NCBI GenBank assembly: GCA_008501765.1
Contig: QQUE01000007.1
Span: forward strand, 606,186 to 670,185
Origin: Calditrichota bacterium
Lineage (GTDB): Bacteria > Zhuqueibacterota > Zhuqueibacteria > Zhuqueibacterales > Geothermadaptataceae
DNA: 64,000 bases
Reading direction: 5' to 3'
This document shows positions 1 to 64,000 of this stretch, piece after piece. How positions within the stretch are numbered: the stretch's first letter is position 1; each line of letters starts with the position of its first letter. The position numbers were made by a program, and so were the translations under genes. Below the pieces are notes generated by a model, which saw nothing but the letters and a program-made list of their open reading frames with translations, ran no database searches and was not told where the DNA came from.

Positions 1-35
1 ACTTGCGGTCAGTTGTTAAAATACGAACACTTTTT

Positions 36-1136
36 TTATCCCCGCCAGCCATTAGCCAGGGCAAAATTGAAGGCATTGCGAATCAAATTTTCCCGTTCAA
101 TGACAACGATAATCGTTTCGCCGATGGATTTGGGCAACGCAAAACGCAACTTATTATCTTGTGCTTTTTTATCACGTTTCATGGCCAGCATCAGACTGTC
201 AAAATTAATATCGGAGATAAATGACTGCATCGGGATTTTATGAAATAGCTGCCTTATCCTTTCAAATTCTTTTTGATTAAGCAAACCAAGTTCTACCGCC
301 ATATGCGCTTCGGCGAGCATTCCCCACAATACAGCCTCGCCATGTTTTATCTTCTGGTAATTGAACACCGTTTCGATGGCATGTCCAAAAGTGTGTCCAA
401 AATTAAGTATCGCCCTTAAACCGGCTTCCCTCTCATCTTGCGCCACTATTTTTGCTTTTATTTTACAACATCGATAAATTGCCTCCACACATACTTCATC
501 GTCCAGCGCGAGCATTTTTCCAATATTCTCTTCGCAAAAATGGAAAAAATCCCGATCATTGATTATGCCATATTTTAAAATTTCTGCAAGCCCTGATATA
601 ATTTCGACAGGTTCCAATGTTTTGAGAACAGCCATGTCGATCCACACCATTTTAGGTTGGTAGAAAGAACCAATCACATTTTTGGCTAATGGATGGTTGA
701 TCCCCGTTTTCCCCCCGACACTGGAATCGACCTGGGCTAACAAAGATGTCGGAATCTGAATAAATGGAACACCACGCATAAAGGAAGCCGCTGAAAATCC
801 GGCAAGGTCTCCAATTACGCCGCCGCCCAAAGCCAAAACCATCCAGTCACGGGAGGCATTTAGCTTGAGCATTTTCGTTAACACTTCATCAAAGCAGGAG
901 AGGGATTTGGATTTCTCACCCGCTGAAACCGTGATTTTTTCTACCCGCAAACCGGCTTTTGCGAACGAATTGATTACAATTTGCCCATATAACGGAAATA
1001 CATTTTTATCAGATATTAAGACAAAGTTTTTTGTCGTGAAAAACAACTTGACCATTTCAGCCAGTTTATCAAGATTGCCGTTACCGATATAAATTGGGTA
1101 GCTGCGATCGACCAATTCGACTTTGAGTGTTTTCAT
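36..1136 (-). CDS. aroB: 3-dehydroquinate synthase
   Basis: 366-aa ORF with AroB-typical motifs 'LGGGVIGDLAGF', 'DSSVGGKTGINHP' and 'GHTFGHAIE'. Confidence 0.9.
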   Translation of the reverse strand: MKTLKVELVDRSYPIYIGNGNLDKLAEMVKLFFTTKNFVLISDKNVFPLYGQIVINSFAKAGLRVEKITVSAGEKSKSLSCFDEVLTKMLKLNASRDWMVLALGGGVIGDLAGFSAASFMRGVPFIQIPTSLLAQVDSSVGGKTGINHPLAKNVIGSFYQPKMVWIDMAVLKTLEPVEIISGLAEILKYGIINDRDFFHFCEENIGKMLALDDEVCVEAIYRCCKIKAKIVAQDEREAGLRAILNFGHTFGHAIETVFNYQKIKHGEAVLWGMLAEAHMAVELGLLNQKEFERIRQLFHKIPMQSFISDINFDSLMLAMKRDKKAQDNKLRFALPKSIGETIIVVIERENLIRNAFNFALANGWRG

Positions 1137-1343
1137 TGCAGATGTTTAATTCCTTTAAACATTTAATCGCTTGAAAGCCTGTAAATAAAAATGAGATTGA
1201 GTATAAAACTCGACAAGTTCGATATTTTATAAATATGTACAACAAATTATCATTTGAAAAACAATGGAATCATTCACAGGATGAGAGGGATTACGCGCAA
1301 GCAGAACAACTTTTCTTTTTCATTATTGCAGTTCGCGGGTCAA

Positions 1344-2606
1344 TTACTGCCTCAGTTTATCGACCCGCGCTGCGATGCAACTTTTTTGTTTCGAAAAATC
1401 ATCCGGTGCAATCTGCAAAAAGCGCTTGTAATATTCAAGCGCTTTTTCCAATTTTCCCATAGTTTCAAAAATAAGTCCACAATTTAGCACTGCTTCATGC
1501 AACCGTGGATTAAAAGAAAGAGCGCGACGGTAACTTTGCAGCGCCTCAAAATTGCGCCCCAGGCGTGTAAATGCAATTCCAAGATTGTTCCATGCCATGG
1601 CGTAACCGGGATTCAATCCCAATGCATGGCGGTAACAAGTCAACGCCTGCTCATATTTTGCCATGCGCAATAAAACATTGCCTTTATTGTACCATAACCC
1701 GAACTGCTGCGGGCGTATTTTTTGAGCCTGATCGAAGCTCGAATAAGCTTCAGGTAACCGACCTAACTTACTCTGCGTCATACCCAGCAGGTACCAACAC
1801 GGGGAATAATTTGGTGCCAATCTGGCCGTCAATTCAAGATATTCGCCTGCTTTATAATAATAACCCAGTTGCTGATAAATTTTTGCATAACAGAATGCAA
1901 CTTTCACATTGGTTTCTTCCAGATTGGCCAGTTTTTTTAAACTCATGAGTGCAAGGCGATATTCTCCGAGATCAATAAATGCCAATGATTTATTAAAATA
2001 ATATTCCCAATGCTTTTTCGGCTTCTCCCCGGAAAATTCCAAAATACGCAACGCAGATGCAGGGTTTTTCAATTCCAATTGCAATGCAGCCATATTTATT
2101 TGCGTACAATCCATCTCAAAAAGAGAATACAATTTCTGAATGAACGGCCCGGCCTCACTCAGATTATTATTCAAAAGCGCACGTTTGGCCTGCAGCCACA
2201 CTGGAACAGCATCTTCCCAGGATTTGTCAAACTTGTTCTCAAAAAGTGAGGTTATAAACAGTTCATCAGCAAAAATAAATTGAGAGCGCCATTGAATACT
2301 TACAATATCTGTCTGCTCCATCGAACTTTGATTTTCAGAGACCGGGACAATTCGTGGTTTGAAGTTCAGTTTTGCCGGGGGGATGACAGCGAAAATAACG
2401 ATTAATTCAAATATATCAGTGGGGATTGACAGAATAATTTTGATAAGCGCGGCACAAAAAATATACATTACTATAATACATAATTGTTGATTTTGAACAC
2501 AAAAATTGAAGGACAGACGGAGCCCAAATGCCTGTTCCATCTTAAACACCAAAAATTTCATTTCGTACCCAGCCGATCTTTCATTTTTCGAACTGCTGCC
2601 CCACAA
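1344..2606 (-). CDS. TPR repeat-containing protein with a hydrophobic N-terminal segment
   Basis: 420-aa ORF. The C-terminal two-thirds is a run of 34-residue TPR-like units (e.g. 'ALTCYRHALGLNPGYAMAWNNLGIAF', 'ALQSYRRALSFNPRLHEAVLNCGLIF'). The true start codon is uncertain because there are several in-frame Met. Confidence 0.6.
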   Translation of the reverse strand: MWGSSSKNERSAGYEMKFLVFKMEQAFGLRLSFNFCVQNQQLCIIVMYIFCAALIKIILSIPTDIFELIVIFAVIPPAKLNFKPRIVPVSENQSSMEQTDIVSIQWRSQFIFADELFITSLFENKFDKSWEDAVPVWLQAKRALLNNNLSEAGPFIQKLYSLFEMDCTQINMAALQLELKNPASALRILEFSGEKPKKHWEYYFNKSLAFIDLGEYRLALMSLKKLANLEETNVKVAFCYAKIYQQLGYYYKAGEYLELTARLAPNYSPCWYLLGMTQSKLGRLPEAYSSFDQAQKIRPQQFGLWYNKGNVLLRMAKYEQALTCYRHALGLNPGYAMAWNNLGIAFTRLGRNFEALQSYRRALSFNPRLHEAVLNCGLIFETMGKLEKALEYYKRFLQIAPDDFSKQKSCIAARVDKLRQ

Positions 2607-2724
2607 ACTATGCTTGCTATTAAAGTGCAGCTCACATTAAAAAATCGGTTCGAAACAGATATTTTTCAGCTTGTTAAAATGAATAAATATTATGCAACCG
2701 GATTGACAATGCCGCAATGATGCG

Positions 2725-2757
2725 CAAAAAAAAAGCTCCTGATACAGGAGCTTTTTT
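2725..2757 (-). terminator. Rho-independent terminator downstream of the PspC-domain gene
   Basis: Perfect hairpin 'agctcctg ata caggagct' flanked by an A-run and a T-run. On the minus strand it is followed by 9 T. It lies 80 nt after the stop at 2837. Confidence 0.6.
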
Positions 2758-2836
2758 TAGGGAGGATTTCGAGGGAGATACCCTCACCAGAGAACATTTA
2801 TTTCAAAGGATTTCGCTTGGCAAACTGCCTGCCAGC

Positions 2837-3583
2837 TCAATCTGTTGCTACTTTATCTTCTTCGGGGATGGCAATTATCATCACGATGTATAAAATAATG
2901 GCGACAAAAAACGCTGTTGCAAAAGCAAAAACTATAAATCCAATGCGTACAAACGATACATCGATATTAAAATATTCAGCCAGCCCACCGCAGACGCCGG
3001 CAATTTTTTTCTCCGTCACCGAACGGGTTAATTTTCCTGATCCCGCGGGGCTTTTCACTTTCTGTGAGAATAAATTGGATAAATCACCTTTTTCATTATC
3101 CCGATTCATCAACAGGTAAACGCCAAGACCGAGAAATAACAGGCTGAAAAGCATACCAAAATCAAAATGGTGGTAGAACCGAAATCCATTAAAATGGAAT
3201 GGGAAATTAAACTCATCCACAAGCAGCAAGACACCAAATACAACCAGAGCCAGACCGCCAATCATACCGGCATTGCTTGATTTTTTTGCTTGTTCGCCTT
3301 CTGATTTTGGCACTTCATCGGGGTTCTCCGGAATGATTATCCAGGCGGCAATATAGGCGATGACACCTGTTCCCCCAATAAAAATTGCAAGTACAAACAA
3401 GATCCGAATCAAAACAAGATCGATATTAAAGTAATCAGCCAAACCACCGCAAACACCACCGATCATTTTTTCATACTGTGAACGATAAATTTTCCGGAGA
3501 GGCGCTTCTTGTTTTTGTTCTTCGGGCTCAACGACCGGGGCTGGCACTTCCGGCTTCGGTTTTTCTTCTTTTTTCTTTGCCAT
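2837..3583 (-). CDS. PspC domain-containing membrane protein (two PspC domains)
   Basis: 248-aa ORF. The PspC signature occurs twice ('KMIGGVCGGLADYFNIDLVLIRILFVL' and 'KKIAGVCGGLAEYFNIDVSFVRIGFIV'), each followed by TM helices. Confidence 0.75.
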   Translation of the reverse strand: MAKKKEEKPKPEVPAPVVEPEEQKQEAPLRKIYRSQYEKMIGGVCGGLADYFNIDLVLIRILFVLAIFIGGTGVIAYIAAWIIIPENPDEVPKSEGEQAKKSSNAGMIGGLALVVFGVLLLVDEFNFPFHFNGFRFYHHFDFGMLFSLLFLGLGVYLLMNRDNEKGDLSNLFSQKVKSPAGSGKLTRSVTEKKIAGVCGGLAEYFNIDVSFVRIGFIVFAFATAFFVAIILYIVMIIAIPEEDKVATD

Positions 3584-3723
3584 GATAATTTCCCTTTACT
3601 AAAATTTTCTTATTTACCAATTCATTATCGTCGTATTGTTAAAACAAAACAACGGCAATTCGATAAAATAGTTTCAGACGAAATTCAAAAGGAATGCACT
3701 GGAAGCGGAATGGGTGAAGAATG

Positions 3724-3763
3724 AAATTTAGCTCTCGTTTTCCTCAAAACAGGAGCTAAATTT
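3724..3763 (-). terminator. Long hairpin downstream of the GWxTD gene (putative terminator)
   Basis: 'aaatttagctc...gagctaaattt' arms with additional inner pairing. It lies 60 nt after the stop at 3823. The U-tract on the minus strand is short. Confidence 0.4.
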
Positions 3764-3822
3764 AGTTCAGAAATGTATGGGAAGTTCTCAGTGGAATTCC
3801 CCGAAAGATAGAATCGTTGATC

Positions 3823-5544
3823 TTAGTTTAACGAAAATGGCGTCACTATCATTTGCATTTTGTTGCTGACTTCATCGCGGACGCGCACATAAAGTGCATA
3901 GTTGCCTTTTTTAAGCCGGGACAAGTCCAATTGAACGAAGGCGCTGTCGCGGTGGTTGTTTCCCTCACGGTTGTCAGAAATTTGAATGAGAGTTTTACCG
4001 CTGTCAAATGGATTCAATTTCCCGATAATTTTGCTGACACCCTCGTCCTTTCCTTCTTTCACGATGTAATCGATATTATAATTCGTCTTGCCCTCATCAT
4101 TTTTATCAAGGCCATAAATCTCAAAATACACAAAGGGAGGGCTTTTTTTATCGAGATTGCGGAAAGGTGTCGGTTGAATAAATACACCGTTGCGTTCAAC
4201 GATTGTGTTAGAATTTGCTGCGCCTATCAACGCACTCCCTGAAATATTTTCTGCAAAGAGGATTGAACTCAAACCAAGACTGTCAGCAGGGCGGACAGCG
4301 TGTTTCATAAATGTCGCTTTTTTCCCCAGTTGACGGTTTTCACTATTCAATGCTTCCACGAAAACATAAAAATCTCCCGGCCGGAAATCAAACTTGTGGG
4401 CAGCCGCCATATTTCTAGTTCCGTCCGACTTATTTATCTGCGTCGTTGCATTTTCTTCTGCAAAAACATTATAAAATGAATCACTGAGAGCTGTGCTAAA
4501 TTGTAATTTCACCTCTGACTTATGCTTGCCGAATTTAATCGATTTATTTTCGATCCCATAAGACACGATGCAGGTTTGTTCATCATTCAAATTTTCAAAG
4601 TAGGAAATACTGAAATCAAACGGCAAATCTTCAAAGTGGGTGCTTTCAGTTGGTGGAATTTCCTTGTGGCGTTTTTGCATTTCTTCGCTGTATTTTTGCC
4701 CAAAGTCCATCAAAGTTGAGCGCATTTCAGCTTCACCCTGTTCATTTGCCGTCACACCAAATTTAAAATTAAAAGCCATCGACTGAAATGTTGGAGAAAT
4801 TGTTTTTCGCCGTTCGATAATTTTTCCCAGCGCTTTATACCAGACATTCAGATCCATGGTTTGCAAGCCCTGATCAACTTGATAGGTGATATTATAGCCG
4901 TCACTGCCTTCCACAAAATCAAAGACAACTTTGGGCTTAAGCCGATGATAATACCAGGTTTCGAACTGCTTGCGAAAACTCATATCATCGTTGCCTACCA
5001 CCGGTGTACGCTCTGAAAAGTTATATTCGGCATATTCATTTGGTAATTCAATATAGGTTTCGTCGGCTTTTCCGTAACGCACATAAACCCGGCCACGGTC
5101 ATCAAAAGTTCGAGCAGAATTGTTGCCGTATTGATCGCGGGCATAGAGCAGGCGTTTGTAATGCTCAAACAATCGCTCGTTTGCCAGTGTTGGCCGGGTT
5201 GGATCACGCCTTTTCCAGAAATGGGCGATAAAATCTGCACGCAATTTGTTGTTCTTCAATTGAAACCAAATTTTGTCTTCGGTGACCGACATGAGCTCAA
5301 GAAGGTCGGTGTGCAAGCGATTCAAGATATGAAAATTGTAGTCCGTGGAGTCGTGTAATGCGGCAAGATTGTGGAGAAAGAGGGCCGTGCATTGGTGAAC
5401 ATTTTCCCTATCGCGAAATATGTTTTCCAGATAGCCGGCTTTCGCTTTTGACTGGGCACTTAAGTCACTTACAGAAAAAAATACTAAAAAAGCAACGAGA
5501 GCTTTCCGCCAGTCCAACTTTACAGAATTCAATTTTTCCTCCAA
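3823..5544 (-). CDS. GWxTD domain-containing secreted protein
   Basis: 573-aa ORF with a signal peptide ('LVAFLVFFSVSDLSAQ'). It has a GWxTD-family block 'FWKRRDPTRPTLANERLFEHYKRLLYARDQY...DDRGRVYVRYGKADE', paralogous to the same block in ORF 25266-26603. Confidence 0.7.
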   Translation of the reverse strand: MEEKLNSVKLDWRKALVAFLVFFSVSDLSAQSKAKAGYLENIFRDRENVHQCTALFLHNLAALHDSTDYNFHILNRLHTDLLELMSVTEDKIWFQLKNNKLRADFIAHFWKRRDPTRPTLANERLFEHYKRLLYARDQYGNNSARTFDDRGRVYVRYGKADETYIELPNEYAEYNFSERTPVVGNDDMSFRKQFETWYYHRLKPKVVFDFVEGSDGYNITYQVDQGLQTMDLNVWYKALGKIIERRKTISPTFQSMAFNFKFGVTANEQGEAEMRSTLMDFGQKYSEEMQKRHKEIPPTESTHFEDLPFDFSISYFENLNDEQTCIVSYGIENKSIKFGKHKSEVKLQFSTALSDSFYNVFAEENATTQINKSDGTRNMAAAHKFDFRPGDFYVFVEALNSENRQLGKKATFMKHAVRPADSLGLSSILFAENISGSALIGAANSNTIVERNGVFIQPTPFRNLDKKSPPFVYFEIYGLDKNDEGKTNYNIDYIVKEGKDEGVSKIIGKLNPFDSGKTLIQISDNREGNNHRDSAFVQLDLSRLKKGNYALYVRVRDEVSNKMQMIVTPFSLN

Positions 5545-5644
5545 ATTCGTGCTTAAATTTATTCGTTTACTGGGGTAATGTAAGACATTCTACTAAGAAG
5601 CGAAAGACCGAATTCGCTAAAATGTTCCCAAAAATTAATCCATC

Positions 5645-5684
5645 GAAAAAAAAAGCTGGAAAGTGCGAACACTGCTTTCCAGCT
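5645..5684 (-). terminator. Rho-independent terminator ending the RND/LolA-like/barrel/DUF2892 operon
   Basis: Hairpin 'agctggaaag...ctttccagct' followed on the minus strand by a 9-T run. It lies 20 nt after the stop at 5704. Confidence 0.6.
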
Positions 5685-5703
5685 TAAAATGTGATATCCC
5701 ACA

Positions 5704-5910
5704 TTATTTTCGAATTTTATTGAGAATAGTCATCATCGGGCACCATTTTGAGAAGCCGGATTGAAACAAATTCAAACCGACAAATAAGGTAAACCATAAC
5801 CAATTGGCAGCACCGAATATCGAGGTGTCTGCATTTTGAAAATGGAAAAGGGACACCGATAACATTATAAAAAAACCGGCGATAATCCGTAAAAGCTGTT
5901 CGTTAGTCAT
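5704..5910 (-). CDS. DUF2892 (YgaP-like) small membrane protein
   Basis: 68-aa ORF with two TM helices and a C-terminal 'GFSKWCPMMTIL' motif, matching the CP-containing end of DUF2892 proteins. Confidence 0.7.
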   Translation of the reverse strand: MTNEQLLRIIAGFFIMLSVSLFHFQNADTSIFGAANWLWFTLFVGLNLFQSGFSKWCPMMTILNKIRK

Positions 5911-5949
5911 AAATTTCCTCTCGTTTATTTCTAATTTATTTCATTGATT

Positions 5950-7317
5950 TTAAAATATGTACCGGGCAGTAAAATTTATATTTGAATCATCTTTGAACTG
6001 GCCAAACATGGTATTGTGGTAGTCCGGAAATATATTGTCTTTCAGATTTTTATCATCATCATTATCACCATAGGCGCCGAGTATATTGGCCGTGACAACA
6101 AACCGGATCTGATCCGAATATTCATAAGACAACCGTGGCCGGAAAAAATAATCCTGATCGGATGGTGAAAAATAACTGAACCAGGTGAGCCACAAGGTTT
6201 CGTTCATCATCTTTTTTGTAAGACGGAGTGTCACCAAATGACGCATTTCATCTTTCAACGCTTCGCCATCCATTAACTGCATGTTGCCAGCGAGCAAAAG
6301 TTTATAATTGTCTTCAACCATGGCAAAATCCTGAATCTGCTCGCCATAATATTGAACGCCAAGATCCAGAGTGGTAGTTAGTGAACGCTCGTAAAGGGCG
6401 AGGTAGCGTAACGAAGAATTTGGCACTAATGGATTATCGCCATATTTGTCTTCTTCAGAATAATAGTAGCCGCTTTCAAGGGATAAAATACCACCTAAGG
6501 CGGCTCCGCGGCTGGAAGCGCCGTAAACTTGCAATTCGGAAAAATAGGGTGAAAAAGTAAATGCCTGTGGATCAAAACTCATGGCGGTGGGATTATTCCA
6601 GCGGCCTTTATAGGCATAAAGAGAGGTTGTAAAACCTTTAATTGTCTGCATCTGAAAACGTGCCGCTACCTCCACATTTTTCCATTCTTTGGATGTCGCC
6701 TGTGTTGGCATGAGCCAGCGATTTTCAATCAACTGCAGCATGCTCGGATTGACTGACGCGAAACGGCCCTCGGTCATCAAATTGATATCGGAATGCGAAT
6801 AAGGCATCAATGAAATATCAATTGCTTCGAATAGTGGAATTTCAGGAAAAAGGCTAAGCCTGACGGCATCACTTGGCGCCTTTAAATATTCATCCTGGCG
6901 GCCGCTAAAAAATGAAATCCAATCCTTTGAAAAAACGTCATTTATAAACATGAGATCACCAACACCCCATGTTTGGATTTGGCGCCCTATTTTCACATCC
7001 ATCCACTCTGCCGGTGTAGTAGTAAAATAAGCTTCGCGAATGTTTAGCACAGAATTTTCCAGCACATTATCATTGACAAAATCAACTTTAAAAAACAATT
7101 CTCCTTTATCGGATGAATGTTCAAATTTTAGCTGCAAACGCTGCTCTCCGAGTGCATAATACTGACCGTTTCCAGGTTGGCCAAGCGGCGACAGGATCTG
7201 CTTGTTTTCGGTGAATTTTGGTGAAAGACCAAATTCAACGAAACCATTCCATTCCTGAGCAAAAAGCAAAACCGGTGCGAACAGAAACAGCACTATTTTA
7301 ATCGTATTTTTTTTCAT
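5950..7317 (-). CDS. Outer-membrane beta-barrel protein, DUF1302-like
   Basis: 455-aa ORF with a signal peptide ('LFLFAPVLLFAQE'), an 'IREAYFTT...VKIGRQIQTWGVGD' block resembling DUF1302 barrels, alternating beta-strand pattern and a terminal aromatic ('ARYIF'). Confidence 0.55.
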   Translation of the reverse strand: MKKNTIKIVLFLFAPVLLFAQEWNGFVEFGLSPKFTENKQILSPLGQPGNGQYYALGEQRLQLKFEHSSDKGELFFKVDFVNDNVLENSVLNIREAYFTTTPAEWMDVKIGRQIQTWGVGDLMFINDVFSKDWISFFSGRQDEYLKAPSDAVRLSLFPEIPLFEAIDISLMPYSHSDINLMTEGRFASVNPSMLQLIENRWLMPTQATSKEWKNVEVAARFQMQTIKGFTTSLYAYKGRWNNPTAMSFDPQAFTFSPYFSELQVYGASSRGAALGGILSLESGYYYSEEDKYGDNPLVPNSSLRYLALYERSLTTTLDLGVQYYGEQIQDFAMVEDNYKLLLAGNMQLMDGEALKDEMRHLVTLRLTKKMMNETLWLTWFSYFSPSDQDYFFRPRLSYEYSDQIRFVVTANILGAYGDNDDDKNLKDNIFPDYHNTMFGQFKDDSNINFTARYIF

Positions 7318-7348
7318 TTCCTACCCATTAATTATTTGTTAATTGAAA

Positions 7349-7380
7349 TCCCCTGAATCAAAACTTGACGATTCAGGGGA
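7349..7380 (-). terminator. Intra-operon hairpin between the LolA-like and barrel genes (terminator or attenuator)
   Basis: 10-bp perfect stem 'tcccctgaat/attcagggga' with a 12-nt loop, followed on the minus strand by 'tttcaatt'. Confidence 0.3.
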
Positions 7381-7400
7381 GCTTGCTACTAATTTTCAGA

Positions 7401-8189
7401 TTACTTTAAAGAGATATGTGGTTTTTTCAAATAACGTTCGGAGAAATACTTCTCCTGGATACCAATATCATATTTTATCGAAACAAATTTAATAATCGTG
7501 TGTTGCTGTTTATCGATATTTTCCATTTTACGGATAGTTATCGTGGGTACATCCTGGACGACTTCAATTTTTTCCGCAGTGAAGACACGCATTAAATTGT
7601 TCTGGGAATCATAATATTCTTCCCGCAGAGGCAGCTTGTCCTTTTTGCTTATTAAACTGATTTTATAGTCAAAATAATCGCTTTGCTTCGGTGTTGATTT
7701 AATCTTGAATGCGGCGTATTCACCAACTTTTTCTTCACCCAAAAGCTCATGATTATCCTCTGTCCACAAACGGCCAGAAACATCTTCATAGGAGAAATCT
7801 GAACCGACAAACGAGCTGGCTTTATCGCTGGCAGCAATTTTTTTCACCAAATCGATTGCTGGGACGTAAAGCATCCGGTCATCATCGCTATCAACATTTT
7901 TCTTTACCAAAAAGGTCATGCGTTTGATATCAGAAGGTGATTTAAAGTAGATGAAATAAAGCTGATCGCCACCATCTTTCAGGTCTTTTCTGACCATTGA
8001 AAATTTCTTGGTTTTGGTGCTGCCCTTGGTACTTACCAGGGTCATTTCAACTTTGGCTTTGCCATCGTCTTTTGCATAATTATAATTCAGATGGGCTTCT
8101 TTCATCAAGGCTTCGGCATCCTGTGCAACTGCGCTACCAATAAAAGACAGAACAAATGCAACGAGGGTTAAACTTTTGATTAATTTCAT
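7401..8189 (-). CDS. Outer membrane lipoprotein-sorting (LolA-like) protein
   Basis: 262-aa ORF with a signal peptide. The motif 'RMLYVPAIDLVKKIAASDKASSFVGSDFSYEDV' is characteristic of the LolA-like family usually encoded next to RND-superfamily exporters. Confidence 0.75.
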   Translation of the reverse strand: MKLIKSLTLVAFVLSFIGSAVAQDAEALMKEAHLNYNYAKDDGKAKVEMTLVSTKGSTKTKKFSMVRKDLKDGGDQLYFIYFKSPSDIKRMTFLVKKNVDSDDDRMLYVPAIDLVKKIAASDKASSFVGSDFSYEDVSGRLWTEDNHELLGEEKVGEYAAFKIKSTPKQSDYFDYKISLISKKDKLPLREEYYDSQNNLMRVFTAEKIEVVQDVPTITIRKMENIDKQQHTIIKFVSIKYDIGIQEKYFSERYLKKPHISLK

Positions 8190-8218
8190 TTTAAACTCCT
8201 GTATTTTAATATTTTATT

Positions 8219-11176
8219 TTATTCTACTGGATATAATTTATTTTGTAAAAGATTTGAGATCGCCGGTAAAATAATGAGTGTTGAAAAACCGGAAATCAAC
8301 ATAATTGCGAAAAAGAACGCACCAACAGTCAAGTATGGAACGAGATCAGCAAAGAATAGCGGTACAAATCCGATAGCAATGGCGATAGTATTCTGCAACA
8401 TGGCCGTTGCCGGTTCGCCAAAAACCAGGCCAATTGTCGTTTTAAAATCCCGGGTGGATTTGTGGAGCAGCCGCGACCGTTCGATATAATGAATACCAAA
8501 ATCGATGGACAGCCCCAGCGTCAGCGATGAAAGCACAGCGATTGGCATATCGTAAGGCTTGCCAAAAAAGCCTATCATGGCATAAATAAGAGCAATCGTC
8601 AAAGTAATAGGAATCATTGCGATCAAACCCCAGCGCAATGAACGGAAAAGCATTGTAACCATCAGAAATACTGTAATATAGGCACCGATGAGTGAATTGG
8701 CCATACCACCAACCATTTTCTGCTGCCATACAGTATTGATGTAATTGAGGCCAGCCCAATCGATTTCAATACCAAGTGGTGGTTCATTTTCAGCTATAAA
8801 ATTATTTACCCGGGCCACTACTTCTTCCATGGCTTTATTATCGCCGGTACTCAATTGCAACCACAAATGGGCAGCATCATAATCACGGGTTATAAATTTA
8901 TGTAAATCGTCCGGCGATTCGCCGCCTTTGGCAAGAAAAATATATTGTCCGGTTTCAGATTTTGTCAGCGGCAATCTGAAATATTCGTCATCACGATTGC
9001 GCAATTCCCATGAAACTTTGCGCAGAATATCTAAAATTGAAGCGATTGAGCCAACTGTTGTTGTATCGCCCAGGGTTGCCTTTTCAACGATTTGCATATA
9101 GTTTAACAACTCGGGTGATTTAAAAGGCTCGTGTGCATCGGCCAGCTTGATGGGGCGTTGTTTTAAGTTGGCAAGTGCCTCGTTAAACATGATCGCCATA
9201 ACGACATCTTCTGAAATTTCAACATACCATGAAATATCATTCTGCTTGTCCTGTCCAAACAATATCTGATTTTCAGCATCAAAATACAACCTTCTCATGT
9301 TTGAATCCTGGAGAATCTCGGATAAATCTGCATATTCAATTTCGTCATAAGTTTCGAAAATAGCATCGGAGGCCGCACGGCGAACCAGGGTAATTTTTTG
9401 TTTCTGCAGTTCTTTCTGAAAATCACCCATAAAAGTATCTGACAATTCTTCCGAGGCTTCAATCATCGCCAAATATTCGGTGCCATTGACCAATTCACCC
9501 CAAATCAGCCCATCCGGCCGGTGATAAAACGCTGTATTTATTTCATTTTTCTCGGCCAATTGCATAAGCTCTGCAAAAGTGATAGCGCCCTCTGTCAATT
9601 CCGGAGCCTGGCTTGTGAATGTAAAAACGATGTTTGCCATGTAAGTTCCGGAAACGTGCTCATTCATCAATTCATCAGCATGGCGCAAAGGATGGCCGGG
9701 CTTAAACCATTTTACCGGATTATCATTGATTTCAATTTGTGAAATTCCAATTACCGAAACTATGAAAAGTATGACGGTCACCACGATGACAGACTTGCTG
9801 TAGTTTTGTGAAATTTTCTGTAAAACACGGCCTATTTTACCCAACAGATGATGTTCGCTGTCTTCCGCATGGCCAAAATCTTCAAATGTTTTTTCACCAA
9901 CTAAAACGAGATATGCCGGTAAAAAAGTAACAGAAAGCAACCACGACAAAGCCACACCGATTGCGACAAATATACCAAATATTTGAACTGGAGGAATAAA
10001 CGTTAGAATGAGTGATACAAATCCGACAACTGTTGTGATGGAAGTAAATAATATCGGAACAAAAAGTGACTCATAAGTCATGAGAATCGTTGCTTCAAGG
10101 CCGGCGCCTTCAGCATAGCGTTTATGGATTGAGGAAATAACATGAATCGAGTTTAAAACCGCAATCGGGAAGAGAAAAATTGGTATCATCGAGCTCATGA
10201 TATGGACTGTATAGCCGGCGCCAATAAGCAGAGCCATCGTCCAACTGATAGCTAAAATTGCCAAAACCATAGGCGCGATAATGACTTTTACGCGCCGGAA
10301 AAAAACAAAAAGCAGGATAAATATAACCAGTCCGGCCAGAGGCGCTGAAACACCCATTTGCTCAAACATATATTTGCCAAATGTATCCTGTGCCACAGGA
10401 ATACCGGCGACAATATATTCGCCCTGCTGCGCTTCCTCTGTGCCGAAAAACGGCATGCCATCTACCTGAATATCTGTGAGGTATTTTTCAGCCAGAATAT
10501 TCATCACTTGTGATAAATCATAAGAGATTTTTTTGCTGTTTACCGGAACGTAAATTCCAACAACCTTGCCGTCTGTTGAGGCTATTTTATTGTTAAGTAG
10601 TGGATTTAAGTCAATACGCCTTTTGATGTCCATGGCGCCTTCGTGTGTCGTCGGAGCTTCAGACATCAAGGTTTTGATGACAAGTTCACCGGTTTCACCG
10701 TTGATATCCTCGATCTGATTTAAAGCCATCATGTCTTCGAAAATTATTCCGTGACGAATAACTGTTTCAGTCTCATTATTATCATCGAGTACTTCAAATT
10801 CTGAAGATAGATCAACAAAAAAAGTATCGCCCTTGGCATCAATCACATAGCTATTGTCTTTAAGCGCAAGTATTTCGTTGGTTATATCATTGACAGCTTG
10901 CAGAATTTCAGGGGTAAAAACACCATTTTCGCCGGGATGATAAATTCCCATGGCCACCATATCGAAAAGTGCAAACTTGTCTTTGGTCATTTTATGAAAA
11001 ACGCGTACGTGCTCTTTTTTGTCGAGCATGTTTTCGGCGTCAGTATCTATAATTCCCGATGGATTTGTGATAATTCTGTTTCCAACGAGCATGCCTGTTA
11101 AAAGTGTAAATAAAATAATAAGTGCAATGACAAGCTTTGGTTTTTGCATTGCAAATTTGATTAAAAATGTTTTCAT
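8219..11176 (-). CDS. RND-superfamily / MMPL-type exporter
   Basis: About 985 aa with two six-TM bundles separated by large periplasmic loops (sterol-sensing-like topology). The ATG at 11176 is preceded by GGAG, so the TTG at 11188 in the ORF track is less likely. Confidence 0.85.
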   Translation of the reverse strand: MKTFLIKFAMQKPKLVIALIILFTLLTGMLVGNRIITNPSGIIDTDAENMLDKKEHVRVFHKMTKDKFALFDMVAMGIYHPGENGVFTPEILQAVNDITNEILALKDNSYVIDAKGDTFFVDLSSEFEVLDDNNETETVIRHGIIFEDMMALNQIEDINGETGELVIKTLMSEAPTTHEGAMDIKRRIDLNPLLNNKIASTDGKVVGIYVPVNSKKISYDLSQVMNILAEKYLTDIQVDGMPFFGTEEAQQGEYIVAGIPVAQDTFGKYMFEQMGVSAPLAGLVIFILLFVFFRRVKVIIAPMVLAILAISWTMALLIGAGYTVHIMSSMIPIFLFPIAVLNSIHVISSIHKRYAEGAGLEATILMTYESLFVPILFTSITTVVGFVSLILTFIPPVQIFGIFVAIGVALSWLLSVTFLPAYLVLVGEKTFEDFGHAEDSEHHLLGKIGRVLQKISQNYSKSVIVVTVILFIVSVIGISQIEINDNPVKWFKPGHPLRHADELMNEHVSGTYMANIVFTFTSQAPELTEGAITFAELMQLAEKNEINTAFYHRPDGLIWGELVNGTEYLAMIEASEELSDTFMGDFQKELQKQKITLVRRAASDAIFETYDEIEYADLSEILQDSNMRRLYFDAENQILFGQDKQNDISWYVEISEDVVMAIMFNEALANLKQRPIKLADAHEPFKSPELLNYMQIVEKATLGDTTTVGSIASILDILRKVSWELRNRDDEYFRLPLTKSETGQYIFLAKGGESPDDLHKFITRDYDAAHLWLQLSTGDNKAMEEVVARVNNFIAENEPPLGIEIDWAGLNYINTVWQQKMVGGMANSLIGAYITVFLMVTMLFRSLRWGLIAMIPITLTIALIYAMIGFFGKPYDMPIAVLSSLTLGLSIDFGIHYIERSRLLHKSTRDFKTTIGLVFGEPATAMLQNTIAIAIGFVPLFFADLVPYLTVGAFFFAIMLISGFSTLIILPAISNLLQNKLYPVE

Positions 11177-11221
11177 GAAAGTCTCCAAGATTATTAAAAC
11201 ACAACTATATTACTTGATGGG

Positions 11222-11235
11222 AATATAATTATATT
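11222..11235. promoter_or_regulatory. Perfect 14-bp palindrome in the divergent RND/ArsR promoter region (candidate ArsR operator)
   Basis: 'AATATAATTATATT' is its own reverse complement. It sits between the divergent starts at 11176 and 11331. 'tatattacttg' is repeated directly at 11207 and 11230. Confidence 0.25.
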
Positions 11236-11330
11236 ACTTGCTTCTGTCAAGTTTTTTTTTATCTTTTATAGATAAATAAAAAACAACTTCCTTTTAAAAT
11301 ACTGAATAATTGCAACTTAAAGGAGTTAAA

Positions 11331-11693
11331 ATGGATTATACAAACGATGCATTACTTGAATTAATTTCAAACAGATTTAAAATTTTGTCGGATGCAAATC
11401 GTCTAAAAGTCTTGAGTTGTCTAAGAAATGGTGAAAAAAATGTAACCCAGATTATCGAAGAGACAGGTTTAAAACAGGCGAATGTTTCAAAGATATTAAT
11501 CGCAATGGCCCAGATAAATATTGTTGCACGTCGCAAGGATGGGAATAGTGTTTTTTACCATATCGTCGATGACTCAATTTTCGAACTCTGCTCATTGATG
11601 TGCTCAAAGCTACAGGAAAATATGGTTGGATTTTCTAAATTGGCCAAAATTAAAAATCCATTTGAACACTCTAATAAAGAAAAGAAGCAGTAA
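11331..11693 (+). CDS. ArsR/SmtB family transcriptional regulator (HlyU/BigR-like cysteine pattern)
   Basis: Winged-HTH 'ANRLKVLSCLRNGEKNVTQIIEETGLKQANVSKIL...'. ATG at 11331 is preceded by AAGGAG. It lacks the metal-site 'ELCVCD' motif but has Cys in helix 2 and C-terminal 'ELCSLMC'. Confidence 0.85.
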   Translation: MDYTNDALLELISNRFKILSDANRLKVLSCLRNGEKNVTQIIEETGLKQANVSKILIAMAQINIVARRKDGNSVFYHIVDDSIFELCSLMCSKLQENMVGFSKLAKIKNPFEHSNKEKKQ

Positions 11694-12286
11694 AACGCAA
11701 GAGATTTCGTCGAATTACTCAATCCCTTTGGAGCTGATTTTTAGCGCGAATAAATTAAACTTAATTACTTCATTTATATTTATTACGAACAGTCATTCAC
11801 CAGTTGAAATCTAAAGAATTTGAGATTTAGTTGAAATGGAATACACACTTAATTGCCAAAAATTGTATCTGGACAAAAGAGTAAGCAATCACTTTAGAAA
11901 GCAGAAATTTTGCTTACAAGTTTTTCAGTTCTTTTGCATTTAAACTAAATTTCTTGGAATGGCACTAAGGAACAATGAAGGATTGGTGCTGAAAAGTAGT
12001 TATAAACAGAGGTACAATAGATAAAAGAATCAAGAGGCAGCCAAGCTAATCCGCAATCGTAGTCGTAATCATATCCGAAATCATTATCTAAAAATAGACT
12101 GAGACCACTCACATCTATCTGAAATTCAATTTCATGTCGTTTCCGGTATCAAGTTCGGCTCCAGTATCTGTATCGCATCCATAGTCGAAAAGTCAGTATC
12201 GTCTGCCGGCTGCATCTTGAAGTTGTTCTAATTTTCGGCAGAATTTCCAATACCTTTTGTGAAGTTACACTAACACATTCCGGTTT

Positions 12287-13150
12287 TTAATCTTCACTGT
12301 CGTTTCCAGGCTCACCCGCCTGCAAGCGGGCTGTTTTTGCCGGCTGAATGGGTTTAACACCGTACTCAACCCGGCGGGCAAAAATTAGAAAAGCCGTATG
12401 CCCTACCATTCTTTGACTGGGCCGCACACTGATGTTGTCCACTTTCCATTCCCGTTCGAGTGCTTCAATTATCTGAATCTGGCTAAAACAGCGCAAATAA
12501 TTCATCGTGTCAACGCAGGTTTTTACTTGCAGAATAGTCGGAATGTAGCAACAGACGAGCGCACCGGGGCGCAGGTGGGGTGTGATGTTTTCCAGTGCTT
12601 TCCACGGTTCCGGCAAATCGAGAACCAGCCGATCGGTATCCGCATCTTCGAAATTTTCGTAAATATCCAGATTTTTGATCATATGATTTTCAGGGAGACC
12701 GCCGAAGAAATTATTCATATTTTTAGTCGCATTATTTATAAAATCCTCCCGAATTTCATAACTGACGACCATCCCCTTTTCACCGACAGCACGCAACAAT
12801 CCTGAAGTCAGAGCCCCGGAACCAAGGCCCGCTTCCACAACTTTCGCCCCCGGAAATATATCTGTATAAGCAATAATCAACCCGATATCTTTCGGATATA
12901 CGACCTGCGCGCCGCGCGGCATATACAGAACCTGCTCCGTGAGTGTCGCCCGAAAGACGCGTACCGGCTTGTTACGCTGAGAAAACAGAACAGCGCCTTC
13001 TTTCTTGCCGATCACTTCATCGTGGGAGATAAAATCGCCGCGAATATTCTGAATTTTATCAACTTCAAGCACGGCATAAAATGACCGTTCTTTTTTATCG
13101 AGAAAAATAACCGGATTGCCTGCTGCAAATAACTTACTTTTTTCTGCCAT
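12287..13150 (-). CDS. trmI: tRNA (adenine-N1)-methyltransferase (m1A58, TrmI/Gcd14 family)
   Basis: SAM-binding 'VVEAGLGSGALTSGLLRAVG' and 'LDLPEPW' motifs. The start ATG overlaps the thiI stop (TGATG). Confidence 0.8.
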   Translation of the reverse strand: MAEKSKLFAAGNPVIFLDKKERSFYAVLEVDKIQNIRGDFISHDEVIGKKEGAVLFSQRNKPVRVFRATLTEQVLYMPRGAQVVYPKDIGLIIAYTDIFPGAKVVEAGLGSGALTSGLLRAVGEKGMVVSYEIREDFINNATKNMNNFFGGLPENHMIKNLDIYENFEDADTDRLVLDLPEPWKALENITPHLRPGALVCCYIPTILQVKTCVDTMNYLRCFSQIQIIEALEREWKVDNISVRPSQRMVGHTAFLIFARRVEYGVKPIQPAKTARLQAGEPGNDSED

Positions 13151-14325
13151 CACTTTGTATTTTCAAATTTAAATGATTTCTCTTCCATATTCTCCAGAGC
13201 CTGCGCATAAAAAGGTTCAAGATCAAGTTTTGCAGCAAGCTCGTGCACAACAGGCAATTTCGCCCGCGTCTCGGGATTTTCCGGGACAAAAAGCGTGCAG
13301 CAATCTTCGTAGGGTTCGATAGAAGTTTCGTATGTTCCAATTATCCGCGCTTCAGCTATAATTTCTTTTTTATCAAAAGAACTGAGAGGCCGGAAAATCG
13401 GCAGCGAAACGTCTTCCGCGATTGCCCGAATATTGGGCAAAGTTTGCGATGCAACCTGGGCCACATTTTCACCTGAAACAAGGGCGTTGCAATGGCTCAA
13501 ATCCGCGATCTTTTCTGCCAGGGCGTACATTGCCCGGCGGTACATAATGACCCGGTACGGCCCGGGAACGATGCTGGTAATGTGTTGCTGAATTTCCAGA
13601 AATGGAATCGTATACAAAGTGCTGTTAAATTGATATTTTGTCAGAATTTCCACCAGTTTTTCAGCGTTCTTTTTTGAAGCCGTGCTGGTATAAGGGGCGC
13701 TGTGAAAATGAACAAAAACCATGCGAACACCCCGCTTCATCATTCGGAAGCCTGCGACGGGCGAATCGATTCCCGAAGAAAGAAGCAAAACAGCTCGTGA
13801 ACTCACACCGACCGGGAGTCCGCCCTGCCCTTCCACACGGTGGGCAAAAACCAAAGCCACGTCATCGAAAATCTCGATAAATACAGTAAAATCAGGATTT
13901 TTAAGGTCAACACCTGCTTTGGTTTTTTCCCAAATGAGATCAGCCACATGAATATTGACCTCAACTGAATTCATGTGAAAATGTTTGTTGGCGCGGCGTG
14001 TGGCCACTTTGTATGTTTCGAAACTGTGCCCTTCGATCGAGGCTAAAGCAGCTGCAGCAATATCATCGATTTCCTGATCGACGATGCAACCGGGCGCGAA
14101 ATAAGCGATACCAAAGACCGTTTTCAACGCTGCAATTACGCCATCGACATCTGTGCGGGAGGTTATCATCAACAATATCCGGCCCCAGCGGCGGTCCACT
14201 TCCACAGGGCCACAGCCCTTGGTCGCTGATTTGATATTTTTAACCAGCTTTTTTTCGAAATACGGCCGATTGCCGCGTTTCAACGCAACTTCAGCGTAAT
14301 GGATTATAAAACAATTATACTGCAT
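13150..14325 (-). CDS. thiI: tRNA 4-thiouridine synthase
   Basis: 391-aa ORF with an N-terminal ferredoxin-like/THUMP region and the PP-loop 'LLLSSGIDSPVAG'. No rhodanese domain. Confidence 0.85.
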   Translation of the reverse strand: MQYNCFIIHYAEVALKRGNRPYFEKKLVKNIKSATKGCGPVEVDRRWGRILLMITSRTDVDGVIAALKTVFGIAYFAPGCIVDQEIDDIAAAALASIEGHSFETYKVATRRANKHFHMNSVEVNIHVADLIWEKTKAGVDLKNPDFTVFIEIFDDVALVFAHRVEGQGGLPVGVSSRAVLLLSSGIDSPVAGFRMMKRGVRMVFVHFHSAPYTSTASKKNAEKLVEILTKYQFNSTLYTIPFLEIQQHITSIVPGPYRVIMYRRAMYALAEKIADLSHCNALVSGENVAQVASQTLPNIRAIAEDVSLPIFRPLSSFDKKEIIAEARIIGTYETSIEPYEDCCTLFVPENPETRAKLPVVHELAAKLDLEPFYAQALENMEEKSFKFENTK

Positions 14326-14437
14326 TTATTTGAGCCTGTATTGAAAAAATTAAAAGATATTTGTATTCTGATTTAAACTTAAAGCTCTGTTTTTAAGAGA
14401 CCCAAAGAATAATTAAACAAGAGGAGAAAAGCAAGAT

Positions 14438-17365
14438 TTAAGCACTTTCATTTTCCAGGAATTCAATGAAAATTTCGACGGGATGTTTGGGAATTCTGTC
14501 TGTTCCGTGTTTTATTTGCTGGCGGCAACTGAAACCCGGCACCGCAATTGAGACATTCTTTTCCGCTGCGCGCACCGCCGGAAACAGCCTTCGCTCCCCC
14601 ATCGCCATGGAAATCTCGTAATGTTCTTTTTCATAGCCAAAGGAACCCGCCAAACCACAGCAGGCCGAATCTATTTCTGTGCAATGACTGCCGGGAATCA
14701 AATCAAAAAAAGCATGCGTTGCCGATGTACCTGCAATTGCTTTTTGGTGGCAGTGTCCGTGCAACAATATCTCAACTTTTGAGTTTTTCATCTTGTTCCG
14801 CAATTGGTCCAAATCCGCAAATTGCAGAATAAATTCTTCAATTAAATAGGCATTCGAAGCGATTTTCTCCACCCGCGGATCATCCGGTAAAATATCTTTG
14901 TATTCATCACGCAAAGTCAAAAGGCAACTCGGTTCTACGCCAACGATCGGGATGTCCTGTTCAGAAAATTCATGCAAGCGATCGACGGTATTTTGCGCCA
15001 TTTTTTTGGCACGTTTAAACAATCCTTTTGAAATCATCGAGCGGCCGCAGCAGCCGTGATTTGTCAAAATAACTTCAAATCCGGCGATTACCAATAATTT
15101 GGTTGCAGCAATCAAAACGTCTGGTTGCGAGCAGGAATTGAAAGTATCGTGGAATAACGCCACTTTGTTTTTTGTCGTGCCTGGCATCGATTTTCGGTTT
15201 TTCTCAAACCACGCGACAAATGGCCGAGTTGTGAATTGCATTAATTTCCGTTGCGAAGTGATGCCCAAAAACTTTGACATGAGACCACGAACAATTACAG
15301 AGTTTAGAATTGGATTTACCAATCTCGCTGCTGCACCTGAGCAAAAATGGCTTATCAGGGAAATTTCAGCGAAAAGACGCGAGCGCAAAGGCACTCCATG
15401 TTTGGCCTGGTACTGCGTTAAAAATTCAAATTTCAGCTTGGCCATATCCACTTTTGAAGGGCATTCCGACTTGCAGGCTTTGCATTCGACGCATAAATCG
15501 AGTGTGTCGTACACTTCTTTGTCCGTCAGATTGAGGGAAGATATTTCGGTGGAAAGGGCAGCTCGCAAGACATTGGCGCGGCCGCGTGTGCTGTGCTTTT
15601 CATCGCGCGTCACCATGTAACTGGGGCACATCGAGCCGGTATTTTTTTTATTGCAAACCGCGGCGCCGGTGCACATTTCCACTGCCGCAGCAAATCCTTG
15701 TTCATTTTGAAAACTATAATTTGTCGCAACTTTCTCTGTGCGGTAATTTTCGCCGTAACGCACGTTCTCGTCGATTTTTTGCGGCGTGGTGATCACGCCC
15801 GGATTCATAAGATTTTCCGGGTCGAAGGCCGATTTTACCCGGCCGAACAAATGATACAGTTCCTTCCCAAAAACGACTTTATTAAGCCAACTGCGGCTGC
15901 GCCCGGCACCGTGTTCGCTTGAAATTACACCGCCCGTTTTCAGCGCCAATTCAGCAGAAAATGCAGCCAGTTCCTTCATAAATCCAATGTCTTTTTTTTC
16001 TTTTAGATTTAAAAACGGCCGGATGTGCAAACAGCCTGCACTGGCATGGGCATAATAAGCCAGATCAACCTGACTCTGCTGGCAAAACTTTTCGATCGCA
16101 CGCACGTAATCTGGCAATTCCCGCACCGGCACCGCGGCATCTTCGATAAACGGAACCGGCTTGTATTCCCCGCGCCGGCTTGCCAGCAATCCGAGTCCGG
16201 CTTTGCGCACAGCCCAGACATTCTGCTGTTGTTCGGTCGAAATAGCCTCGCTGAATGCACATTTAACATGATTTTTCTGCAAATGCCTGCTTAAATGTGC
16301 CAGCTTCGACTTGAGTTCCGCCGGGCTCGATCCTGAGACCTCGGCGATCAAAAGGCAATTAGGATTCCCGGAGACAAAGGTTTTCAGCATTTGAGCATAG
16401 TGCGGCACCGTCTTCGCCAGCGCAAGACACCAACCGTCAAAAAGCTCAACCGCATCCGGGTTGGTTTGCATTACCACTTCCGTTGCCTGCAAGGCAGCCA
16501 TGTGATCGAAAAAATGCAATACCGCTAATGCCGTATATGCCGGAACCGGCACCAGACCACATTTAATTTCAGTCATTACGGCAAGCGAACCTTCGGAGCC
16601 ACAAAGGAGATTGCTCAGATTAAAATCAGCCTGCCTTCTGTGCAGAAAAGCCGGGCCCTCGACAAATCGATCGAGATTGTATGCACCGGCTCGACGCCAA
16701 TGTTTCGGTGTATTTTCACGGATAATCGTTTCACCGTCTGAAATAATCTGCGAAATTTGACGATAAATCTCGCCTTCCATTGAGTTTATATTTTTCTTGA
16801 AATCCAACTGCTGCGAAGAAAGCGCTGAAAAATGAGCCTGCGATCCATCGCTGAGAATGCACTCTGTCTCCTGAATATGATCGGCACTCATGCCATAGAG
16901 AATCGAATGACTTCCTGTGGCATTATTGCCGATAACACCGCCCATGGTAGCGCGGTTTGCGCTGGCGGGATCGGGACCAAATTTTAGGGCAAGCGGCCGC
17001 AATTCGGAATTGAGTTCTTCGAGAACAACGCCTGGCTGCACCCGCACGTATTTTTCTTCTTTGTTAATTTCAACTATGTGGTCCAAATGCCGGGTGGTGT
17101 CAATAATCAGCGCTTCATTGACTGCCTGTCCGGCGAGAGATGTTCCGGCACCACGCGGTAAAATGGGAATTTTGTATTCAGCGGCCACGGTCACCGCAGC
17201 CTGAATGTCTTCTACAGATTTTGGGATAAAAACACCAATTGGAGGAATCGAATAAATACTCGCATCTGTGCTGTAAAGAATCAGGCTGAGCTGATCATTT
17301 AAAATGTCACCAGAGGTCGCTTTTGTCAGAGCGTGGAAAAAATCAGGCAATGATGTTTTATTCAT
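14438..17365 (-). CDS. FAD-binding and (Fe-S)-binding fusion oxidoreductase (YdiJ/GlcD-GlcF-like)
   Basis: 975-aa ORF with an N-terminal FAD-linked oxidase ('PRGAGTSLAGQAV'), a central 2x[4Fe-4S] region ('CVECKACKSECP'), and C-terminal cysteine-rich CCG-type repeats ('GCCG', 'ACCGLAGSFG'). Confidence 0.85.
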   Translation of the reverse strand: MNKTSLPDFFHALTKATSGDILNDQLSLILYSTDASIYSIPPIGVFIPKSVEDIQAAVTVAAEYKIPILPRGAGTSLAGQAVNEALIIDTTRHLDHIVEINKEEKYVRVQPGVVLEELNSELRPLALKFGPDPASANRATMGGVIGNNATGSHSILYGMSADHIQETECILSDGSQAHFSALSSQQLDFKKNINSMEGEIYRQISQIISDGETIIRENTPKHWRRAGAYNLDRFVEGPAFLHRRQADFNLSNLLCGSEGSLAVMTEIKCGLVPVPAYTALAVLHFFDHMAALQATEVVMQTNPDAVELFDGWCLALAKTVPHYAQMLKTFVSGNPNCLLIAEVSGSSPAELKSKLAHLSRHLQKNHVKCAFSEAISTEQQQNVWAVRKAGLGLLASRRGEYKPVPFIEDAAVPVRELPDYVRAIEKFCQQSQVDLAYYAHASAGCLHIRPFLNLKEKKDIGFMKELAAFSAELALKTGGVISSEHGAGRSRSWLNKVVFGKELYHLFGRVKSAFDPENLMNPGVITTPQKIDENVRYGENYRTEKVATNYSFQNEQGFAAAVEMCTGAAVCNKKNTGSMCPSYMVTRDEKHSTRGRANVLRAALSTEISSLNLTDKEVYDTLDLCVECKACKSECPSKVDMAKLKFEFLTQYQAKHGVPLRSRLFAEISLISHFCSGAAARLVNPILNSVIVRGLMSKFLGITSQRKLMQFTTRPFVAWFEKNRKSMPGTTKNKVALFHDTFNSCSQPDVLIAATKLLVIAGFEVILTNHGCCGRSMISKGLFKRAKKMAQNTVDRLHEFSEQDIPIVGVEPSCLLTLRDEYKDILPDDPRVEKIASNAYLIEEFILQFADLDQLRNKMKNSKVEILLHGHCHQKAIAGTSATHAFFDLIPGSHCTEIDSACCGLAGSFGYEKEHYEISMAMGERRLFPAVRAAEKNVSIAVPGFSCRQQIKHGTDRIPKHPVEIFIEFLENESA

Positions 17366-17650
17366 TTTAGCAGGCCGATGATGTCTACAGAGTGATCCAG
17401 AAAATTCAATTTAACACGGCTTGGTATTGATTTTTATGAAGTTAGACACAAAAACCATGAATAGTGCTGGATGTTTTTTTTCAGTTAACCCATGCAATAT
17501 ACGAATATTATTACTGAAGCAGGAATCATTCAGCATCGCTTGAACAGAGAAATAATACTGCTTTATTCAATTTAATCCAATGAAAACTGGTGAGGCAGTT
17601 ATAAGATGGTGGTACAAATAAACCTGACAGGATTCGCGTGCAAACTGAAA

Positions 17651-17683
17651 AAACCTGACAGGATTCAAAATCCTGTCAGGTTT
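17651..17683 (-). terminator. Second, duplicated Rho-independent terminator (distal copy)
   Basis: 'aaacctgacaggatt caa aatcctgtcaggttt' is a perfect 15-bp stem, followed on the minus strand by 6 T. Confidence 0.65.
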
Positions 17684-17781
17684 GCTTGTGTCAATTGCTC
17701 AAATATTCAGGCATAAGTTTGTGATATCCAAAAATCCTGACAGAGTTTTGAAACCGTCAGGATTGCGCGTGCAAACTGAAA

Positions 17782-17814
17782 AAACCTGACAGGATTCGAA
17801 ATCCTGCCAGGTTT
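17782..17814 (-). terminator. Rho-independent terminator of the OmpA-family gene (proximal copy)
   Basis: 'aaacctgacaggatt cga aatcctgccaggttt', followed on the minus strand by 6 T. It lies 47 nt after the stop at 17861. Confidence 0.7.
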
Positions 17815-17860
17815 GCTTGGGTAACTTGCCCAAATATTTAAAAGAGATTTTCGTGTAATA

Positions 17861-19324
17861 CTATTTTATCCTGACAATCTCAATTCGCCGGTTCGCGCGT
17901 CTTCCTTCGGCGTTGTCATTGGGTGCGATGGGCGCGGATTCACCAAAACCGGTCGCCATCAATCGCCGGGATTTTATACCTTTGCTGATTAAAAACGAAC
18001 GCACGCTATTGGCACGTTTCAGGGATAATTTCAGGTTGGAGGTCTCGCGGCCACGGTCATCGGTATAGCCTTGCACATCCAGCTGGATGCTGCGGTCAGC
18101 CATCAGTTCTTTAGCAATCGTATTCAACGCCTGATAGCTGGCGCTGGTCAACGTTGCTGAACCGCTATTAAAACTGATACCCTGCAGAATGCGCTTTTCG
18201 CCCGCTTTCAACCATGGATCTTTTTCAGGAATACCGTCATCATCTTGATAGCCATTGATATTTTCCGGCAAAAGTGGTGCGCCGTCCAGCGAATCCGGAA
18301 TTGAGTCAGCATCGTTATCCCAGTCGGGGATGCCGTCTTCATCTTCGAAACCGTCAAAATCTTCTGGCGAATTTATCGCACCATCGCGTATATCAGGAAT
18401 ACCATCGCCATCATTATCAAGGTCCGGTTTGCCATCTTCATCCTGAAATCCGTCATAATCTTCTGGTTCATTTGGCGCCAAATCTGTGATATCCGGAATG
18501 CCATCATGGTCATTGTCTGTGTCTGGCGCGCCGTCATAATCTTCGAATCCATCAACATCTTCAGGTTCATTGGGGGCGGTGTCTGCGTAATCTAAAATGC
18601 CATCTTCATCATTATCCGGGTCCGGCGCGCCGTCCCAATCCTGGAAACCATCGAAATCTTCTTCCTTTTTCGGCTCAAAATCTTCCCTGTCAAATATACC
18701 ATCACCATCGGTGTCGCGGTCGCCTTTAAAATTGAAGAGCAAAGTTACACGGGCATTGAGAAATCCGTCATAATCATTGCGTGCAATCTGGCCATCGAGT
18801 TTGTCGGAAAATGCGTAGTGATAATCTCCGGAGAACTGAAAGCTCCACATCGGTGTTAAAAATGCTTCAATGCCGACTCCCAAAACAGCGACTTCTTCCC
18901 AGCCATTGGCTTCTGTGCCATCTGCCGTTTGCAGCAGATCGGTACGGTTGCCTGCGTAAGCGCTATATTTAAATCCACCTGCACCAACGTAAACCATTGG
19001 CGCAACGCGAGCATTTTGGTAAAACATAAAAACCAGGTTTAACTTGGCATCGAGAATATCCGTGTAAAATGAGCGGTGGTGGACATCATCGCGCAGCTCG
19101 CCGTAACCTGTGTTAAGTTGCAACCCCAAATAGGGACGCACCATAAACCGCACAACGCCGGCGACGGCCGGCCCAAGGGAGCTTCGCTCAACATCACCAA
19201 AATAATCCTGGGCGCCGGCTTGCAGCCCAATTGAAAAACTGCCCCGTTTGTACTGCCCCTGGACTGAATTAATCTGTGAAAATAATAAGAATAAAAAGCC
19301 AATGAAAATCCATTTTCGGTTCAT
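17861..19324 (-). CDS. OmpA family protein with thrombospondin type-3 Ca-binding repeats
   Basis: Signal peptide and N-terminal beta-barrel. About 5 acidic repeats ('PNEPEDxDGFxDxDGxPDxDNDxDGIPD'). C-terminal OmpA/MotB domain ('GYTDDRG...NLKLSLKRANSV...NRRIEI'). Confidence 0.85.
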   Translation of the reverse strand: MNRKWIFIGFLFLLFSQINSVQGQYKRGSFSIGLQAGAQDYFGDVERSSLGPAVAGVVRFMVRPYLGLQLNTGYGELRDDVHHRSFYTDILDAKLNLVFMFYQNARVAPMVYVGAGGFKYSAYAGNRTDLLQTADGTEANGWEEVAVLGVGIEAFLTPMWSFQFSGDYHYAFSDKLDGQIARNDYDGFLNARVTLLFNFKGDRDTDGDGIFDREDFEPKKEEDFDGFQDWDGAPDPDNDEDGILDYADTAPNEPEDVDGFEDYDGAPDTDNDHDGIPDITDLAPNEPEDYDGFQDEDGKPDLDNDGDGIPDIRDGAINSPEDFDGFEDEDGIPDWDNDADSIPDSLDGAPLLPENINGYQDDDGIPEKDPWLKAGEKRILQGISFNSGSATLTSASYQALNTIAKELMADRSIQLDVQGYTDDRGRETSNLKLSLKRANSVRSFLISKGIKSRRLMATGFGESAPIAPNDNAEGRRANRRIEIVRIK

Positions 19325-19673
19325 ATTCGGCCTCCTTTTCGATCTGGCTTATTCTTTGATAAACTTATATATCTCATTATCGACACAGGCCGGTTAAAAG
19401 TAAAAGTGCACCTGTGGAATTAAAAGGAAGAATCTTACAAAGTGCTTATCGTCTCAGCAATATTTGTCACTCCAGTTTGTGTTGTTTGCAATACCGGGAG
19501 GACGCTTTTATTATGGTGTTACTAGTTTAGTTTGAGTATGCTTTTTTGCAGAACGAGTGCATAGTGAGAATACAATTCTGTATTCAAGTTGGAAATATTT
19601 TTAGCAGATAAGGGAAGGTAAAATGGGGATTGGGAAGTGTTCTCCGGGTTTTCTGAGAAAAACCAGATGACAA

Positions 19674-20378
19674 TTATTTGATATCACTTAAAGATTGGAA
19701 GAGAAGTTTGTGGACATTTCGATCCAACTGCGTTTGTACATTTTTATAATAATCCGCAAAAAGAGATGGTGATCTCTCCTTTATCAAGTTCAATATCCAG
19801 GCGATTGCTGGAGAAACATTGTGATCTTGATCCCCGATAACCGGCTCGACAAATGCAATAATTTCCTGCGGTCGCAGAATTAATTTGCACGCGCCATTTT
19901 CAGGCGAAACATGCACCAGACTAACCAACGCCGACCGTCGGCGCATTGGATTTAGGCTTTGCAACCAGACCGCCAACCGCATTATCAGGTAAGGCATTTT
20001 ATTATTGGCAATAGCGCGAACATGGCCAAGCCAGTCGGCTAAAATCCACGTATCGATGTCATCTGTCCAGTGATCGAGCGTTCCCCAAATATTACTGTCG
20101 ACCCTTTCATCCTGAATGAAGAGCAGTTGCAAAGCAATTAATTTACACTCGAAATATGGGCTATCCCACAAATCATGCAGCAAATTTAGCCATAAAAACT
20201 CATCGTCGCCGGGTGGAAAATCTTTCTGAATTTTACGAAGAAACTCCTGTCGAGCCTTTTGCGATAATCCCGCAATATGAAATGAAGTCTGAAATTTTGA
20301 CTGTAATTTCAGCGCTGTCTTCTCATCACGTTGTGCGAATATTTGCCGTTCGATATCTTCGATTCTAATATTTGCCAT
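19674..20378 (-). CDS. DNA alkylation repair (AlkD-like HEAT repeat) family protein, tentative
   Basis: 234-aa all-helical ORF. The pattern 'W..S..F..K..AL..L' and '...WLQSLNPMRRRSALVSLV' resembles the DNA alkylation repair enzyme family. Recognised from memory only. Confidence 0.45.
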   Translation of the reverse strand: MANIRIEDIERQIFAQRDEKTALKLQSKFQTSFHIAGLSQKARQEFLRKIQKDFPPGDDEFLWLNLLHDLWDSPYFECKLIALQLLFIQDERVDSNIWGTLDHWTDDIDTWILADWLGHVRAIANNKMPYLIMRLAVWLQSLNPMRRRSALVSLVHVSPENGACKLILRPQEIIAFVEPVIGDQDHNVSPAIAWILNLIKERSPSLFADYYKNVQTQLDRNVHKLLFQSLSDIK

Positions 20379-20606
20379 TCTTTCCTCAAAAAAAATGAAT
20401 CCACTGTCTATGAATTCATCACTCCGGGTGCAGAACGTAAATATACGGCTATAATGTAACTTTGCAAATAATTTCGAACGGAATTATTGATTTTGGATAA
20501 AATTTTATATCGAAAAATCAAGTTGTTTTACATAGAAACTTTCCAAGTGAATGTCAATGTTCTAATGCTAAATTTTGTGCAGGTATTGGATTAAAGGCAG
20601 GAAAGT

Positions 20607-20903
20607 CTGGTTATCCAGTTAACTCAGCATTTTCAACTTCTTGTAAAAATATAATGTTACCTATATTGCAAAAATTAGCCTTTTCAAAAAGTCTACAAAA
20701 CTATGCCACCCCTCCGGGGTTTAAATATTTGGATTTTCAGTGTTATAATCATGTCATCCCTCCGGGATTAAAAAAATTAATCTGTTTTGTTATGCTGCAA
20801 AACCCCGGAGGGTGCAATGATTATAACTCGGTGAACTCAAAAAAACCGGGGAACCCTGGAGGGGTGGCATATTCACCGCTTGCTGAGTTAATTGGATAGC
20901 CAG
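20607..20903. mobile_element. MITE-like non-autonomous element with a palindromic core
   Basis: 23-bp terminal inverted repeats ('ctggttatccagttaactcagca' / 'tgctgagttaattggatagccag', 21/23 match). Flanked by the direct repeat 'gcaggaaagt' (20597-20606 and 20905-20914). The internal 170-bp imperfect palindrome at 20703-20872 is built on 'ccctccggg'. Confidence 0.5.
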
Positions 20904-20950
20904 AGCAGGAAAGTAATTGAGTAATTCAGTTTAAACCGGAAGAAAAAGAA

Positions 20951-21334
20951 TTAATGTTCAGTTGCTACAGAGTCAGTTCTTGTTTTCGTGGAGTCATCGC
21001 TGTCCCACTTTTTCATATAAGCAATAACACTTCGAATTTCTTCCGGAGATAACTCTCCATCCAAAGGCGGCATCCCCTTGACGTCATCCCCTTTTCCCAA
21101 TTTGATAATCTCAAAGACTTCAGTTTCGCCTAAATCGCGCAAAGCATTACGAATATTTTCCCCGTCCATGCCTCCACGACCGTCACGACCATGGCAGCGG
21201 GAACAATTCGAATCAACACTTTTGTAGCCTTGAAATATTATTTCGCCCGGGTCTGTCATCCATTCCGGCGGTTCGGGTTGGCAAGCTGAAAATAGTATTC
21301 CTATCGAACCAATTAAAATATATATTAATTTCAT
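20951..21334 (-). CDS. Mono-haem c-type cytochrome, probable lipoprotein
   Basis: Haem motif 'CSRCH' with a distal 'KGMPP' Met ligand region. Lipobox-like 'ILFSAC' follows the start at MKLIYIL (21334). The longer ORF start at 21382 would overlap the upstream gene. Confidence 0.75.
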   Translation of the reverse strand: MKLIYILIGSIGILFSACQPEPPEWMTDPGEIIFQGYKSVDSNCSRCHGRDGRGGMDGENIRNALRDLGETEVFEIIKLGKGDDVKGMPPLDGELSPEEIRSVIAYMKKWDSDDSTKTRTDSVATEH

Positions 21335-21356
21335 TAAAACTCGCATAAATAAATCA

Positions 21357-23267
21357 TCAATCCCATAACGCCCACGAAACACCCCATTTCATCGTGCGCC
21401 AGCGCATCGGTACGTCGGGGCGCCAAAGATCATTAATGCCGGTCACATTTTCATATTTTACAAATATCATGGCGTCCCGAAAAAAACCACGCAATTCAAT
21501 ATCCAGCATCGAGGCCTTGCCGCCCTGCCAGATTGTAAAAAAATTGCCGCGATTATAATCGTAAAAATGAAAACGATCATGCCAGTAGCGCCCGCGCAAC
21601 AAAACCTGGGCGAGGAAATCCCCTTTGAATAGCGACCGGGAATAACTGATTTCGGCACTGCCATTCATTGAGGGCATTTCAGAAAAGAGATAACTGCTAT
21701 CGGGTGTTGAAAAACGCGCATTACCAGATAATTTCAGCTCGATATCCGCAAACAGCCGCAGTTCAGTGGCCAGAGAAAGAAAAGGATAGCTCACATCATC
21801 GGCGTCATTTTCAATGCGGAACAGGCTATCTTTTAATGTCAACTCGAAGGGGCGCTGAATGAATGCCTGGCCTCCCGAAAGCATAAAATGAAAATTTTCT
21901 TTTTGATAATCGAAACTTACTCCGAGCTGAGATAATTGCATATTTTCCAAATCTGCATTTGCTGAAAGTACCGTATCGATCGTGTGGGCAAATTCCCCGG
22001 GTTGCGGGAAAACCGGTTTTGTGGAGCCGGCAACGCTTAATTTACTGGATTTGCTTAGTTTATATGACACAGCGCTGCTCCACCCCGGTTTTGTTGCGAA
22101 TTGCCCGTGATAGCGCAATTGTGCTTGATGCGCGATATTAAACTTTGAGCCCATTCGATGTTGTGCTTCGATGTTAAAATCGGCTTCCTGCCAATTATCT
22201 AATTCCGGGAAAAACGAATTTTTGAGTTGCCGGGTTTCAAGACGGGCTTGATATTTAAGCGCAATTCCCCGCCAATATTGCCGGTAGTAACCGCTAAATC
22301 CGTAGTAATCTGATTGCGGTTTTATGTACCGTTTTATGAACGCACCGCCGGAATATTGTTCTTGCAAGTGCCAATTATAAAGACGAAAATTCCACTTATC
22401 GAACGATTTGATGTGCTGCGTTGTATCTGCATTTTGCACGATTCGCGCCATTTCCATGCTGTTCATAAACCGCCGTTGATCCCGGCGTGAACCTAAAATT
22501 TGTGGGTATTCATCGATGAAAAATGGGTGGCTCTGCGTCGCATCGTTCACGCTTTGCAAAAGACGGTAACGAATTTCGAGGTCGGGCTTGAATTTATAGG
22601 CAACGATTCCATGAACACGATTGGCGTCAAATGGTCCGTAACCGGCTGTAAACCATTGCCCATCGGAATTTGCAAAGCTGGCACCCAGATTTACCCGCCA
22701 TTTGGGATTAATTGTGCGCTTAAAACGCAACCGTACGGCATCGCTGCCATAGGGACCAATGACAAATTCAAAAAAGGTAAGAGGCCGGCGAGGGGCTTGA
22801 TTGTCTGTTTGAAATAAAACCGAGGAGGTCCAAGGGTTTATGCTGATATTTTCAAGTGTTGTTTCGGGTAGCAGGGTTAAATCTGATTGTCCCCAAATTC
22901 CTGTGGGAATGGGTATTCCGTCGATGGTAATTTCAGTAAATCTGGCTGGCGCCGAATTGATACTGGCGTAGGATAAAAGACCCGAATCACCGTCGCGCCA
23001 CACTTGAAAAAAGGGCTGTTGCCCTAATAACTCCCCACTGTCTTCAAATAGGGCCGATTTAATGGTTTCACGGTTAATCACGTACAATGCGGGCTGTTGT
23101 GGTTTTTCGAATTTTTGCCATACAAATGGCTCGCGTTTGGGGCCGGCAACGCTTGAATCAATTGTAGCAGCTTGTATTTCCAGACTATCAGAATATGTAG
23201 ATACTTTTTGAGCCTGCAAAAGTGGAGTTGTGATGAAAAGTAAAATAAAAATGCAGTATTTTTTCAT
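21357..23267 (-). CDS. Outer-membrane beta-barrel protein (putative porin, with a TonB-receptor plug-like N-terminus)
   Basis: 636-aa ORF with a signal peptide ('LLFITTPLLQAQ') and 'ITIDGIPIP' plug-like motif. Long alternating aromatic/polar strand pattern with many 'Y.F/W.R' pairs. Confidence 0.45.
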   Translation of the reverse strand: MKKYCIFILLFITTPLLQAQKVSTYSDSLEIQAATIDSSVAGPKREPFVWQKFEKPQQPALYVINRETIKSALFEDSGELLGQQPFFQVWRDGDSGLLSYASINSAPARFTEITIDGIPIPTGIWGQSDLTLLPETTLENISINPWTSSVLFQTDNQAPRRPLTFFEFVIGPYGSDAVRLRFKRTINPKWRVNLGASFANSDGQWFTAGYGPFDANRVHGIVAYKFKPDLEIRYRLLQSVNDATQSHPFFIDEYPQILGSRRDQRRFMNSMEMARIVQNADTTQHIKSFDKWNFRLYNWHLQEQYSGGAFIKRYIKPQSDYYGFSGYYRQYWRGIALKYQARLETRQLKNSFFPELDNWQEADFNIEAQHRMGSKFNIAHQAQLRYHGQFATKPGWSSAVSYKLSKSSKLSVAGSTKPVFPQPGEFAHTIDTVLSANADLENMQLSQLGVSFDYQKENFHFMLSGGQAFIQRPFELTLKDSLFRIENDADDVSYPFLSLATELRLFADIELKLSGNARFSTPDSSYLFSEMPSMNGSAEISYSRSLFKGDFLAQVLLRGRYWHDRFHFYDYNRGNFFTIWQGGKASMLDIELRGFFRDAMIFVKYENVTGINDLWRPDVPMRWRTMKWGVSWALWD

Positions 23268-23323
23268 ATAATTAAAATTTCAATTTTTCTGAAGTCCTGA
23301 TGGCTAACTTTCAATCCGTACCA

Positions 23324-23878
23324 TCATATATTTCGTATTCTTTCAAATACAGGTAATTTTTGCAACGTTTGAATGAGCGTGTGCACTAAAAAAAAGAAAA
23401 TAAATGCGTTTGAAACGATGTGTACTGCAAAAAAAGGCATGCCAGCAATCAGTCTCGACATGAAAAATCCCATTCCAGCATCAATTATGAATACATCCGC
23501 CCATGTCGTTACAAGATCAAAAAATACTGTGACAGCCCCACCCAGAACAAGAAACATGATTCTGGAAGCGACACTACTTAAATTGACACCACCGATATTT
23601 TTAGCAATTCCACCAACAATCCCGGTAGTTGTCATCGCAAAAATCTGGGCGACAAGTATGTGGATGGGTGCCGGACCGTACAAATTGAAATTTGAATAGA
23701 TGAATTCGGTCGCTAATCCGATGAAGGCGCCGGATCTCCATCCTAATAAATAACCGCCGATAAAAATAATCATGGTCACCATTTCGATGTTTGGCAGGAA
23801 AGCCAACGCGTAGCCGATCGCCACACCCACAGCGATGAAATTTGCGATTATTGTTAGTTTAAGTGTTTCTGTTTTCAT
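23324..23878 (-). CDS. Integral membrane protein, ECF-transporter S-component-like (tentative)
   Basis: 184-aa ORF with 5-6 TM helices and small-residue-rich helices similar to substrate-capture S components. No ATPase or T component nearby. Confidence 0.35.
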   Translation of the reverse strand: MKTETLKLTIIANFIAVGVAIGYALAFLPNIEMVTMIIFIGGYLLGWRSGAFIGLATEFIYSNFNLYGPAPIHILVAQIFAMTTTGIVGGIAKNIGGVNLSSVASRIMFLVLGGAVTVFFDLVTTWADVFIIDAGMGFFMSRLIAGMPFFAVHIVSNAFIFFFLVHTLIQTLQKLPVFERIRNI

Positions 23879-23893
23879 TTATTTATGAACAGC

Positions 23894-25048
23894 TTATTGC
23901 CGACCAGGCTGTTTTTTCTTGATAAATCGAGCAATGCTGCGAACAGCATGCTTAATATCTTCGCTTGTTGTGAAACGGCCAAAACTAATGCGGAACGATG
24001 ATTTTAATTCTTTATCCGGCAAATGCAAAGCGCGTAACACATGCGAAGGAGAAACATCACCCGAACTGCAAGCGGAACCATTGGAAATTGCGATACCGGC
24101 GAGATCAAGGCCCATGAGCAAACTCATGTTGTCAATGCCGGGTATTGAATAATTTTGAATATTGGGAACACCGTTTTCTCCGCCGTTCAAGCGGGCTTCC
24201 GGGAGTTGCAATTTCATCAGCTCACGCAATTCGCTCCCCAGTTGTTCCAAATGCGATTTATCTGCGTCGCGATTTATCTGACAAAGTTCAACTGCTTTTG
24301 TTAATCCGGCGATTGCCGGGATATTTTCCGTGCCGCTGCGTCGGCCATTTTCCTGGCTACCGCCAAAAAATAATTTGCCCAGCTTTGTTTTTCGGCGAAT
24401 AAATAAGACGCCGGCTCCTTTGGGACCATAAATTTTGTGTCCAGTCAGCGATAAAAATGAGGCAGGTACTCTCCGCAGATCGACAGGCAATTTACCAAAA
24501 CTCTGCACCGCATCCGTGTGAAATAAAATATTTTTCTCGTAAGCAATTTTTGCACAAGCTTCAATGTTGTTTATCGAGCCAATTTCATTATTCACATGCA
24601 TGATACTTACAAGCCTGGTTGCAGAATTTATACTCTGCTGCAGAATTTCTGGATCAATCTGACCCATTCGATTCACGGGAAGCAACGTTATTTGCCACCC
24701 CCGGCTTTTTAAATATCTGGCTGTTTGCAGGATGGATGGATGCTCAATAGCTGAAATAATAATGTTGCCGGGTTTTGAGAATTGCGAGGCCACCCCTTGC
24801 ATCGCCAAATTATTCGATTCCGTTCCACCGCTGGTAAAATAAATCTCATCCGGGCGTGCGTTTAAGGACTCCGCCACCGTCGTTCGCGCTGTATCCAAAA
24901 CAGCTTTTGCTTGCAATCCAAATCTATGAATGCTCGAGGCATTGCCATAAACTTGCGCCATTGTTATATTTACAACTTCGAGAACTTTGGGATCAAGTGG
25001 CGTCGATGCGGCATAGTCGAGATATATATTGTGGTGATTTTTATCCAT
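23894..25048 (-). CDS. Cysteine desulfurase (NifS/IscS class)
   Basis: 'IYLDYAASTPL' at the N-terminus, PLP-lysine context 'SLTGHKIYGPKGAG', and active-site loop 'SNGSACSSG'. ATG at 25048 (MDKNHH) is preferred over 25087. Confidence 0.9.
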   Translation of the reverse strand: MDKNHHNIYLDYAASTPLDPKVLEVVNITMAQVYGNASSIHRFGLQAKAVLDTARTTVAESLNARPDEIYFTSGGTESNNLAMQGVASQFSKPGNIIISAIEHPSILQTARYLKSRGWQITLLPVNRMGQIDPEILQQSINSATRLVSIMHVNNEIGSINNIEACAKIAYEKNILFHTDAVQSFGKLPVDLRRVPASFLSLTGHKIYGPKGAGVLFIRRKTKLGKLFFGGSQENGRRSGTENIPAIAGLTKAVELCQINRDADKSHLEQLGSELRELMKLQLPEARLNGGENGVPNIQNYSIPGIDNMSLLMGLDLAGIAISNGSACSSGDVSPSHVLRALHLPDKELKSSFRISFGRFTTSEDIKHAVRSIARFIKKKQPGRQ

Positions 25049-25265
25049 AGGTAAAATTATAATTGTGGGAAACGGAAACTTCAGCACGACTGAAATGCAG
25101 GAAGATTTGTATACTATTACCGTAAAACCCGAGTTAAAACAGAGAATTAAACAACGAGTTGAATATAGGGGGAAGGGCGAAAATTAGCAAGCAAAAACCG
25201 GGAGTCAACCTTAATAAATCAGGTCGTGTATTATCTTGTTTTTAAAGAAAAAAGTGGTCGCCAGA

Positions 25266-26603
25266 CTAATATTCTGCAAGCTCAAAATATTCCATAGATC
25301 CTTGAGGTATCAACCGGAAATCACCAAAACTATTCTTATTCTCAAAAATGAATCGTTTATCCTGTCGGCCATACTTCCAGATTTCATAAGCACTGCTGTT
25401 GGAGCGTGAACGAAGTCGCCTCACGGAAACCGGGTATCCATTTTGGATATAAATTCTCCCCTGATCAGATTTCCATCCCTTATTTTCATAATTCTTAAAA
25501 TTATTATTGGCAAAGGAAACGCGTTTATAAAATTCATCCATAAGCTCGTTTTCGATTGTTTCCGGGGAGGGGTCCCTGTTTTTCCAAAAAGAGAGAATTG
25601 CAATCCGTTGTTTTTCTGTTGCAAGCTCTTGCATACTTTCAAAATTCCATTGCGGCGCCACATATTGGAGTTGCTTTATTAGATCTGAGACAACTTCCTT
25701 TTGAGAATATTCATCCGACCAACCAACAAAAAACTGCGTCCTATTGACAGCAACTTTACCGGAATTTCTATCTTTTACAAGAACTTCCAACTCATATCCG
25801 CCACGGCTAAGTTCCATAATGGACAACCTTAGAGAATGCACCGCATCCGTTGCAGGATGAGAAACAGAATGTTGCACTGTTTTTTTCACAACGCCATCTT
25901 CCGTTTTTATCTTGCACATAATTTCAGCGCCAAAATTATTCTGAGTTTCAGCAGCGGCCAGTCCATAGACTTCGTAGTAAATAAAGAATTCCGCAGTGAA
26001 ATAATCGAACGAGTGATCGACATTTGGTTTGACGAACAATCCGTTTTTAATGAACGCACTTGTTTTTTTGGAAGCTTGAATAGACTGGGCAACCTGAATA
26101 TCAGATAAGATCAAATTTGTTACAGCAAATTCCGGGACATCAAGGTACATTGGCCGGGAAACGGTGTAGGGGGCGTTTTTATCAGTTAGCTGAATTTCGC
26201 AACTATAGTAACCGGGTTGTAACAAAATTCCTTGTACACTCAGTCGCATTTTATTAGACCGTTCCGAATTGTCTTCAAAACGAAATGTATCATCAAAATT
26301 TAACTCACGGACAATTTTATCATTCGCCCGGATAGTATATTTCAAAGAATATTCAGAGAGAAATGTTATCGCTTCTTTTACGGCAGATAATGCACTTAAA
26401 TCAACCTGGCTATATATCTCGATATATGTTTGTTTTTTATTACCTTTAAAACAGGCATAATTTGAAGAAAAAGGTGTGTTTTTATTCGATCCAATGTCTT
26501 GTTTGTCATTGCCGTGAGTTGGAACTGAATTTACGATAAAAAAGCACAGAAGACTGATAATCACTTTTCCAAGCATACTTGTCACAACCATGTTATAATT
26601 CAT
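25266..26603 (-). CDS. GWxTD domain-containing secreted protein
   Basis: 445-aa ORF with an N-terminal signal/anchor. C-terminal block 'FWKNRDPSPETIENELMDEFYKRVSFANNNF...GWKSDQGRIYIQNGYP' contains the eponymous GWxxD motif. Confidence 0.75.
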   Translation of the reverse strand: MNYNMVVTSMLGKVIISLLCFFIVNSVPTHGNDKQDIGSNKNTPFSSNYACFKGNKKQTYIEIYSQVDLSALSAVKEAITFLSEYSLKYTIRANDKIVRELNFDDTFRFEDNSERSNKMRLSVQGILLQPGYYSCEIQLTDKNAPYTVSRPMYLDVPEFAVTNLILSDIQVAQSIQASKKTSAFIKNGLFVKPNVDHSFDYFTAEFFIYYEVYGLAAAETQNNFGAEIMCKIKTEDGVVKKTVQHSVSHPATDAVHSLRLSIMELSRGGYELEVLVKDRNSGKVAVNRTQFFVGWSDEYSQKEVVSDLIKQLQYVAPQWNFESMQELATEKQRIAILSFWKNRDPSPETIENELMDEFYKRVSFANNNFKNYENKGWKSDQGRIYIQNGYPVSVRRLRSRSNSSAYEIWKYGRQDKRFIFENKNSFGDFRLIPQGSMEYFELAEY

Positions 26604-26790
26604 ATTTCTGCTGCATGTCTTTATAAAATGATATCGGGGAGAATTGACAAAATGTGAGGAAGCAAAGTGTAAATGATGTGAAGAAAATGATAAATTAGCA
26701 GGAGAGGATGTTTTTAAAATTTTGGAACTTAAAATACAGCCGGGCGTTTGACTTTATATTCCACAAAGGCAATCTTTGGGAATACTTTAT

Positions 26791-26833
26791 AAGCTATCAG
26801 TGTCCTTGGCGGCGTACACTGGTAGCTTTTTTT
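26791..26833. terminator. Hairpin immediately after the PorV-like stop codon
   Basis: 'agctatcagtgt...acactggtagct' (12-bp stem, one U-G/C-A position). The 7-T run lies on the plus-strand side, so orientation is ambiguous. Confidence 0.35.
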
Positions 26834-26834
26834 G

Positions 26835-27758
26835 TTAGAAATTAATGCCCATCGTGAACTGATTAACATTACCGAGGCTACCCATCGAAGCAAATGCATA
26901 ATCGACGGTATATTTATGAAAAATCAGACCAGTGCCAATAGAAAAACCCGAAAGCCGGTTGGAATCGAAAGAGACTTTTTGGTCTTTGCCGTTTGAGTTG
27001 TATCCAAGGCGGAGAAACATATTATTACTCAAAGTAAATTCTCCCCCAACAGCGACGACGAAATCTTCCTCAATATATTTTCTGAATGCCAACGACCACT
27101 CAAGCGGCAGGTGAGCAAGAACTTTGGACATACCAAATTCGATTGAAGTAGGAATATCGTCCTTATAGTCAATAAATGCTGTTCGTACCTGCCCGAGGTT
27201 ATAGATTCCAAGTCCAAAATTCAGGTTTCTGAGAAAGGGTGATGTGTAATAAATGGCACCATCAAAAGCAAATCCATCCGATGTATAGGACGATATCTCA
27301 GAACGAAAATACCGGGCAGTTACTCCATACCACAATGCCGCCGTATATTGGCTGGCGTAAGCCACATTTAATATCAAGCTGCTTGCAGAAAAGCTACCCT
27401 GAGATTCATTGAGCTCATTCCGGCCATCAAAACTGCCATAATCCTGATAGAAAAATGATCCTGCAATATTGCCTTCTTCACTTGGATGAATATATACTCC
27501 CTCGCCACCGTTGACATCGAGCAAATAATTCACATAGGAAAAGGAACCTACCCGTTGTGTGATGCCTGCCAAAGCTGCCGGATTTGTGCGGATAGCGCCA
27601 AGATCATTTTTTATTGCGTGAAATGCACCACCCATCGCAATTGCCCGAGCGGACATATTTCGCGTTAAAAAAGCGTATCCATTGGTTTGGCAAAATAACG
27701 ATTGAAAAGATGAAAGAATGAAAACAAGAAGGAATGCGGATATTTTAAGATTTTTCAT
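26835..27758 (-). CDS. PorV/PorQ family outer-membrane beta-barrel protein
   Basis: Signal peptide followed by the family N-terminal motif 'SARAIAMGGAFHAIKNDLGAIRTNPAALAG'. Beta-barrel pattern ending in 'FTMGINF'. Confidence 0.6.
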   Translation of the reverse strand: MKNLKISAFLLVFILSSFQSLFCQTNGYAFLTRNMSARAIAMGGAFHAIKNDLGAIRTNPAALAGITQRVGSFSYVNYLLDVNGGEGVYIHPSEEGNIAGSFFYQDYGSFDGRNELNESQGSFSASSLILNVAYASQYTAALWYGVTARYFRSEISSYTSDGFAFDGAIYYTSPFLRNLNFGLGIYNLGQVRTAFIDYKDDIPTSIEFGMSKVLAHLPLEWSLAFRKYIEEDFVVAVGGEFTLSNNMFLRLGYNSNGKDQKVSFDSNRLSGFSIGTGLIFHKYTVDYAFASMGSLGNVNQFTMGINF

Positions 27759-27795
27759 GCGGCCTTCAGGGTAAGAATTTGAAATTTAAATTTAG

Positions 27796-27868
27796 AGCCA
27801 CCTGCCGGAATCGAACCGGCGACCTGCTCATTACGAGTGAGCCGCTCTGCCATCTGAGCTAAGGTGGC
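27796..27868 (-). tRNA. tRNA-Thr (anticodon CGU)
   Basis: The reverse complement folds as a canonical cloverleaf: acceptor GCCACCT/AGGTGGC, anticodon loop CT-CGT-AA, T-loop TTCGATT. CCA is not encoded. Confidence 0.95.
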
Positions 27869-27876
27869 ATCCTTAC

Positions 27877-27918
27877 CAAAAAAATATGCTGCCCCGGAAC
27901 AATCCTTGGCAGCATATT
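27877..27918 (-). terminator. Hairpin plus U-tract between tRNA-Phe and tRNA-Thr
   Basis: 'aatatgctgcc...ggcagcatatt' is an 11-bp stem, followed on the minus strand by 7-8 T. Confidence 0.5.
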
Positions 27919-27927
27919 TTCAAAGTG

Positions 27928-28000
27928 TGGGCAGGGGCAGAATTGAACTGCCGACACATGGATTTTCAGTCCATTGCTCTACCGACTGAGCTACCTGCCC
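27928..28000 (-). tRNA. tRNA-Phe (anticodon GAA)
   Basis: Reverse-complement cloverleaf: acceptor GGGCAGG/CCTGCCC, D-arm GCTCAGTCGGTAGAGC, anticodon loop CT-GAA-AA, T-loop TTCAATT. Confidence 0.95.
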
Positions 28001-28124
28001 AAAATTTTCTTACAGGTGGGTCATTTTTGAAGAGATAAATATAATGACAATTCGATTCCTTTGCAAGAACATTTTCAAATAAAAATATATTATTTTGCAT
28101 GCTTATATAAGCCAGGATCGACAG

Positions 28125-29060
28125 CTAAAATTTTAATAAATTAAGCAAGTTAATATCAGTATTTTGTAAGTATTTCCCCAGATTGGTTTTCAAAGATTGC
28201 GTCAAACTATCGACACCAGCGATTGAGTTTTGTAAATTTTCGTAAATATCGTCCTCATAAATCAGCTTCGCCAGACTACCTTTTCGATTCTTAAGTTGCT
28301 GGCTAATTTCATGCAAATCAGTTGTTACAGTATCCATTTTTACAGCAACTCTGTAGAATGAATCGATAGATTTTTCCAGTGTTTTCCTTTTATTCCCAAG
28401 AATTTCTTTTAGTTCACTTACGGATTCACTTGAATTTTTTAGCAAACTATCCAATGCACCTTCATTCGCAATCAAAACTTTTTTCATCAATCGCGTTGAG
28501 CTGTTTAAATTGGCCAGGCTTTCTTTCAACGGATTGATAACCGTATTCTGATCCAATATTTGGTTTAAATTGGTAACAGCGCTGTTCATGCTGCTTAAAA
28601 GGCTATCCGCCTGAATTTTTAATGTCTGGAAATCCTGGATTATCAATCCAAGGTTGGAAACAGATTGCCCGGGAATTGGTGATTGCATTCTGGTTTTACT
28701 TAGGGAATAAGCTGATTCTCCGGGTTTAATCTCAAGAATTGTTCCGCCCATTAAATCGAGCATCACAATATGTGCTTCAATATCTTGATACAAATTTACA
28801 TCCGAATCAAGTGTTATACCCACAGTTACTTTTCTTTTTGTCAGTTCGACTGTTTCAACGCGCCCTTTTTTAATGCCGTTAACGGTAACAGGATCACCTG
28901 GCCGTAAACCACCGCTGTGGTTAAAAACAAATTCCAACTGCCTGTAACTGGAAGAAAGCTTTACATCCCGACCCCAGATTGAACCCAATACGAGGATTAC
29001 TATTGCCACAACACTTATTATGCCTACTTTTAACTCAAGATTACTACGACTCATTGCCAA
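28125..29060 (-). CDS. MlaD/MCE domain protein
   Basis: N-terminal TM anchor then an MCE fold ('GLRPGDPVTVNGIKKGRVETVEL'). Long helical C-terminal tail. Confidence 0.8.
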   Translation of the reverse strand: MAMSRSNLELKVGIISVVAIVILVLGSIWGRDVKLSSSYRQLEFVFNHSGGLRPGDPVTVNGIKKGRVETVELTKRKVTVGITLDSDVNLYQDIEAHIVMLDLMGGTILEIKPGESAYSLSKTRMQSPIPGQSVSNLGLIIQDFQTLKIQADSLLSSMNSAVTNLNQILDQNTVINPLKESLANLNSSTRLMKKVLIANEGALDSLLKNSSESVSELKEILGNKRKTLEKSIDSFYRVAVKMDTVTTDLHEISQQLKNRKGSLAKLIYEDDIYENLQNSIAGVDSLTQSLKTNLGKYLQNTDINLLNLLKF

Positions 29061-29258
29061 AACTCATCTCTAATAATATCCAAATTATTGAACCTTTAAT
29101 ATACGTGCAATCTCTTTGTTTTTAAAATTCCTAACGGTGGATGAAAAAACGTATCCCCAATAATATTCCATTTTGTGTTTACAGGTTGTGTTTTTTACTT
29201 CACTATCAGGCAGAAATCAACTCCGCAGAATAGGGCATTTTTTCAAATTTTCAAAGAA

Positions 29259-30302
29259 TTATTCGTAGTCTTTTCGTAAGTATCGCTGAATCCGTGCTGC
29301 ATTTGGAACAAAGGCATCACCTGTTTGATCTTTGATAATCTGTTTTGCTTCCTCACCCTTTGCCTGAATTTTTTGAATCAGACGATCACTAAAAAGTTTT
29401 GCTGTATTTTGTCCGTAAACCTTTAACATTTGATTTAACGCAATGACTTCAGCAATCACAGTAATGTTTTTACCCGGAAAAATTGGCAAGCGGACAACAG
29501 GAATGCTTACCCCAATATGTGTATTAAATTCTTCATCTAGACCAATTCTTTCGTATTCTTCGCTGGAATCCCATTGTTCCAACTGAACCTCGACCTCGAT
29601 CCTTTTTTGTACACGGATCGAATTAATTCCGAATAAGCTTTTAACATCGATTATGCCTAAACCACGAATTTCCATATGATGTTGCAGCAATTCACTTCCG
29701 CGCCCGAGCAGGACATCTCCGGCCAGTTTGAAAATATTGACAACATCATCGGCAACGAGGCGGTGTCCACGTTCAACCAAATCAAGAGCAATCTCACTTT
29801 TTCCGATTGATGAACGACCTGTGAACAAAACACCCATGCCGTAAACATCGACTAAACTGCCGTGGACTGTCGTCGTTTCCGCAAATGTAATATCCATGTA
29901 CTCACCAAGTAAATGCAGCACTTGAGTCGTTGTAAAGCGTGTTCGCATCACAGTTATTTTTCGCTTGGTGGCGATGTCGACCATTTCCTGCGGAACGATA
30001 TTGCTCTCGGTTACCAGGATGCACGGGATTTCAAATTCCAGTACCAGTTCCAGCGCTTCTTTCCGCTTTTCGATCGATAATTTTGCCAGATACGCCATCT
30101 CGGTATTACCGAAAATCTGCACGCGTTTATGCGTAAAAACATCAATAAAACCGGTGAGCGCCAGCCCCGGGCGATGTAAGTCAGGTTCACAAATCTCATT
30201 ATCAAAGTTTTGTTCGCCATTCAATAATTCAAGGTCGAGATGTTCGACATTATCCACATACATTGTTTTTACATCTAACTTGTGCACAGCTTTTCCTCTC
30301 AT
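29259..30302 (-). CDS. hprK: HPr kinase/phosphorylase
   Basis: Walker-A 'GRSSIGKSEIALDLVERGHRLVADD' and the signature 'HMEIRGLGIIDV'. Confidence 0.9.
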   Translation of the reverse strand: MRGKAVHKLDVKTMYVDNVEHLDLELLNGEQNFDNEICEPDLHRPGLALTGFIDVFTHKRVQIFGNTEMAYLAKLSIEKRKEALELVLEFEIPCILVTESNIVPQEMVDIATKRKITVMRTRFTTTQVLHLLGEYMDITFAETTTVHGSLVDVYGMGVLFTGRSSIGKSEIALDLVERGHRLVADDVVNIFKLAGDVLLGRGSELLQHHMEIRGLGIIDVKSLFGINSIRVQKRIEVEVQLEQWDSSEEYERIGLDEEFNTHIGVSIPVVRLPIFPGKNITVIAEVIALNQMLKVYGQNTAKLFSDRLIQKIQAKGEEAKQIIKDQTGDAFVPNAARIQRYLRKDYE

Positions 30303-30349
30303 CCAAAAGAAAAAGCCTCCGCAAAGGAGGCCTTTGTAAATTTAGTTGA

Positions 30350-30697
30350 TTACATTTCTTCAGGTACAGTCTCTTCCTCGACTTCTTCCAATAGAGACGG
30401 TTTCACAGCGCCTTTACGGCTCCATTTTCCTTTATATTTTTTAAGCTGTCGTTCGAGTTTGTTGGTCGCTAAAGTTATTGATTTTCGAATATTTTCACTT
30501 TTTTCAATTGCCTTCAGTGTTTGCCCATTCACAGAGACCTTGATCTCTGCAACCTGAGTTTGTTTCTCATAATCAAGAATTATCTCGCAATCGATGATGC
30601 CGTCATAATATTTCTTCAGATTTAACACTTCAGCTTCAGCGAATTTCTTCAAGTCATCTGGGGCCTTATAGTGTCGTGCCGTGAAGATTATACGCAT
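30350..30697 (-). CDS. hpf: Ribosome hibernation promoting factor (short HPF/RaiA type)
   Basis: 'MRIIFTARHYKAPDDLKKFAE...' sigma-54-modulation-protein fold pattern. ATG at 30697 has an AGGAGG RBS, so the longer ORF start at 30742 is unlikely. Confidence 0.85.
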   Translation of the reverse strand: MRIIFTARHYKAPDDLKKFAEAEVLNLKKYYDGIIDCEIILDYEKQTQVAEIKVSVNGQTLKAIEKSENIRKSITLATNKLERQLKKYKGKWSRKGAVKPSLLEEVEEETVPEEM

Positions 30698-30761
30698 GGC
30701 AAACCTCCTAAAAAAGTGATGAACGGATGACTCGTCGTCCACTTAAATTGTGCATCAACTC

Positions 30762-31682
30762 TTATTTTAGCCTGGCACGAGGATGTGCCTGTTGATACGT
30801 TTTTTTCAAGCGTTGCGACGAGATATGAGTATAGATTTGAGTTGTATTTAAGCTCAGATGCCCTAATAGTTCTTTCACAGCAACCAGGTCTGCTCCAGAA
30901 TCCAGCAGATGAGTTGCGTAGCTGTGGCGCAAAATATGGGGATTGGTTTTTCCTTTTTCTGCTACACTGCCAAGGGCCTTTGATACTATAGAATAAACAC
31001 CACTCCTTGTAAGCTCCTTTCCTTTTTTATCAATGAATAGAAATTTTGAATCACCAGTTCGATTTTGCACCCATGCCTGGCGCAACACAAACCAGTCATT
31101 CGTTTTTTTAACCAGAGCCTTGGGCAGGGGAATAATGCGTTCTTTTTGCCGCTTTCCAAGAACCTTTATCTGGCACCGATATAAATCAACATTGTTTATT
31201 TGTAAATTAACAAGCTCACTGACGCGCAGGCCGCAACCGTACAAATAAAGAATTATCAGAGAATTACGTAGGTTGACATCATCTTTGCCATCCAGCTGTG
31301 ACAAAGCAGAAAGTACCTGATTTTGCTGTAAAAACTTCGGCAGTACTACAGGTTCTTTTTGCGAATTGATATTGGCAGTGGGATTGTTTTCTATTTTTTG
31401 TTGTTCACGCAGATATCGAAAAAAGCTGCGCAGCGTGGAGAGTTTGCGGTTGATTGTTTTTGGAGATTGCCGCAGAAATGATAAATGATGAATATATTTC
31501 CGGACATGCACTCGCGTTATACCACCGATGATTTGGTTGTCCCGCAAAAATTTGTTGAAGAGCTGCAAATCTGTAGAATAAGCTTCAACTGTGAGGTCTG
31601 ATGCACGTTTTTGTTGGGCAATATATTTCAAATATTCAACTAATTCACGATCAAAATGATGCATTAAAAGTATTTTTTGCAT
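30762..31682 (-). CDS. Tyrosine recombinase XerC/XerD family
   Basis: N-terminal SAM-like domain and catalytic residues in 'GLRVSELV', 'HILRHSYATHLL', 'LGHLSLNTTQIYTH'. Confidence 0.85.
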   Translation of the reverse strand: MQKILLMHHFDRELVEYLKYIAQQKRASDLTVEAYSTDLQLFNKFLRDNQIIGGITRVHVRKYIHHLSFLRQSPKTINRKLSTLRSFFRYLREQQKIENNPTANINSQKEPVVLPKFLQQNQVLSALSQLDGKDDVNLRNSLIILYLYGCGLRVSELVNLQINNVDLYRCQIKVLGKRQKERIIPLPKALVKKTNDWFVLRQAWVQNRTGDSKFLFIDKKGKELTRSGVYSIVSKALGSVAEKGKTNPHILRHSYATHLLDSGADLVAVKELLGHLSLNTTQIYTHISSQRLKKTYQQAHPRARLK

Positions 31683-31750
31683 TCTGGTATTATGTATTAA
31701 TTGTAAAATCGGCCAAGTGGCTTATATAATTAACATTCAAAATTATAATG

Positions 31751-33598
31751 TCAGTGAATCACTTTTTCATTACGTAATTCCGTAGGCGAAACAGAATAAT
31801 AACAATCTGGATAGCCGCTGCAGGATAAAGTTTTCTCACCTCGGAGCAGCCGCACAAATAATTTTTGTCCGCAGTTTGGACAACGCGGTTGGTCATCTGT
31901 GCTCTTGCTTTTTACCGCTTTCGCAGAGTCCAATGCTGCTTTTAATTGAGTGTAGAAAGTGTTGACCACCGCGAAATAATCCTTGTTCCCATTCTCAATT
32001 TCATCAAGTTTGTTTTCCATCTGAAATGTAAAATTCGTATTGAAAACATGCGAGAAATTGTGCTCAATTGTAGCATGGACTGCCTCGCCAAGTGCTGTGG
32101 ATTTAATTCTGGTACCAGACATTGCAATGTATCCACGGCGTCTTAACTTTGGTACGATCGACGCAAATGTTGCCGGGCGGCCAATGCCATTTTTGTCCAA
32201 CAACCTAATCAGTTCAGCTTCATTAAATCGGCGCATTTCCTTGCGCTCCATCTTCTTTGCCTGGAACTCTTTTAATACAAAACAATTTTTATTATTGACG
32301 AATTCCTGAAAGGCAAAGTTTGATTTATTTATAATATAATTGTTGAGTTTTTGGAGGTATGCTGGTATTGCAACAAGTGCTTGCCAGGATGCATTTTGTC
32401 CCACTTTCACTTCAAATTTATAGCGCGTCGCATCATTCTGTTTCATTTGTGAAGTGAGCGTGTTTTGCCAAATGAGTTCATATACTTGCAAGTGATCTGT
32501 TGATAGAAATTGTTGTAATTCTGCCGGTGTTCTACCAAAATCCACAGGTCTGATAGCCTCGTGTGCGTTTTGAATTTGAGTTTGTGGATCAACTCTATTG
32601 TGCGCCTCAGGCTGTATAGGGAGATCACCCAAATTTTCTTTAATAAAAATGTGTATTTTAGATTGTTCAGCTTGTGAGATACGTGTGGAATCTGTACGAA
32701 AATAAGTAATCAATCCTGTTTTTATTCCGCCAGGATTGCAGGACCCATCGTAGAGTTCGTGGGCAATTCGCATTGTTTTACGAGCGCTAAAACCCAGTTT
32801 ATTGGCTGTCGTTTGTAAAAATGTGCTGGTTGTGAATGGCGGCTGATGATCCGAATCGACAAATTGTGTAGTTTGGATTGTTGTTTTTTGGTGGCCGCTA
32901 TTATTCTTGATCAGCCACTCAGTTGCTGCTGATTCACTTCGAAAAACAAAGGGATTTGAATTCGTAGAAACAAGCTGGGCAACAGCCAATTTTTCAGTCT
33001 TGAAATAAAGATCAGCAAAACATGTCCAACTATGATTATCCGTGATTGTTTTTCGCGTTTTTTCCTTTTCAACAATAAAATGAAGTGCAACGCTTTGCAC
33101 ACGCCCCGAGCTCGTGCCCGGGCAAATATTCTTCCACAAAAAGGGACTGATTTCATAGCCCCATAATCTGTCAATTACCCGGCGTGCATTTTGGGATGCA
33201 ACAGTCTGATTGTTCAGTTCCGTGGGATTGTCCAGCGCTTTTCGTATAGCCAATGCCGAAATTTCATTAAACCGGATTCGTTTGAATTCAGATTTTTTAA
33301 GATTGAGCAATTCGATGAGATCTGAGGCGATGGCTTCACCTTCCCGGTCCGGGTCGGTGGCTATAAAAACAAAAGAGGCATTTTGAGATTGCAAACGTAG
33401 CTTTTCGATGAGTTCTCTTTTCCCCCGGAGAACTTCAAATTGAGGTAAAAATTTTTGAGAAACATCGATGCCGAGTCTTTTTCCTGGTAGATTTTTCACA
33501 TGCCCATGACAGGCAACAACATCAAATTCAGGTCCAAGAAAATTGCGAATCGTGTTGCATTTCGCTTCAGACTCAACAATAAGGAGATTTTTTTTCAT
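31751..33598 (-). CDS. topA: DNA topoisomerase I (compact type IA with a single Zn ribbon)
   Basis: Toprim 'LLIVESEAKCNTI' and 'TDPDREGEAIA', active-site Tyr in 'ITYFRTDS', C-terminal 'CPNCGQKL...CSGYPDC'. ATG at 33598 (MKKNLLIVES) is preferred. Confidence 0.85.
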   Translation of the reverse strand: MKKNLLIVESEAKCNTIRNFLGPEFDVVACHGHVKNLPGKRLGIDVSQKFLPQFEVLRGKRELIEKLRLQSQNASFVFIATDPDREGEAIASDLIELLNLKKSEFKRIRFNEISALAIRKALDNPTELNNQTVASQNARRVIDRLWGYEISPFLWKNICPGTSSGRVQSVALHFIVEKEKTRKTITDNHSWTCFADLYFKTEKLAVAQLVSTNSNPFVFRSESAATEWLIKNNSGHQKTTIQTTQFVDSDHQPPFTTSTFLQTTANKLGFSARKTMRIAHELYDGSCNPGGIKTGLITYFRTDSTRISQAEQSKIHIFIKENLGDLPIQPEAHNRVDPQTQIQNAHEAIRPVDFGRTPAELQQFLSTDHLQVYELIWQNTLTSQMKQNDATRYKFEVKVGQNASWQALVAIPAYLQKLNNYIINKSNFAFQEFVNNKNCFVLKEFQAKKMERKEMRRFNEAELIRLLDKNGIGRPATFASIVPKLRRRGYIAMSGTRIKSTALGEAVHATIEHNFSHVFNTNFTFQMENKLDEIENGNKDYFAVVNTFYTQLKAALDSAKAVKSKSTDDQPRCPNCGQKLFVRLLRGEKTLSCSGYPDCYYSVSPTELRNEKVIH

Positions 33599-33680
33599 AC
33601 AACCTGTACCAAAGGGTATCGAACAATTACGTCCAAATACACGCGGAATTTTTAAAAGCACAAGTAAGACGGGATGCTAT

Positions 33681-34151
33681 TTAATGGATAATAGCGTCCA
33701 TATCACCATCGAGCGGAAAGTTCCCCTGAAAATGTGTACTACGGCTTGTCAAGATTGCTGCAACAATCGATTTCATGTCTTCGATTTCAATGCTGGATGT
33801 ACCGAGCATCATCGCTTTTTCAATGGCGAGTTCCACATCAAAATCACTTAAAATTTCAAGTTGTTTGATTTGCAGAAGGTAACCAAATGCATCAGCGGAA
33901 ATAATCATTTCTTCGAGTTCGTGCAGCACGCGAAAAGATTGGGAAATGTCACTGTCGCCATCGCGCAGAATCTCCTCAACTTCCCTGTCAGCTCTTTCGA
34001 AAAGCCAGGAGAAAGCTGAGCTAATTTCGTTCTGTGAATATCCCCTGTTGAGCAGATCCTGGGAGAGCAAATCCAGGTTATCAAAATCTTTTTTCCCCCC
34101 ACGAAGTTGACTCATGATAAACATTAAAATTTCAACTACGCGTTCATTCAT
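33681..34151 (-). CDS. smg: Smg (DUF494) family protein
   Basis: 156-aa acidic helical ORF. 'RGYSQNEISSAFSWLFE' resembles the Smg motif. It has the classical position directly upstream of topA. Confidence 0.65.
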   Translation of the reverse strand: MNERVVEILMFIMSQLRGGKKDFDNLDLLSQDLLNRGYSQNEISSAFSWLFERADREVEEILRDGDSDISQSFRVLHELEEMIISADAFGYLLQIKQLEILSDFDVELAIEKAMMLGTSSIEIEDMKSIVAAILTSRSTHFQGNFPLDGDMDAIIH

Positions 34152-34260
34152 AGAAAACTCCTTATTTCCTCAACGCTCCGTATTGCATGCAATCTAATAA
34201 ATTCCATACTAAAATCAAGTATTTTACTAATATTTAACACAGGCAACCGATGAAATAATG

Positions 34261-37200
34261 TCAATTATTAGCACCGTGACATTTTTTATATTTCTTGCCT
34301 GAACCGCAAGGACAAGGATCGTTTCTTCCGACTTTTTGCTCCACGTGTACAGGCCTTCTTTTACCTGCAGCAGGTGCATTCTGCGGGGATTGTCCACCAC
34401 TCAAACCCATGCCCGTGGCATCCTGATGCACCGTCGTCATCCGGTCAATCATCTGTTGTCTGCGTTGGGCTTCGGGTGGCGGTTCTGTCTGGATTTGCAT
34501 TTTAAAAATGAGCTCAACCACTTCCCGGTTCAGGGACTCGATCATTTCCTTGAAGGCGCGGAATCCCTCCGCTTTGTATTCAATTAGTGGATCTTTCTGG
34601 CCATAGGCACGCAACCCGATTCCTTCTTTAAGCTGATCCATTTCATAAAGATGATCACGCCATTTTACATCAATTGTTTGCAGCATCGCGAAGCGCTCCA
34701 TTTGGCGCATGATGTGCGAAGTGACAGCTTTTTCTTTATCTTCATAAGCATGCAAGGCCGCCGCATGTATTTTTTCACCAATTTCAGCAGCACCCAGGCT
34801 CTCTGTTTCATCTTCTGTTAATTGCCAGTCAGCCAAATACATTTTTTGAAAATCCAATCGCAAGGCCTGTAAGTCCCAATCATCGGCATAAGATTCCGCC
34901 GGCAAATACATCTCGAGCAGTAAATCCACCTGATCTGTTATTATTTGAGTGATATCTTCTCTTAAATTTTCACCACGCAAGGCATGATTTCGGCGGTCAT
35001 AAATCACCTCCCGCTGCTGATTCATTACATTGTCGTATTCGAGCAGATGTTTTCGAATATCAAAGTTGTGTGCTTCGACCCTCTTCTGCGCTCTCTCAAT
35101 ACTTTTTGTCACCATGCTGTGGGTGATAACTTCCCCATCTTCGAGCCCAAGCCGGTCCATTACCGAAGCGACGCGGTCGGACTGAAACAAGCGCATGAGA
35201 TCGTCTTCGAGACTGAGAAAAAAACGGGATGAACCCGGATCGCCCTGGCGCCCACTTCGTCCTCGCAGCTGCCGGTCGATTCGTCGGGCTTCGTGGCGGC
35301 CAGTTCCAATAATTTGCAGACCACTCTCCGGTTCACCTTCAACGACAACTCCGGCGCCTAACTTGATGTCCGTACCCCGCCCGGCCATATTTGTTGCGAT
35401 GGTTACAGCCCCCGGTTGCCCGGCGTTTGAGATAATTTCAGCCTCGCTTTTGTGCTGCTTGGCATTTAAAACATTATGCTTTACACCCTTCCTTTTGAGC
35501 ATGCGGCTTAAAGTTTCAGATTCGTCAACAGAAGTGGTTCCGACGAGGATTGGGCGTTTCCGATTGTGTAAATCGGAGATTTCACCGATGACCGCATTGT
35601 ATTTTTCACGTTTGGTGCGATAGACAAAGTCCTCATGGTCAATACGCGTAATGGGGCGATTCGTCGGAATCACCACAACATCAAGTTTGTATATTTCCCA
35701 AAATTCAGAGGACTCTGTTTCGGCGGTTCCGGTCATACCAGCAAGCTTTGAATACATACGAAAATAATTTTGCAACGTGATTGTCGCCATTGTCTGCGTT
35801 TCTTTTTCGATTTTCACACCTTCTTTGGCTTCAATCGCCTGGTGTAAACCATCGCTGTAACGCCGGCCGGTCATCAATCGGCCGGTAAATTCATCGACAA
35901 TCATCACTTTATTGTCATCAGAAACAACGTATTCGACATCTTTTTCGAAAAGGGAATAGGCGCGCAACAACTGAGAAATACTATGAAGTTGGTCGGCCTT
36001 CTGGCTGTAATCCAGATTCAACGCTTCCCTTTTTTCTATTTTTTCTTCGTCGGTTAAATTTTCATCAATTTCGATGGCATGAACAGTTTGACTCAAATCA
36101 GGCAGAACAAACATTTGCGGATCGTTTGGCGATAAGGCTTCCCGGCCTTTGTCCATCAAGTCGATGGTGTGGGCCTTTTCATCAATCGCAAAATAGAGGT
36201 CTTCATCAATTTCCTGCATCCTTTTATCGCGGATAAAATCGCTTTCGACACCCCGAATTAAGCGCTTGACACCTTTTTCATTCATCAATTTCATCAAACG
36301 TTTATTTTTAGGAGCGCCGCGGCTGGCTCGTAAAAGCAGAACGCCGGCTTCCTCCTCATCGCCCTCATTGAGCAGCTTTTCGCCCTCAGCAACTAACTTG
36401 TTGACGTGCATAGTTTGGCTGCGCACAAGTTTTTCAACCCGCGGTTTCATTTCCAGGTATTGCTGATTGGAAGAATCGACGGGGCCGGAAATAATCAATG
36501 GCGTCCGCGCTTCATCGATTAACACGGAATCGACCTCATCAATAATAGCAAAATTGTGTTTGCGCTGCACCTGGTCCTCCAGGCTGCCGGACATATTATC
36601 GCGCAAATAATCGAACCCAAATTCATTGTTTGTGCCGTAAGTGATGTCGGCTGCGTAGGCCACTTTGCGTCGGCTGGGATCGATATCGTTGGTGATAGCG
36701 GCCGTTGATAGTCCAAGAAAATCAAATACTTTACCCATCCATTCACAATCCCGCTGGGCCAGATAATCATTCACCGTTATAAGATGCACACCTTTTCCGG
36801 CAAGGCCATTGAGATAGAGCGGCAGTGTCGCAACCAGTGTTTTTCCTTCACCCGTGGCCATTTCAGCAATTTTACCCTGGTGCAAAACAATCCCGCCAAT
36901 AAGTTGGACATCATAGGGAACCATATCCCAACGGGTTTTTTGGCCGATAACATCCCATTCTGTGCCGACCAGACGGCGGCAGGCATCTTTCACGACAGCG
37001 AAGGCTTCCGGTAATATTTCATCGAGTACTTCGTTGATTATTTCGAGCTCTTCGTCTCTTTTCTCGGCCAGCAAATCACGAATTTCATCGCTCGATTCGT
37101 ATTTCCCACTTTCGTCTGCAACTTCATCACGCAGCAGGCTCTCGAATTTTTCGATTTCGCCACTGACTTCAGCTGTTGCAGTGGCAATTTTTTCTTTAAA

Positions 37201-37347
37201 TTCGACTGTCTTATTTTTTAACTCATCATCGGTGAGATTAGAAAGCGTCTCATAAATCTCATTTATTTGCGCGACGATGGGTTCCAGCTTATGCACATCT
37301 TTTTCGTGCTTGTTACCAAAAACTTTTTCCAGAATGGCGTTAAACAT
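34261..37347 (-). CDS. secA: Preprotein translocase ATPase SecA
   Basis: '[14 protein letters not shown]', '[19 protein letters not shown]', '[13 protein letters not shown]' and the C-terminal zinc motif '[14 protein letters not shown]'. ATG at 37347 ([11 protein letters not shown]) is preferred. Confidence 0.97.
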
Positions 37348-37516
37348 TGAATTTACTTTCCTAAACAAGTATTTTTATTACTTGGGCTATGGAGATACAA
37401 TTATTTTCAATCTAAAATTGGATTTGAATTATTAAATCTGGCAAGTAGATCGACAATGCCCATATTATCGAATCAAATATTATTGAAAAATTCAGGACAG
37501 GTTATAAAAACATAAA

Positions 37517-37960
37517 TTAATTTAAACCTCTTCCAGATTTTTTCAAAATTCCTTTTTCTTTTAAATCCACCAAAATCGCATCTGCAATTCCATTCACAAA
37601 ACGCCCGCTTTGCTCTGTGCTGAACTTTTTCGCGATTTCGATACCTTCATCAATCGAGACTTTCGGTGGAATATCCGTAAAATTCAGAAATTCACAAATA
37701 ATCAACCGCAAAACTATTTTATCGAGCACGGCGATTCGATTAAAATCCCAGTTCGTAGCACGGGCCATGATGAGCTTATCGAATTCTTCTTTGTGGGATA
37801 CCGTCTTTTCAAATAGAGCTACGGCAAAATCGGTAACCACCGCCGGTTCATCCAGATTTAAAATTGAAGTATCGATGACATTCCTTGGTGTGTTACCCGA
37901 AAACTCGAACGCGTAACACGCCTGTACGGCAATTTCTCTTGCTCTTCTTCTTGTACTCAT
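37517..37960 (-). CDS. nusB: Transcription antitermination factor NusB
   Basis: 'RRRAREIAVQACYAFEF' N-terminus, 'DRIAVLDKIVLRLIICEF' and 'INEAIEIAKKF'-like helices. Confidence 0.9.
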   Translation of the reverse strand: MSTRRRAREIAVQACYAFEFSGNTPRNVIDTSILNLDEPAVVTDFAVALFEKTVSHKEEFDKLIMARATNWDFNRIAVLDKIVLRLIICEFLNFTDIPPKVSIDEGIEIAKKFSTEQSGRFVNGIADAILVDLKEKGILKKSGRGLN

Positions 37961-38880
37961 TAAAAGACACGCGTCAACCAGTTATATTTATCTTCCGCCT
38001 TGCCGGTGATTATATCAAAATAGCGCTTTTGTACGTATTTCGTTATCGCACCGGGTTTGCCATTGCCGACTTCAATTTTGTCGATGGTGCGAATCGGTGT
38101 AATCTCAGCAGCGGTGCCGGTAAAGAATATTTCATCAGCGAGATACAACATTTCCCGCGGGATGAAGGTTTCCTGCAACTCAACCCCTTTTTCCTGCAAA
38201 AATTTGAATGCGCAGTCCCGCGTTATCCCTTTAAGAATTGAGGAAGCGACCGGCGAAGTATAACATTTGCCGTCGACCATTATAAATATATTTTCACCGG
38301 AACCTTCACTCACGTAGCCGTTTTGATCTAACAGAATGCCTTCAACATAGCCATCTGCTGCAGCTTCCATTTTTACGAGCTGTGAGTTCAAATAATGCCC
38401 GCCCGCTTTTGAAAGCGAGGGCAGTGCAGCCGGTTTCTGCCAGGACGATACCCGCACATCGACGCCGTTATCAAGCGCTTCAGTGCCGAGATATTTGCCC
38501 CATTTCCAGGCGCCGATGACAACCTCAACCGGATTTGGACGGGGATCGACGCCAAGCGTGCCGTAGCCACGGAAAGCAAATGGCCGCAGATAGGCGTCCT
38601 TGAACTTATTTTTTCGCAATACCTCAACACAGACTTCACAAAGTTCGTCCGCTGAATATGGTATTTCCATGCGATAGATTTTAGCAGACCTGTACAACCG
38701 GTCGATATGCTCTTTCAACCGGAGAATACTGGCGCCACCCTTCACATCCGGATAGCAACGCAAGCCTTCAAATACACTTGAGCCGTAATGAATCACATGC
38801 GACATGACATGAATTGTTGCATCTTCCCACTTTTTATACTCACCACTAAACCATAATGTACTGTTTCCGTCAAAAGCCAT
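37960..38880 (-). CDS. ilvE: Branched-chain amino acid aminotransferase
   Basis: Fold-type IV PLP enzyme motifs 'HYGSSVFEGLRCY', 'KAGGHYLNSQL' and 'GITRD'. ATG at 38880 has a GAGG RBS. The stop overlaps the nusB start. Confidence 0.9.
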   Translation of the reverse strand: MAFDGNSTLWFSGEYKKWEDATIHVMSHVIHYGSSVFEGLRCYPDVKGGASILRLKEHIDRLYRSAKIYRMEIPYSADELCEVCVEVLRKNKFKDAYLRPFAFRGYGTLGVDPRPNPVEVVIGAWKWGKYLGTEALDNGVDVRVSSWQKPAALPSLSKAGGHYLNSQLVKMEAAADGYVEGILLDQNGYVSEGSGENIFIMVDGKCYTSPVASSILKGITRDCAFKFLQEKGVELQETFIPREMLYLADEIFFTGTAAEITPIRTIDKIEVGNGKPGAITKYVQKRYFDIITGKAEDKYNWLTRVF

Positions 38881-38950
38881 TTTGGACCTCAAGCTTTAGT
38901 TGTTATTAGCCTTCAAATAATTAATTTAAATTAAGTTAATAAACGACAAT

Positions 38951-40093
38951 TTATCCTTTCAAGACACCGCGACTGATGACCACTTTTTGAATTTCACTGG
39001 TGCCCTCGTAAATCTCGGTAATTTTGGCATCACGCATAAAGCGTTCAACCGGATAATCTTTGATATAACCATAACCGCCGTGAATTTGCACCGCTTTATC
39101 AGCGCAGAACATGGCAGTTTCTGCCGCGTATAGTTTTGCCCGCGCAGAAGCCATGGAAAAATCGAGCCCACGGTCTTTACGACTGGCAGCATCATAAATC
39201 AAATAGCGTGACGCATGAATTCGCACATCCATCTCCGCAATCATAAACTGAATCGCTTGCTGGGCTGCGATCGGTTTGCCAAATTGAACACGCTCTTTGG
39301 AATAAGCGACGGCAGCGTCAAACGCACCGACGGCAATTCCCAAAGCCTGGGAAGCAATTCCGATGCGCCCTTTGTTCAAAATATTCATCGCCAGTGAGAA
39401 TCCCTTTTCCGGGCTGCCGAGTGTATTTTTCTGTGGAACACGGCAGTTTTCCAAAATAATTGAACACGTATCTGAACTGCGGATTCCCAGTTTTTTCTCT
39501 TTTCTGCCAACGATAAATCCCGGTGTATCGCTATCCACAATGATACACCGGACACCGGCATAGCCGCTTGCTTTGTCTTCCGTTGCAAAAACGATATGCA
39601 CCTTGGCCTGCGTGCCGTTGGTGATGAAATTTTTCGTCCCGTTGATTATCCAGTCCTCACCATCTCGCACAGAAGTCGTTAGCATTGCTGAGGCATCTGA
39701 GCCGGTCGCGGGCTCGGAAAGGCAGAAGGCGCCAAGTTTTTCACCGGCAGCCAGTGGCCGAAGGTATTTTTCCTTCTGCTCCTCAGTGCCATATTTTTCC
39801 AGGCCGTAGCAAACCAGCGAATTATTGACCGAAGCAATCACTCCGGCAGAGGCATCAACACGGCTGAGCTCTTCGATGAGAATCGAGTAGGCGATTGTAT
39901 CCATGCCACCACCACCCCACTGTGGAGAAACCTGCAAACCCATAAAGCCAAGTTCGCCCATTTTTTTAACATGTGCGGTCGGAAATTTTTCTTCAGCATC
40001 ACGCTCCCGGGCATCTTTTGCCAGCTCGTTTTCTGCAAAATCGCGAACTGTCTGGCGCACCATTTCCTGTTCTTCAGTATAAGTAAAATCCAT
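38951..40093 (-). CDS. Acyl-CoA dehydrogenase (short-chain/butyryl-CoA dehydrogenase-like)
   Basis: 380 aa. '[11 protein letters not shown]', '[18 protein letters not shown]' with the SCAD/MCAD-type catalytic Glu. Confidence 0.9.
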
Positions 40094-40162
40094 TCTTTCC
40101 TCTATCTAAACTTTCAAAATATTAAAAATAAGGCAGATTAATCAATTCTATTTTAAATGTCT

Positions 40163-40270
40163 TGTCATTCCGGTATGCTTTTTTGCCGGTATCTCCCAGA
40201 TTCGTTGCTAAACCAGAAAACATAGATCCCGGTATTTTACTCCGTTTCACTTCATAATAACCGGGATGAC
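40163..40270. repeat. About 108-bp element with GTCATTCCGGT / ACCGGGATGAC termini inside the operon
   Basis: The termini are inverted repeats (10/12). 'ccggtat' is repeated three times inside. A second element with the same termini lies at 54663-54755. Confidence 0.35.
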
Positions 40271-40285
40271 TCAAAAATAAATCAA

Positions 40286-41137
40286 TCACGAATAGTCATA
40301 AAAACCACGACCTGATTTTCGTCCCATGTGTCCGGCAGCTACCATCTTGCGCAATAGTGGACAGGGTCGATATTTGTCATCACCAAGCTGGGTGTGCAGC
40401 ACTTCCATGATGTGCAAACAGACGTCAAGACCGATAAAATCTGCCAAAACCAGCGGTCCCATCGGGTGCGCCATACCCAGTTTCATCACAGTGTCGATAG
40501 CTTCCGGCTCTGCCACGCCTTCCATCACGCAGAAAATCGCTTCGTTGATCATCGGCATGAGCACACGATTTGACACAAATCCAGGAAAATCATTGACTGC
40601 CACAGGCTCTTTGCCAAGCTTGCGACTCAATTCCATGATCGACTCAAATAAAACATCATCCGTCGCCAATCCTCGGATGACTTCGACTAATTTCATCATT
40701 GGAACCGGGTTAAAGAAATGCATGCCGATGACTTTTTCCGGCCGGCTCGTGGCCGCTGCAATTTCTGTAATAGAAATTGATGACGTATTGGTTGCAAGAA
40801 TCGTTTCAGCAGAACAGAGATTGTCCAACTGCTTAAAAAGGTCTTTTTTAACGCTGCTGTTTTCAGAAGCCGCTTCCACCACCAATTGTGCATTTGCTGC
40901 CGATTTTAATTCTGAACTCGTCTGAATCCGTGCCAGTGCATTTTTCAAATCATCTGCCGAGATGAATTCTTTTTTAACCTGCCGTTGCAAGTTTTTTTCG
41001 ATGGTTGCCATCGCTTTTTCCAGAGCGCTGGCCGAGATATCAATCAGATTTACATTGTAACCGTTTGCTGCAAAAACATGGGCAATGCCGTTGCCCATCG
41101 TACCGCTGCCGATGACGGCAACTTGTTTAATTTCCAT
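40286..41137 (-). CDS. hbd: 3-hydroxybutyryl-CoA dehydrogenase
   Basis: Rossmann '[14 protein letters not shown]', '[14 protein letters not shown]', 'PGFVSNR'. ATG at 41137 has an AGGAGA RBS. Confidence 0.9.
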
Positions 41138-41232
41138 GAATTCTCCTGACATTGAAACCAACCATATTATTTTTCATCATGCCGGACATGAGAAATTTAT
41201 ATTAATGTTAGAATAAAAATACCGTCCATAAA

Positions 41233-42420
41233 TTAAATGCGTTCCACTATCATCGCTGCTGCTTCACCGCCGCCAATGCACAACGTAGCCAAACCGAAAC
41301 GTTTTTGTTTCTGTTCCAACGCATAAAGTAGTGTGGTCAAAATACGGGCACCACTTGCGCCGATGGGATGGCCGATAGCCACAGCGCCACCGTGTACATT
41401 GACTTTTTCTGCAGGAATAGAGAGCTGATCGATTGCGACCATGGTCACGACGGAAAATGCTTCATTGATCTCGAAAAGATCGATATCGCCAATGGTCATT
41501 CCGGCGCGATCGAGTGCTTTTTTCATCGCATCAACAGGAGCGATAGTAAACCATTCCGGTTCGCGGGCTGCGGAAGCATGGGCGATGATTCGCGCCTGTG
41601 CTTTGATGCCTTCACGCTTAGCAACATCTTCACCCAAAACAACCATAGCTGCGGCACCATCATTTATTTTTGATGCGTTTGCTGCTGTCACTGTACCCTC
41701 TTTATCAAATGCCGGCCGTAAAGATGGCATCTTTGCAAAATTGGCTTTTCCCGGTTCATCGTCCAGCGTCACCATCACTGGATCGCCCTTTCGCTGGGGA
41801 ATGGCGACCGGAGTAATCTCGGCATTAAAGTAGCCATTCGCAACCGCAGTTTGTGCTTTTTTGTAGCTGTCAATGGCAAATTTATCTTGTGCTTCGCGCG
41901 TATAATTGTACTCCTTAGCACATAATTCGGCCGCATTTCCCATGTGAAAATTATTGTAAACGTCCCACAATCCATCGTTAATCATGCCGTCGATTACAGT
42001 GCCGTGTCCCAGGCGGTAGCCATTGCGCGCTTTGTCGAGCAAATACGGCGTCTGGCTCATATTTTCCATGCCACCCGCCACGACGATGTCAGCATCATTT
42101 GTGGCGATGGATTGGGATGCCAGCATGACGGATTTCAAACCACTGCCGCAAACTTTGTTGATCGTCATGCAGGTTGTCGAAGTCGGAAGTCCGGCGCCCA
42201 ATGCTGCCTGCCGAGCCGGCGCCTGTCCCATGCCGGCCGGTAAAACACAGCCCATTATTACTTCATCAATCTGCTCGTTTGCAAGTTTCGCCCGGTGGAC
42301 AGCTTCTTTCACTACGGTAGCCCCGAGATCGGTGGCTTTGACACCTGCCAGCGAGCCATTAAATGCACCAACGGCTGTTCTATTTGCTCCAGCAATAACG
42401 GCTTTTCGAGAATTACTCAT
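41233..42420 (-). CDS. Acetyl-CoA C-acetyltransferase (thiolase II)
   Basis: Active-site 'INKVCGSGLKSV', 'NVHGGAVAIGHPIGASGARIL', 'ATLCIGGGEAAAM'. Confidence 0.93.
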   Translation of the reverse strand: MSNSRKAVIAGANRTAVGAFNGSLAGVKATDLGATVVKEAVHRAKLANEQIDEVIMGCVLPAGMGQAPARQAALGAGLPTSTTCMTINKVCGSGLKSVMLASQSIATNDADIVVAGGMENMSQTPYLLDKARNGYRLGHGTVIDGMINDGLWDVYNNFHMGNAAELCAKEYNYTREAQDKFAIDSYKKAQTAVANGYFNAEITPVAIPQRKGDPVMVTLDDEPGKANFAKMPSLRPAFDKEGTVTAANASKINDGAAAMVVLGEDVAKREGIKAQARIIAHASAAREPEWFTIAPVDAMKKALDRAGMTIGDIDLFEINEAFSVVTMVAIDQLSIPAEKVNVHGGAVAIGHPIGASGARILTTLLYALEQKQKRFGLATLCIGGGEAAAMIVERI

Positions 42421-42512
42421 TATTGACTCCGTACTTTTTAAAAATCATTTTAAAATAGAAAATATTTAATTCCAAAACTAACATGCACAAGTTTTTTACC
42501 AACTAAAAACGA

Positions 42513-43355
42513 TTAGCTCAAATCAACTTTTTCCAGCACCCAATCTCTACCATTATTTGTCACAAATCCCGCAGTCGGTTCGGCAGCATGTTCAAATACC
42601 AAAAGCCATTTTTCGGCAGCTGCCTGCTGCAAAAAGCCTGGTTTTAATGCCATCACTTCCAATGGAAAGAGATCGTATCCCATAATGTAGGGTGTTTTCA
42701 GGTGAGAAGGTGTCGGGATGAAATCACCAAGAAAAACTGCGGTTTCGCCACCAGATTTTATTTTTACAATTGTGTTGTTTTGCGTATGTCCGCCCACGAT
42801 TGTAGACTCAATTCCGGGAAGCACTTCGCAGGTTCCGGAAACCAGGGTCAGTTGATCGTTTTCCAACAGGGGTTGCCAATTTTCAACGAGATAGCTCGCT
42901 TTGCTACGGGAGTCTGGATTATTCGCAGCTTCAAACTCCCCTTTTTGGGCAAAATATGTCGCATTTGGAAATGTCGCTACTAGCTTGCCGTCACCATCGC
43001 GCATCGTATTCCAACCGATATGATCAAAATGCATGTGGCTCATAATGACAGCTGAAATATCTTCACGGGAAATGCCTTTGTCAGTAAGCCGATCGAGCAA
43101 AGTTTTTTCACGATTTACCCCATAAATGCGAGCAAATTTTTCATCAAATTTATTTCCAATTCCGGTGTCGATGAGAATTTTTTCGCCGTCTCTCTCGAGA
43201 AGCAAACAATTTAAACCCAGCAGGATGCGATTTTTGTCATCCGCCGGCTCAAGTTTGTTCCACAAAAATTTGGGCACCACACCAAACATGGCACCGCCAT
43301 CGAGCTTAAATTTTCCGTCTGAAATGAGGGAAAGTTCGAAAGAACCAAGTTTCAT
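42513..43355 (-). CDS. MBL-fold metallo-hydrolase
   Basis: 'HMHFDHIGW' (HxHxDH) and a downstream His. 280 aa. Confidence 0.8.
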   Translation of the reverse strand: MKLGSFELSLISDGKFKLDGGAMFGVVPKFLWNKLEPADDKNRILLGLNCLLLERDGEKILIDTGIGNKFDEKFARIYGVNREKTLLDRLTDKGISREDISAVIMSHMHFDHIGWNTMRDGDGKLVATFPNATYFAQKGEFEAANNPDSRSKASYLVENWQPLLENDQLTLVSGTCEVLPGIESTIVGGHTQNNTIVKIKSGGETAVFLGDFIPTPSHLKTPYIMGYDLFPLEVMALKPGFLQQAAAEKWLLVFEHAAEPTAGFVTNNGRDWVLEKVDLS

Positions 43356-43410
43356 TGTATTCCTTTTGTCGCAAATATTCTCTTCAATACGTCAGGTGCA
43401 CTATCACCGG

Positions 43411-43514
43411 GCTTGTCGAAATGCTCGAATGCGAACTTACCGCCAATCGATTCCGGCTTCGACAAGCTCAGTTACCGTGGTATTCCGGTAATTGAGCTTG
43501 CCGAAATGCTCAAC
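43411..43514. repeat. REP-like cluster of overlapping hairpins and direct repeats in an intra-operon spacer
   Basis: Hairpin 'gcttgtcgaa...ttcgacaagc' (43411-43467), hairpin 'agctcagttaccg...cggtaattgagct' (43465-43498), and direct repeat 'cttgYcgaaatgctcRa' at 43412 and 43497. Confidence 0.4.
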
Positions 43515-43573
43515 TTTCAGCCTATTTTTTGTAGCCATACTGGCGTCGACAGTATCAGCCTTCGAGGGAATTT

Positions 43574-44719
43574 TTATTTTACTTCTTTCAAAAGATGCTT
43601 TGAAATTATAATCCGCAGCACTTCGCTGGTGCCTTCGCCAATTTCTGTTAGTTTGGTATCGCGGTAAATTCGCTCTAACGGGTACTCCCGAATATAGCCA
43701 TAGCCACCAAGAATTTGAATAGCTTTTGAAGCCCCACGCATGGCGGCTTCACTGGCGAATAATTTTCCCATCGCTGCTTCTTTGGAGTACGGTTTTCCTG
43801 CGTCACGCAGGCGGGCAGCCTGGTGTACCAGCAACCGTCCGGCTTCAAGCTCGGTTGCCATGTCGGCCAAATACCATTTTATCGCCTGAAAATCAGCGAT
43901 CGTTTTTCCAAATGCAGTGCGATCTTTGGCATAAACTGCCGCGTTTTCCATCGCAGCACGCCCGAGCCCGATCGCCATGGAACCGATGCCGATTCGACCA
44001 CCGTCAAGGGTTTTCATCGCTTGTGGAAAGCCCTGATTTTCAGCTCCCAACAAGTTTTCTTTGGGGATGCGCAAATTATCTATTGAAATTTGCCGGGTAT
44101 CACTGGCCCGCAAGCCCATTTTGTCTTCTTTTTTCCCGGGATTTAATCCGGGTGTATCTTTTTCAACCACAAACATGCTGATTCCTTTTACGCCTAATTC
44201 GGTATCCGTTTTTGCTAAAACAACAAAAACATCAGCATAGCCGCCATTGGTCACCCACTGTTTTGAACCATTGAGAATATAATCATCGCCTTTTTTTTCA
44301 GCGCGCGTCAGCATAGAGCCAGAGTCGGTTCCGGAACCTGGTTCGGACAAACAAAAAGCGCCTATTTTCCTAGCGCTGAGCAAATCAGGTAAATACTTCT
44401 TTTTCTGTTCTTCAGTTCCAAAAAGATAAATTGGCGTTGAACAGAGGGAAACGTGGGCAGCAACAGTCAGCGCGGTTGAGCCACAACCGGCTGCGATCTC
44501 TTCCATCGCCAGGGCAAACGATAATACATCGAATCCGGAACCACCGTACTCTTCCGGGAACGGAATTCCGAGAAATCCTAACTCGCCCATATTTTGCATA
44601 ACAGCCATGGGAAATTCACAGGATTCATCAATTTCAGCAGCTTGCGGCATGATTTCATTTTCAGTAAATTCACGTACTGTGTCGCGCAACATCAGTTGCT
44701 CTTCGGTGAAGTCTGCCAT
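43574..44719 (-). CDS. Acyl-CoA dehydrogenase (substrate unassigned, possibly branched-chain)
   Basis: 381 aa. 'CLSEPGSGTDS', 'LTEIGEGTSEVLRIIISK'. Sits in an atu/liu-like gene context. Confidence 0.88.
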   Translation of the reverse strand: MADFTEEQLMLRDTVREFTENEIMPQAAEIDESCEFPMAVMQNMGELGFLGIPFPEEYGGSGFDVLSFALAMEEIAAGCGSTALTVAAHVSLCSTPIYLFGTEEQKKKYLPDLLSARKIGAFCLSEPGSGTDSGSMLTRAEKKGDDYILNGSKQWVTNGGYADVFVVLAKTDTELGVKGISMFVVEKDTPGLNPGKKEDKMGLRASDTRQISIDNLRIPKENLLGAENQGFPQAMKTLDGGRIGIGSMAIGLGRAAMENAAVYAKDRTAFGKTIADFQAIKWYLADMATELEAGRLLVHQAARLRDAGKPYSKEAAMGKLFASEAAMRGASKAIQILGGYGYIREYPLERIYRDTKLTEIGEGTSEVLRIIISKHLLKEVK

Positions 44720-45105
44720 CTAATTCTCCGTTTTTGCAATCCTTTAAAAATGAAACAGGCTCCAATTCAGTAATTAATTCGATAGAAAGGAGCCGTACTT
44801 AAGAAATTTTAACATCATAAATCATTTTACTAAACTCAAAAAATCGTTTTGATCGAACCAACCAGCAGGATCAAATATAGCATTCTAAGTTAATAAAATC
44901 ATGTCAAACAACAAGATTAAAAATTATAATAAAACTACATTTAATTGAAATTTTATTCAGATAATCAAGGATGATATCTTTCGTAAACGTGCCGTGTTGC
45001 ATGCCTAAAAAATGAAAATCAACAACTGAATTCCAAAAATTATTTATATAAAATAATCTAATTACAAAAGCCATTTATGGTGGACGACAGCGTCCCTAAA
45101 ATGTT

Positions 45106-45879
45106 TTAATTCCCATTAAAACGCGGCATCCTTTTTTCGAAAAATGCATTTAAGGCTTCAACCCGGTCCGCTGTATCAACTGTCGTCTTATAAAATTCAT
45201 GCTCCAATGCCAGCCCATCCTTGAGCGGTTTTTCGATACCCTGGAAAATTGCCTGTTTCGCGGCGCGCAATGCTACTGGTGCGTTAGCTGCTATTTCAAA
45301 CGCCAAATTCATTGCTGCATCCAACAATTTTTCTGTTGAATCCACTTTCTGAACCACCCCAAAACTCAATGCTTCCTGCGCGGAAAATATTTTTGCAGAG
45401 GCAATCCAATATAACGCTTGTGCTGGTCCAATTAGCCGGGCAAGCCGCTGGGTTCCACCCGCGCCTGGAATTATTCCCAATGCCGTTTCCCGCAAGCCCA
45501 TTTTGGCGTCGTCGGCTGCAAGTCTGATATCCGCTGCCAAGGCCAATTCCAGGCCGCCACCAATTGCAGCGCCGTTAATCGCCGCGATCACCGGCACAGG
45601 AATCGATGCAATCGCTGTCATTGCCTGCTGGATTTTAAGCACAGTAACGGCCACATTTTCCACAGCACTATTTTTTCGCTCTTTTAAATCCGCACCAGCG
45701 CAAAAATGCTGACATTGGGATCGAATCACAACGCATCGCACTTTGCTGGCCATCGATTTCTCGGACAGATCGCGGGCTGCCTGGGCTAAATCTGCGACCA
45801 TCTGCATATTCAAAGCATTTACAGGTGGCCGGTTCAGACTTAAAACCGCGACATTTTTATCAATTTCAATACGCAGCAT
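45106..45879 (-). CDS. Enoyl-CoA hydratase/isomerase (crotonase family)
   Basis: 'FCAGADLKER', 'PVIAAINGAAIGGGLELALAAD', 'ETALGIIPGAGGTQRL'. Confidence 0.88.
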   Translation of the reverse strand: MLRIEIDKNVAVLSLNRPPVNALNMQMVADLAQAARDLSEKSMASKVRCVVIRSQCQHFCAGADLKERKNSAVENVAVTVLKIQQAMTAIASIPVPVIAAINGAAIGGGLELALAADIRLAADDAKMGLRETALGIIPGAGGTQRLARLIGPAQALYWIASAKIFSAQEALSFGVVQKVDSTEKLLDAAMNLAFEIAANAPVALRAAKQAIFQGIEKPLKDGLALEHEFYKTTVDTADRVEALNAFFEKRMPRFNGN

Positions 45880-45929
45880 TTTATGAAAGATAAACCACTT
45901 TCAAAATAAATTTGGTAGAAACAAATTAT

Positions 45930-46265
45930 TCATGATTTCAATCCCTCCAACGAATCAATTTCAACTTCCATGTACAGCAATCCAAGGCCATGGGTTTTTC
46001 CCTGTGCGTCTGTTTTCAGGCTTTCAGAGCCACCGCCGCCCAGTGAGTCATGCAGAATAAAATTTAGTGCGCGAATATTCGGCATTTCGTAGCGTTCGAC
46101 CTTACCAAAACAGATTTCCTTGAAATGTGCTTTTAGACGCCCGGGGGTGAGAAGTTCTTTTAAAAAAGTATACCCCGCATCCGTGTATGCAGCGATTCCA
46201 ACATTGCTGCCGTCGCCTTTATCGCCGGAACGGGCGTAAGCTATTTCACTCAATTTAATTTTCAT
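45930..46265 (-). CDS. AtuA C-terminal-like (DUF4387) protein
   Basis: 111 aa. 'LSEIAYARSGDKGDGSNVGI' and 'LGGGGSESLKTDAQGK' match the small domain normally fused to, or directly following, DUF1446/AtuA. Confidence 0.6.
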   Translation of the reverse strand: MKIKLSEIAYARSGDKGDGSNVGIAAYTDAGYTFLKELLTPGRLKAHFKEICFGKVERYEMPNIRALNFILHDSLGGGGSESLKTDAQGKTHGLGLLYMEVEIDSLEGLKS

Positions 46266-46278
46266 AATTTGATATCTC

Positions 46279-47784
46279 TTAATGTTTTAGCTGGCGAATT
46301 GAATCCAAACCCAGGGGTTGTGGCAAAACCCACTGAATCGGTTGAATTGTGCCGTCCTTGCGAACCGTTCTTTCTACATAATAAAATTTCAAAACGCTAT
46401 GCTCAATAAATACATCATCTTCGATTGTGCATCCAAACACGCGGGACGTCCCTTTTATGAGTACATTATTGCCGATTCGCGCAGGATAATCATCGGAGCC
46501 GGTGATATTTACTCCGGACTCGATACGGCAATTGTTGCCGATTATCAGGTTGCCTTTGATAATATCGCCTTTGAAAATCTCGGTATTTGAGCCTATCCGC
46601 ATAACCTGATGATCATAAGTGCTTAAATTTACGCCCTGGTCAATGACGATATATTCCCCTAAAACAATATTGCCTACGAGCTCAGCTCCACTGTTTATCA
46701 CCACCCCTTTATTCAGTTTTACATTGGGCCCGATATAGACTCCCTTGCCAATCTCGATATCGAGTGGTCCGGAGGTTTTGTCCATTTCCAGGATTTGTTC
46801 AACAACTTCGTCGGCGATAAAAAAATCATCCCGGTCGGCAATGGTGATGGTATCCTTCAGTTTATCATAAACCGAATCGCGGGCGATGTTTTCCATCTGT
46901 TTGAGTACGCTTTTAACATTGAATCCGAGCACCGCATTTTCGTCTTTGGTGGCGGCAGCGCCGACTGTTAAACCATCCTGATTAAAAATGTGAATTAAAT
47001 CTGTGATGTACAATTCACCCTGAACATTGTCCTCTTTAAGATGATTTATTTTTTCTGTCAATGCAGTGGCCTTAAATGCAAACAAGCCGGTGTTAAATTC
47101 ATTTATCGCAATGAGTTGCTGTTTGGAAAATGAATATTTTCGATCGTGGTAGGTGATGGTGTAAGGTTTATCATCCGGCAGGGCCAGAATATCTTTATGT
47201 TCTTTAATTTCGATTACCATTCCCGATTCGGGCGAATCCTTTCCCTGATCATCTTTTTCCGGCACACGGACGATGCGCCCGTAATAATTATCTTCCGGTT
47301 TTCCCCGAAACAAGCTGGTCAAAACCATCATATCGCAGACCGTATTTTCAAAATCCTGCCGGAATGTGCTTACGACGTCTTTACTCAGCAGACCAACATC
47401 ACCGGGAAACACATAAATATTGCCGTCGTGCACGTGACCATCCAGCTTTTGCAGACCAATTTTTACGGCATGCCCCGTCCCGCATTGTTCAGCCTGATAA
47501 GCAAAACTGCGGTTGTTTCGTGCACCGCAGGCATTGGCGACATCGACAGCTTTGATACCGACAATAATAATCTGATTATCACAATCAAGGCCGAACTGGG
47601 CTGCACGGGCCACACGCATGACTGTTGGAACGCCCCAAACTTCATGCAGCATTTTCGAGGTCTCTGATTTGATGCGCTTTCCATGTCCCGCGGACAAAAC
47701 CATCGCGATATTTTTTTCATTGAAATTAAGCGGACGCGACAACCTGTTTAAGTGCGCCTCTATTTCTTTAATATTGTTTTCCAT
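46279..47784 (-). CDS. GlmU-like bifunctional-architecture protein (nucleotidyltransferase plus left-handed beta-helix)
   Basis: N-terminal 'LSAGHGKRIKSETSKMLHEV' and 'YQAEQCGTGHAV' resemble GlmU 'LAAGKGTRM' and 'QAEQLGTGHA'. The C-terminal half has hexapeptide repeats ('IGKGVYIGPNVKLNKGVVINSGAELVGNIVLG') but lacks a GlmU-like acetyltransferase tail. Confidence 0.65.
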   Translation of the reverse strand: MENNIKEIEAHLNRLSRPLNFNEKNIAMVLSAGHGKRIKSETSKMLHEVWGVPTVMRVARAAQFGLDCDNQIIIVGIKAVDVANACGARNNRSFAYQAEQCGTGHAVKIGLQKLDGHVHDGNIYVFPGDVGLLSKDVVSTFRQDFENTVCDMMVLTSLFRGKPEDNYYGRIVRVPEKDDQGKDSPESGMVIEIKEHKDILALPDDKPYTITYHDRKYSFSKQQLIAINEFNTGLFAFKATALTEKINHLKEDNVQGELYITDLIHIFNQDGLTVGAAATKDENAVLGFNVKSVLKQMENIARDSVYDKLKDTITIADRDDFFIADEVVEQILEMDKTSGPLDIEIGKGVYIGPNVKLNKGVVINSGAELVGNIVLGEYIVIDQGVNLSTYDHQVMRIGSNTEIFKGDIIKGNLIIGNNCRIESGVNITGSDDYPARIGNNVLIKGTSRVFGCTIEDDVFIEHSVLKFYYVERTVRKDGTIQPIQWVLPQPLGLDSIRQLKH

Positions 47785-47852
47785 ACACAAAACTCCGGAT
47801 TTTAAAATCACTAAGTGGCACTTCACTTAAACCACTCAGCAACTTATCAAAT

Positions 47853-49226
47853 TTAAAATGTTTCTACATGCACGTGGTGATTGATGCGTGTCTTATTTAT
47901 CAACGCCGGCCAATAACTGACGATTTCTGTTGCTTTTGGACGCCCACCTGCAAAACCGGTGACGCCGGGAGGCCCGCTGGTCACCAACGGAACAATCTCC
48001 ATGGCAAACCGGTCAACTTTGGCCCGGTCAGCATCTTTGACGCCGACACGCAGTACAATTTCATCACTTGTGGCCGGCTCAACTGCAATACCTGCATGGC
48101 AGACCGCAGCGCCTAAAAATTCAACCATTTTATTGGCTTCTGAGAAAAAAACATTTTCATAGGCAAGGCGTTTCCAGATGATATCTGCACAAATTTTTGC
48201 TTTTTCCAAAGCATCCGGTCCGGCGATTGTCAGTTGGCCAATTGCTTTGTAGCCATTGGCATAACTGGCTGAAACTTTGAGAAAATCGGTCGCTTTCTTG
48301 CCTCGAATTCCATAAACCCGAACGCGGTCTTTTCCCTGTTCTTCGAGTTTGACGGTCGTAAAATCCACGACAACATCCGGGGTGATATAATTTTCCGGAT
48401 CCCCCATTTCGTACATCAATTGGGAGGTAACAGATTCAATACTGACCTCGCCACCGGTTCCGGGGTGTTTGGTGATGCAAAACTCGCCATCGGCCTTCAT
48501 TTCGATGATCGGATAACCTATCATCGCAAAATTTTCTATTTTTCGCCAATTTGTGTAGTTTGCCCCGGTGCATTGTGCGCCACATTCGACAATGTGTCCA
48601 GCAACTGTGCCGGCCGCCAATTTATCGTAATCATCAAAGTGCCAGCCAAATTCATGCACCATTGGGCCCAGAACCAAAGCCGGATCGGTGACACGCCCGC
48701 AAATAACGATATCTGCTCCCTGATCCAGCGCGTCGACAATTCCTGCTGCGCCAAGATAAACATTGGCCGATGATATTTTTGACCGCACATCCGACCAGGA
48801 TGCTCCGGTATCCATGTTTTTAAACTTTTCGCCGGCGCCTTCCATTTCATCGATGCGGTGCAATATATCATCGCCGGTGACAGTGGCTATTTTTACTCCG
48901 GAGAGCCCAAGCTTTTTTACGACCGCACCAGCGGCTTCGAGGCAGGCCTGCGCGTTCACCCCGCCAGCACTGGCAATTATGCGAACACCTTTTTCCTGCG
49001 CTTCCGGCAGAATGCGCTCAAGTAATTTGATAAAATCTGTTGCATAGCCGGCGTCCGGGTTGCGGGATTTCAGTTTCTGCATTATGCTCATTGTCACTTC
49101 AGCAAGATAATCCAGAGTTAAATAATCGATGGGACCTTCACGCAAAAGACGGATTGGGCCAAGAATGGAATCACCCCAAAATCCCTGGCCATTGGAAATG
49201 AGTACTTTTTCTTTTTTGTTTTTCAT
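47853..49226 (-). CDS. Acyclic terpene utilisation AtuA family (DUF1446) protein
   Basis: 457 aa. 'NGQGFWGDS', 'DYLTLDYLAEVTMSI', 'GGVN...ACLEA', 'VICGRVTD' are typical of DUF1446. Confidence 0.7.
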   Translation of the reverse strand: MKNKKEKVLISNGQGFWGDSILGPIRLLREGPIDYLTLDYLAEVTMSIMQKLKSRNPDAGYATDFIKLLERILPEAQEKGVRIIASAGGVNAQACLEAAGAVVKKLGLSGVKIATVTGDDILHRIDEMEGAGEKFKNMDTGASWSDVRSKISSANVYLGAAGIVDALDQGADIVICGRVTDPALVLGPMVHEFGWHFDDYDKLAAGTVAGHIVECGAQCTGANYTNWRKIENFAMIGYPIIEMKADGEFCITKHPGTGGEVSIESVTSQLMYEMGDPENYITPDVVVDFTTVKLEEQGKDRVRVYGIRGKKATDFLKVSASYANGYKAIGQLTIAGPDALEKAKICADIIWKRLAYENVFFSEANKMVEFLGAAVCHAGIAVEPATSDEIVLRVGVKDADRAKVDRFAMEIVPLVTSGPPGVTGFAGGRPKATEIVSYWPALINKTRINHHVHVETF

Positions 49227-49307
49227 TGACTCTGTATCATTTTAAGTTTGAAAAAAAATTATTTAAACACTCCAAATACAGCTGGAAATTCTGATTTGAG
49301 TAAAAAA

Positions 49308-49376
49308 CAGACCACAAGGATCTGGACTACAATTTCAAAATGAATGAATAATTTGTAGCCAACCCCCTTGTGGGGC
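49308..49376 (-). terminator. Long hairpin terminator after the carboxyltransferase gene
   Basis: 'ccacaagg..ctggactacaa / ttgtagcc..ccttgtgg' inverted repeat, followed on the minus strand by 'gtttttt'. It lies 50 nt after the stop at 49427. Confidence 0.55.
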
Positions 49377-49426
49377 ACTATCTGACCAGAATTTTAGAAT
49401 TTCTAACCAATCAAAAAAAATCATTT

Positions 49427-51091
49427 CTACATGCGCATTACACCGGTAATATAGGGCGGTAAAACCACGTTGTGCGCGGCCATTTCCAACCCGTTTATCA
49501 AAGCCGGGCGTGTTTCACGCGGATCGAGAATATCGTCTACGACAAGGCGGGCTGCGGAATAATATGGCGATGCTTCGTGCGCATATTTATCAACTAATTT
49601 CTCACGAAATTTGGCACGCTCATCATCATTCAGATTTTTTTTGGTTAATAAAACCGTGTCGGCTGCAATGCCGCCATCCATCACTGCGAGGCGGGCTGTC
49701 GGCCAGGAATATATCAGGCGCGGATCGTAAGCTTTGCCGCACATGGCGTAGTTTCCAGCACCAAAACTGTTGCGCAAAACGACGGTAAATTTGGGCACGA
49801 TTGAATTGGCCTGCGCATTGACAAACTGCGCCCCATCTTGAATTATGCCGTTGGATTCCGCCATTTTTCCGACCATAAAACCAGTTACATCTTGTAGAAA
49901 AATTAATGGGATACGCCGCTCATTGCACAGCATGATAAATTGCGTGGCTTTGTTCGCCGAATCACTATAAATGACATTTCCGAGCTGCATTTGCGGCGGC
50001 TGAGCTTTGCCAAAGTTATCCGGGGGCATTTGCTTTTTTACTGCCTTGCCCTGATTGGCGACGATGCCAACTGAAAAACCACCGATGCGGGCGAAAGCCG
50101 TAACCAAAGTAAGGCCAAATTTGGCTTTGTACTCCTGAAAGCGACTGCCATCAACAATGCGGGCAATTATTTCTCGTGCTTCGTAAGCTCCCGAGAGATT
50201 TTCCGGCAAAATACCGAGCAATTCATCGGGATCGTAGGCGGGATTTTCACTGGCGATGCGATCGAAAGGTGAACTTAGGGCTGGGCCAATCGCAGCCATT
50301 TGATCGCGAATCCATTCGAGGGCTTCGTCTTCGTTGGCAAATTCATAATCAGCCACGCCACTCACCGTATTATGCATGGTTGCGCCGCCGAGTGTTTCCA
50401 TGTCAACATTCTGGCCCAGGGCAGAGCGGACAAGAAAAGGCCCGGCAAGGAACATACTGGCATTTGCCGTTACCATGCCAAGATCGCTGGACATGCCGGG
50501 CAAATAGGCGCCTCCGGCAACACAAAAACCGAAGACGCAGGAAATTTGTGGAATCCCCATCGCTGCCATTTTTGCGTTGTTGCGGAAAACCCGGCCAAAA
50601 TGCTCGCGGTCCGGGAAAATTTCTGCCTGCCGCTCGAGATTCACGCCTGCAGAATCCACCATATAAATTATGGGGAGATTGTTTTCCATGGCCAATTCCT
50701 GCGCACGCAGGTTTTTTTTGCAGGTCATTTCGACCCAGGCCCCGGATTTTACCAACGGATCATTGGCAACGATCACCGCTTTTTTCCCAGCAACAGTGCC
50801 AATGCCGATGATAGTTCCGGCAGCTGGATAGCCGCCGGGAATATCTTCGTACATTTCATATGCAGCGAAAAGGCCAACTTCATAAAACGGGGTGCCGGGA
50901 TCGAGAATTTTTTCGATTTTTAGACGGGCTGTATATTTTCCACGCTTTTTCAACCGTTCGATGGCGGTTGGCGCATATTCATTTATTTCCTGACGGCGGC
51001 TCTCTAAAGTTTTAAGCAAGGAAAGCATCTTTTCCTTCCTTTTGACAAACTCCAAAGCGCCGGAATCCAACTTTGATTGATACTTTTTCAT
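49427..51091 (-). CDS. Acyl-CoA carboxylase carboxyltransferase (beta) subunit, MccB/AtuC-like
   Basis: 554 aa with two crotonase-like CT halves. 'VANDPLVKSGAW', 'SCVFGFCVAGGAY', 'FLQDVTGFMVG', 'GAGNYAMCG'. Confidence 0.9.
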   Translation of the reverse strand: MKKYQSKLDSGALEFVKRKEKMLSLLKTLESRRQEINEYAPTAIERLKKRGKYTARLKIEKILDPGTPFYEVGLFAAYEMYEDIPGGYPAAGTIIGIGTVAGKKAVIVANDPLVKSGAWVEMTCKKNLRAQELAMENNLPIIYMVDSAGVNLERQAEIFPDREHFGRVFRNNAKMAAMGIPQISCVFGFCVAGGAYLPGMSSDLGMVTANASMFLAGPFLVRSALGQNVDMETLGGATMHNTVSGVADYEFANEDEALEWIRDQMAAIGPALSSPFDRIASENPAYDPDELLGILPENLSGAYEAREIIARIVDGSRFQEYKAKFGLTLVTAFARIGGFSVGIVANQGKAVKKQMPPDNFGKAQPPQMQLGNVIYSDSANKATQFIMLCNERRIPLIFLQDVTGFMVGKMAESNGIIQDGAQFVNAQANSIVPKFTVVLRNSFGAGNYAMCGKAYDPRLIYSWPTARLAVMDGGIAADTVLLTKKNLNDDERAKFREKLVDKYAHEASPYYSAARLVVDDILDPRETRPALINGLEMAAHNVVLPPYITGVMRM

Positions 51092-51229
51092 GAATTTCCC
51101 TACATCGATGATTTCGAACGAGTTTCAGAACAAGAATTACCAGGACATGAACTATTTGAACCAAAACGAGAAGTATCGCACAATTTCAAAAATAAGTAGT
51201 AACTATCCGTAAATAAAATAATAGTAATT

Positions 51230-52927
51230 TCAACGAATATCCCGAATTCGCAACTGAGTTGAAATTCGGCCTTGCCACTCATTTTCTTCGATGTAATATG
51301 CAATCTCGATATCATCCGTATTTCCGCGCAAGCGGTGCAGCAATCCACCCAAATTAAATCCGATCGCGTCGATCGCTACATTGTCTTGCGATGCCCGGAA
51401 ACGCAAATGATTGTTGCCTACTATTGACGCTGATCCCACAATTTTAATCCCTTTACTCGAAAATACCGGGCGGGGATTCTGCGGGCCAAATGGCGCCATC
51501 ATTTTTAGCACCTGCATAAATTTACTATCGATTTCCGGTAGCCGGATTTCGCCACTGACGCTCAGGAGGGGCACCAGCATGTCTTCAGTCAACTTTTCTT
51601 CAGCATATCCGTTCAGCCGGTCACGAAGTTCATTGATTTCATCTGAGTTAATGCTCAATCCGGCAGCATATTTGTGACCACCAAAAGCCAGCATTAAATC
51701 ATTGCAGGATTCCAAAGCTTCGTAGACATCAAAACCGTGAATGCTGCGGGCCGAACCTTTGCCGACACCGTTGTCTGTGGAAATCATCACAGTGGGACGG
51801 TAATAGCGTTCAACCAAACGGCTGGCAACAATGCCGATAACTCCCTGATGCCATTTTTCTGAACTGAGTACAAAGAACGAATCATTCTCAGGGTCGCACT
51901 CTTTTTCCACCATGTCGATGGCTTCGTTAAAGGTTTGCTCGTCTATGCTGCGGCGTTCCTGATTGGATTGCTCCAGTAAATTGGCAATTTCCTGTGCTTC
52001 ATCCGCATCCGAGGACGTGAGCATGCGGACAGCTTTCATCGCATCACCCATGCGGCCGACAGCATTAATTCGCGGCGCCATCACGAAGATAATTTGCCCG
52101 GTCCCCAATGTTTTTCCGAGAAGATTTGTATTGCGGAGCAGCGATTTCAAGCCGAGGTTTTCGGTCCGATTCAATTGCTCGAGCCCGGCACGGGTTAATA
52201 TACGATTTTCATCCATGAGCGGAACGATATCAGCCGAAGATCCGATAGCCACAAAATCGAGAAATGGGAAAATAAAATCCGGTTCAATTTCCGATTTTTG
52301 GATCACCCCCTGCATCAATTTAAAGGCAACGCCAACACCGGCCAATTCCTTGAATGGATATGGACAATCGGGCTGTTTGGGATCAAGAACAGCCACCGCA
52401 TCCGGCAGCTCATTCGCTGTTTGGTGGTGGTCACTGACGATAACATCGATGCCTGATTCTCGGGCATATTTCACCTCATCGACTGCCGTTATTCCACAGT
52501 CGACTGTGATAATCAGATCGATATTTAGGCTTTGGGCATGTTCAATGCCGCCACGGCTCAAACCATAGCCATCCACGAGTCGGTTGGGTATAAAATAATG
52601 CACGTCGTGGCCAAGTTTTCGGAAGATCGAAACAAGCATGGCTGTCGACGTTATGCCATCGACATCATAATCCCCATAAATGAGAATATTTTCTTTATTT
52701 TTCAGGGCTTTGAGTATCCGCTCAACACCCGCTTCCATCCCCAGCATTAAAAATGGGTCATACAAATCTTCCAGACCCGAGCGAAAAAAGACCTTTGCAT
52801 CATCTAAAGTCTCAATGCCGCGGTGATAGAGAATATTGCTGAGAATCGGTGGTAATGTCAGTTCTTGAGAAAGTTTGTTTATTAAATCTATTTCTTCTAT
52901 TTCTGTCCTTTGCCATTGCAAGTTCAC
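51230..52927 (-). CDS. recJ: Single-stranded-DNA-specific exonuclease RecJ
   Basis: DHH motifs 'IYGDYDVDGITS', 'ITVDCG', 'VSDHH', and DHHA1 'GGHKYAAG'. Confidence 0.92.
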   Translation of the reverse strand: MNLQWQRTEIEEIDLINKLSQELTLPPILSNILYHRGIETLDDAKVFFRSGLEDLYDPFLMLGMEAGVERILKALKNKENILIYGDYDVDGITSTAMLVSIFRKLGHDVHYFIPNRLVDGYGLSRGGIEHAQSLNIDLIITVDCGITAVDEVKYARESGIDVIVSDHHQTANELPDAVAVLDPKQPDCPYPFKELAGVGVAFKLMQGVIQKSEIEPDFIFPFLDFVAIGSSADIVPLMDENRILTRAGLEQLNRTENLGLKSLLRNTNLLGKTLGTGQIIFVMAPRINAVGRMGDAMKAVRMLTSSDADEAQEIANLLEQSNQERRSIDEQTFNEAIDMVEKECDPENDSFFVLSSEKWHQGVIGIVASRLVERYYRPTVMISTDNGVGKGSARSIHGFDVYEALESCNDLMLAFGGHKYAAGLSINSDEINELRDRLNGYAEEKLTEDMLVPLLSVSGEIRLPEIDSKFMQVLKMMAPFGPQNPRPVFSSKGIKIVGSASIVGNNHLRFRASQDNVAIDAIGFNLGGLLHRLRGNTDDIEIAYYIEENEWQGRISTQLRIRDIR

Positions 52928-52960
52928 AATTATCTAAACTCCTTATCAATGTAAAGCACA

Positions 52961-53360
52961 TCCAAAGTAGGCCTGTAAGCCGAATTCTGTATCCCCAAAA
53001 TCGGGGTGACGGTCATTTATCTAGCCTCGCCATTGCTGACGGGGTCAAGCAACCTACCCATTCCGTTACGCAGAGCGAATTGAGCGGACAACTCTTTTTT
53101 CCCAAAAAGCGGGAAACACGGAACCTATTTGGTCTTGCTCCGGGCGGGGTTTACCATGCCCCCGAATGTCACCACCGGGGCGGTGGGCTCTTACCCCACC
53201 TTTTCACCATCATCCCGAAAATTCGAGACAGTCTATTTTCTGTGGCACTTTCCTCCGATCACTCGAAGTCGCCGTTAGCGACCGCCCTGTCCTTTGGAGT
53301 TCGGACTTTCCTCCGCAAAGTACCGTAGCACCTTGAGGCGACCGTCCGGTCTACTTTGGA
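52961..53360 (-). ncRNA. rnpB: RNase P RNA, bacterial type A
   Basis: The reverse complement carries 'GGAGGAAAGUCCGAACUCC', 'GGUGAAAAGGUGGGGUAAGAGCCCACC', 'GGUAAACCCCGCCCGGAGCAAGACCAAAUAGG' and 'ACAGAAUUCGGCUUACAGGCC'. The P1 stem is CCAAAGUAG/CUACUUUGG. Confidence 0.93.
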
Positions 53361-53375
53361 TGTAACTTTATTTAT

Positions 53376-54101
53376 TTATTTTATTGTTAATTCTTCTTCA
53401 TCTTGCCAATACAGGATGCGGCCACAATGCTCGCAAACAATCAAACGGTCCGCTTCCCGCACTTCGATTATTCGCTGTGGCGGAATATTGGTGTAACAGC
53501 CGCCGCAGGAACCACGATCAATTGTAACCAAAGGAATTCCGCCTTTGGGTTTGCGAATACGCTCATAAAGCCGCAAAAAATCGATTCTGATTTTTTGAGA
53601 AACGTCTTTGCGTTCTTGTGTCAGTTCTTTTTCTTTATCCGCATTTGCTTCAATTGTTTTTTTAAGTTTTATGGAAGTTTTTTCGAAATTTTCTTCTGTC
53701 TTTTCCAGTTTTTCAGTCGCGTCTTTCACCGATTCAATGGCTTCTTTTTCTTCATCAAGGAGCTCGATTTCTCTATTTTCGAGATCATCTATTTTTGTGA
53801 TCGTCGTGTCGATTTCAAGTGTCACGGCATCGTACTCTTTGTTCGTCTGTACGGCATATAGCTGCTCGTCATACTTTTTCTTGTTTTCCGCAAGGATAGC
53901 AACATCCGATTCAATTTTTCGCAATTCTTTTTGCAATTCTTCAAGATTCAATTTATTCTGAGAAAGTTCATTTCGCGCTGCCTCAAGCTCAAGCTCAGCT
54001 TTTTTCACTTTTTCAGGCAGGTTGCCTTTGGCCAGTTCAATATTGTCCAGTTTTTTATCTATAGTTTGAAGATTTAGCAGGTCAATGATGGATTCTTTCA
54101 A
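53376..54101 (-). CDS. Coiled-coil C4 zinc-ribbon protein (COG1579/DUF164-like)
   Basis: 241 aa. Long Glu/Lys-rich coiled coil, then 'CGGCYTNIPPQ...CEHCGRILY'. Confidence 0.7.
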   Translation of the reverse strand: MKESIIDLLNLQTIDKKLDNIELAKGNLPEKVKKAELELEAARNELSQNKLNLEELQKELRKIESDVAILAENKKKYDEQLYAVQTNKEYDAVTLEIDTTITKIDDLENREIELLDEEKEAIESVKDATEKLEKTEENFEKTSIKLKKTIEANADKEKELTQERKDVSQKIRIDFLRLYERIRKPKGGIPLVTIDRGSCGGCYTNIPPQRIIEVREADRLIVCEHCGRILYWQDEEELTIK

Positions 54102-54230
54102 GGGTCGTTCCTCTTTGGTTTGGAGGCATTTGGAGAAGAGCGGTTCATCGAAAAATCATATTTCACCAAATACCACATATCAATTAAATCAACATATTTT
54201 TAAATCTAAATGTTTCACAAAAAAAAATGC

Positions 54231-54261
54231 ACCTCAATGGGTGCATTTTAAAATATTTCAA
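54231..54261 (-). terminator. Orphan Rho-independent terminator in the 920-bp gap
   Basis: Hairpin 'atgcacc tcaatg ggtgcat' with 9 T on the minus-strand side and 4 T on the plus-strand side. No annotated gene feeds into it. Confidence 0.5.
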
Positions 54262-54614
54262 GTTGAAGTTTGTACTTTATCTTCCACACTGAATAGTGAA
54301 AAGAGGTTTCGCTTTGCCTGTTCCAACGATATATCTGTCTTCCTGATTAACACAGCACTTACTCCAGTTGTTTTTTTTCAAAGAAAAGATCAATGATAAT
54401 AGTGATCCGGGGTGTAAAAATCAAGACTATTCTCAATAAATACCATCTACCGGATTATTAATATTTTTCACTTAAATATTTAAATTTTTATATCTGAAAT
54501 CCTATGAACTTAAAAATGCGAAGTTTTGGTTTGATGACAGAATTTATCGATTCGGAATTTCTCTAAAAATTAATTTATTAAGCTTCAATTTCACCTGTTA
54601 AACAACCGGGCAAA

Positions 54615-54803
54615 TCTAATTTAATGTGAGTTCGACATAAGGAAATTGCACTAATATGTCTCGTCATTCCGGTTTCTCAAACGATGAACTCGAACTAAAG
54701 TTGATGTGCTACCAGAGAGGTCCCGGCATCGCGTTGGCACGCAAGTCAGGATGACTTGTTTTATATTCAATCCGGGCATACATCAAACTCACGTTAGTTT
54801 AGA
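54615..54803. repeat. About 190-bp long inverted repeat enclosing a GTCATTCCGGT...GGATGAC element
   Basis: The arm 'tctaatttaatgtgagttcgacata' pairs with 'tacatcaaactcacgttagtttaga' (about 25 bp with mismatches). Inner local hairpins are present. Confidence 0.35.
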
Positions 54804-55021
54804 AATCCACCTGCCGGAAAAATATAAAATTTAAATCACCGGTCACTTTGGTTGTATTTATTATCTTTGTCCACCTGGATAATTATGGCATTTTTCTTAA
54901 CTCGAGCATTGTTTACCTAAAATATTGAGTGTAAAAACATTGATATTCATAAATAGAATTATACCTTAAAATAAAGAATTTATGTCAGTCATCCTTCGTC
55001 GTGTTCGCGAAAGGGGAAATT

Positions 55022-55765
55022 ATGCAGATTAGAAAAATATTTTTCAGGTCGCTCATTTTATCATTCATAATCGTGGGGTACGTATTTGGACAAAAACCAA
55101 TTACTTATACCGTAAAAGGACAGGTATTGTCCCTGACGGATCAGCTGCCTCTCCCCGATATTAAAGTTGTTTTAAAGGACACGGACTACAGTGCAGTGAC
55201 GGACTCACTGGGTGTATTCCGCATATTCGGAGTTCGGCGTGGGATCTATGATATCGTTGCAAAATATCCTGATTTTGACGCCACGATTTTAAAAAATGTG
55301 GCTATCCCCCCTTCAACAAAAAAAGAATATATTTTTAATTTAACCTCGAATGATAAACAATTGCCCTACGTGGATACCCGGAGAGATGGCAATTATGGCG
55401 TATTAAAAGGCCAGGTTCACGTTAATATTGATACCTTCAAAACTTACTTTTCCGACGGCCGCCTGCTGCTCCGCGCTGCAAAAGCAGGGGAGCTGACGCG
55501 CAGCTACCTCTATCCTCGATATTTTGAAATCTTGCCTGTTTCCGAGCAGAATTTTCGCTTTCAATTTAATTTACCACGCGGACAATATTACCATTTGTAT
55601 CTGATTTGGCAGGTCGAAAAAGAGGCTTTTGTCTTCGAGCAAATTGTTGATGTAGCGCGCGATGAAATCAACCCCGAAATGGCCAAAAAGTTTAACTTAA
55701 TTGAATTGGATCAAATGACAAATATAATTTTTTCACTCGAAACCCGGAAACTGCGTTCGCAATAA
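55022..55765 (+). CDS. Carboxypeptidase-regulatory-like domain secreted protein
   Basis: Signal peptide, then 'YTVKGQVLSLTDQLPLPDIKVVLKDTDYSAVTDSLGVFRIFGVRRGIYDIV' (CarboxypepD_reg pattern). ATG at 55022 has a GGGGA RBS. Confidence 0.55.
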   Translation: MQIRKIFFRSLILSFIIVGYVFGQKPITYTVKGQVLSLTDQLPLPDIKVVLKDTDYSAVTDSLGVFRIFGVRRGIYDIVAKYPDFDATILKNVAIPPSTKKEYIFNLTSNDKQLPYVDTRRDGNYGVLKGQVHVNIDTFKTYFSDGRLLLRAAKAGELTRSYLYPRYFEILPVSEQNFRFQFNLPRGQYYHLYLIWQVEKEAFVFEQIVDVARDEINPEMAKKFNLIELDQMTNIIFSLETRKLRSQ

Positions 55766-55770
55766 AAAAA

Positions 55771-56619
55771 ATGAATAATCAAAACAATATGTTGGTTGGA
55801 TTGGCTTTAAGTGGTGGTGGCATCCGGGGTGCAGCCCATATTGGCGTGTTAAAAACTCTTCTGGAAAATGAGGTACAAATTGATGCTCTGGCCGGCACAA
55901 GCGCGGGAGCCATGGTGGCGGCGTTGCACGCATTTGACGTGCCAATAAAAACGATGAGCAAACTCATTTCCAATTTAAACTGGTTTAAGATTTCCAATTT
56001 CGGCTTTCCGAAACTTGGCCTGCTTTCAAACGAAGAGCTGGGCGGCCATTTTATAAATTTAATTGGCGATGTCAATATCGAAGATGCCAAAATCCCGCTC
56101 TCGATTGTTGCGACTGATATTTCAACAGGGGAAAAAGTAGTTTTGCAGCGAGGAAATCTCGCCCGGGCTATCCGCGCCAGCGCCAGCATTCCCGGCATGT
56201 TCAAACCTGTGGAAATTGAAAAAAGATTATTGGTTGATGGCATGCTGGTGGAAAATATTCCAGTATCTCCCCTGTTTGAAATGGGCGTCCCCTGCGTGCT
56301 GGCTGTCGATTTGAGCGCAGATCACAGCTACATAAAACCGGAAGGCATCATCGATGTAATGATAAATGCTTTTGAAATTGCTATCGATTCCAATATTCAA
56401 TATCAGATACAAAAAGCGGATTATGTTATCGCGCCCAACCTTGCCAAGTTCAGCCGCACCGACCCTGATAAAATCCCCGAATTAATTAAAGCCGGCGCCT
56501 GCGGTACAAAATTATCTATCACTGAAATTAAAAAACATGTCGAGCAAACTTACCGGCGGCACTCAAAAAATCCGTTGTTGTTTTTGCCCCAGTGGCTGGA
56601 GGATAAATTGGGGGATTAA
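55771..56619 (+). CDS. Patatin-like phospholipase
   Basis: 'LALSGGGIRGAAHIGVL', nucleophile 'GTSAGA', catalytic Asp in 'LVDGM'. Confidence 0.85.
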   Translation: MNNQNNMLVGLALSGGGIRGAAHIGVLKTLLENEVQIDALAGTSAGAMVAALHAFDVPIKTMSKLISNLNWFKISNFGFPKLGLLSNEELGGHFINLIGDVNIEDAKIPLSIVATDISTGEKVVLQRGNLARAIRASASIPGMFKPVEIEKRLLVDGMLVENIPVSPLFEMGVPCVLAVDLSADHSYIKPEGIIDVMINAFEIAIDSNIQYQIQKADYVIAPNLAKFSRTDPDKIPELIKAGACGTKLSITEIKKHVEQTYRRHSKNPLLFLPQWLEDKLGD

Positions 56620-56659
56620 ATTGGAATCAGGTTAAAGGTTCGAGTTTATCTATTCGACA

Positions 56660-57499
56660 TTATTCTAAATCAATTCCTAATTCCTTCCGATATTTTTCCA
56701 AATATTCTGTCTTAAAATCACGCTGTGTGCGGCAGGGTTTGCAAATGAAATGTTTCTCCGGGCAAATGATGTTATTTTTTTGAATCTCGCCGCAGACGAG
56801 GCATTTCTGTTTTTGTGGTAAAATTGTGCGGATGAAATTCGTCCCACAAACCGGGCACGTAAACGCACGATGATGGGTAAAATGCTGATAGCCAAACTGA
56901 AAAATCCAGGCAGGGTTTGGCCAAACCATCTCGGTGTGGCGCTCAATATGCCCCTTTTTAATATTCTCCAAAACCTCACTTTTCGTTTTGCCCGGCACTT
57001 TGTTGTGGCAAATTCCGATGGATGCAACATCTTTTGAATCCGAATTTGCAACCAGCGGAACGCTCCGTCGCGACAAGATCAACTGAGCCAAAATATTGGG
57101 AAACAGCAACGGACTTGCCCGGAAATTGAACACTTCGATGGCATCAAAGGGCAAGTGGGCATATTTGCCCAGCGGAACGAGTGAGTGATAAATTAGGAAT
57201 GGATGCGCGAGAATTGCTAAACCACCCTGCGCATGGATTTGAGCGATTGTTTCGTGAGGTGTGAGGAAATTGGGGATATTTTCTCGAATATCAATGGCGA
57301 GAATATGTCCGGCAGAACTTTCCACCTCCTGTCCAACGATGACTAAAAACTCGGGCAGCCGTTTTTGTACCCACTGCGCTAAGGAAATATCAAAAAAATT
57401 GGTGATCGCAATGGCATCGATATTTCGCTTTTTCAGTACGCTGCGGATTTCAGATAAATTGTGCGCCCGTCTAATGTGAACATGTAAATCTATTTTCAT
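56660..57499 (-). CDS. PHP-domain phosphoesterase with a C-terminal Cys-rich zinc-ribbon region
   Basis: 'MKIDLHVHIRR', 'LAHP' and 'NSDS' metal-ligand motifs. The C-terminus has 'CPVCG...CLVCG...CPEKHFICKPC'. Confidence 0.7.
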   Translation of the reverse strand: MKIDLHVHIRRAHNLSEIRSVLKKRNIDAIAITNFFDISLAQWVQKRLPEFLVIVGQEVESSAGHILAIDIRENIPNFLTPHETIAQIHAQGGLAILAHPFLIYHSLVPLGKYAHLPFDAIEVFNFRASPLLFPNILAQLILSRRSVPLVANSDSKDVASIGICHNKVPGKTKSEVLENIKKGHIERHTEMVWPNPAWIFQFGYQHFTHHRAFTCPVCGTNFIRTILPQKQKCLVCGEIQKNNIICPEKHFICKPCRTQRDFKTEYLEKYRKELGIDLE

Positions 57500-57683
57500 T
57501 TACAAAAATTCCAGTTCAAAACGTACACCGGATTTTAATTTAGGTCCCGGTATTCAAATTATTTTCACCAATGTGATTGCTAAGGTGTTGCATCTTAAAA
57601 AAAATATGGCTTAATATAAGATCAATTTTCTTAAATTATCCGATGAATAGAAATGGTCCCAAAGAAAATTGTTACTGCTATAA

Positions 57684-58601
57684 GTGTTCATGGTAATCAT
57701 TGTAAAAAGGATCGAGACTCAATTGCAAGGACTAACTGAACAAAACCTGGTAAAGAGATGGAATCGCCGTAATTTTTTTATTTTTTTATTGGTGATCATC
57801 GCCCTCGTTTGCGGTGAATTATTTTTCCATTTTGTCGAAATTGGTATCGGACGCTACCTTGTTTGGCAAAATGAAGGACGCGAGAGAACGGGGCGCAGTT
57901 GGGTTAAGGTAAAAAATATTACCGCAGCCGGTTCCAGTCTGGAAAGTTATTCCCAGAATGTAAGAAAAGAAGAAAAGCAATTGCGGGAAATTAATACCTT
58001 TCCACAATTGCTGAAATTACTGAATACAAATGGGCCGATGACCTTGCCTGCACGCCATTATCTGCGCGTTTACAATAGTCTGCCGCAGGACCTAAACTCT
58101 ATTCTCATTCCTCCGGATTCGCTCATCGCTTTTCGCAGCACCGGCACGCTGGAAAATGTCTATGTTGAGTTGAACGAAAACGGATTTCGCAATGTATTTC
58201 TCAACCAAAACAATGATTTTTTACTTGAAAATACCCTCGATGGCACCGCACTCGATATGCTGGAAAAGCACGGCAGCAGCCAAATCTTGGACATCACCAA
58301 CACAGCACGATTCGAAGCACGGACATTTGAGCTCAACCGCTTTCAAGAGTTGCTCGATGAAATATCCTTTGAGACCAAAAACAGTTTCATCAGCGCCATG
58401 CCGGCTCTGATTGAGTTCGCCGGCCCAACTACCAAAATCGCTATCTCGAATGAAATTATTAGCAATTTTCACGAAGTAGCCATCGCCAACGATAACCTGC
58501 GTGCCATCGTTTATTACATTCCAGCTGACTGGATTAACGAACTTATCGAAGTGTTTGAAGAACAGGATTTTGAGCAGGATGACGAAGAATATCTTTTATA
58601 G
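57684..58601 (+). CDS. Hypothetical single-pass membrane protein overlapping the PBP1A start
   Basis: 305-aa ORF with one TM ('FFIFLLVIIALVCGELFF') and an acidic tail 'EEQDFEQDDEEYLL'. No recognisable motif. The start is uncertain (GTG 57684 or ATG 57690). Confidence 0.5.
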   Translation: MFMVIIVKRIETQLQGLTEQNLVKRWNRRNFFIFLLVIIALVCGELFFHFVEIGIGRYLVWQNEGRERTGRSWVKVKNITAAGSSLESYSQNVRKEEKQLREINTFPQLLKLLNTNGPMTLPARHYLRVYNSLPQDLNSILIPPDSLIAFRSTGTLENVYVELNENGFRNVFLNQNNDFLLENTLDGTALDMLEKHGSSQILDITNTARFEARTFELNRFQELLDEISFETKNSFISAMPALIEFAGPTTKIAISNEIISNFHEVAIANDNLRAIVYYIPADWINELIEVFEEQDFEQDDEEYLL

Positions 58602-60615
58602 TTTAATCGGTTTTGCCAGTTTTGTGCTCATCGTTTTATATATCGGTTTCTTTTATATCAGCGCAAGTTTGCCATACATTCCCAACGATTTGCGGCAGCT
58701 TGTTTTCTCGCAACCCACCGAAGTATTTGCCGACGATGGTTCCCTTGTCTATTCCTTGCGTGGACAACAATACGTTCCGTTAAGCCAAATCAGTCCCAAT
58801 TTTTACAACGCACTGGTCGCTACGGAAGATTCGCGATTTTACGAGCACCACGGCATCGATCCGTTCGGGTTGATTCGAGCAGTGGCTTATATGGGAAAAC
58901 GGGGTGGCGGATCGACCCTGACACAGCAGCTTGGCAAAGTCCTGTTTTTCACCTATCGCAGTGAATTTTTACGCAAATTTAAAGACATGCTGCTGGCGAT
59001 GCAGCTCGAAAGCATGTTCAGCAAAGAGCAAATTCTCGAGGCATATTGTAACTTCGTTTATTTCGGCGGTACCGCCTACGGAATTGAAGACGCCTCGCAA
59101 CAATTTTTCAGCAAATCTGCAGCCGAATTGAGCATTTCTGAGGGTGCGATGTTGGCGGGAATTATTAACGCGCCCAACCTGTTTAACCCCTTTTCGCACC
59201 CCGAAAGAGCGGCGACGAGACAGCATCTCGTACTCACACGCTTGCATACGGTCGGCCTGCTCTCCGATATGCAATTTGAAGAAGCCAAAGCAGATTCTCT
59301 TGTTTATGTTTCGCGGCGACAGCGTGGCAATGATTACGTGGATTATGTGCTGAACGAGGCCGCGACACTGTTCGGAACGGATGCTGTTCAGTACGGCGGA
59401 TTGAAAATTTACACCAGTCTCGATCCCGATTTGCAGCGCATGGCGGAAAATGCCGTCAGCGATGGCATCACACGACTGGAGGCCAGCCTTGATTCCACAG
59501 GTGCGCCGTTGCAAGGGGCCATGGCCGTGGTATCAGTGGCCAGTGGCGAGATCAAAGCATTGGTAGGCAGCCGTGACCGTGTTCCGGGTGGATTTAATCG
59601 GGCGGTCAGTGAAAACCGTCATGTCGGCTCCGGAATCAAACCAATTATCTATTATACTGCCCTGGAAAAATTGGGGTTGACGCCAAAATCCGTGCGCATG
59701 GATACGGCCACCGCATTTTACGCCGGGCCAGGCCAACCTCGCTGGCGGGTACGGAATTTTGATCGTATATTCCGTGGCCCGGTTACATTAAAATGGGCGC
59801 TGATGCTGTCGGTCAACCTTATTTCAGCGCAATTGACAAAAGAACTAACTCCAGCCGCGGTTGTCGAAGCGGCAAAAAAATTCGGAATTACTTCGCCACT
59901 CGAACCCAATATTTCGCTTTCCATCGGTACGGGCGCCACTTCCCCCCTCTTGATGGCCTCCGCTTATTCAATTTTTGCCCGTAACGGCATGTATTATCCG
60001 CCGGTGTGTATAAAACGGGTGCAGGATGCCAGTGGCGTGGTTATTCACAAAGCGCTGCTGCGTTTTGGCGATCAAAGACTGGATCCGGAAAAAAGTTACA
60101 TGACCCTGGACATGATGAAAGGCTATTTTAGCAATTTGATAAATAATGGTCGAATTATCCGGGCTAACGGATTTCGTGGGCCGGGCGCCGGGAAAACCGG
60201 CACCAGCACCGATTATACCGACGCCTGGTTTAACGGCATCACCAGCTCACTCTCGGCCTCGGTTTGGGTCGGATACGACCGCAATTATCAGATGTACCGC
60301 AAAAACCGGCGCGGCGTGACCGGCAGTTTTGGCGCCGTACCAATTTGGGCAAATTTTATGAAAGTGGCGCAAAGCCGCTACCCGGCGCGCGATTTTACAA
60401 TGCCCGAGGGAATGCAAGTCCTCAACGTCGACCGCATAACTGGATGGCCAACTCTCAATCCAGCGAGATCTCTTCCTGTTGTTGTGGCTGAAGATGATGC
60501 TAACGACTTGAGGAATCTAAATTTCGATATCCGGGGATTCGAGGACGATGCAGAAGATTTCATCGATGAATTCGACCAAATGACGCCAATTGACACAACA
60601 AATGGCGATGGATAA
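58579..60615 (+). CDS. Penicillin-binding protein 1A (bifunctional glycosyltransferase/transpeptidase)
   Basis: GT51 motifs 'ATEDSRFYEHHGID', 'GGSTLTQQL' and 'RKFKDM'. Transpeptidase motifs 'SGIKP' region and 'KTGTS'. ATG at 58579 (MTKNIFY) precedes the TM anchor. Confidence 0.92.
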   Translation: MTKNIFYSLIGFASFVLIVLYIGFFYISASLPYIPNDLRQLVFSQPTEVFADDGSLVYSLRGQQYVPLSQISPNFYNALVATEDSRFYEHHGIDPFGLIRAVAYMGKRGGGSTLTQQLGKVLFFTYRSEFLRKFKDMLLAMQLESMFSKEQILEAYCNFVYFGGTAYGIEDASQQFFSKSAAELSISEGAMLAGIINAPNLFNPFSHPERAATRQHLVLTRLHTVGLLSDMQFEEAKADSLVYVSRRQRGNDYVDYVLNEAATLFGTDAVQYGGLKIYTSLDPDLQRMAENAVSDGITRLEASLDSTGAPLQGAMAVVSVASGEIKALVGSRDRVPGGFNRAVSENRHVGSGIKPIIYYTALEKLGLTPKSVRMDTATAFYAGPGQPRWRVRNFDRIFRGPVTLKWALMLSVNLISAQLTKELTPAAVVEAAKKFGITSPLEPNISLSIGTGATSPLLMASAYSIFARNGMYYPPVCIKRVQDASGVVIHKALLRFGDQRLDPEKSYMTLDMMKGYFSNLINNGRIIRANGFRGPGAGKTGTSTDYTDAWFNGITSSLSASVWVGYDRNYQMYRKNRRGVTGSFGAVPIWANFMKVAQSRYPARDFTMPEGMQVLNVDRITGWPTLNPARSLPVVVAEDDANDLRNLNFDIRGFEDDAEDFIDEFDQMTPIDTTNGDG

Positions 60616-60718
60616 AAAGGATGAAATTGGTATTGGTTTTCAATTTTATAATTGATAGTGCAAATTAAATCAACTTACTATTACTACTTTGGCAGATTAA
60701 ATGGGCTTGAGCGAGCTT

Positions 60719-60751
60719 AACCCTGACAGGGCTCCAAGCCCTGTCAGGGTT
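60719..60751 (+). terminator. CCTGACAGG-type hairpin downstream of PBP1A
   Basis: 'aaccctgacaggg ctccaag ccctgtcagggtt' is a perfect 13-bp stem, followed by 'gctattttc'. Confidence 0.5.
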
Positions 60752-60834
60752 GCTATTTTCAACTTGCTGGTCTTTTTCGGAAAAATCGAATTTGCCAAAG
60801 TAGTACTATTCCAATAATTTATCAAAAAGTTTAG

Positions 60835-61371
60835 ATGAAACTTACAACAAATCGACTCATCCTGCGCCAATTCTGCCAGTCGGATTTTGAAGAATATGCC
60901 GCGATGGTTGGGCACACGGAAACAATGCGTTATATTGGCAATGGTGAACCGTTGTCCCGCGAGCAGGCCTGGCGCAGCATGGCCGCTATTTTGGGCCATT
61001 GGCAGTTGCTGGGCTACGGACTTTACGCAGTGGAAGAAAAATCCAGCGGCAAACTTGCGGGGCGTATCGGGCTGATCAATCCCGAAGGCTGGCCAGGCAT
61101 CGAAATTGGCTGGATGCTGCATCCTGATTTCCGCGGTAGAGGTTTGGCTTTTGAGGCGGCAGTCGCAATCATGACCCACGCCTTTGAAGTACTAAAAGTA
61201 CGTGAGCTCATCAGCCTCATTCACCCAATGAACACTGCATCACTAAAGTTAGCTGAGAAACTGGGCGAATCCTTGCACGATTACATTCAATTCTTCGGCG
61301 TCGAATGTGCAGTTTATAAAATAAAACGTGAGCTATTTCTTGCCAGTCCCCCGAATCCAAAATCCATGTAA
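60835..61371 (+). CDS. GNAT family N-acetyltransferase (RimJ/RimL-like)
   Basis: 'TNRLILRQF' N-terminus, 'IEIGWMLHPDFRGRGLAFEAA' acetyl-CoA-binding motif. Confidence 0.85.
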   Translation: MKLTTNRLILRQFCQSDFEEYAAMVGHTETMRYIGNGEPLSREQAWRSMAAILGHWQLLGYGLYAVEEKSSGKLAGRIGLINPEGWPGIEIGWMLHPDFRGRGLAFEAAVAIMTHAFEVLKVRELISLIHPMNTASLKLAEKLGESLHDYIQFFGVECAVYKIKRELFLASPPNPKSM

Positions 61372-61380
61372 AGTACTTTC

Positions 61381-61965
61381 ATGAATTCAAAATTTGAAAA
61401 ATACGACGGACTAATTTTCGATTGTGATGGCACACTCATCGATTCGATGCCGGTGCATTATGTCGCCTGGAAAGCCACCATGCTAAAATACGGTATCCAC
61501 TTTTCCGAAGCACGTTTTTATGCCCTCGGTGGCGTTCCAGTCTTTGAAATTATAAAAACCTTGGCAGAGGACGCCGGCAAGGAATTGGATATCGAAGCTG
61601 TCGCGGATGAAAAAGAAAAAATGTTCATCGCAAACATGCACGAAGCCCAGGCGATCGATGAAGTTGTGGCCATCGCACGCGCGAATCTAGGAAAAAAGCC
61701 GATGGCTGTAGCTTCAGGAACAGCAGGCTGGGCTTTGGAACTCGAGTTGAAGCACATCGGAATTTACGATTGGTTCGACGCCATCGTTGGCAGTGACACG
61801 GTGAAAAAACACAAACCGGAACCCGATGTTTTTCTCGAAGCCGCTCGCCAAATAAGTGTGGAGCCAGCCCGTTGCTGCGCTTTTGAAGACAGCGATATGG
61901 GAATCCAGGCTGCACAAGCAGCGGGTATGGATGTTGTTGATGTGCGAGAATTACGCAAAGGTTGA
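61381..61965 (+). CDS. HAD-superfamily hydrolase (beta-phosphoglucomutase-like subfamily IA)
   Basis: Motif I 'LIFDCDGTLIDS', motif II 'AVASGT', motif III/IV 'KPEPDVFL...FEDSDMGIQAAQAAGM'. Confidence 0.88.
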   Translation: MNSKFEKYDGLIFDCDGTLIDSMPVHYVAWKATMLKYGIHFSEARFYALGGVPVFEIIKTLAEDAGKELDIEAVADEKEKMFIANMHEAQAIDEVVAIARANLGKKPMAVASGTAGWALELELKHIGIYDWFDAIVGSDTVKKHKPEPDVFLEAARQISVEPARCCAFEDSDMGIQAAQAAGMDVVDVRELRKG

Positions 61966-62174
61966 ACGGGGAGGTAGCGAAAAAATTTTTGTCTAAAGTT
62001 CTTTTAATCTGAAATTATGAACTAAACTAGCACTGCAAGTGCATAGGTTTGGCCAGGACTGAAAGTCCATTATTCAAGCATTAAATTTTCATAATTTGTA
62101 AGCCATCTTTTTCAATTGGTCATTAAAATGATCTTTCCCCCAGCGCCTACGCCAAACAGGAAATGCTTTTATTG

Positions 62175-62251
62175 GCCACAGATTAACACCGATGAAACAC
62201 GGATTTTTTAAACCCGATAAAATCTGTGTTCAATCAGTGTAAATCAGTGGC
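62175..62251. repeat. 77-nt palindromic (REP-like) element
   Basis: 'gccacagattaacaccgatgaaacacggatttt' pairs with 'aaaatctgtgttcaatcagtgtaaatcagtggc'. Confidence 0.4.
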
Positions 62252-62382
62252 TGAAGTTTCTTCAATTCAATATTTGCATTGCATCTTTATTTTTTATGGC
62301 ATTAACTGAAAGTCTTGCGCTGGAAGCGCATAGTTTTAAACTAGCGCGCAGAAACAATAAAATTGCAGTTCACCGATTATCT

Positions 62383-62467
62383 TTTTGACAAGATAAACAG
62401 GATTTTCAGAAACTGAATATATTCTGAGTCGCAATCATCCAGATAATCCAGTTGGTCCTGTCAAAAC
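62383..62467. repeat. 85-nt palindromic element related to the CCTGACAGG family
   Basis: 'ttttgacaagataaacaggatt' pairs with 'aatccagttggtcctgtcaaaa' (17/22). Confidence 0.4.
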
Positions 62468-62493
62468 CAGGATTATTTGAACCAACTTTTCTA

Positions 62494-63726
62494 CTAATTT
62501 ACTTCATCCGGCTCGTATTCATAAGGCAGACTTTCCGCCAATCGTTCCCAGGCCATGTAGCCGTGTGTGTGCAGCTGAAAATTATCCCAATACCGCCCTT
62601 TTTTTTCAACTAACACCGAATCCGCCTCAATCTCGATAATCGAGCCCTGAGGGCCGGTCCAGCGGTGAATTATGTCCGTGTCTTCGAGGTAAGTTGGATC
62701 TTCGCGCTCGCGATTAAAACGTATGTTGAGCGGTCTGTTGAGTTTTAGCCAAAGCTCATCGTCGTTTGCAGAGGGCGAGAATAACAACGCGCTGTTCACA
62801 GGCATGTCTTTGGCCCGAAAATCGACTGAAGTCGTTTTTGAATCATTTGGAAATGAAATTTGAAAGCCTGCTTTTTTCAGATAATCCCGTGTTAAAAGCA
62901 TTTGCAAAGTATGCCTGGGATTTTTATTTCTGTTCTTTTTGATTTTGTATTTTTTGTACTGTTTTTCCAGTTCCGGCCCTCGCAAGGCCTGAATCCGCTT
63001 GGCCGCGGAAATCAGCTCTGTAAAAAAATGACGTGTCGATCCCTGATAGGCCTTTTTTCTTCTTTTGCGCCACTGCTGTTCCTGTTTATCCGATTCCGGT
63101 TTCAAACTGGTAAATTTTGGATTGCCGGCATATTTGGTGTGCCGTCCTTTTGCAGAAAAATAACGCAAAATATATTCGATTTTATAGCCAAGTCCCTTAT
63201 TGATGATAATTAACGGTTCGGTAGCTGAAGCTGCCAATTCACCCCGCTCATTATTTTTTAAATCGATTATAAAAGGATTTTCGATCTTCGTTTTGCTGGC
63301 GTTTTCAGTTGTACCCAGCAGTCGTTTTTCAAATATTTTCAAATTCTTGCGCCATTCCTTTTGCTCATCCGCATTGACGATGATCGTTTCACCCTGCAAA
63401 ACACGTGGCCGGAGTTTAAATAAAAAAGTTTTGCCCATGGGGATGGTCACCCGGATCAGGCGGCTGTAAACATCGTAGCCAATCATCGATACGACGATTT
63501 CGAATTGGCCTGTGGGCACATTTTTAATATTAAAATTGCCCGCGGCATCCGTGGCATCGCCCTTCATCGTGTTGGCGAGAAAAACATTGACGCCCTGTAG
63601 CGGATCACCGGATTTTATATCTATGACGGTTCCGGTGACGTTTTGCAGATGCTGGCCAATTGCATTTGTAATCAGAACGAGTGTGATGAGTAAAAATGAA
63701 GTGATGATGGATTTAAAAGGGAGCAT
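62494..63726 (-). CDS. Carboxypeptidase-regulatory-like domain secreted protein
   Basis: Signal peptide, then 'VTGTVIDIKSGDPLQGVNVFLANTMKGDATDAAGNFNIKNVPTGQFEIVVSMIGYD'. The remainder is unassigned, with a Lys/Arg-rich central segment. Confidence 0.55.
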   Translation of the reverse strand: MLPFKSIITSFLLITLVLITNAIGQHLQNVTGTVIDIKSGDPLQGVNVFLANTMKGDATDAAGNFNIKNVPTGQFEIVVSMIGYDVYSRLIRVTIPMGKTFLFKLRPRVLQGETIIVNADEQKEWRKNLKIFEKRLLGTTENASKTKIENPFIIDLKNNERGELAASATEPLIIINKGLGYKIEYILRYFSAKGRHTKYAGNPKFTSLKPESDKQEQQWRKRRKKAYQGSTRHFFTELISAAKRIQALRGPELEKQYKKYKIKKNRNKNPRHTLQMLLTRDYLKKAGFQISFPNDSKTTSVDFRAKDMPVNSALLFSPSANDDELWLKLNRPLNIRFNREREDPTYLEDTDIIHRWTGPQGSIIEIEADSVLVEKKGRYWDNFQLHTHGYMAWERLAESLPYEYEPDEVN

Positions 63727-63905
63727 TTTTTACTCCGTTTTTTAGTATTTTTGGAGCCCTTGGATAAGAATTAAAATAACCACAAATTTGTTCTTTTACA
63801 ACTCCGATTTAATTTCCTATATTCCCTTGAATTCTGTAATCATTTGCCCTTGGGTTACACGATTAATTAAACAATGAACTTCTAAACACAAAGAAATCCA
63901 TTCCT

Positions 63906-64000
63906 ATGACCATAACTGTACAAAATAAAGAATACAAAATAAGCCGCTATCCTGAGACTAAAAGCACTTCGCTGCACGCATGGAGCGCTGCCGATGAACA
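63906..64000 (+). CDS. Partial (5' end only) rRNA m2G methyltransferase, RlmG/RsmC-like
   Basis: 'MTITVQNKEYKISRYPETKSTSLHAWSAADE' resembles the N-terminus of RlmG/RsmC proteins ('..RFP......LQAW.AADEYLL'). It is truncated by the window edge and recalled from memory only. Confidence 0.4.
   Translation, partial: MTITVQNKEYKISRYPETKSTSLHAWSAADE

Follow-up and report, generated by a model that had tools for sequence, protein, structure and literature searches.

A GlmU-like nucleotidyltransferase gene between the two halves of AtuA in a leucine/terpenoid-type acyl-CoA cluster of a Calditrichota bacterium

The window, that is the whole 64-kb stretch of DNA that was analysed, harbours three co-directional open reading frames at positions 45930-49226 of the minus strand, as proposed by an earlier reading made from the sequence alone (hereafter the sequence-only reading). 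These genes encode the N-terminal half of AtuA (AtuA_N), a GlmU-like protein (G), and the C-terminal part of AtuA (AtuA_C), and are followed by an enoyl-CoA hydratase gene (ECH) (Table 1). The spacing within this four-gene unit is 68 (or 26), 13, and 50 nt, and the unit is bounded by gaps of 200 and 386 nt. The most likely start of G is the ATG at 47784, with a GGAG 8 nt upstream, in agreement with the length of 501 aa of the database form of the same protein. Of the two short gaps in the sequence-only reading, the one of 13 nt was confirmed, whereas the one of 26 nt applies only from the upstream GTG and becomes 68 nt from the likely ATG. Base composition is continuous across the three genes, without a break. 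A terminator-like hairpin and a promoter-like site are located within the 200-nt gap preceding AtuA_N, and there is only a hint that AtuA_N-G-AtuA_C-ECH is a transcription unit of its own; the totals of the consensus scan were not above those of shuffles (17 vs 13.5 terminators, and 24 vs 18.2 promoters). No reads mapped to positions 43000-52000 in one small metatranscriptome dataset of the same sample. The stretch is contained in two DNA runs, from which it may itself derive.

Table 1. Genes and predicted signals at the AtuA locus of the window.
Feature	Position	Strand	Evidence
Acyl-CoA carboxylase carboxyltransferase subunit (AtuC/LiuB-like), upstream neighbour	49427-51091	minus	PF01039 Carboxyl_trans, E 1.4e-133
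Terminator-like hairpin with T-run; promoter-like site	49324-49308; 49267-49239	minus	Consensus scan; weak
AtuA_N, N-terminal (catalytic-body) half of AtuA, 457 aa	47853-49226	minus	PF07287, E 2.8e-152, 507.9 bits vs gathering score 22.8
G, GlmU-like nucleotidyltransferase with shortened LbH, 501 aa	46279-47784 (longest ORF from GTG 47826)	minus	PF12804 NTP_transf_3 and PF00132 Hexapep
AtuA_C, separate 111-aa protein, ferredoxin-like domain	45930-46265	minus	PF23544 AtuA_ferredoxin, E 4.7e-27, 95 bits vs gathering score 27
ECH, enoyl-CoA hydratase (AtuE/LiuC-like)	45106-45879	minus	PF00378, E 1.7e-63
Acyl-CoA dehydrogenase, MBL-fold protein, thiolase, 3-hydroxyacyl-CoA dehydrogenase, second acyl-CoA dehydrogenase, class IV (branched-chain type) aminotransferase	37960-44719	minus	Pfam

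The surrounding genes form a leucine/terpenoid-type acyl-CoA cluster. The grouping of carboxyltransferase, hydratase, and acyl-CoA dehydrogenase genes, a trait of the liu/atu type, is present in the window. Neither a biotin carboxylase subunit nor an HMG-CoA lyase was found within the 64 kb, and three Biotin_carb_C matches and one 321-aa HMGL-like ORF were detected elsewhere in the genome. The carboxyltransferase gene also sits ahead of AtuA_N in related loci. ECH, which comes after G or AtuA_C in these loci, is the most constant downstream neighbour of G, and the order G-ECH-ACAD-MBL-thiolase recurs in relative G093.

Between them, the first and third genes encode a single AtuA enzyme in two halves, and AtuA_N is the sole AtuA found by the genome search. 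Both Pfam models, PF07287 and PF23544, are matched above their gathering scores, in line with the assignment of the first gene to DUF1446/AtuA by the sequence-only reading. The same reading recognised the last gene as the domain that normally makes up the AtuA C-terminus or lies next to it, which was correct. Under its name for this domain, DUF4387, no match was seen at E <= 10 in a Pfam copy that may no longer carry a model so named; PF23544 was the only model matched, by the small gene of 22 out of 22 relatives. That AtuA is split here is further seen from fused AtuA proteins of about 600 aa, which bear both domains. These are 44-49% identical to AtuA_N, and the C-terminus of P0123, one of these proteins, shares 51% identity with AtuA_C (E 1e-28). 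Similar to the AtuA encoded here, AtuA of the Pseudomonas atuABCDEFGH cluster has PF07287 and PF23544, and that cluster likewise has a carboxyltransferase and a hydratase next to AtuA. Unlike Pseudomonas AtuA, however, the protein is divided in two with G between the halves. Part of the gene content of that Pseudomonas cluster is described in PMC13399572.

To our knowledge, AtuA has been without a biochemical function for about twenty years. A search of the literature on DUF1446, DUF4387, and PF07287 found nothing on mechanism, and PMC13399572 still describes the function of AtuA as unknown in 2026. The predicted structure of AtuA_N (pLDDT 93.7) had a single PDB match at E <= 0.001 in the fold search, the citramalate lyase 9evf_A (E 1.7e-24, TM 0.77), and the AtuA_N profile matches cmlA of entry 9erq_A (E 3.6e-12). 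CmlA was reached only in these two ways; single-sequence PDB searches with AtuA_N and AtuA_C returned nothing, and AtuA_C did not match the small subunit of CmlAB among PDB sequences, either as a single sequence or as a profile. By profile and predicted fold, AtuA is distantly related to the citramalate lyase CmlAB (PDB 9ERQ, 9EVF; cmlAB of Raoultella planticola), which likewise consists of two subunits. Nevertheless, AtuA_N and CmlA are only 14% identical, and the setting of CmlAB is glutamate fermentation, while AtuA is found here in an acyl-CoA cluster. Cml splits citramalate directly to pyruvate and acetate (10.64898/2026.01.16.699985); the available portion of that work does not place Cml in the AtuA family, and the link to AtuA rests on the molecule name in the PDB. 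A primary paper on CmlAB was not found in the literature search. The most likely role of AtuA, which we infer, is that of a carbon-carbon lyase working on the hydroxymethylglutaryl end of a leucine/terpenoid-type acyl-CoA pathway. An AtuA of the atu/liu type in an uncultured phylum is now tied to a solved citramalate lyase fold.

The description of the middle gene as GlmU-like, with an intact nucleotide-binding site and hexapeptide repeats, was borne out by Pfam, NCBIfam, and alignment. G matches eleven NCBIfam GlmU equivalog models, all far under their cut-offs, the best being NF010934 (173.6 vs 450 bits); on TIGR01173 it reaches 156.1 vs a cut-off of 366.85. Among the proteins of the genome, G scores best against canonical GlmU, whose cut-off none of them reaches. 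The top Foldseek matches of the G model are full-length GlmU proteins (E. coli b3730; PDB 1HV9, 9DQF, 1G95, and others; E 1e-20, TM 0.55/0.60), and phmmer matched G to 9dqf with E 3.1e-27. Database names for G vary, including bifunctional GlmU, NTP transferase, and multidrug transporter.

G is 29% identical to E. coli GlmU. The uridylyltransferase residues R18, K25, Q76, G81, T82, D105, G140, E154, N169, Y197, and N227 (E. coli GlmU numbering) are conserved in 29 out of 29 AtuA-linked G proteins, and each of them in no fewer than 34 of the 36 unlinked proteins. In contrast, H363, Y366, and S405 of the acetyltransferase fall in alignment gaps in all 65 family members (65/65), in accordance with the earlier claim that a GlmU-type acetyltransferase core is missing. 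Both residue lists are those that we take from the E. coli GlmU literature. G also differs from E. coli GlmU in the motif GHGKR instead of GKGTR, in a Lys at T17, in a shorter LbH domain lacking H363, Y366, and S405, and in a conserved C-terminal tail of its own; apart from residues 477 and 483, the model has pLDDT < 50 from residue 462 onwards. E. coli Y103 is replaced by Pro in 29/29 linked and 33/36 unlinked proteins. The sugar-binding lobe of G carries two insertions relative to GlmU, and the protein has an additional N-terminal helix; the insertions noted by the sequence-only reading are real, but they are family-wide and not peculiar to the AtuA-linked copies. No alignment column separated the 29 linked from the 36 unlinked proteins at 85% conservation. 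The search for long fused forms of G gave none at E <= 1e-20, which is weak evidence, and the AtuA domain was absent from all 120 relatives of near-equal length among the matches listed. G represents a widespread and as yet unnamed branch of the GlmU family in which only the uridylyltransferase half is kept.

The genome possesses another GlmU candidate, alt_bact_glmU (NCBIfam TIGR03991, 407.8 bits vs a cut-off of 225.3), so that G is not its only candidate glmU, which was one half of the refuting case named by the sequence-only reading. This gene adjoins anmK, on a contig other than that of G. Both proteins have a nucleotidyltransferase-like domain and LbH; however, G scores only 20.4 bits on the alt_bact_glmU model. 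In eight readable N-termini, alt_bact_glmU lacks the GxGxR motif, yet it has a His opposite GlmU H363, and G has the reverse pattern. It seems that alt_bact_glmU retains only the acetyltransferase-like half of GlmU. The two proteins co-occur in many genomes of the Fibrobacteres-Chlorobi-Bacteroidetes (FCB) group.

A sample of 151 genomes of the phylum contained 41 with both G and AtuA, one with G only, one with AtuA only, and 108 with neither. G is not an essential housekeeping gene, for no G was detected in 109 of these genomes. In the AtuA-bearing lineage G is single-copy, with no separate envelope copy. G and AtuA lie at most 1 kb apart in 33 of the 41 genomes having both, and the synteny is conserved in 11/11 related loci, which speaks against adjacency by chance, the other half of that refuting case. 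The genes remain linked in three or more gene orders (N-G-C, N-C-G, and N-C-[three genes]-G), and also as sequence identity falls from 85% to 47%. Nevertheless, a single gain may account for all five positive families, hence few independent events. In the tree of G, the proteins from wedged loci make up a single clade (SH-aLRT 98), which lies within a set of lineages with the order AtuA_N-AtuA_C-G. This branching suggests that AtuA_N-AtuA_C-G-ECH was the original order and the wedged order is derived; the arrangement of G with AtuA is old in this lineage. In relative G007, AtuA_N lies near the end of a 5-kb contig, and the roughly 700 nt after it show no convincing ORF; this locus was treated as uninformative.

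The G signature AGHGKRI[KR]S was detected at 565 loci in one-genome-per-species contigs, mainly with FCB-group labels among the best 80, while AtuA relatives form at least 6180 clusters. The fetched flanks of 49 of the best 80 of the 565 loci contained no AtuA part, and in 36 of those 49 the flanks extend 2.5 kb or more upstream and 1.5 kb or more downstream. G orthologues with no AtuA within about 6 kb are 50-58% identical and were found in MAGs labelled Ignavibacteria, Neomarinimicrobiota, and Latescibacterota. The settings of unlinked G are envelope or amino-sugar ones, and recurrent neighbours at 47 AtuA-less loci are an MsbA-like ABC transporter (21), an O-antigen-ligase-like Wzy_C (18), and CdsA (6). 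Among five genomes with unlinked G, the genome search gave no AtuA match in three, and in one genome labelled Ignavibacteriaceae AtuA and G are on different contigs. The G tree follows the taxon labels of the submitters, and G is vertically inherited and spread over several related phyla.

We favour, with moderate confidence, the view of G as a sugar-1-phosphate uridylyltransferase that the operon has captured, and not as a step of the pathway. The G family would stem from GlmU, with a complete uridylyltransferase site and a lost acetyltransferase core, and because of this combination G most likely makes a UDP-HexNAc-type sugar nucleotide; for the substrate we infer GlcNAc-1-phosphate, plausibly giving UDP-GlcNAc with UTP. 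In one class of the window's phylum, G would have settled in the catabolic cluster, first as AtuA_N-AtuA_C-G-ECH, and would later have shifted one place to give AtuA_N-G-AtuA_C-ECH. G would probably be co-transcribed with AtuA and the hydratase without performing a pathway step. A long-resident passenger of the operon is more likely than a new step of the breakdown pathway because the same enzyme occurs in many related bacteria without AtuA. The proposal of the sequence-only reading, that the atu/liu pathway may have an activation or modification step not recognised so far, gained no specific support: the family occurs with unchanged catalytic residues in genomes without AtuA, its unlinked members have the neighbourhoods described above, and the separate contigs in the Ignavibacteriaceae-labelled genome also count against it. 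The odd gene between the AtuA halves is probably not the missing clue to AtuA function. Weighed against the passenger explanation were the old and persistent linkage, a presence and absence that track AtuA, the single copy of G in the lineage, the absence of G from 109 of 151 genomes, one Latescibacterota-labelled locus with G beside an enoyl-CoA hydratase and acyl-CoA ligases, and, as regards the putative substrate, the Pro at Y103 and the GHGKR motif.

The persistence over 85% to 47% identity and three gene orders, the tight spacing of the four genes between larger gaps, the single copy of G, and the presence of both genes in 41 of the 43 genomes with either would also be consistent with a true working partner of the AtuA/liu-like pathway. 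Such a partner might, for example, provide the AtuA-type lyase with a nucleotide-linked ligand or an activated intermediate; by its entry title, 9EVF, the solved relative of this lyase, contained ADP when crystallised. It might instead join acyl or acetyl units from the pathway to an amino sugar. We regard this as rather unlikely, as orthologues with the same catalytic residues are present where AtuA was not found, no residues are peculiar to linked G, the two genes are on separate contigs in the Ignavibacteriaceae-labelled genome, AtuA relatives far outnumber G-signature loci, and neighbouring genes can be co-lost by one deletion. It is improbable that a dependence of this lineage's AtuA-type lyase on G has kept G in the cluster, whether for a nucleotide-linked ligand or intermediate, or for turning pathway-derived acyl units into an acylated amino-sugar nucleotide; if true, this dependence would be an undescribed link of branched-chain acyl catabolism with sugar-nucleotide chemistry. 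The predicted complex of AtuA_N 8-454, AtuA_C 1-105, and G 24-465, with the N-terminal helix and C-terminal tail of G trimmed and without a control, scored 0.00 and is uninformative either way. The literature search found no paper joining AtuA and GlmU. There is similarly little probability that G is a housekeeping UDP-GlcNAc pyrophosphorylase, placed here by chance, that provides the uridylyltransferase half of a two-protein GlmU replacement with alt_bact_glmU. Its rank as best GlmU match in a genome with nothing at the cut-off, the complementary decay of the two proteins, their joint presence in four of five genomes searched outside the lineage, and one locus there with adjacent nagB-alt_bact_glmU-G all agree with such a division, and if they share the work of GlmU, hundreds of genomes currently carry a wrong annotation for each of the two. 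Nonetheless, G was not found in most of the phylum sample, its adjacency to AtuA is conserved, and alt_bact_glmU with the same motif-less N-terminus is present in four relatives without G, therefore G is not its obligatory partner. A catalytically inactive scaffold or regulator, enzyme-like in looks only, would fit the loss of the GlmU acetyltransferase residues from the LbH domain and the conserved tail modelled at low confidence, but is very unlikely, given that all nucleotidyltransferase residues checked are invariant or nearly so across the aligned family, a pattern that would be typical of an active enzyme.

The three ORFs proposed by the sequence-only reading are present on the minus strand of the window, with a GlmU-like nucleotidyltransferase gene (G) wedged between the two halves of AtuA (AtuA_N and AtuA_C). 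The start codon of G is probably ATG 47784, since GGAG lies 8 nt upstream and a database copy of the same protein has 501 aa. Of the gaps of 26 and 13 nt first read around G, the second holds, and the first applies only when counted from an upstream GTG. Judging by the short intergenic gaps, AtuA_N, G, AtuA_C and the gene for enoyl-CoA hydratase (ECH) look like a single tight unit; a promoter and terminator scan gave signals no higher than in shuffled sequences.

Features of the AtuA locus in the window; gap lengths are from ORF coordinates
Feature	Position	Strand	Match or length
AtuA (AtuA_N)	47853-49226	minus	PF07287, E 2.8e-152
G	46279-47826 (longest ORF)	minus	NTP_transf_3 + hexapeptide repeats
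AtuA ferredoxin-like domain (AtuA_C)	45930-46265	minus	PF23544, E 4.7e-27
Gap RecJ to carboxyltransferase			138 nt
Gap carboxyltransferase to AtuA_N			200 nt
Gap AtuA_N to G			68 nt (26 nt counted from upstream GTG)
Gap G to AtuA_C			13 nt
Gap AtuA_C to ECH			50 nt
Gap ECH to acyl-CoA dehydrogenase	44720-45105		386 nt, low G+C (about 0.40)

The gap between ECH and acyl-CoA dehydrogenase (ACAD) is probably a transcription-unit boundary. Beyond it, the same-strand string includes genes for an MBL-fold protein (MBL), thiolase, 3-hydroxyacyl-CoA dehydrogenase, a second ACAD and a class IV aminotransferase. The cluster is of the leucine/terpenoid acyl-CoA type; biotin carboxylase, and any HMG-CoA lyase, are encoded elsewhere in the genome. 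RNase P RNA (class A, 297 bits; 52960-53357, minus strand) is located directly upstream of recJ on the strand of the catabolic string, and tRNA-Thr and tRNA-Phe genes were found at 27795-28000.

The split of AtuA into two genes is confirmed by fused relatives of about 600 aa carrying both PF07287 and PF23544, with 44-49% identity to AtuA_N; the 111-aa AtuA_C shares 51% identity with the C-terminus of one of them. The outer genes had been assigned to DUF1446/AtuA and DUF4387. The first assignment stands through PF07287, and the small gene matches PF23544, also in 22/22 relatives, with no profile named DUF4387 among its matches.

G matches 11 NCBIfam GlmU equivalog models, every score far below cut-off (top 173.6 bits vs 450). 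The closest structural match of its model (pLDDT 75.8) is full-length GlmU (E 1e-20). Aligned with E. coli GlmU, G keeps the uridylyltransferase positions R18, K25, Q76, G81, T82, D105, G140, E154, N169, Y197 and N227, and substitutes Lys for T17 and Pro for Y103. The acetyltransferase positions H363, Y366 and S405 are alignment gaps in 65/65 G-family members, in agreement with the reported lack of a GlmU-like acetyltransferase tail. The insertion noticed in G is present but common to the whole family. Between 29 G sequences with AtuA beside them and 36 with none in their flanks (12 short-flank rows excluded), no column was conserved at 85% or more to differing residues.

No protein of the window's genome reaches the GlmU cut-off, and the top match to GlmU is G. 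The genome also encodes another GlmU candidate, alt_bact_glmU (TIGR03991; 407.8 bits vs cut-off 225.3), on another contig, where it follows anmK (L010:1489-2712, G000 contig C8). The GxGxR nucleotide-binding motif is absent from 8/8 readable alt_bact_glmU N-termini (L010, L112-L118, L102 set), of which four belong to G-carrying genomes and four to genomes lacking G, and a His is aligned opposite GlmU H363. Given these opposite decay patterns, G and alt_bact_glmU may split the two GlmU reactions; G is no obligatory partner, since relatives possess alt_bact_glmU without G. The possibility that G is the only glmU of the genome and a chance neighbour of AtuA was not borne out, as alt_bact_glmU is also present and synteny is kept in relatives.

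The adjacency of G and AtuA is conserved in relatives. All 11 loci from the same taxonomic order have AtuA_N-G-AtuA_C, followed by ECH in 10/11, and two genomes from another family have AtuA_N-AtuA_C-G-ECH. Among 151 evenly drawn genomes of the phylum, the window's included, G and AtuA were each found in 42: both in 41, G only in 1, AtuA only in 1 and neither in 108, with positives confined to five families. Where both occur, they lie within 1 kb on one contig in 33/41, 3.5 kb apart in 1, and on different contigs, several at contig ends, in 7 (without the unpublished genomes G016 and G023, 39/149 have both genes, 31/39 within 1 kb). In genome G093, G leads ECH-ACAD-MBL-thiolase with AtuA on another contig. 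Some relatives carry small insertions within the cluster: in G093, an ORF of 417 aa that weakly matches an endonuclease domain precedes G (L119:7239-8492), and a HepT-like ribonuclease gene stands between G and ECH at L062:5475-5939. In G007 (96% complete), G was not found, and the roughly 700 nt from AtuA_N to the contig end contain no convincing ORF (L025:1-714, contig C68); this could be a true loss or an assembly artefact.

A one-genome-per-species scan with the motifs AGHGKRI[KR]S and KMLH detected 565 relatives of G. Among the best 80, the wedged order was seen in 17 and AtuA_N-AtuA_C-G in 10; in 4, part of AtuA adjoins G where the contig ends, and in 49 the flanks (36 ample, 13 short) contain no part of AtuA. 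The AtuA-less loci, from MAGs labelled Ignavibacteria, Melioribacteraceae, Neomarinimicrobiota, Latescibacterota, Bacteroidetes, Spirochaetota, Verrucomicrobia and Nitrospirota, encode G proteins with 50-58% identity to that of the window. Nearby genes in 47 such loci encode ABC transporters (21), ribosomal protein S20 on the opposite strand (20), Wzy_C/O-antigen-ligase-like (18), radical-SAM (17) and PTPS-type proteins (13), and CdsA (6). The clearest amino-sugar setting for G is nagB-alt_bact_glmU-G on a Nitrospirota-labelled MAG contig (L102:545-4573). Five genomes with AtuA-less loci were searched for AtuA: three gave no match, one only a weak match, and G042 has AtuA and G on separate contigs; alt_bact_glmU was present in 4/5 (E <= 1e-10). 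In a Latescibacterota-labelled MAG (L067:5959-11693), G precedes genes for enoyl-CoA hydratase and two AMP-binding acyl-CoA ligases, with no AtuA.

The G tree, built from the window, an outgroup and 76 of the 80 loci after removal of four partial genes, agrees with taxon labels. AtuA-linked sequences fall in one clade (SH-aLRT 96), to which the three Latescibacterota rows also belong. The 18 rows with the wedged order make up a single inner clade (98), together with one unlinked row on a long branch, and a contig-start case of G-AtuA_C-ECH falls outside this inner clade. We infer that this order is derived, on a tree whose outgroup branch is very long and whose root is unsure. On the simplest account, G would be a sugar-1-phosphate uridylyltransferase of the FCB group, derived from GlmU. 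In one class of the window's phylum it would have become a fixed member of a catabolic operon, and a later one-gene hop of G upstream would have separated the two AtuA genes on the map. We lean slightly towards G being resident in the operon without a pathway step. A true role in the AtuA pathway seems unlikely. The resident reading is opposed by a linkage that is old and stubborn, by G being single-copy and by the two genes being present or absent together. The five positive families perhaps represent one event, and neighbouring genes can be lost in one deletion. Literature searches (main texts) on AtuA together with GlmU, and on DUF1446, DUF4387 or PF07287, found nothing about this arrangement, which as far as searched is not in print.

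A passage of a 2026 article still terms the function of AtuA unknown (PMC13399572). Single-sequence PDB searches with AtuA_N and AtuA_C gave no matches. A profile from 34 AtuA_N relatives matches 9erq_A (E 3.6e-12), named 'AtuA family protein | citramalate lyase, subunit A (cmlA)'. The predicted AtuA_N structure (pLDDT 93.7) has a single PDB match at E <= 0.001, 9evf_A (E 1.7e-24, TM 0.77, identity 14%), from the entry 'Citramalate lyase - ADP - pyruvate complex'; no sequence link was found between AtuA_C and the second subunit, CmlB. By analogy, AtuA is here probably a lyase acting near HMG-CoA. A trio of HMG-CoA-synthase-like, thiolase-like and DUF35 genes travels with AtuA (L056:3246-5854, L062:668-3311, L110:2814-5425, L109:59-2571), separating AtuA_C from G in one sub-lineage of the window's phylum (KSB1) and standing just upstream of AtuA_N in one Ignavibacteriaceae-labelled genome. 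The trio ties AtuA to the HMG-CoA/acetoacetyl-CoA node under two phylum labels. In one protein of 1257 aa (P0129), an AtuA domain is joined to TPR repeats and a Ser/Thr protein kinase domain.
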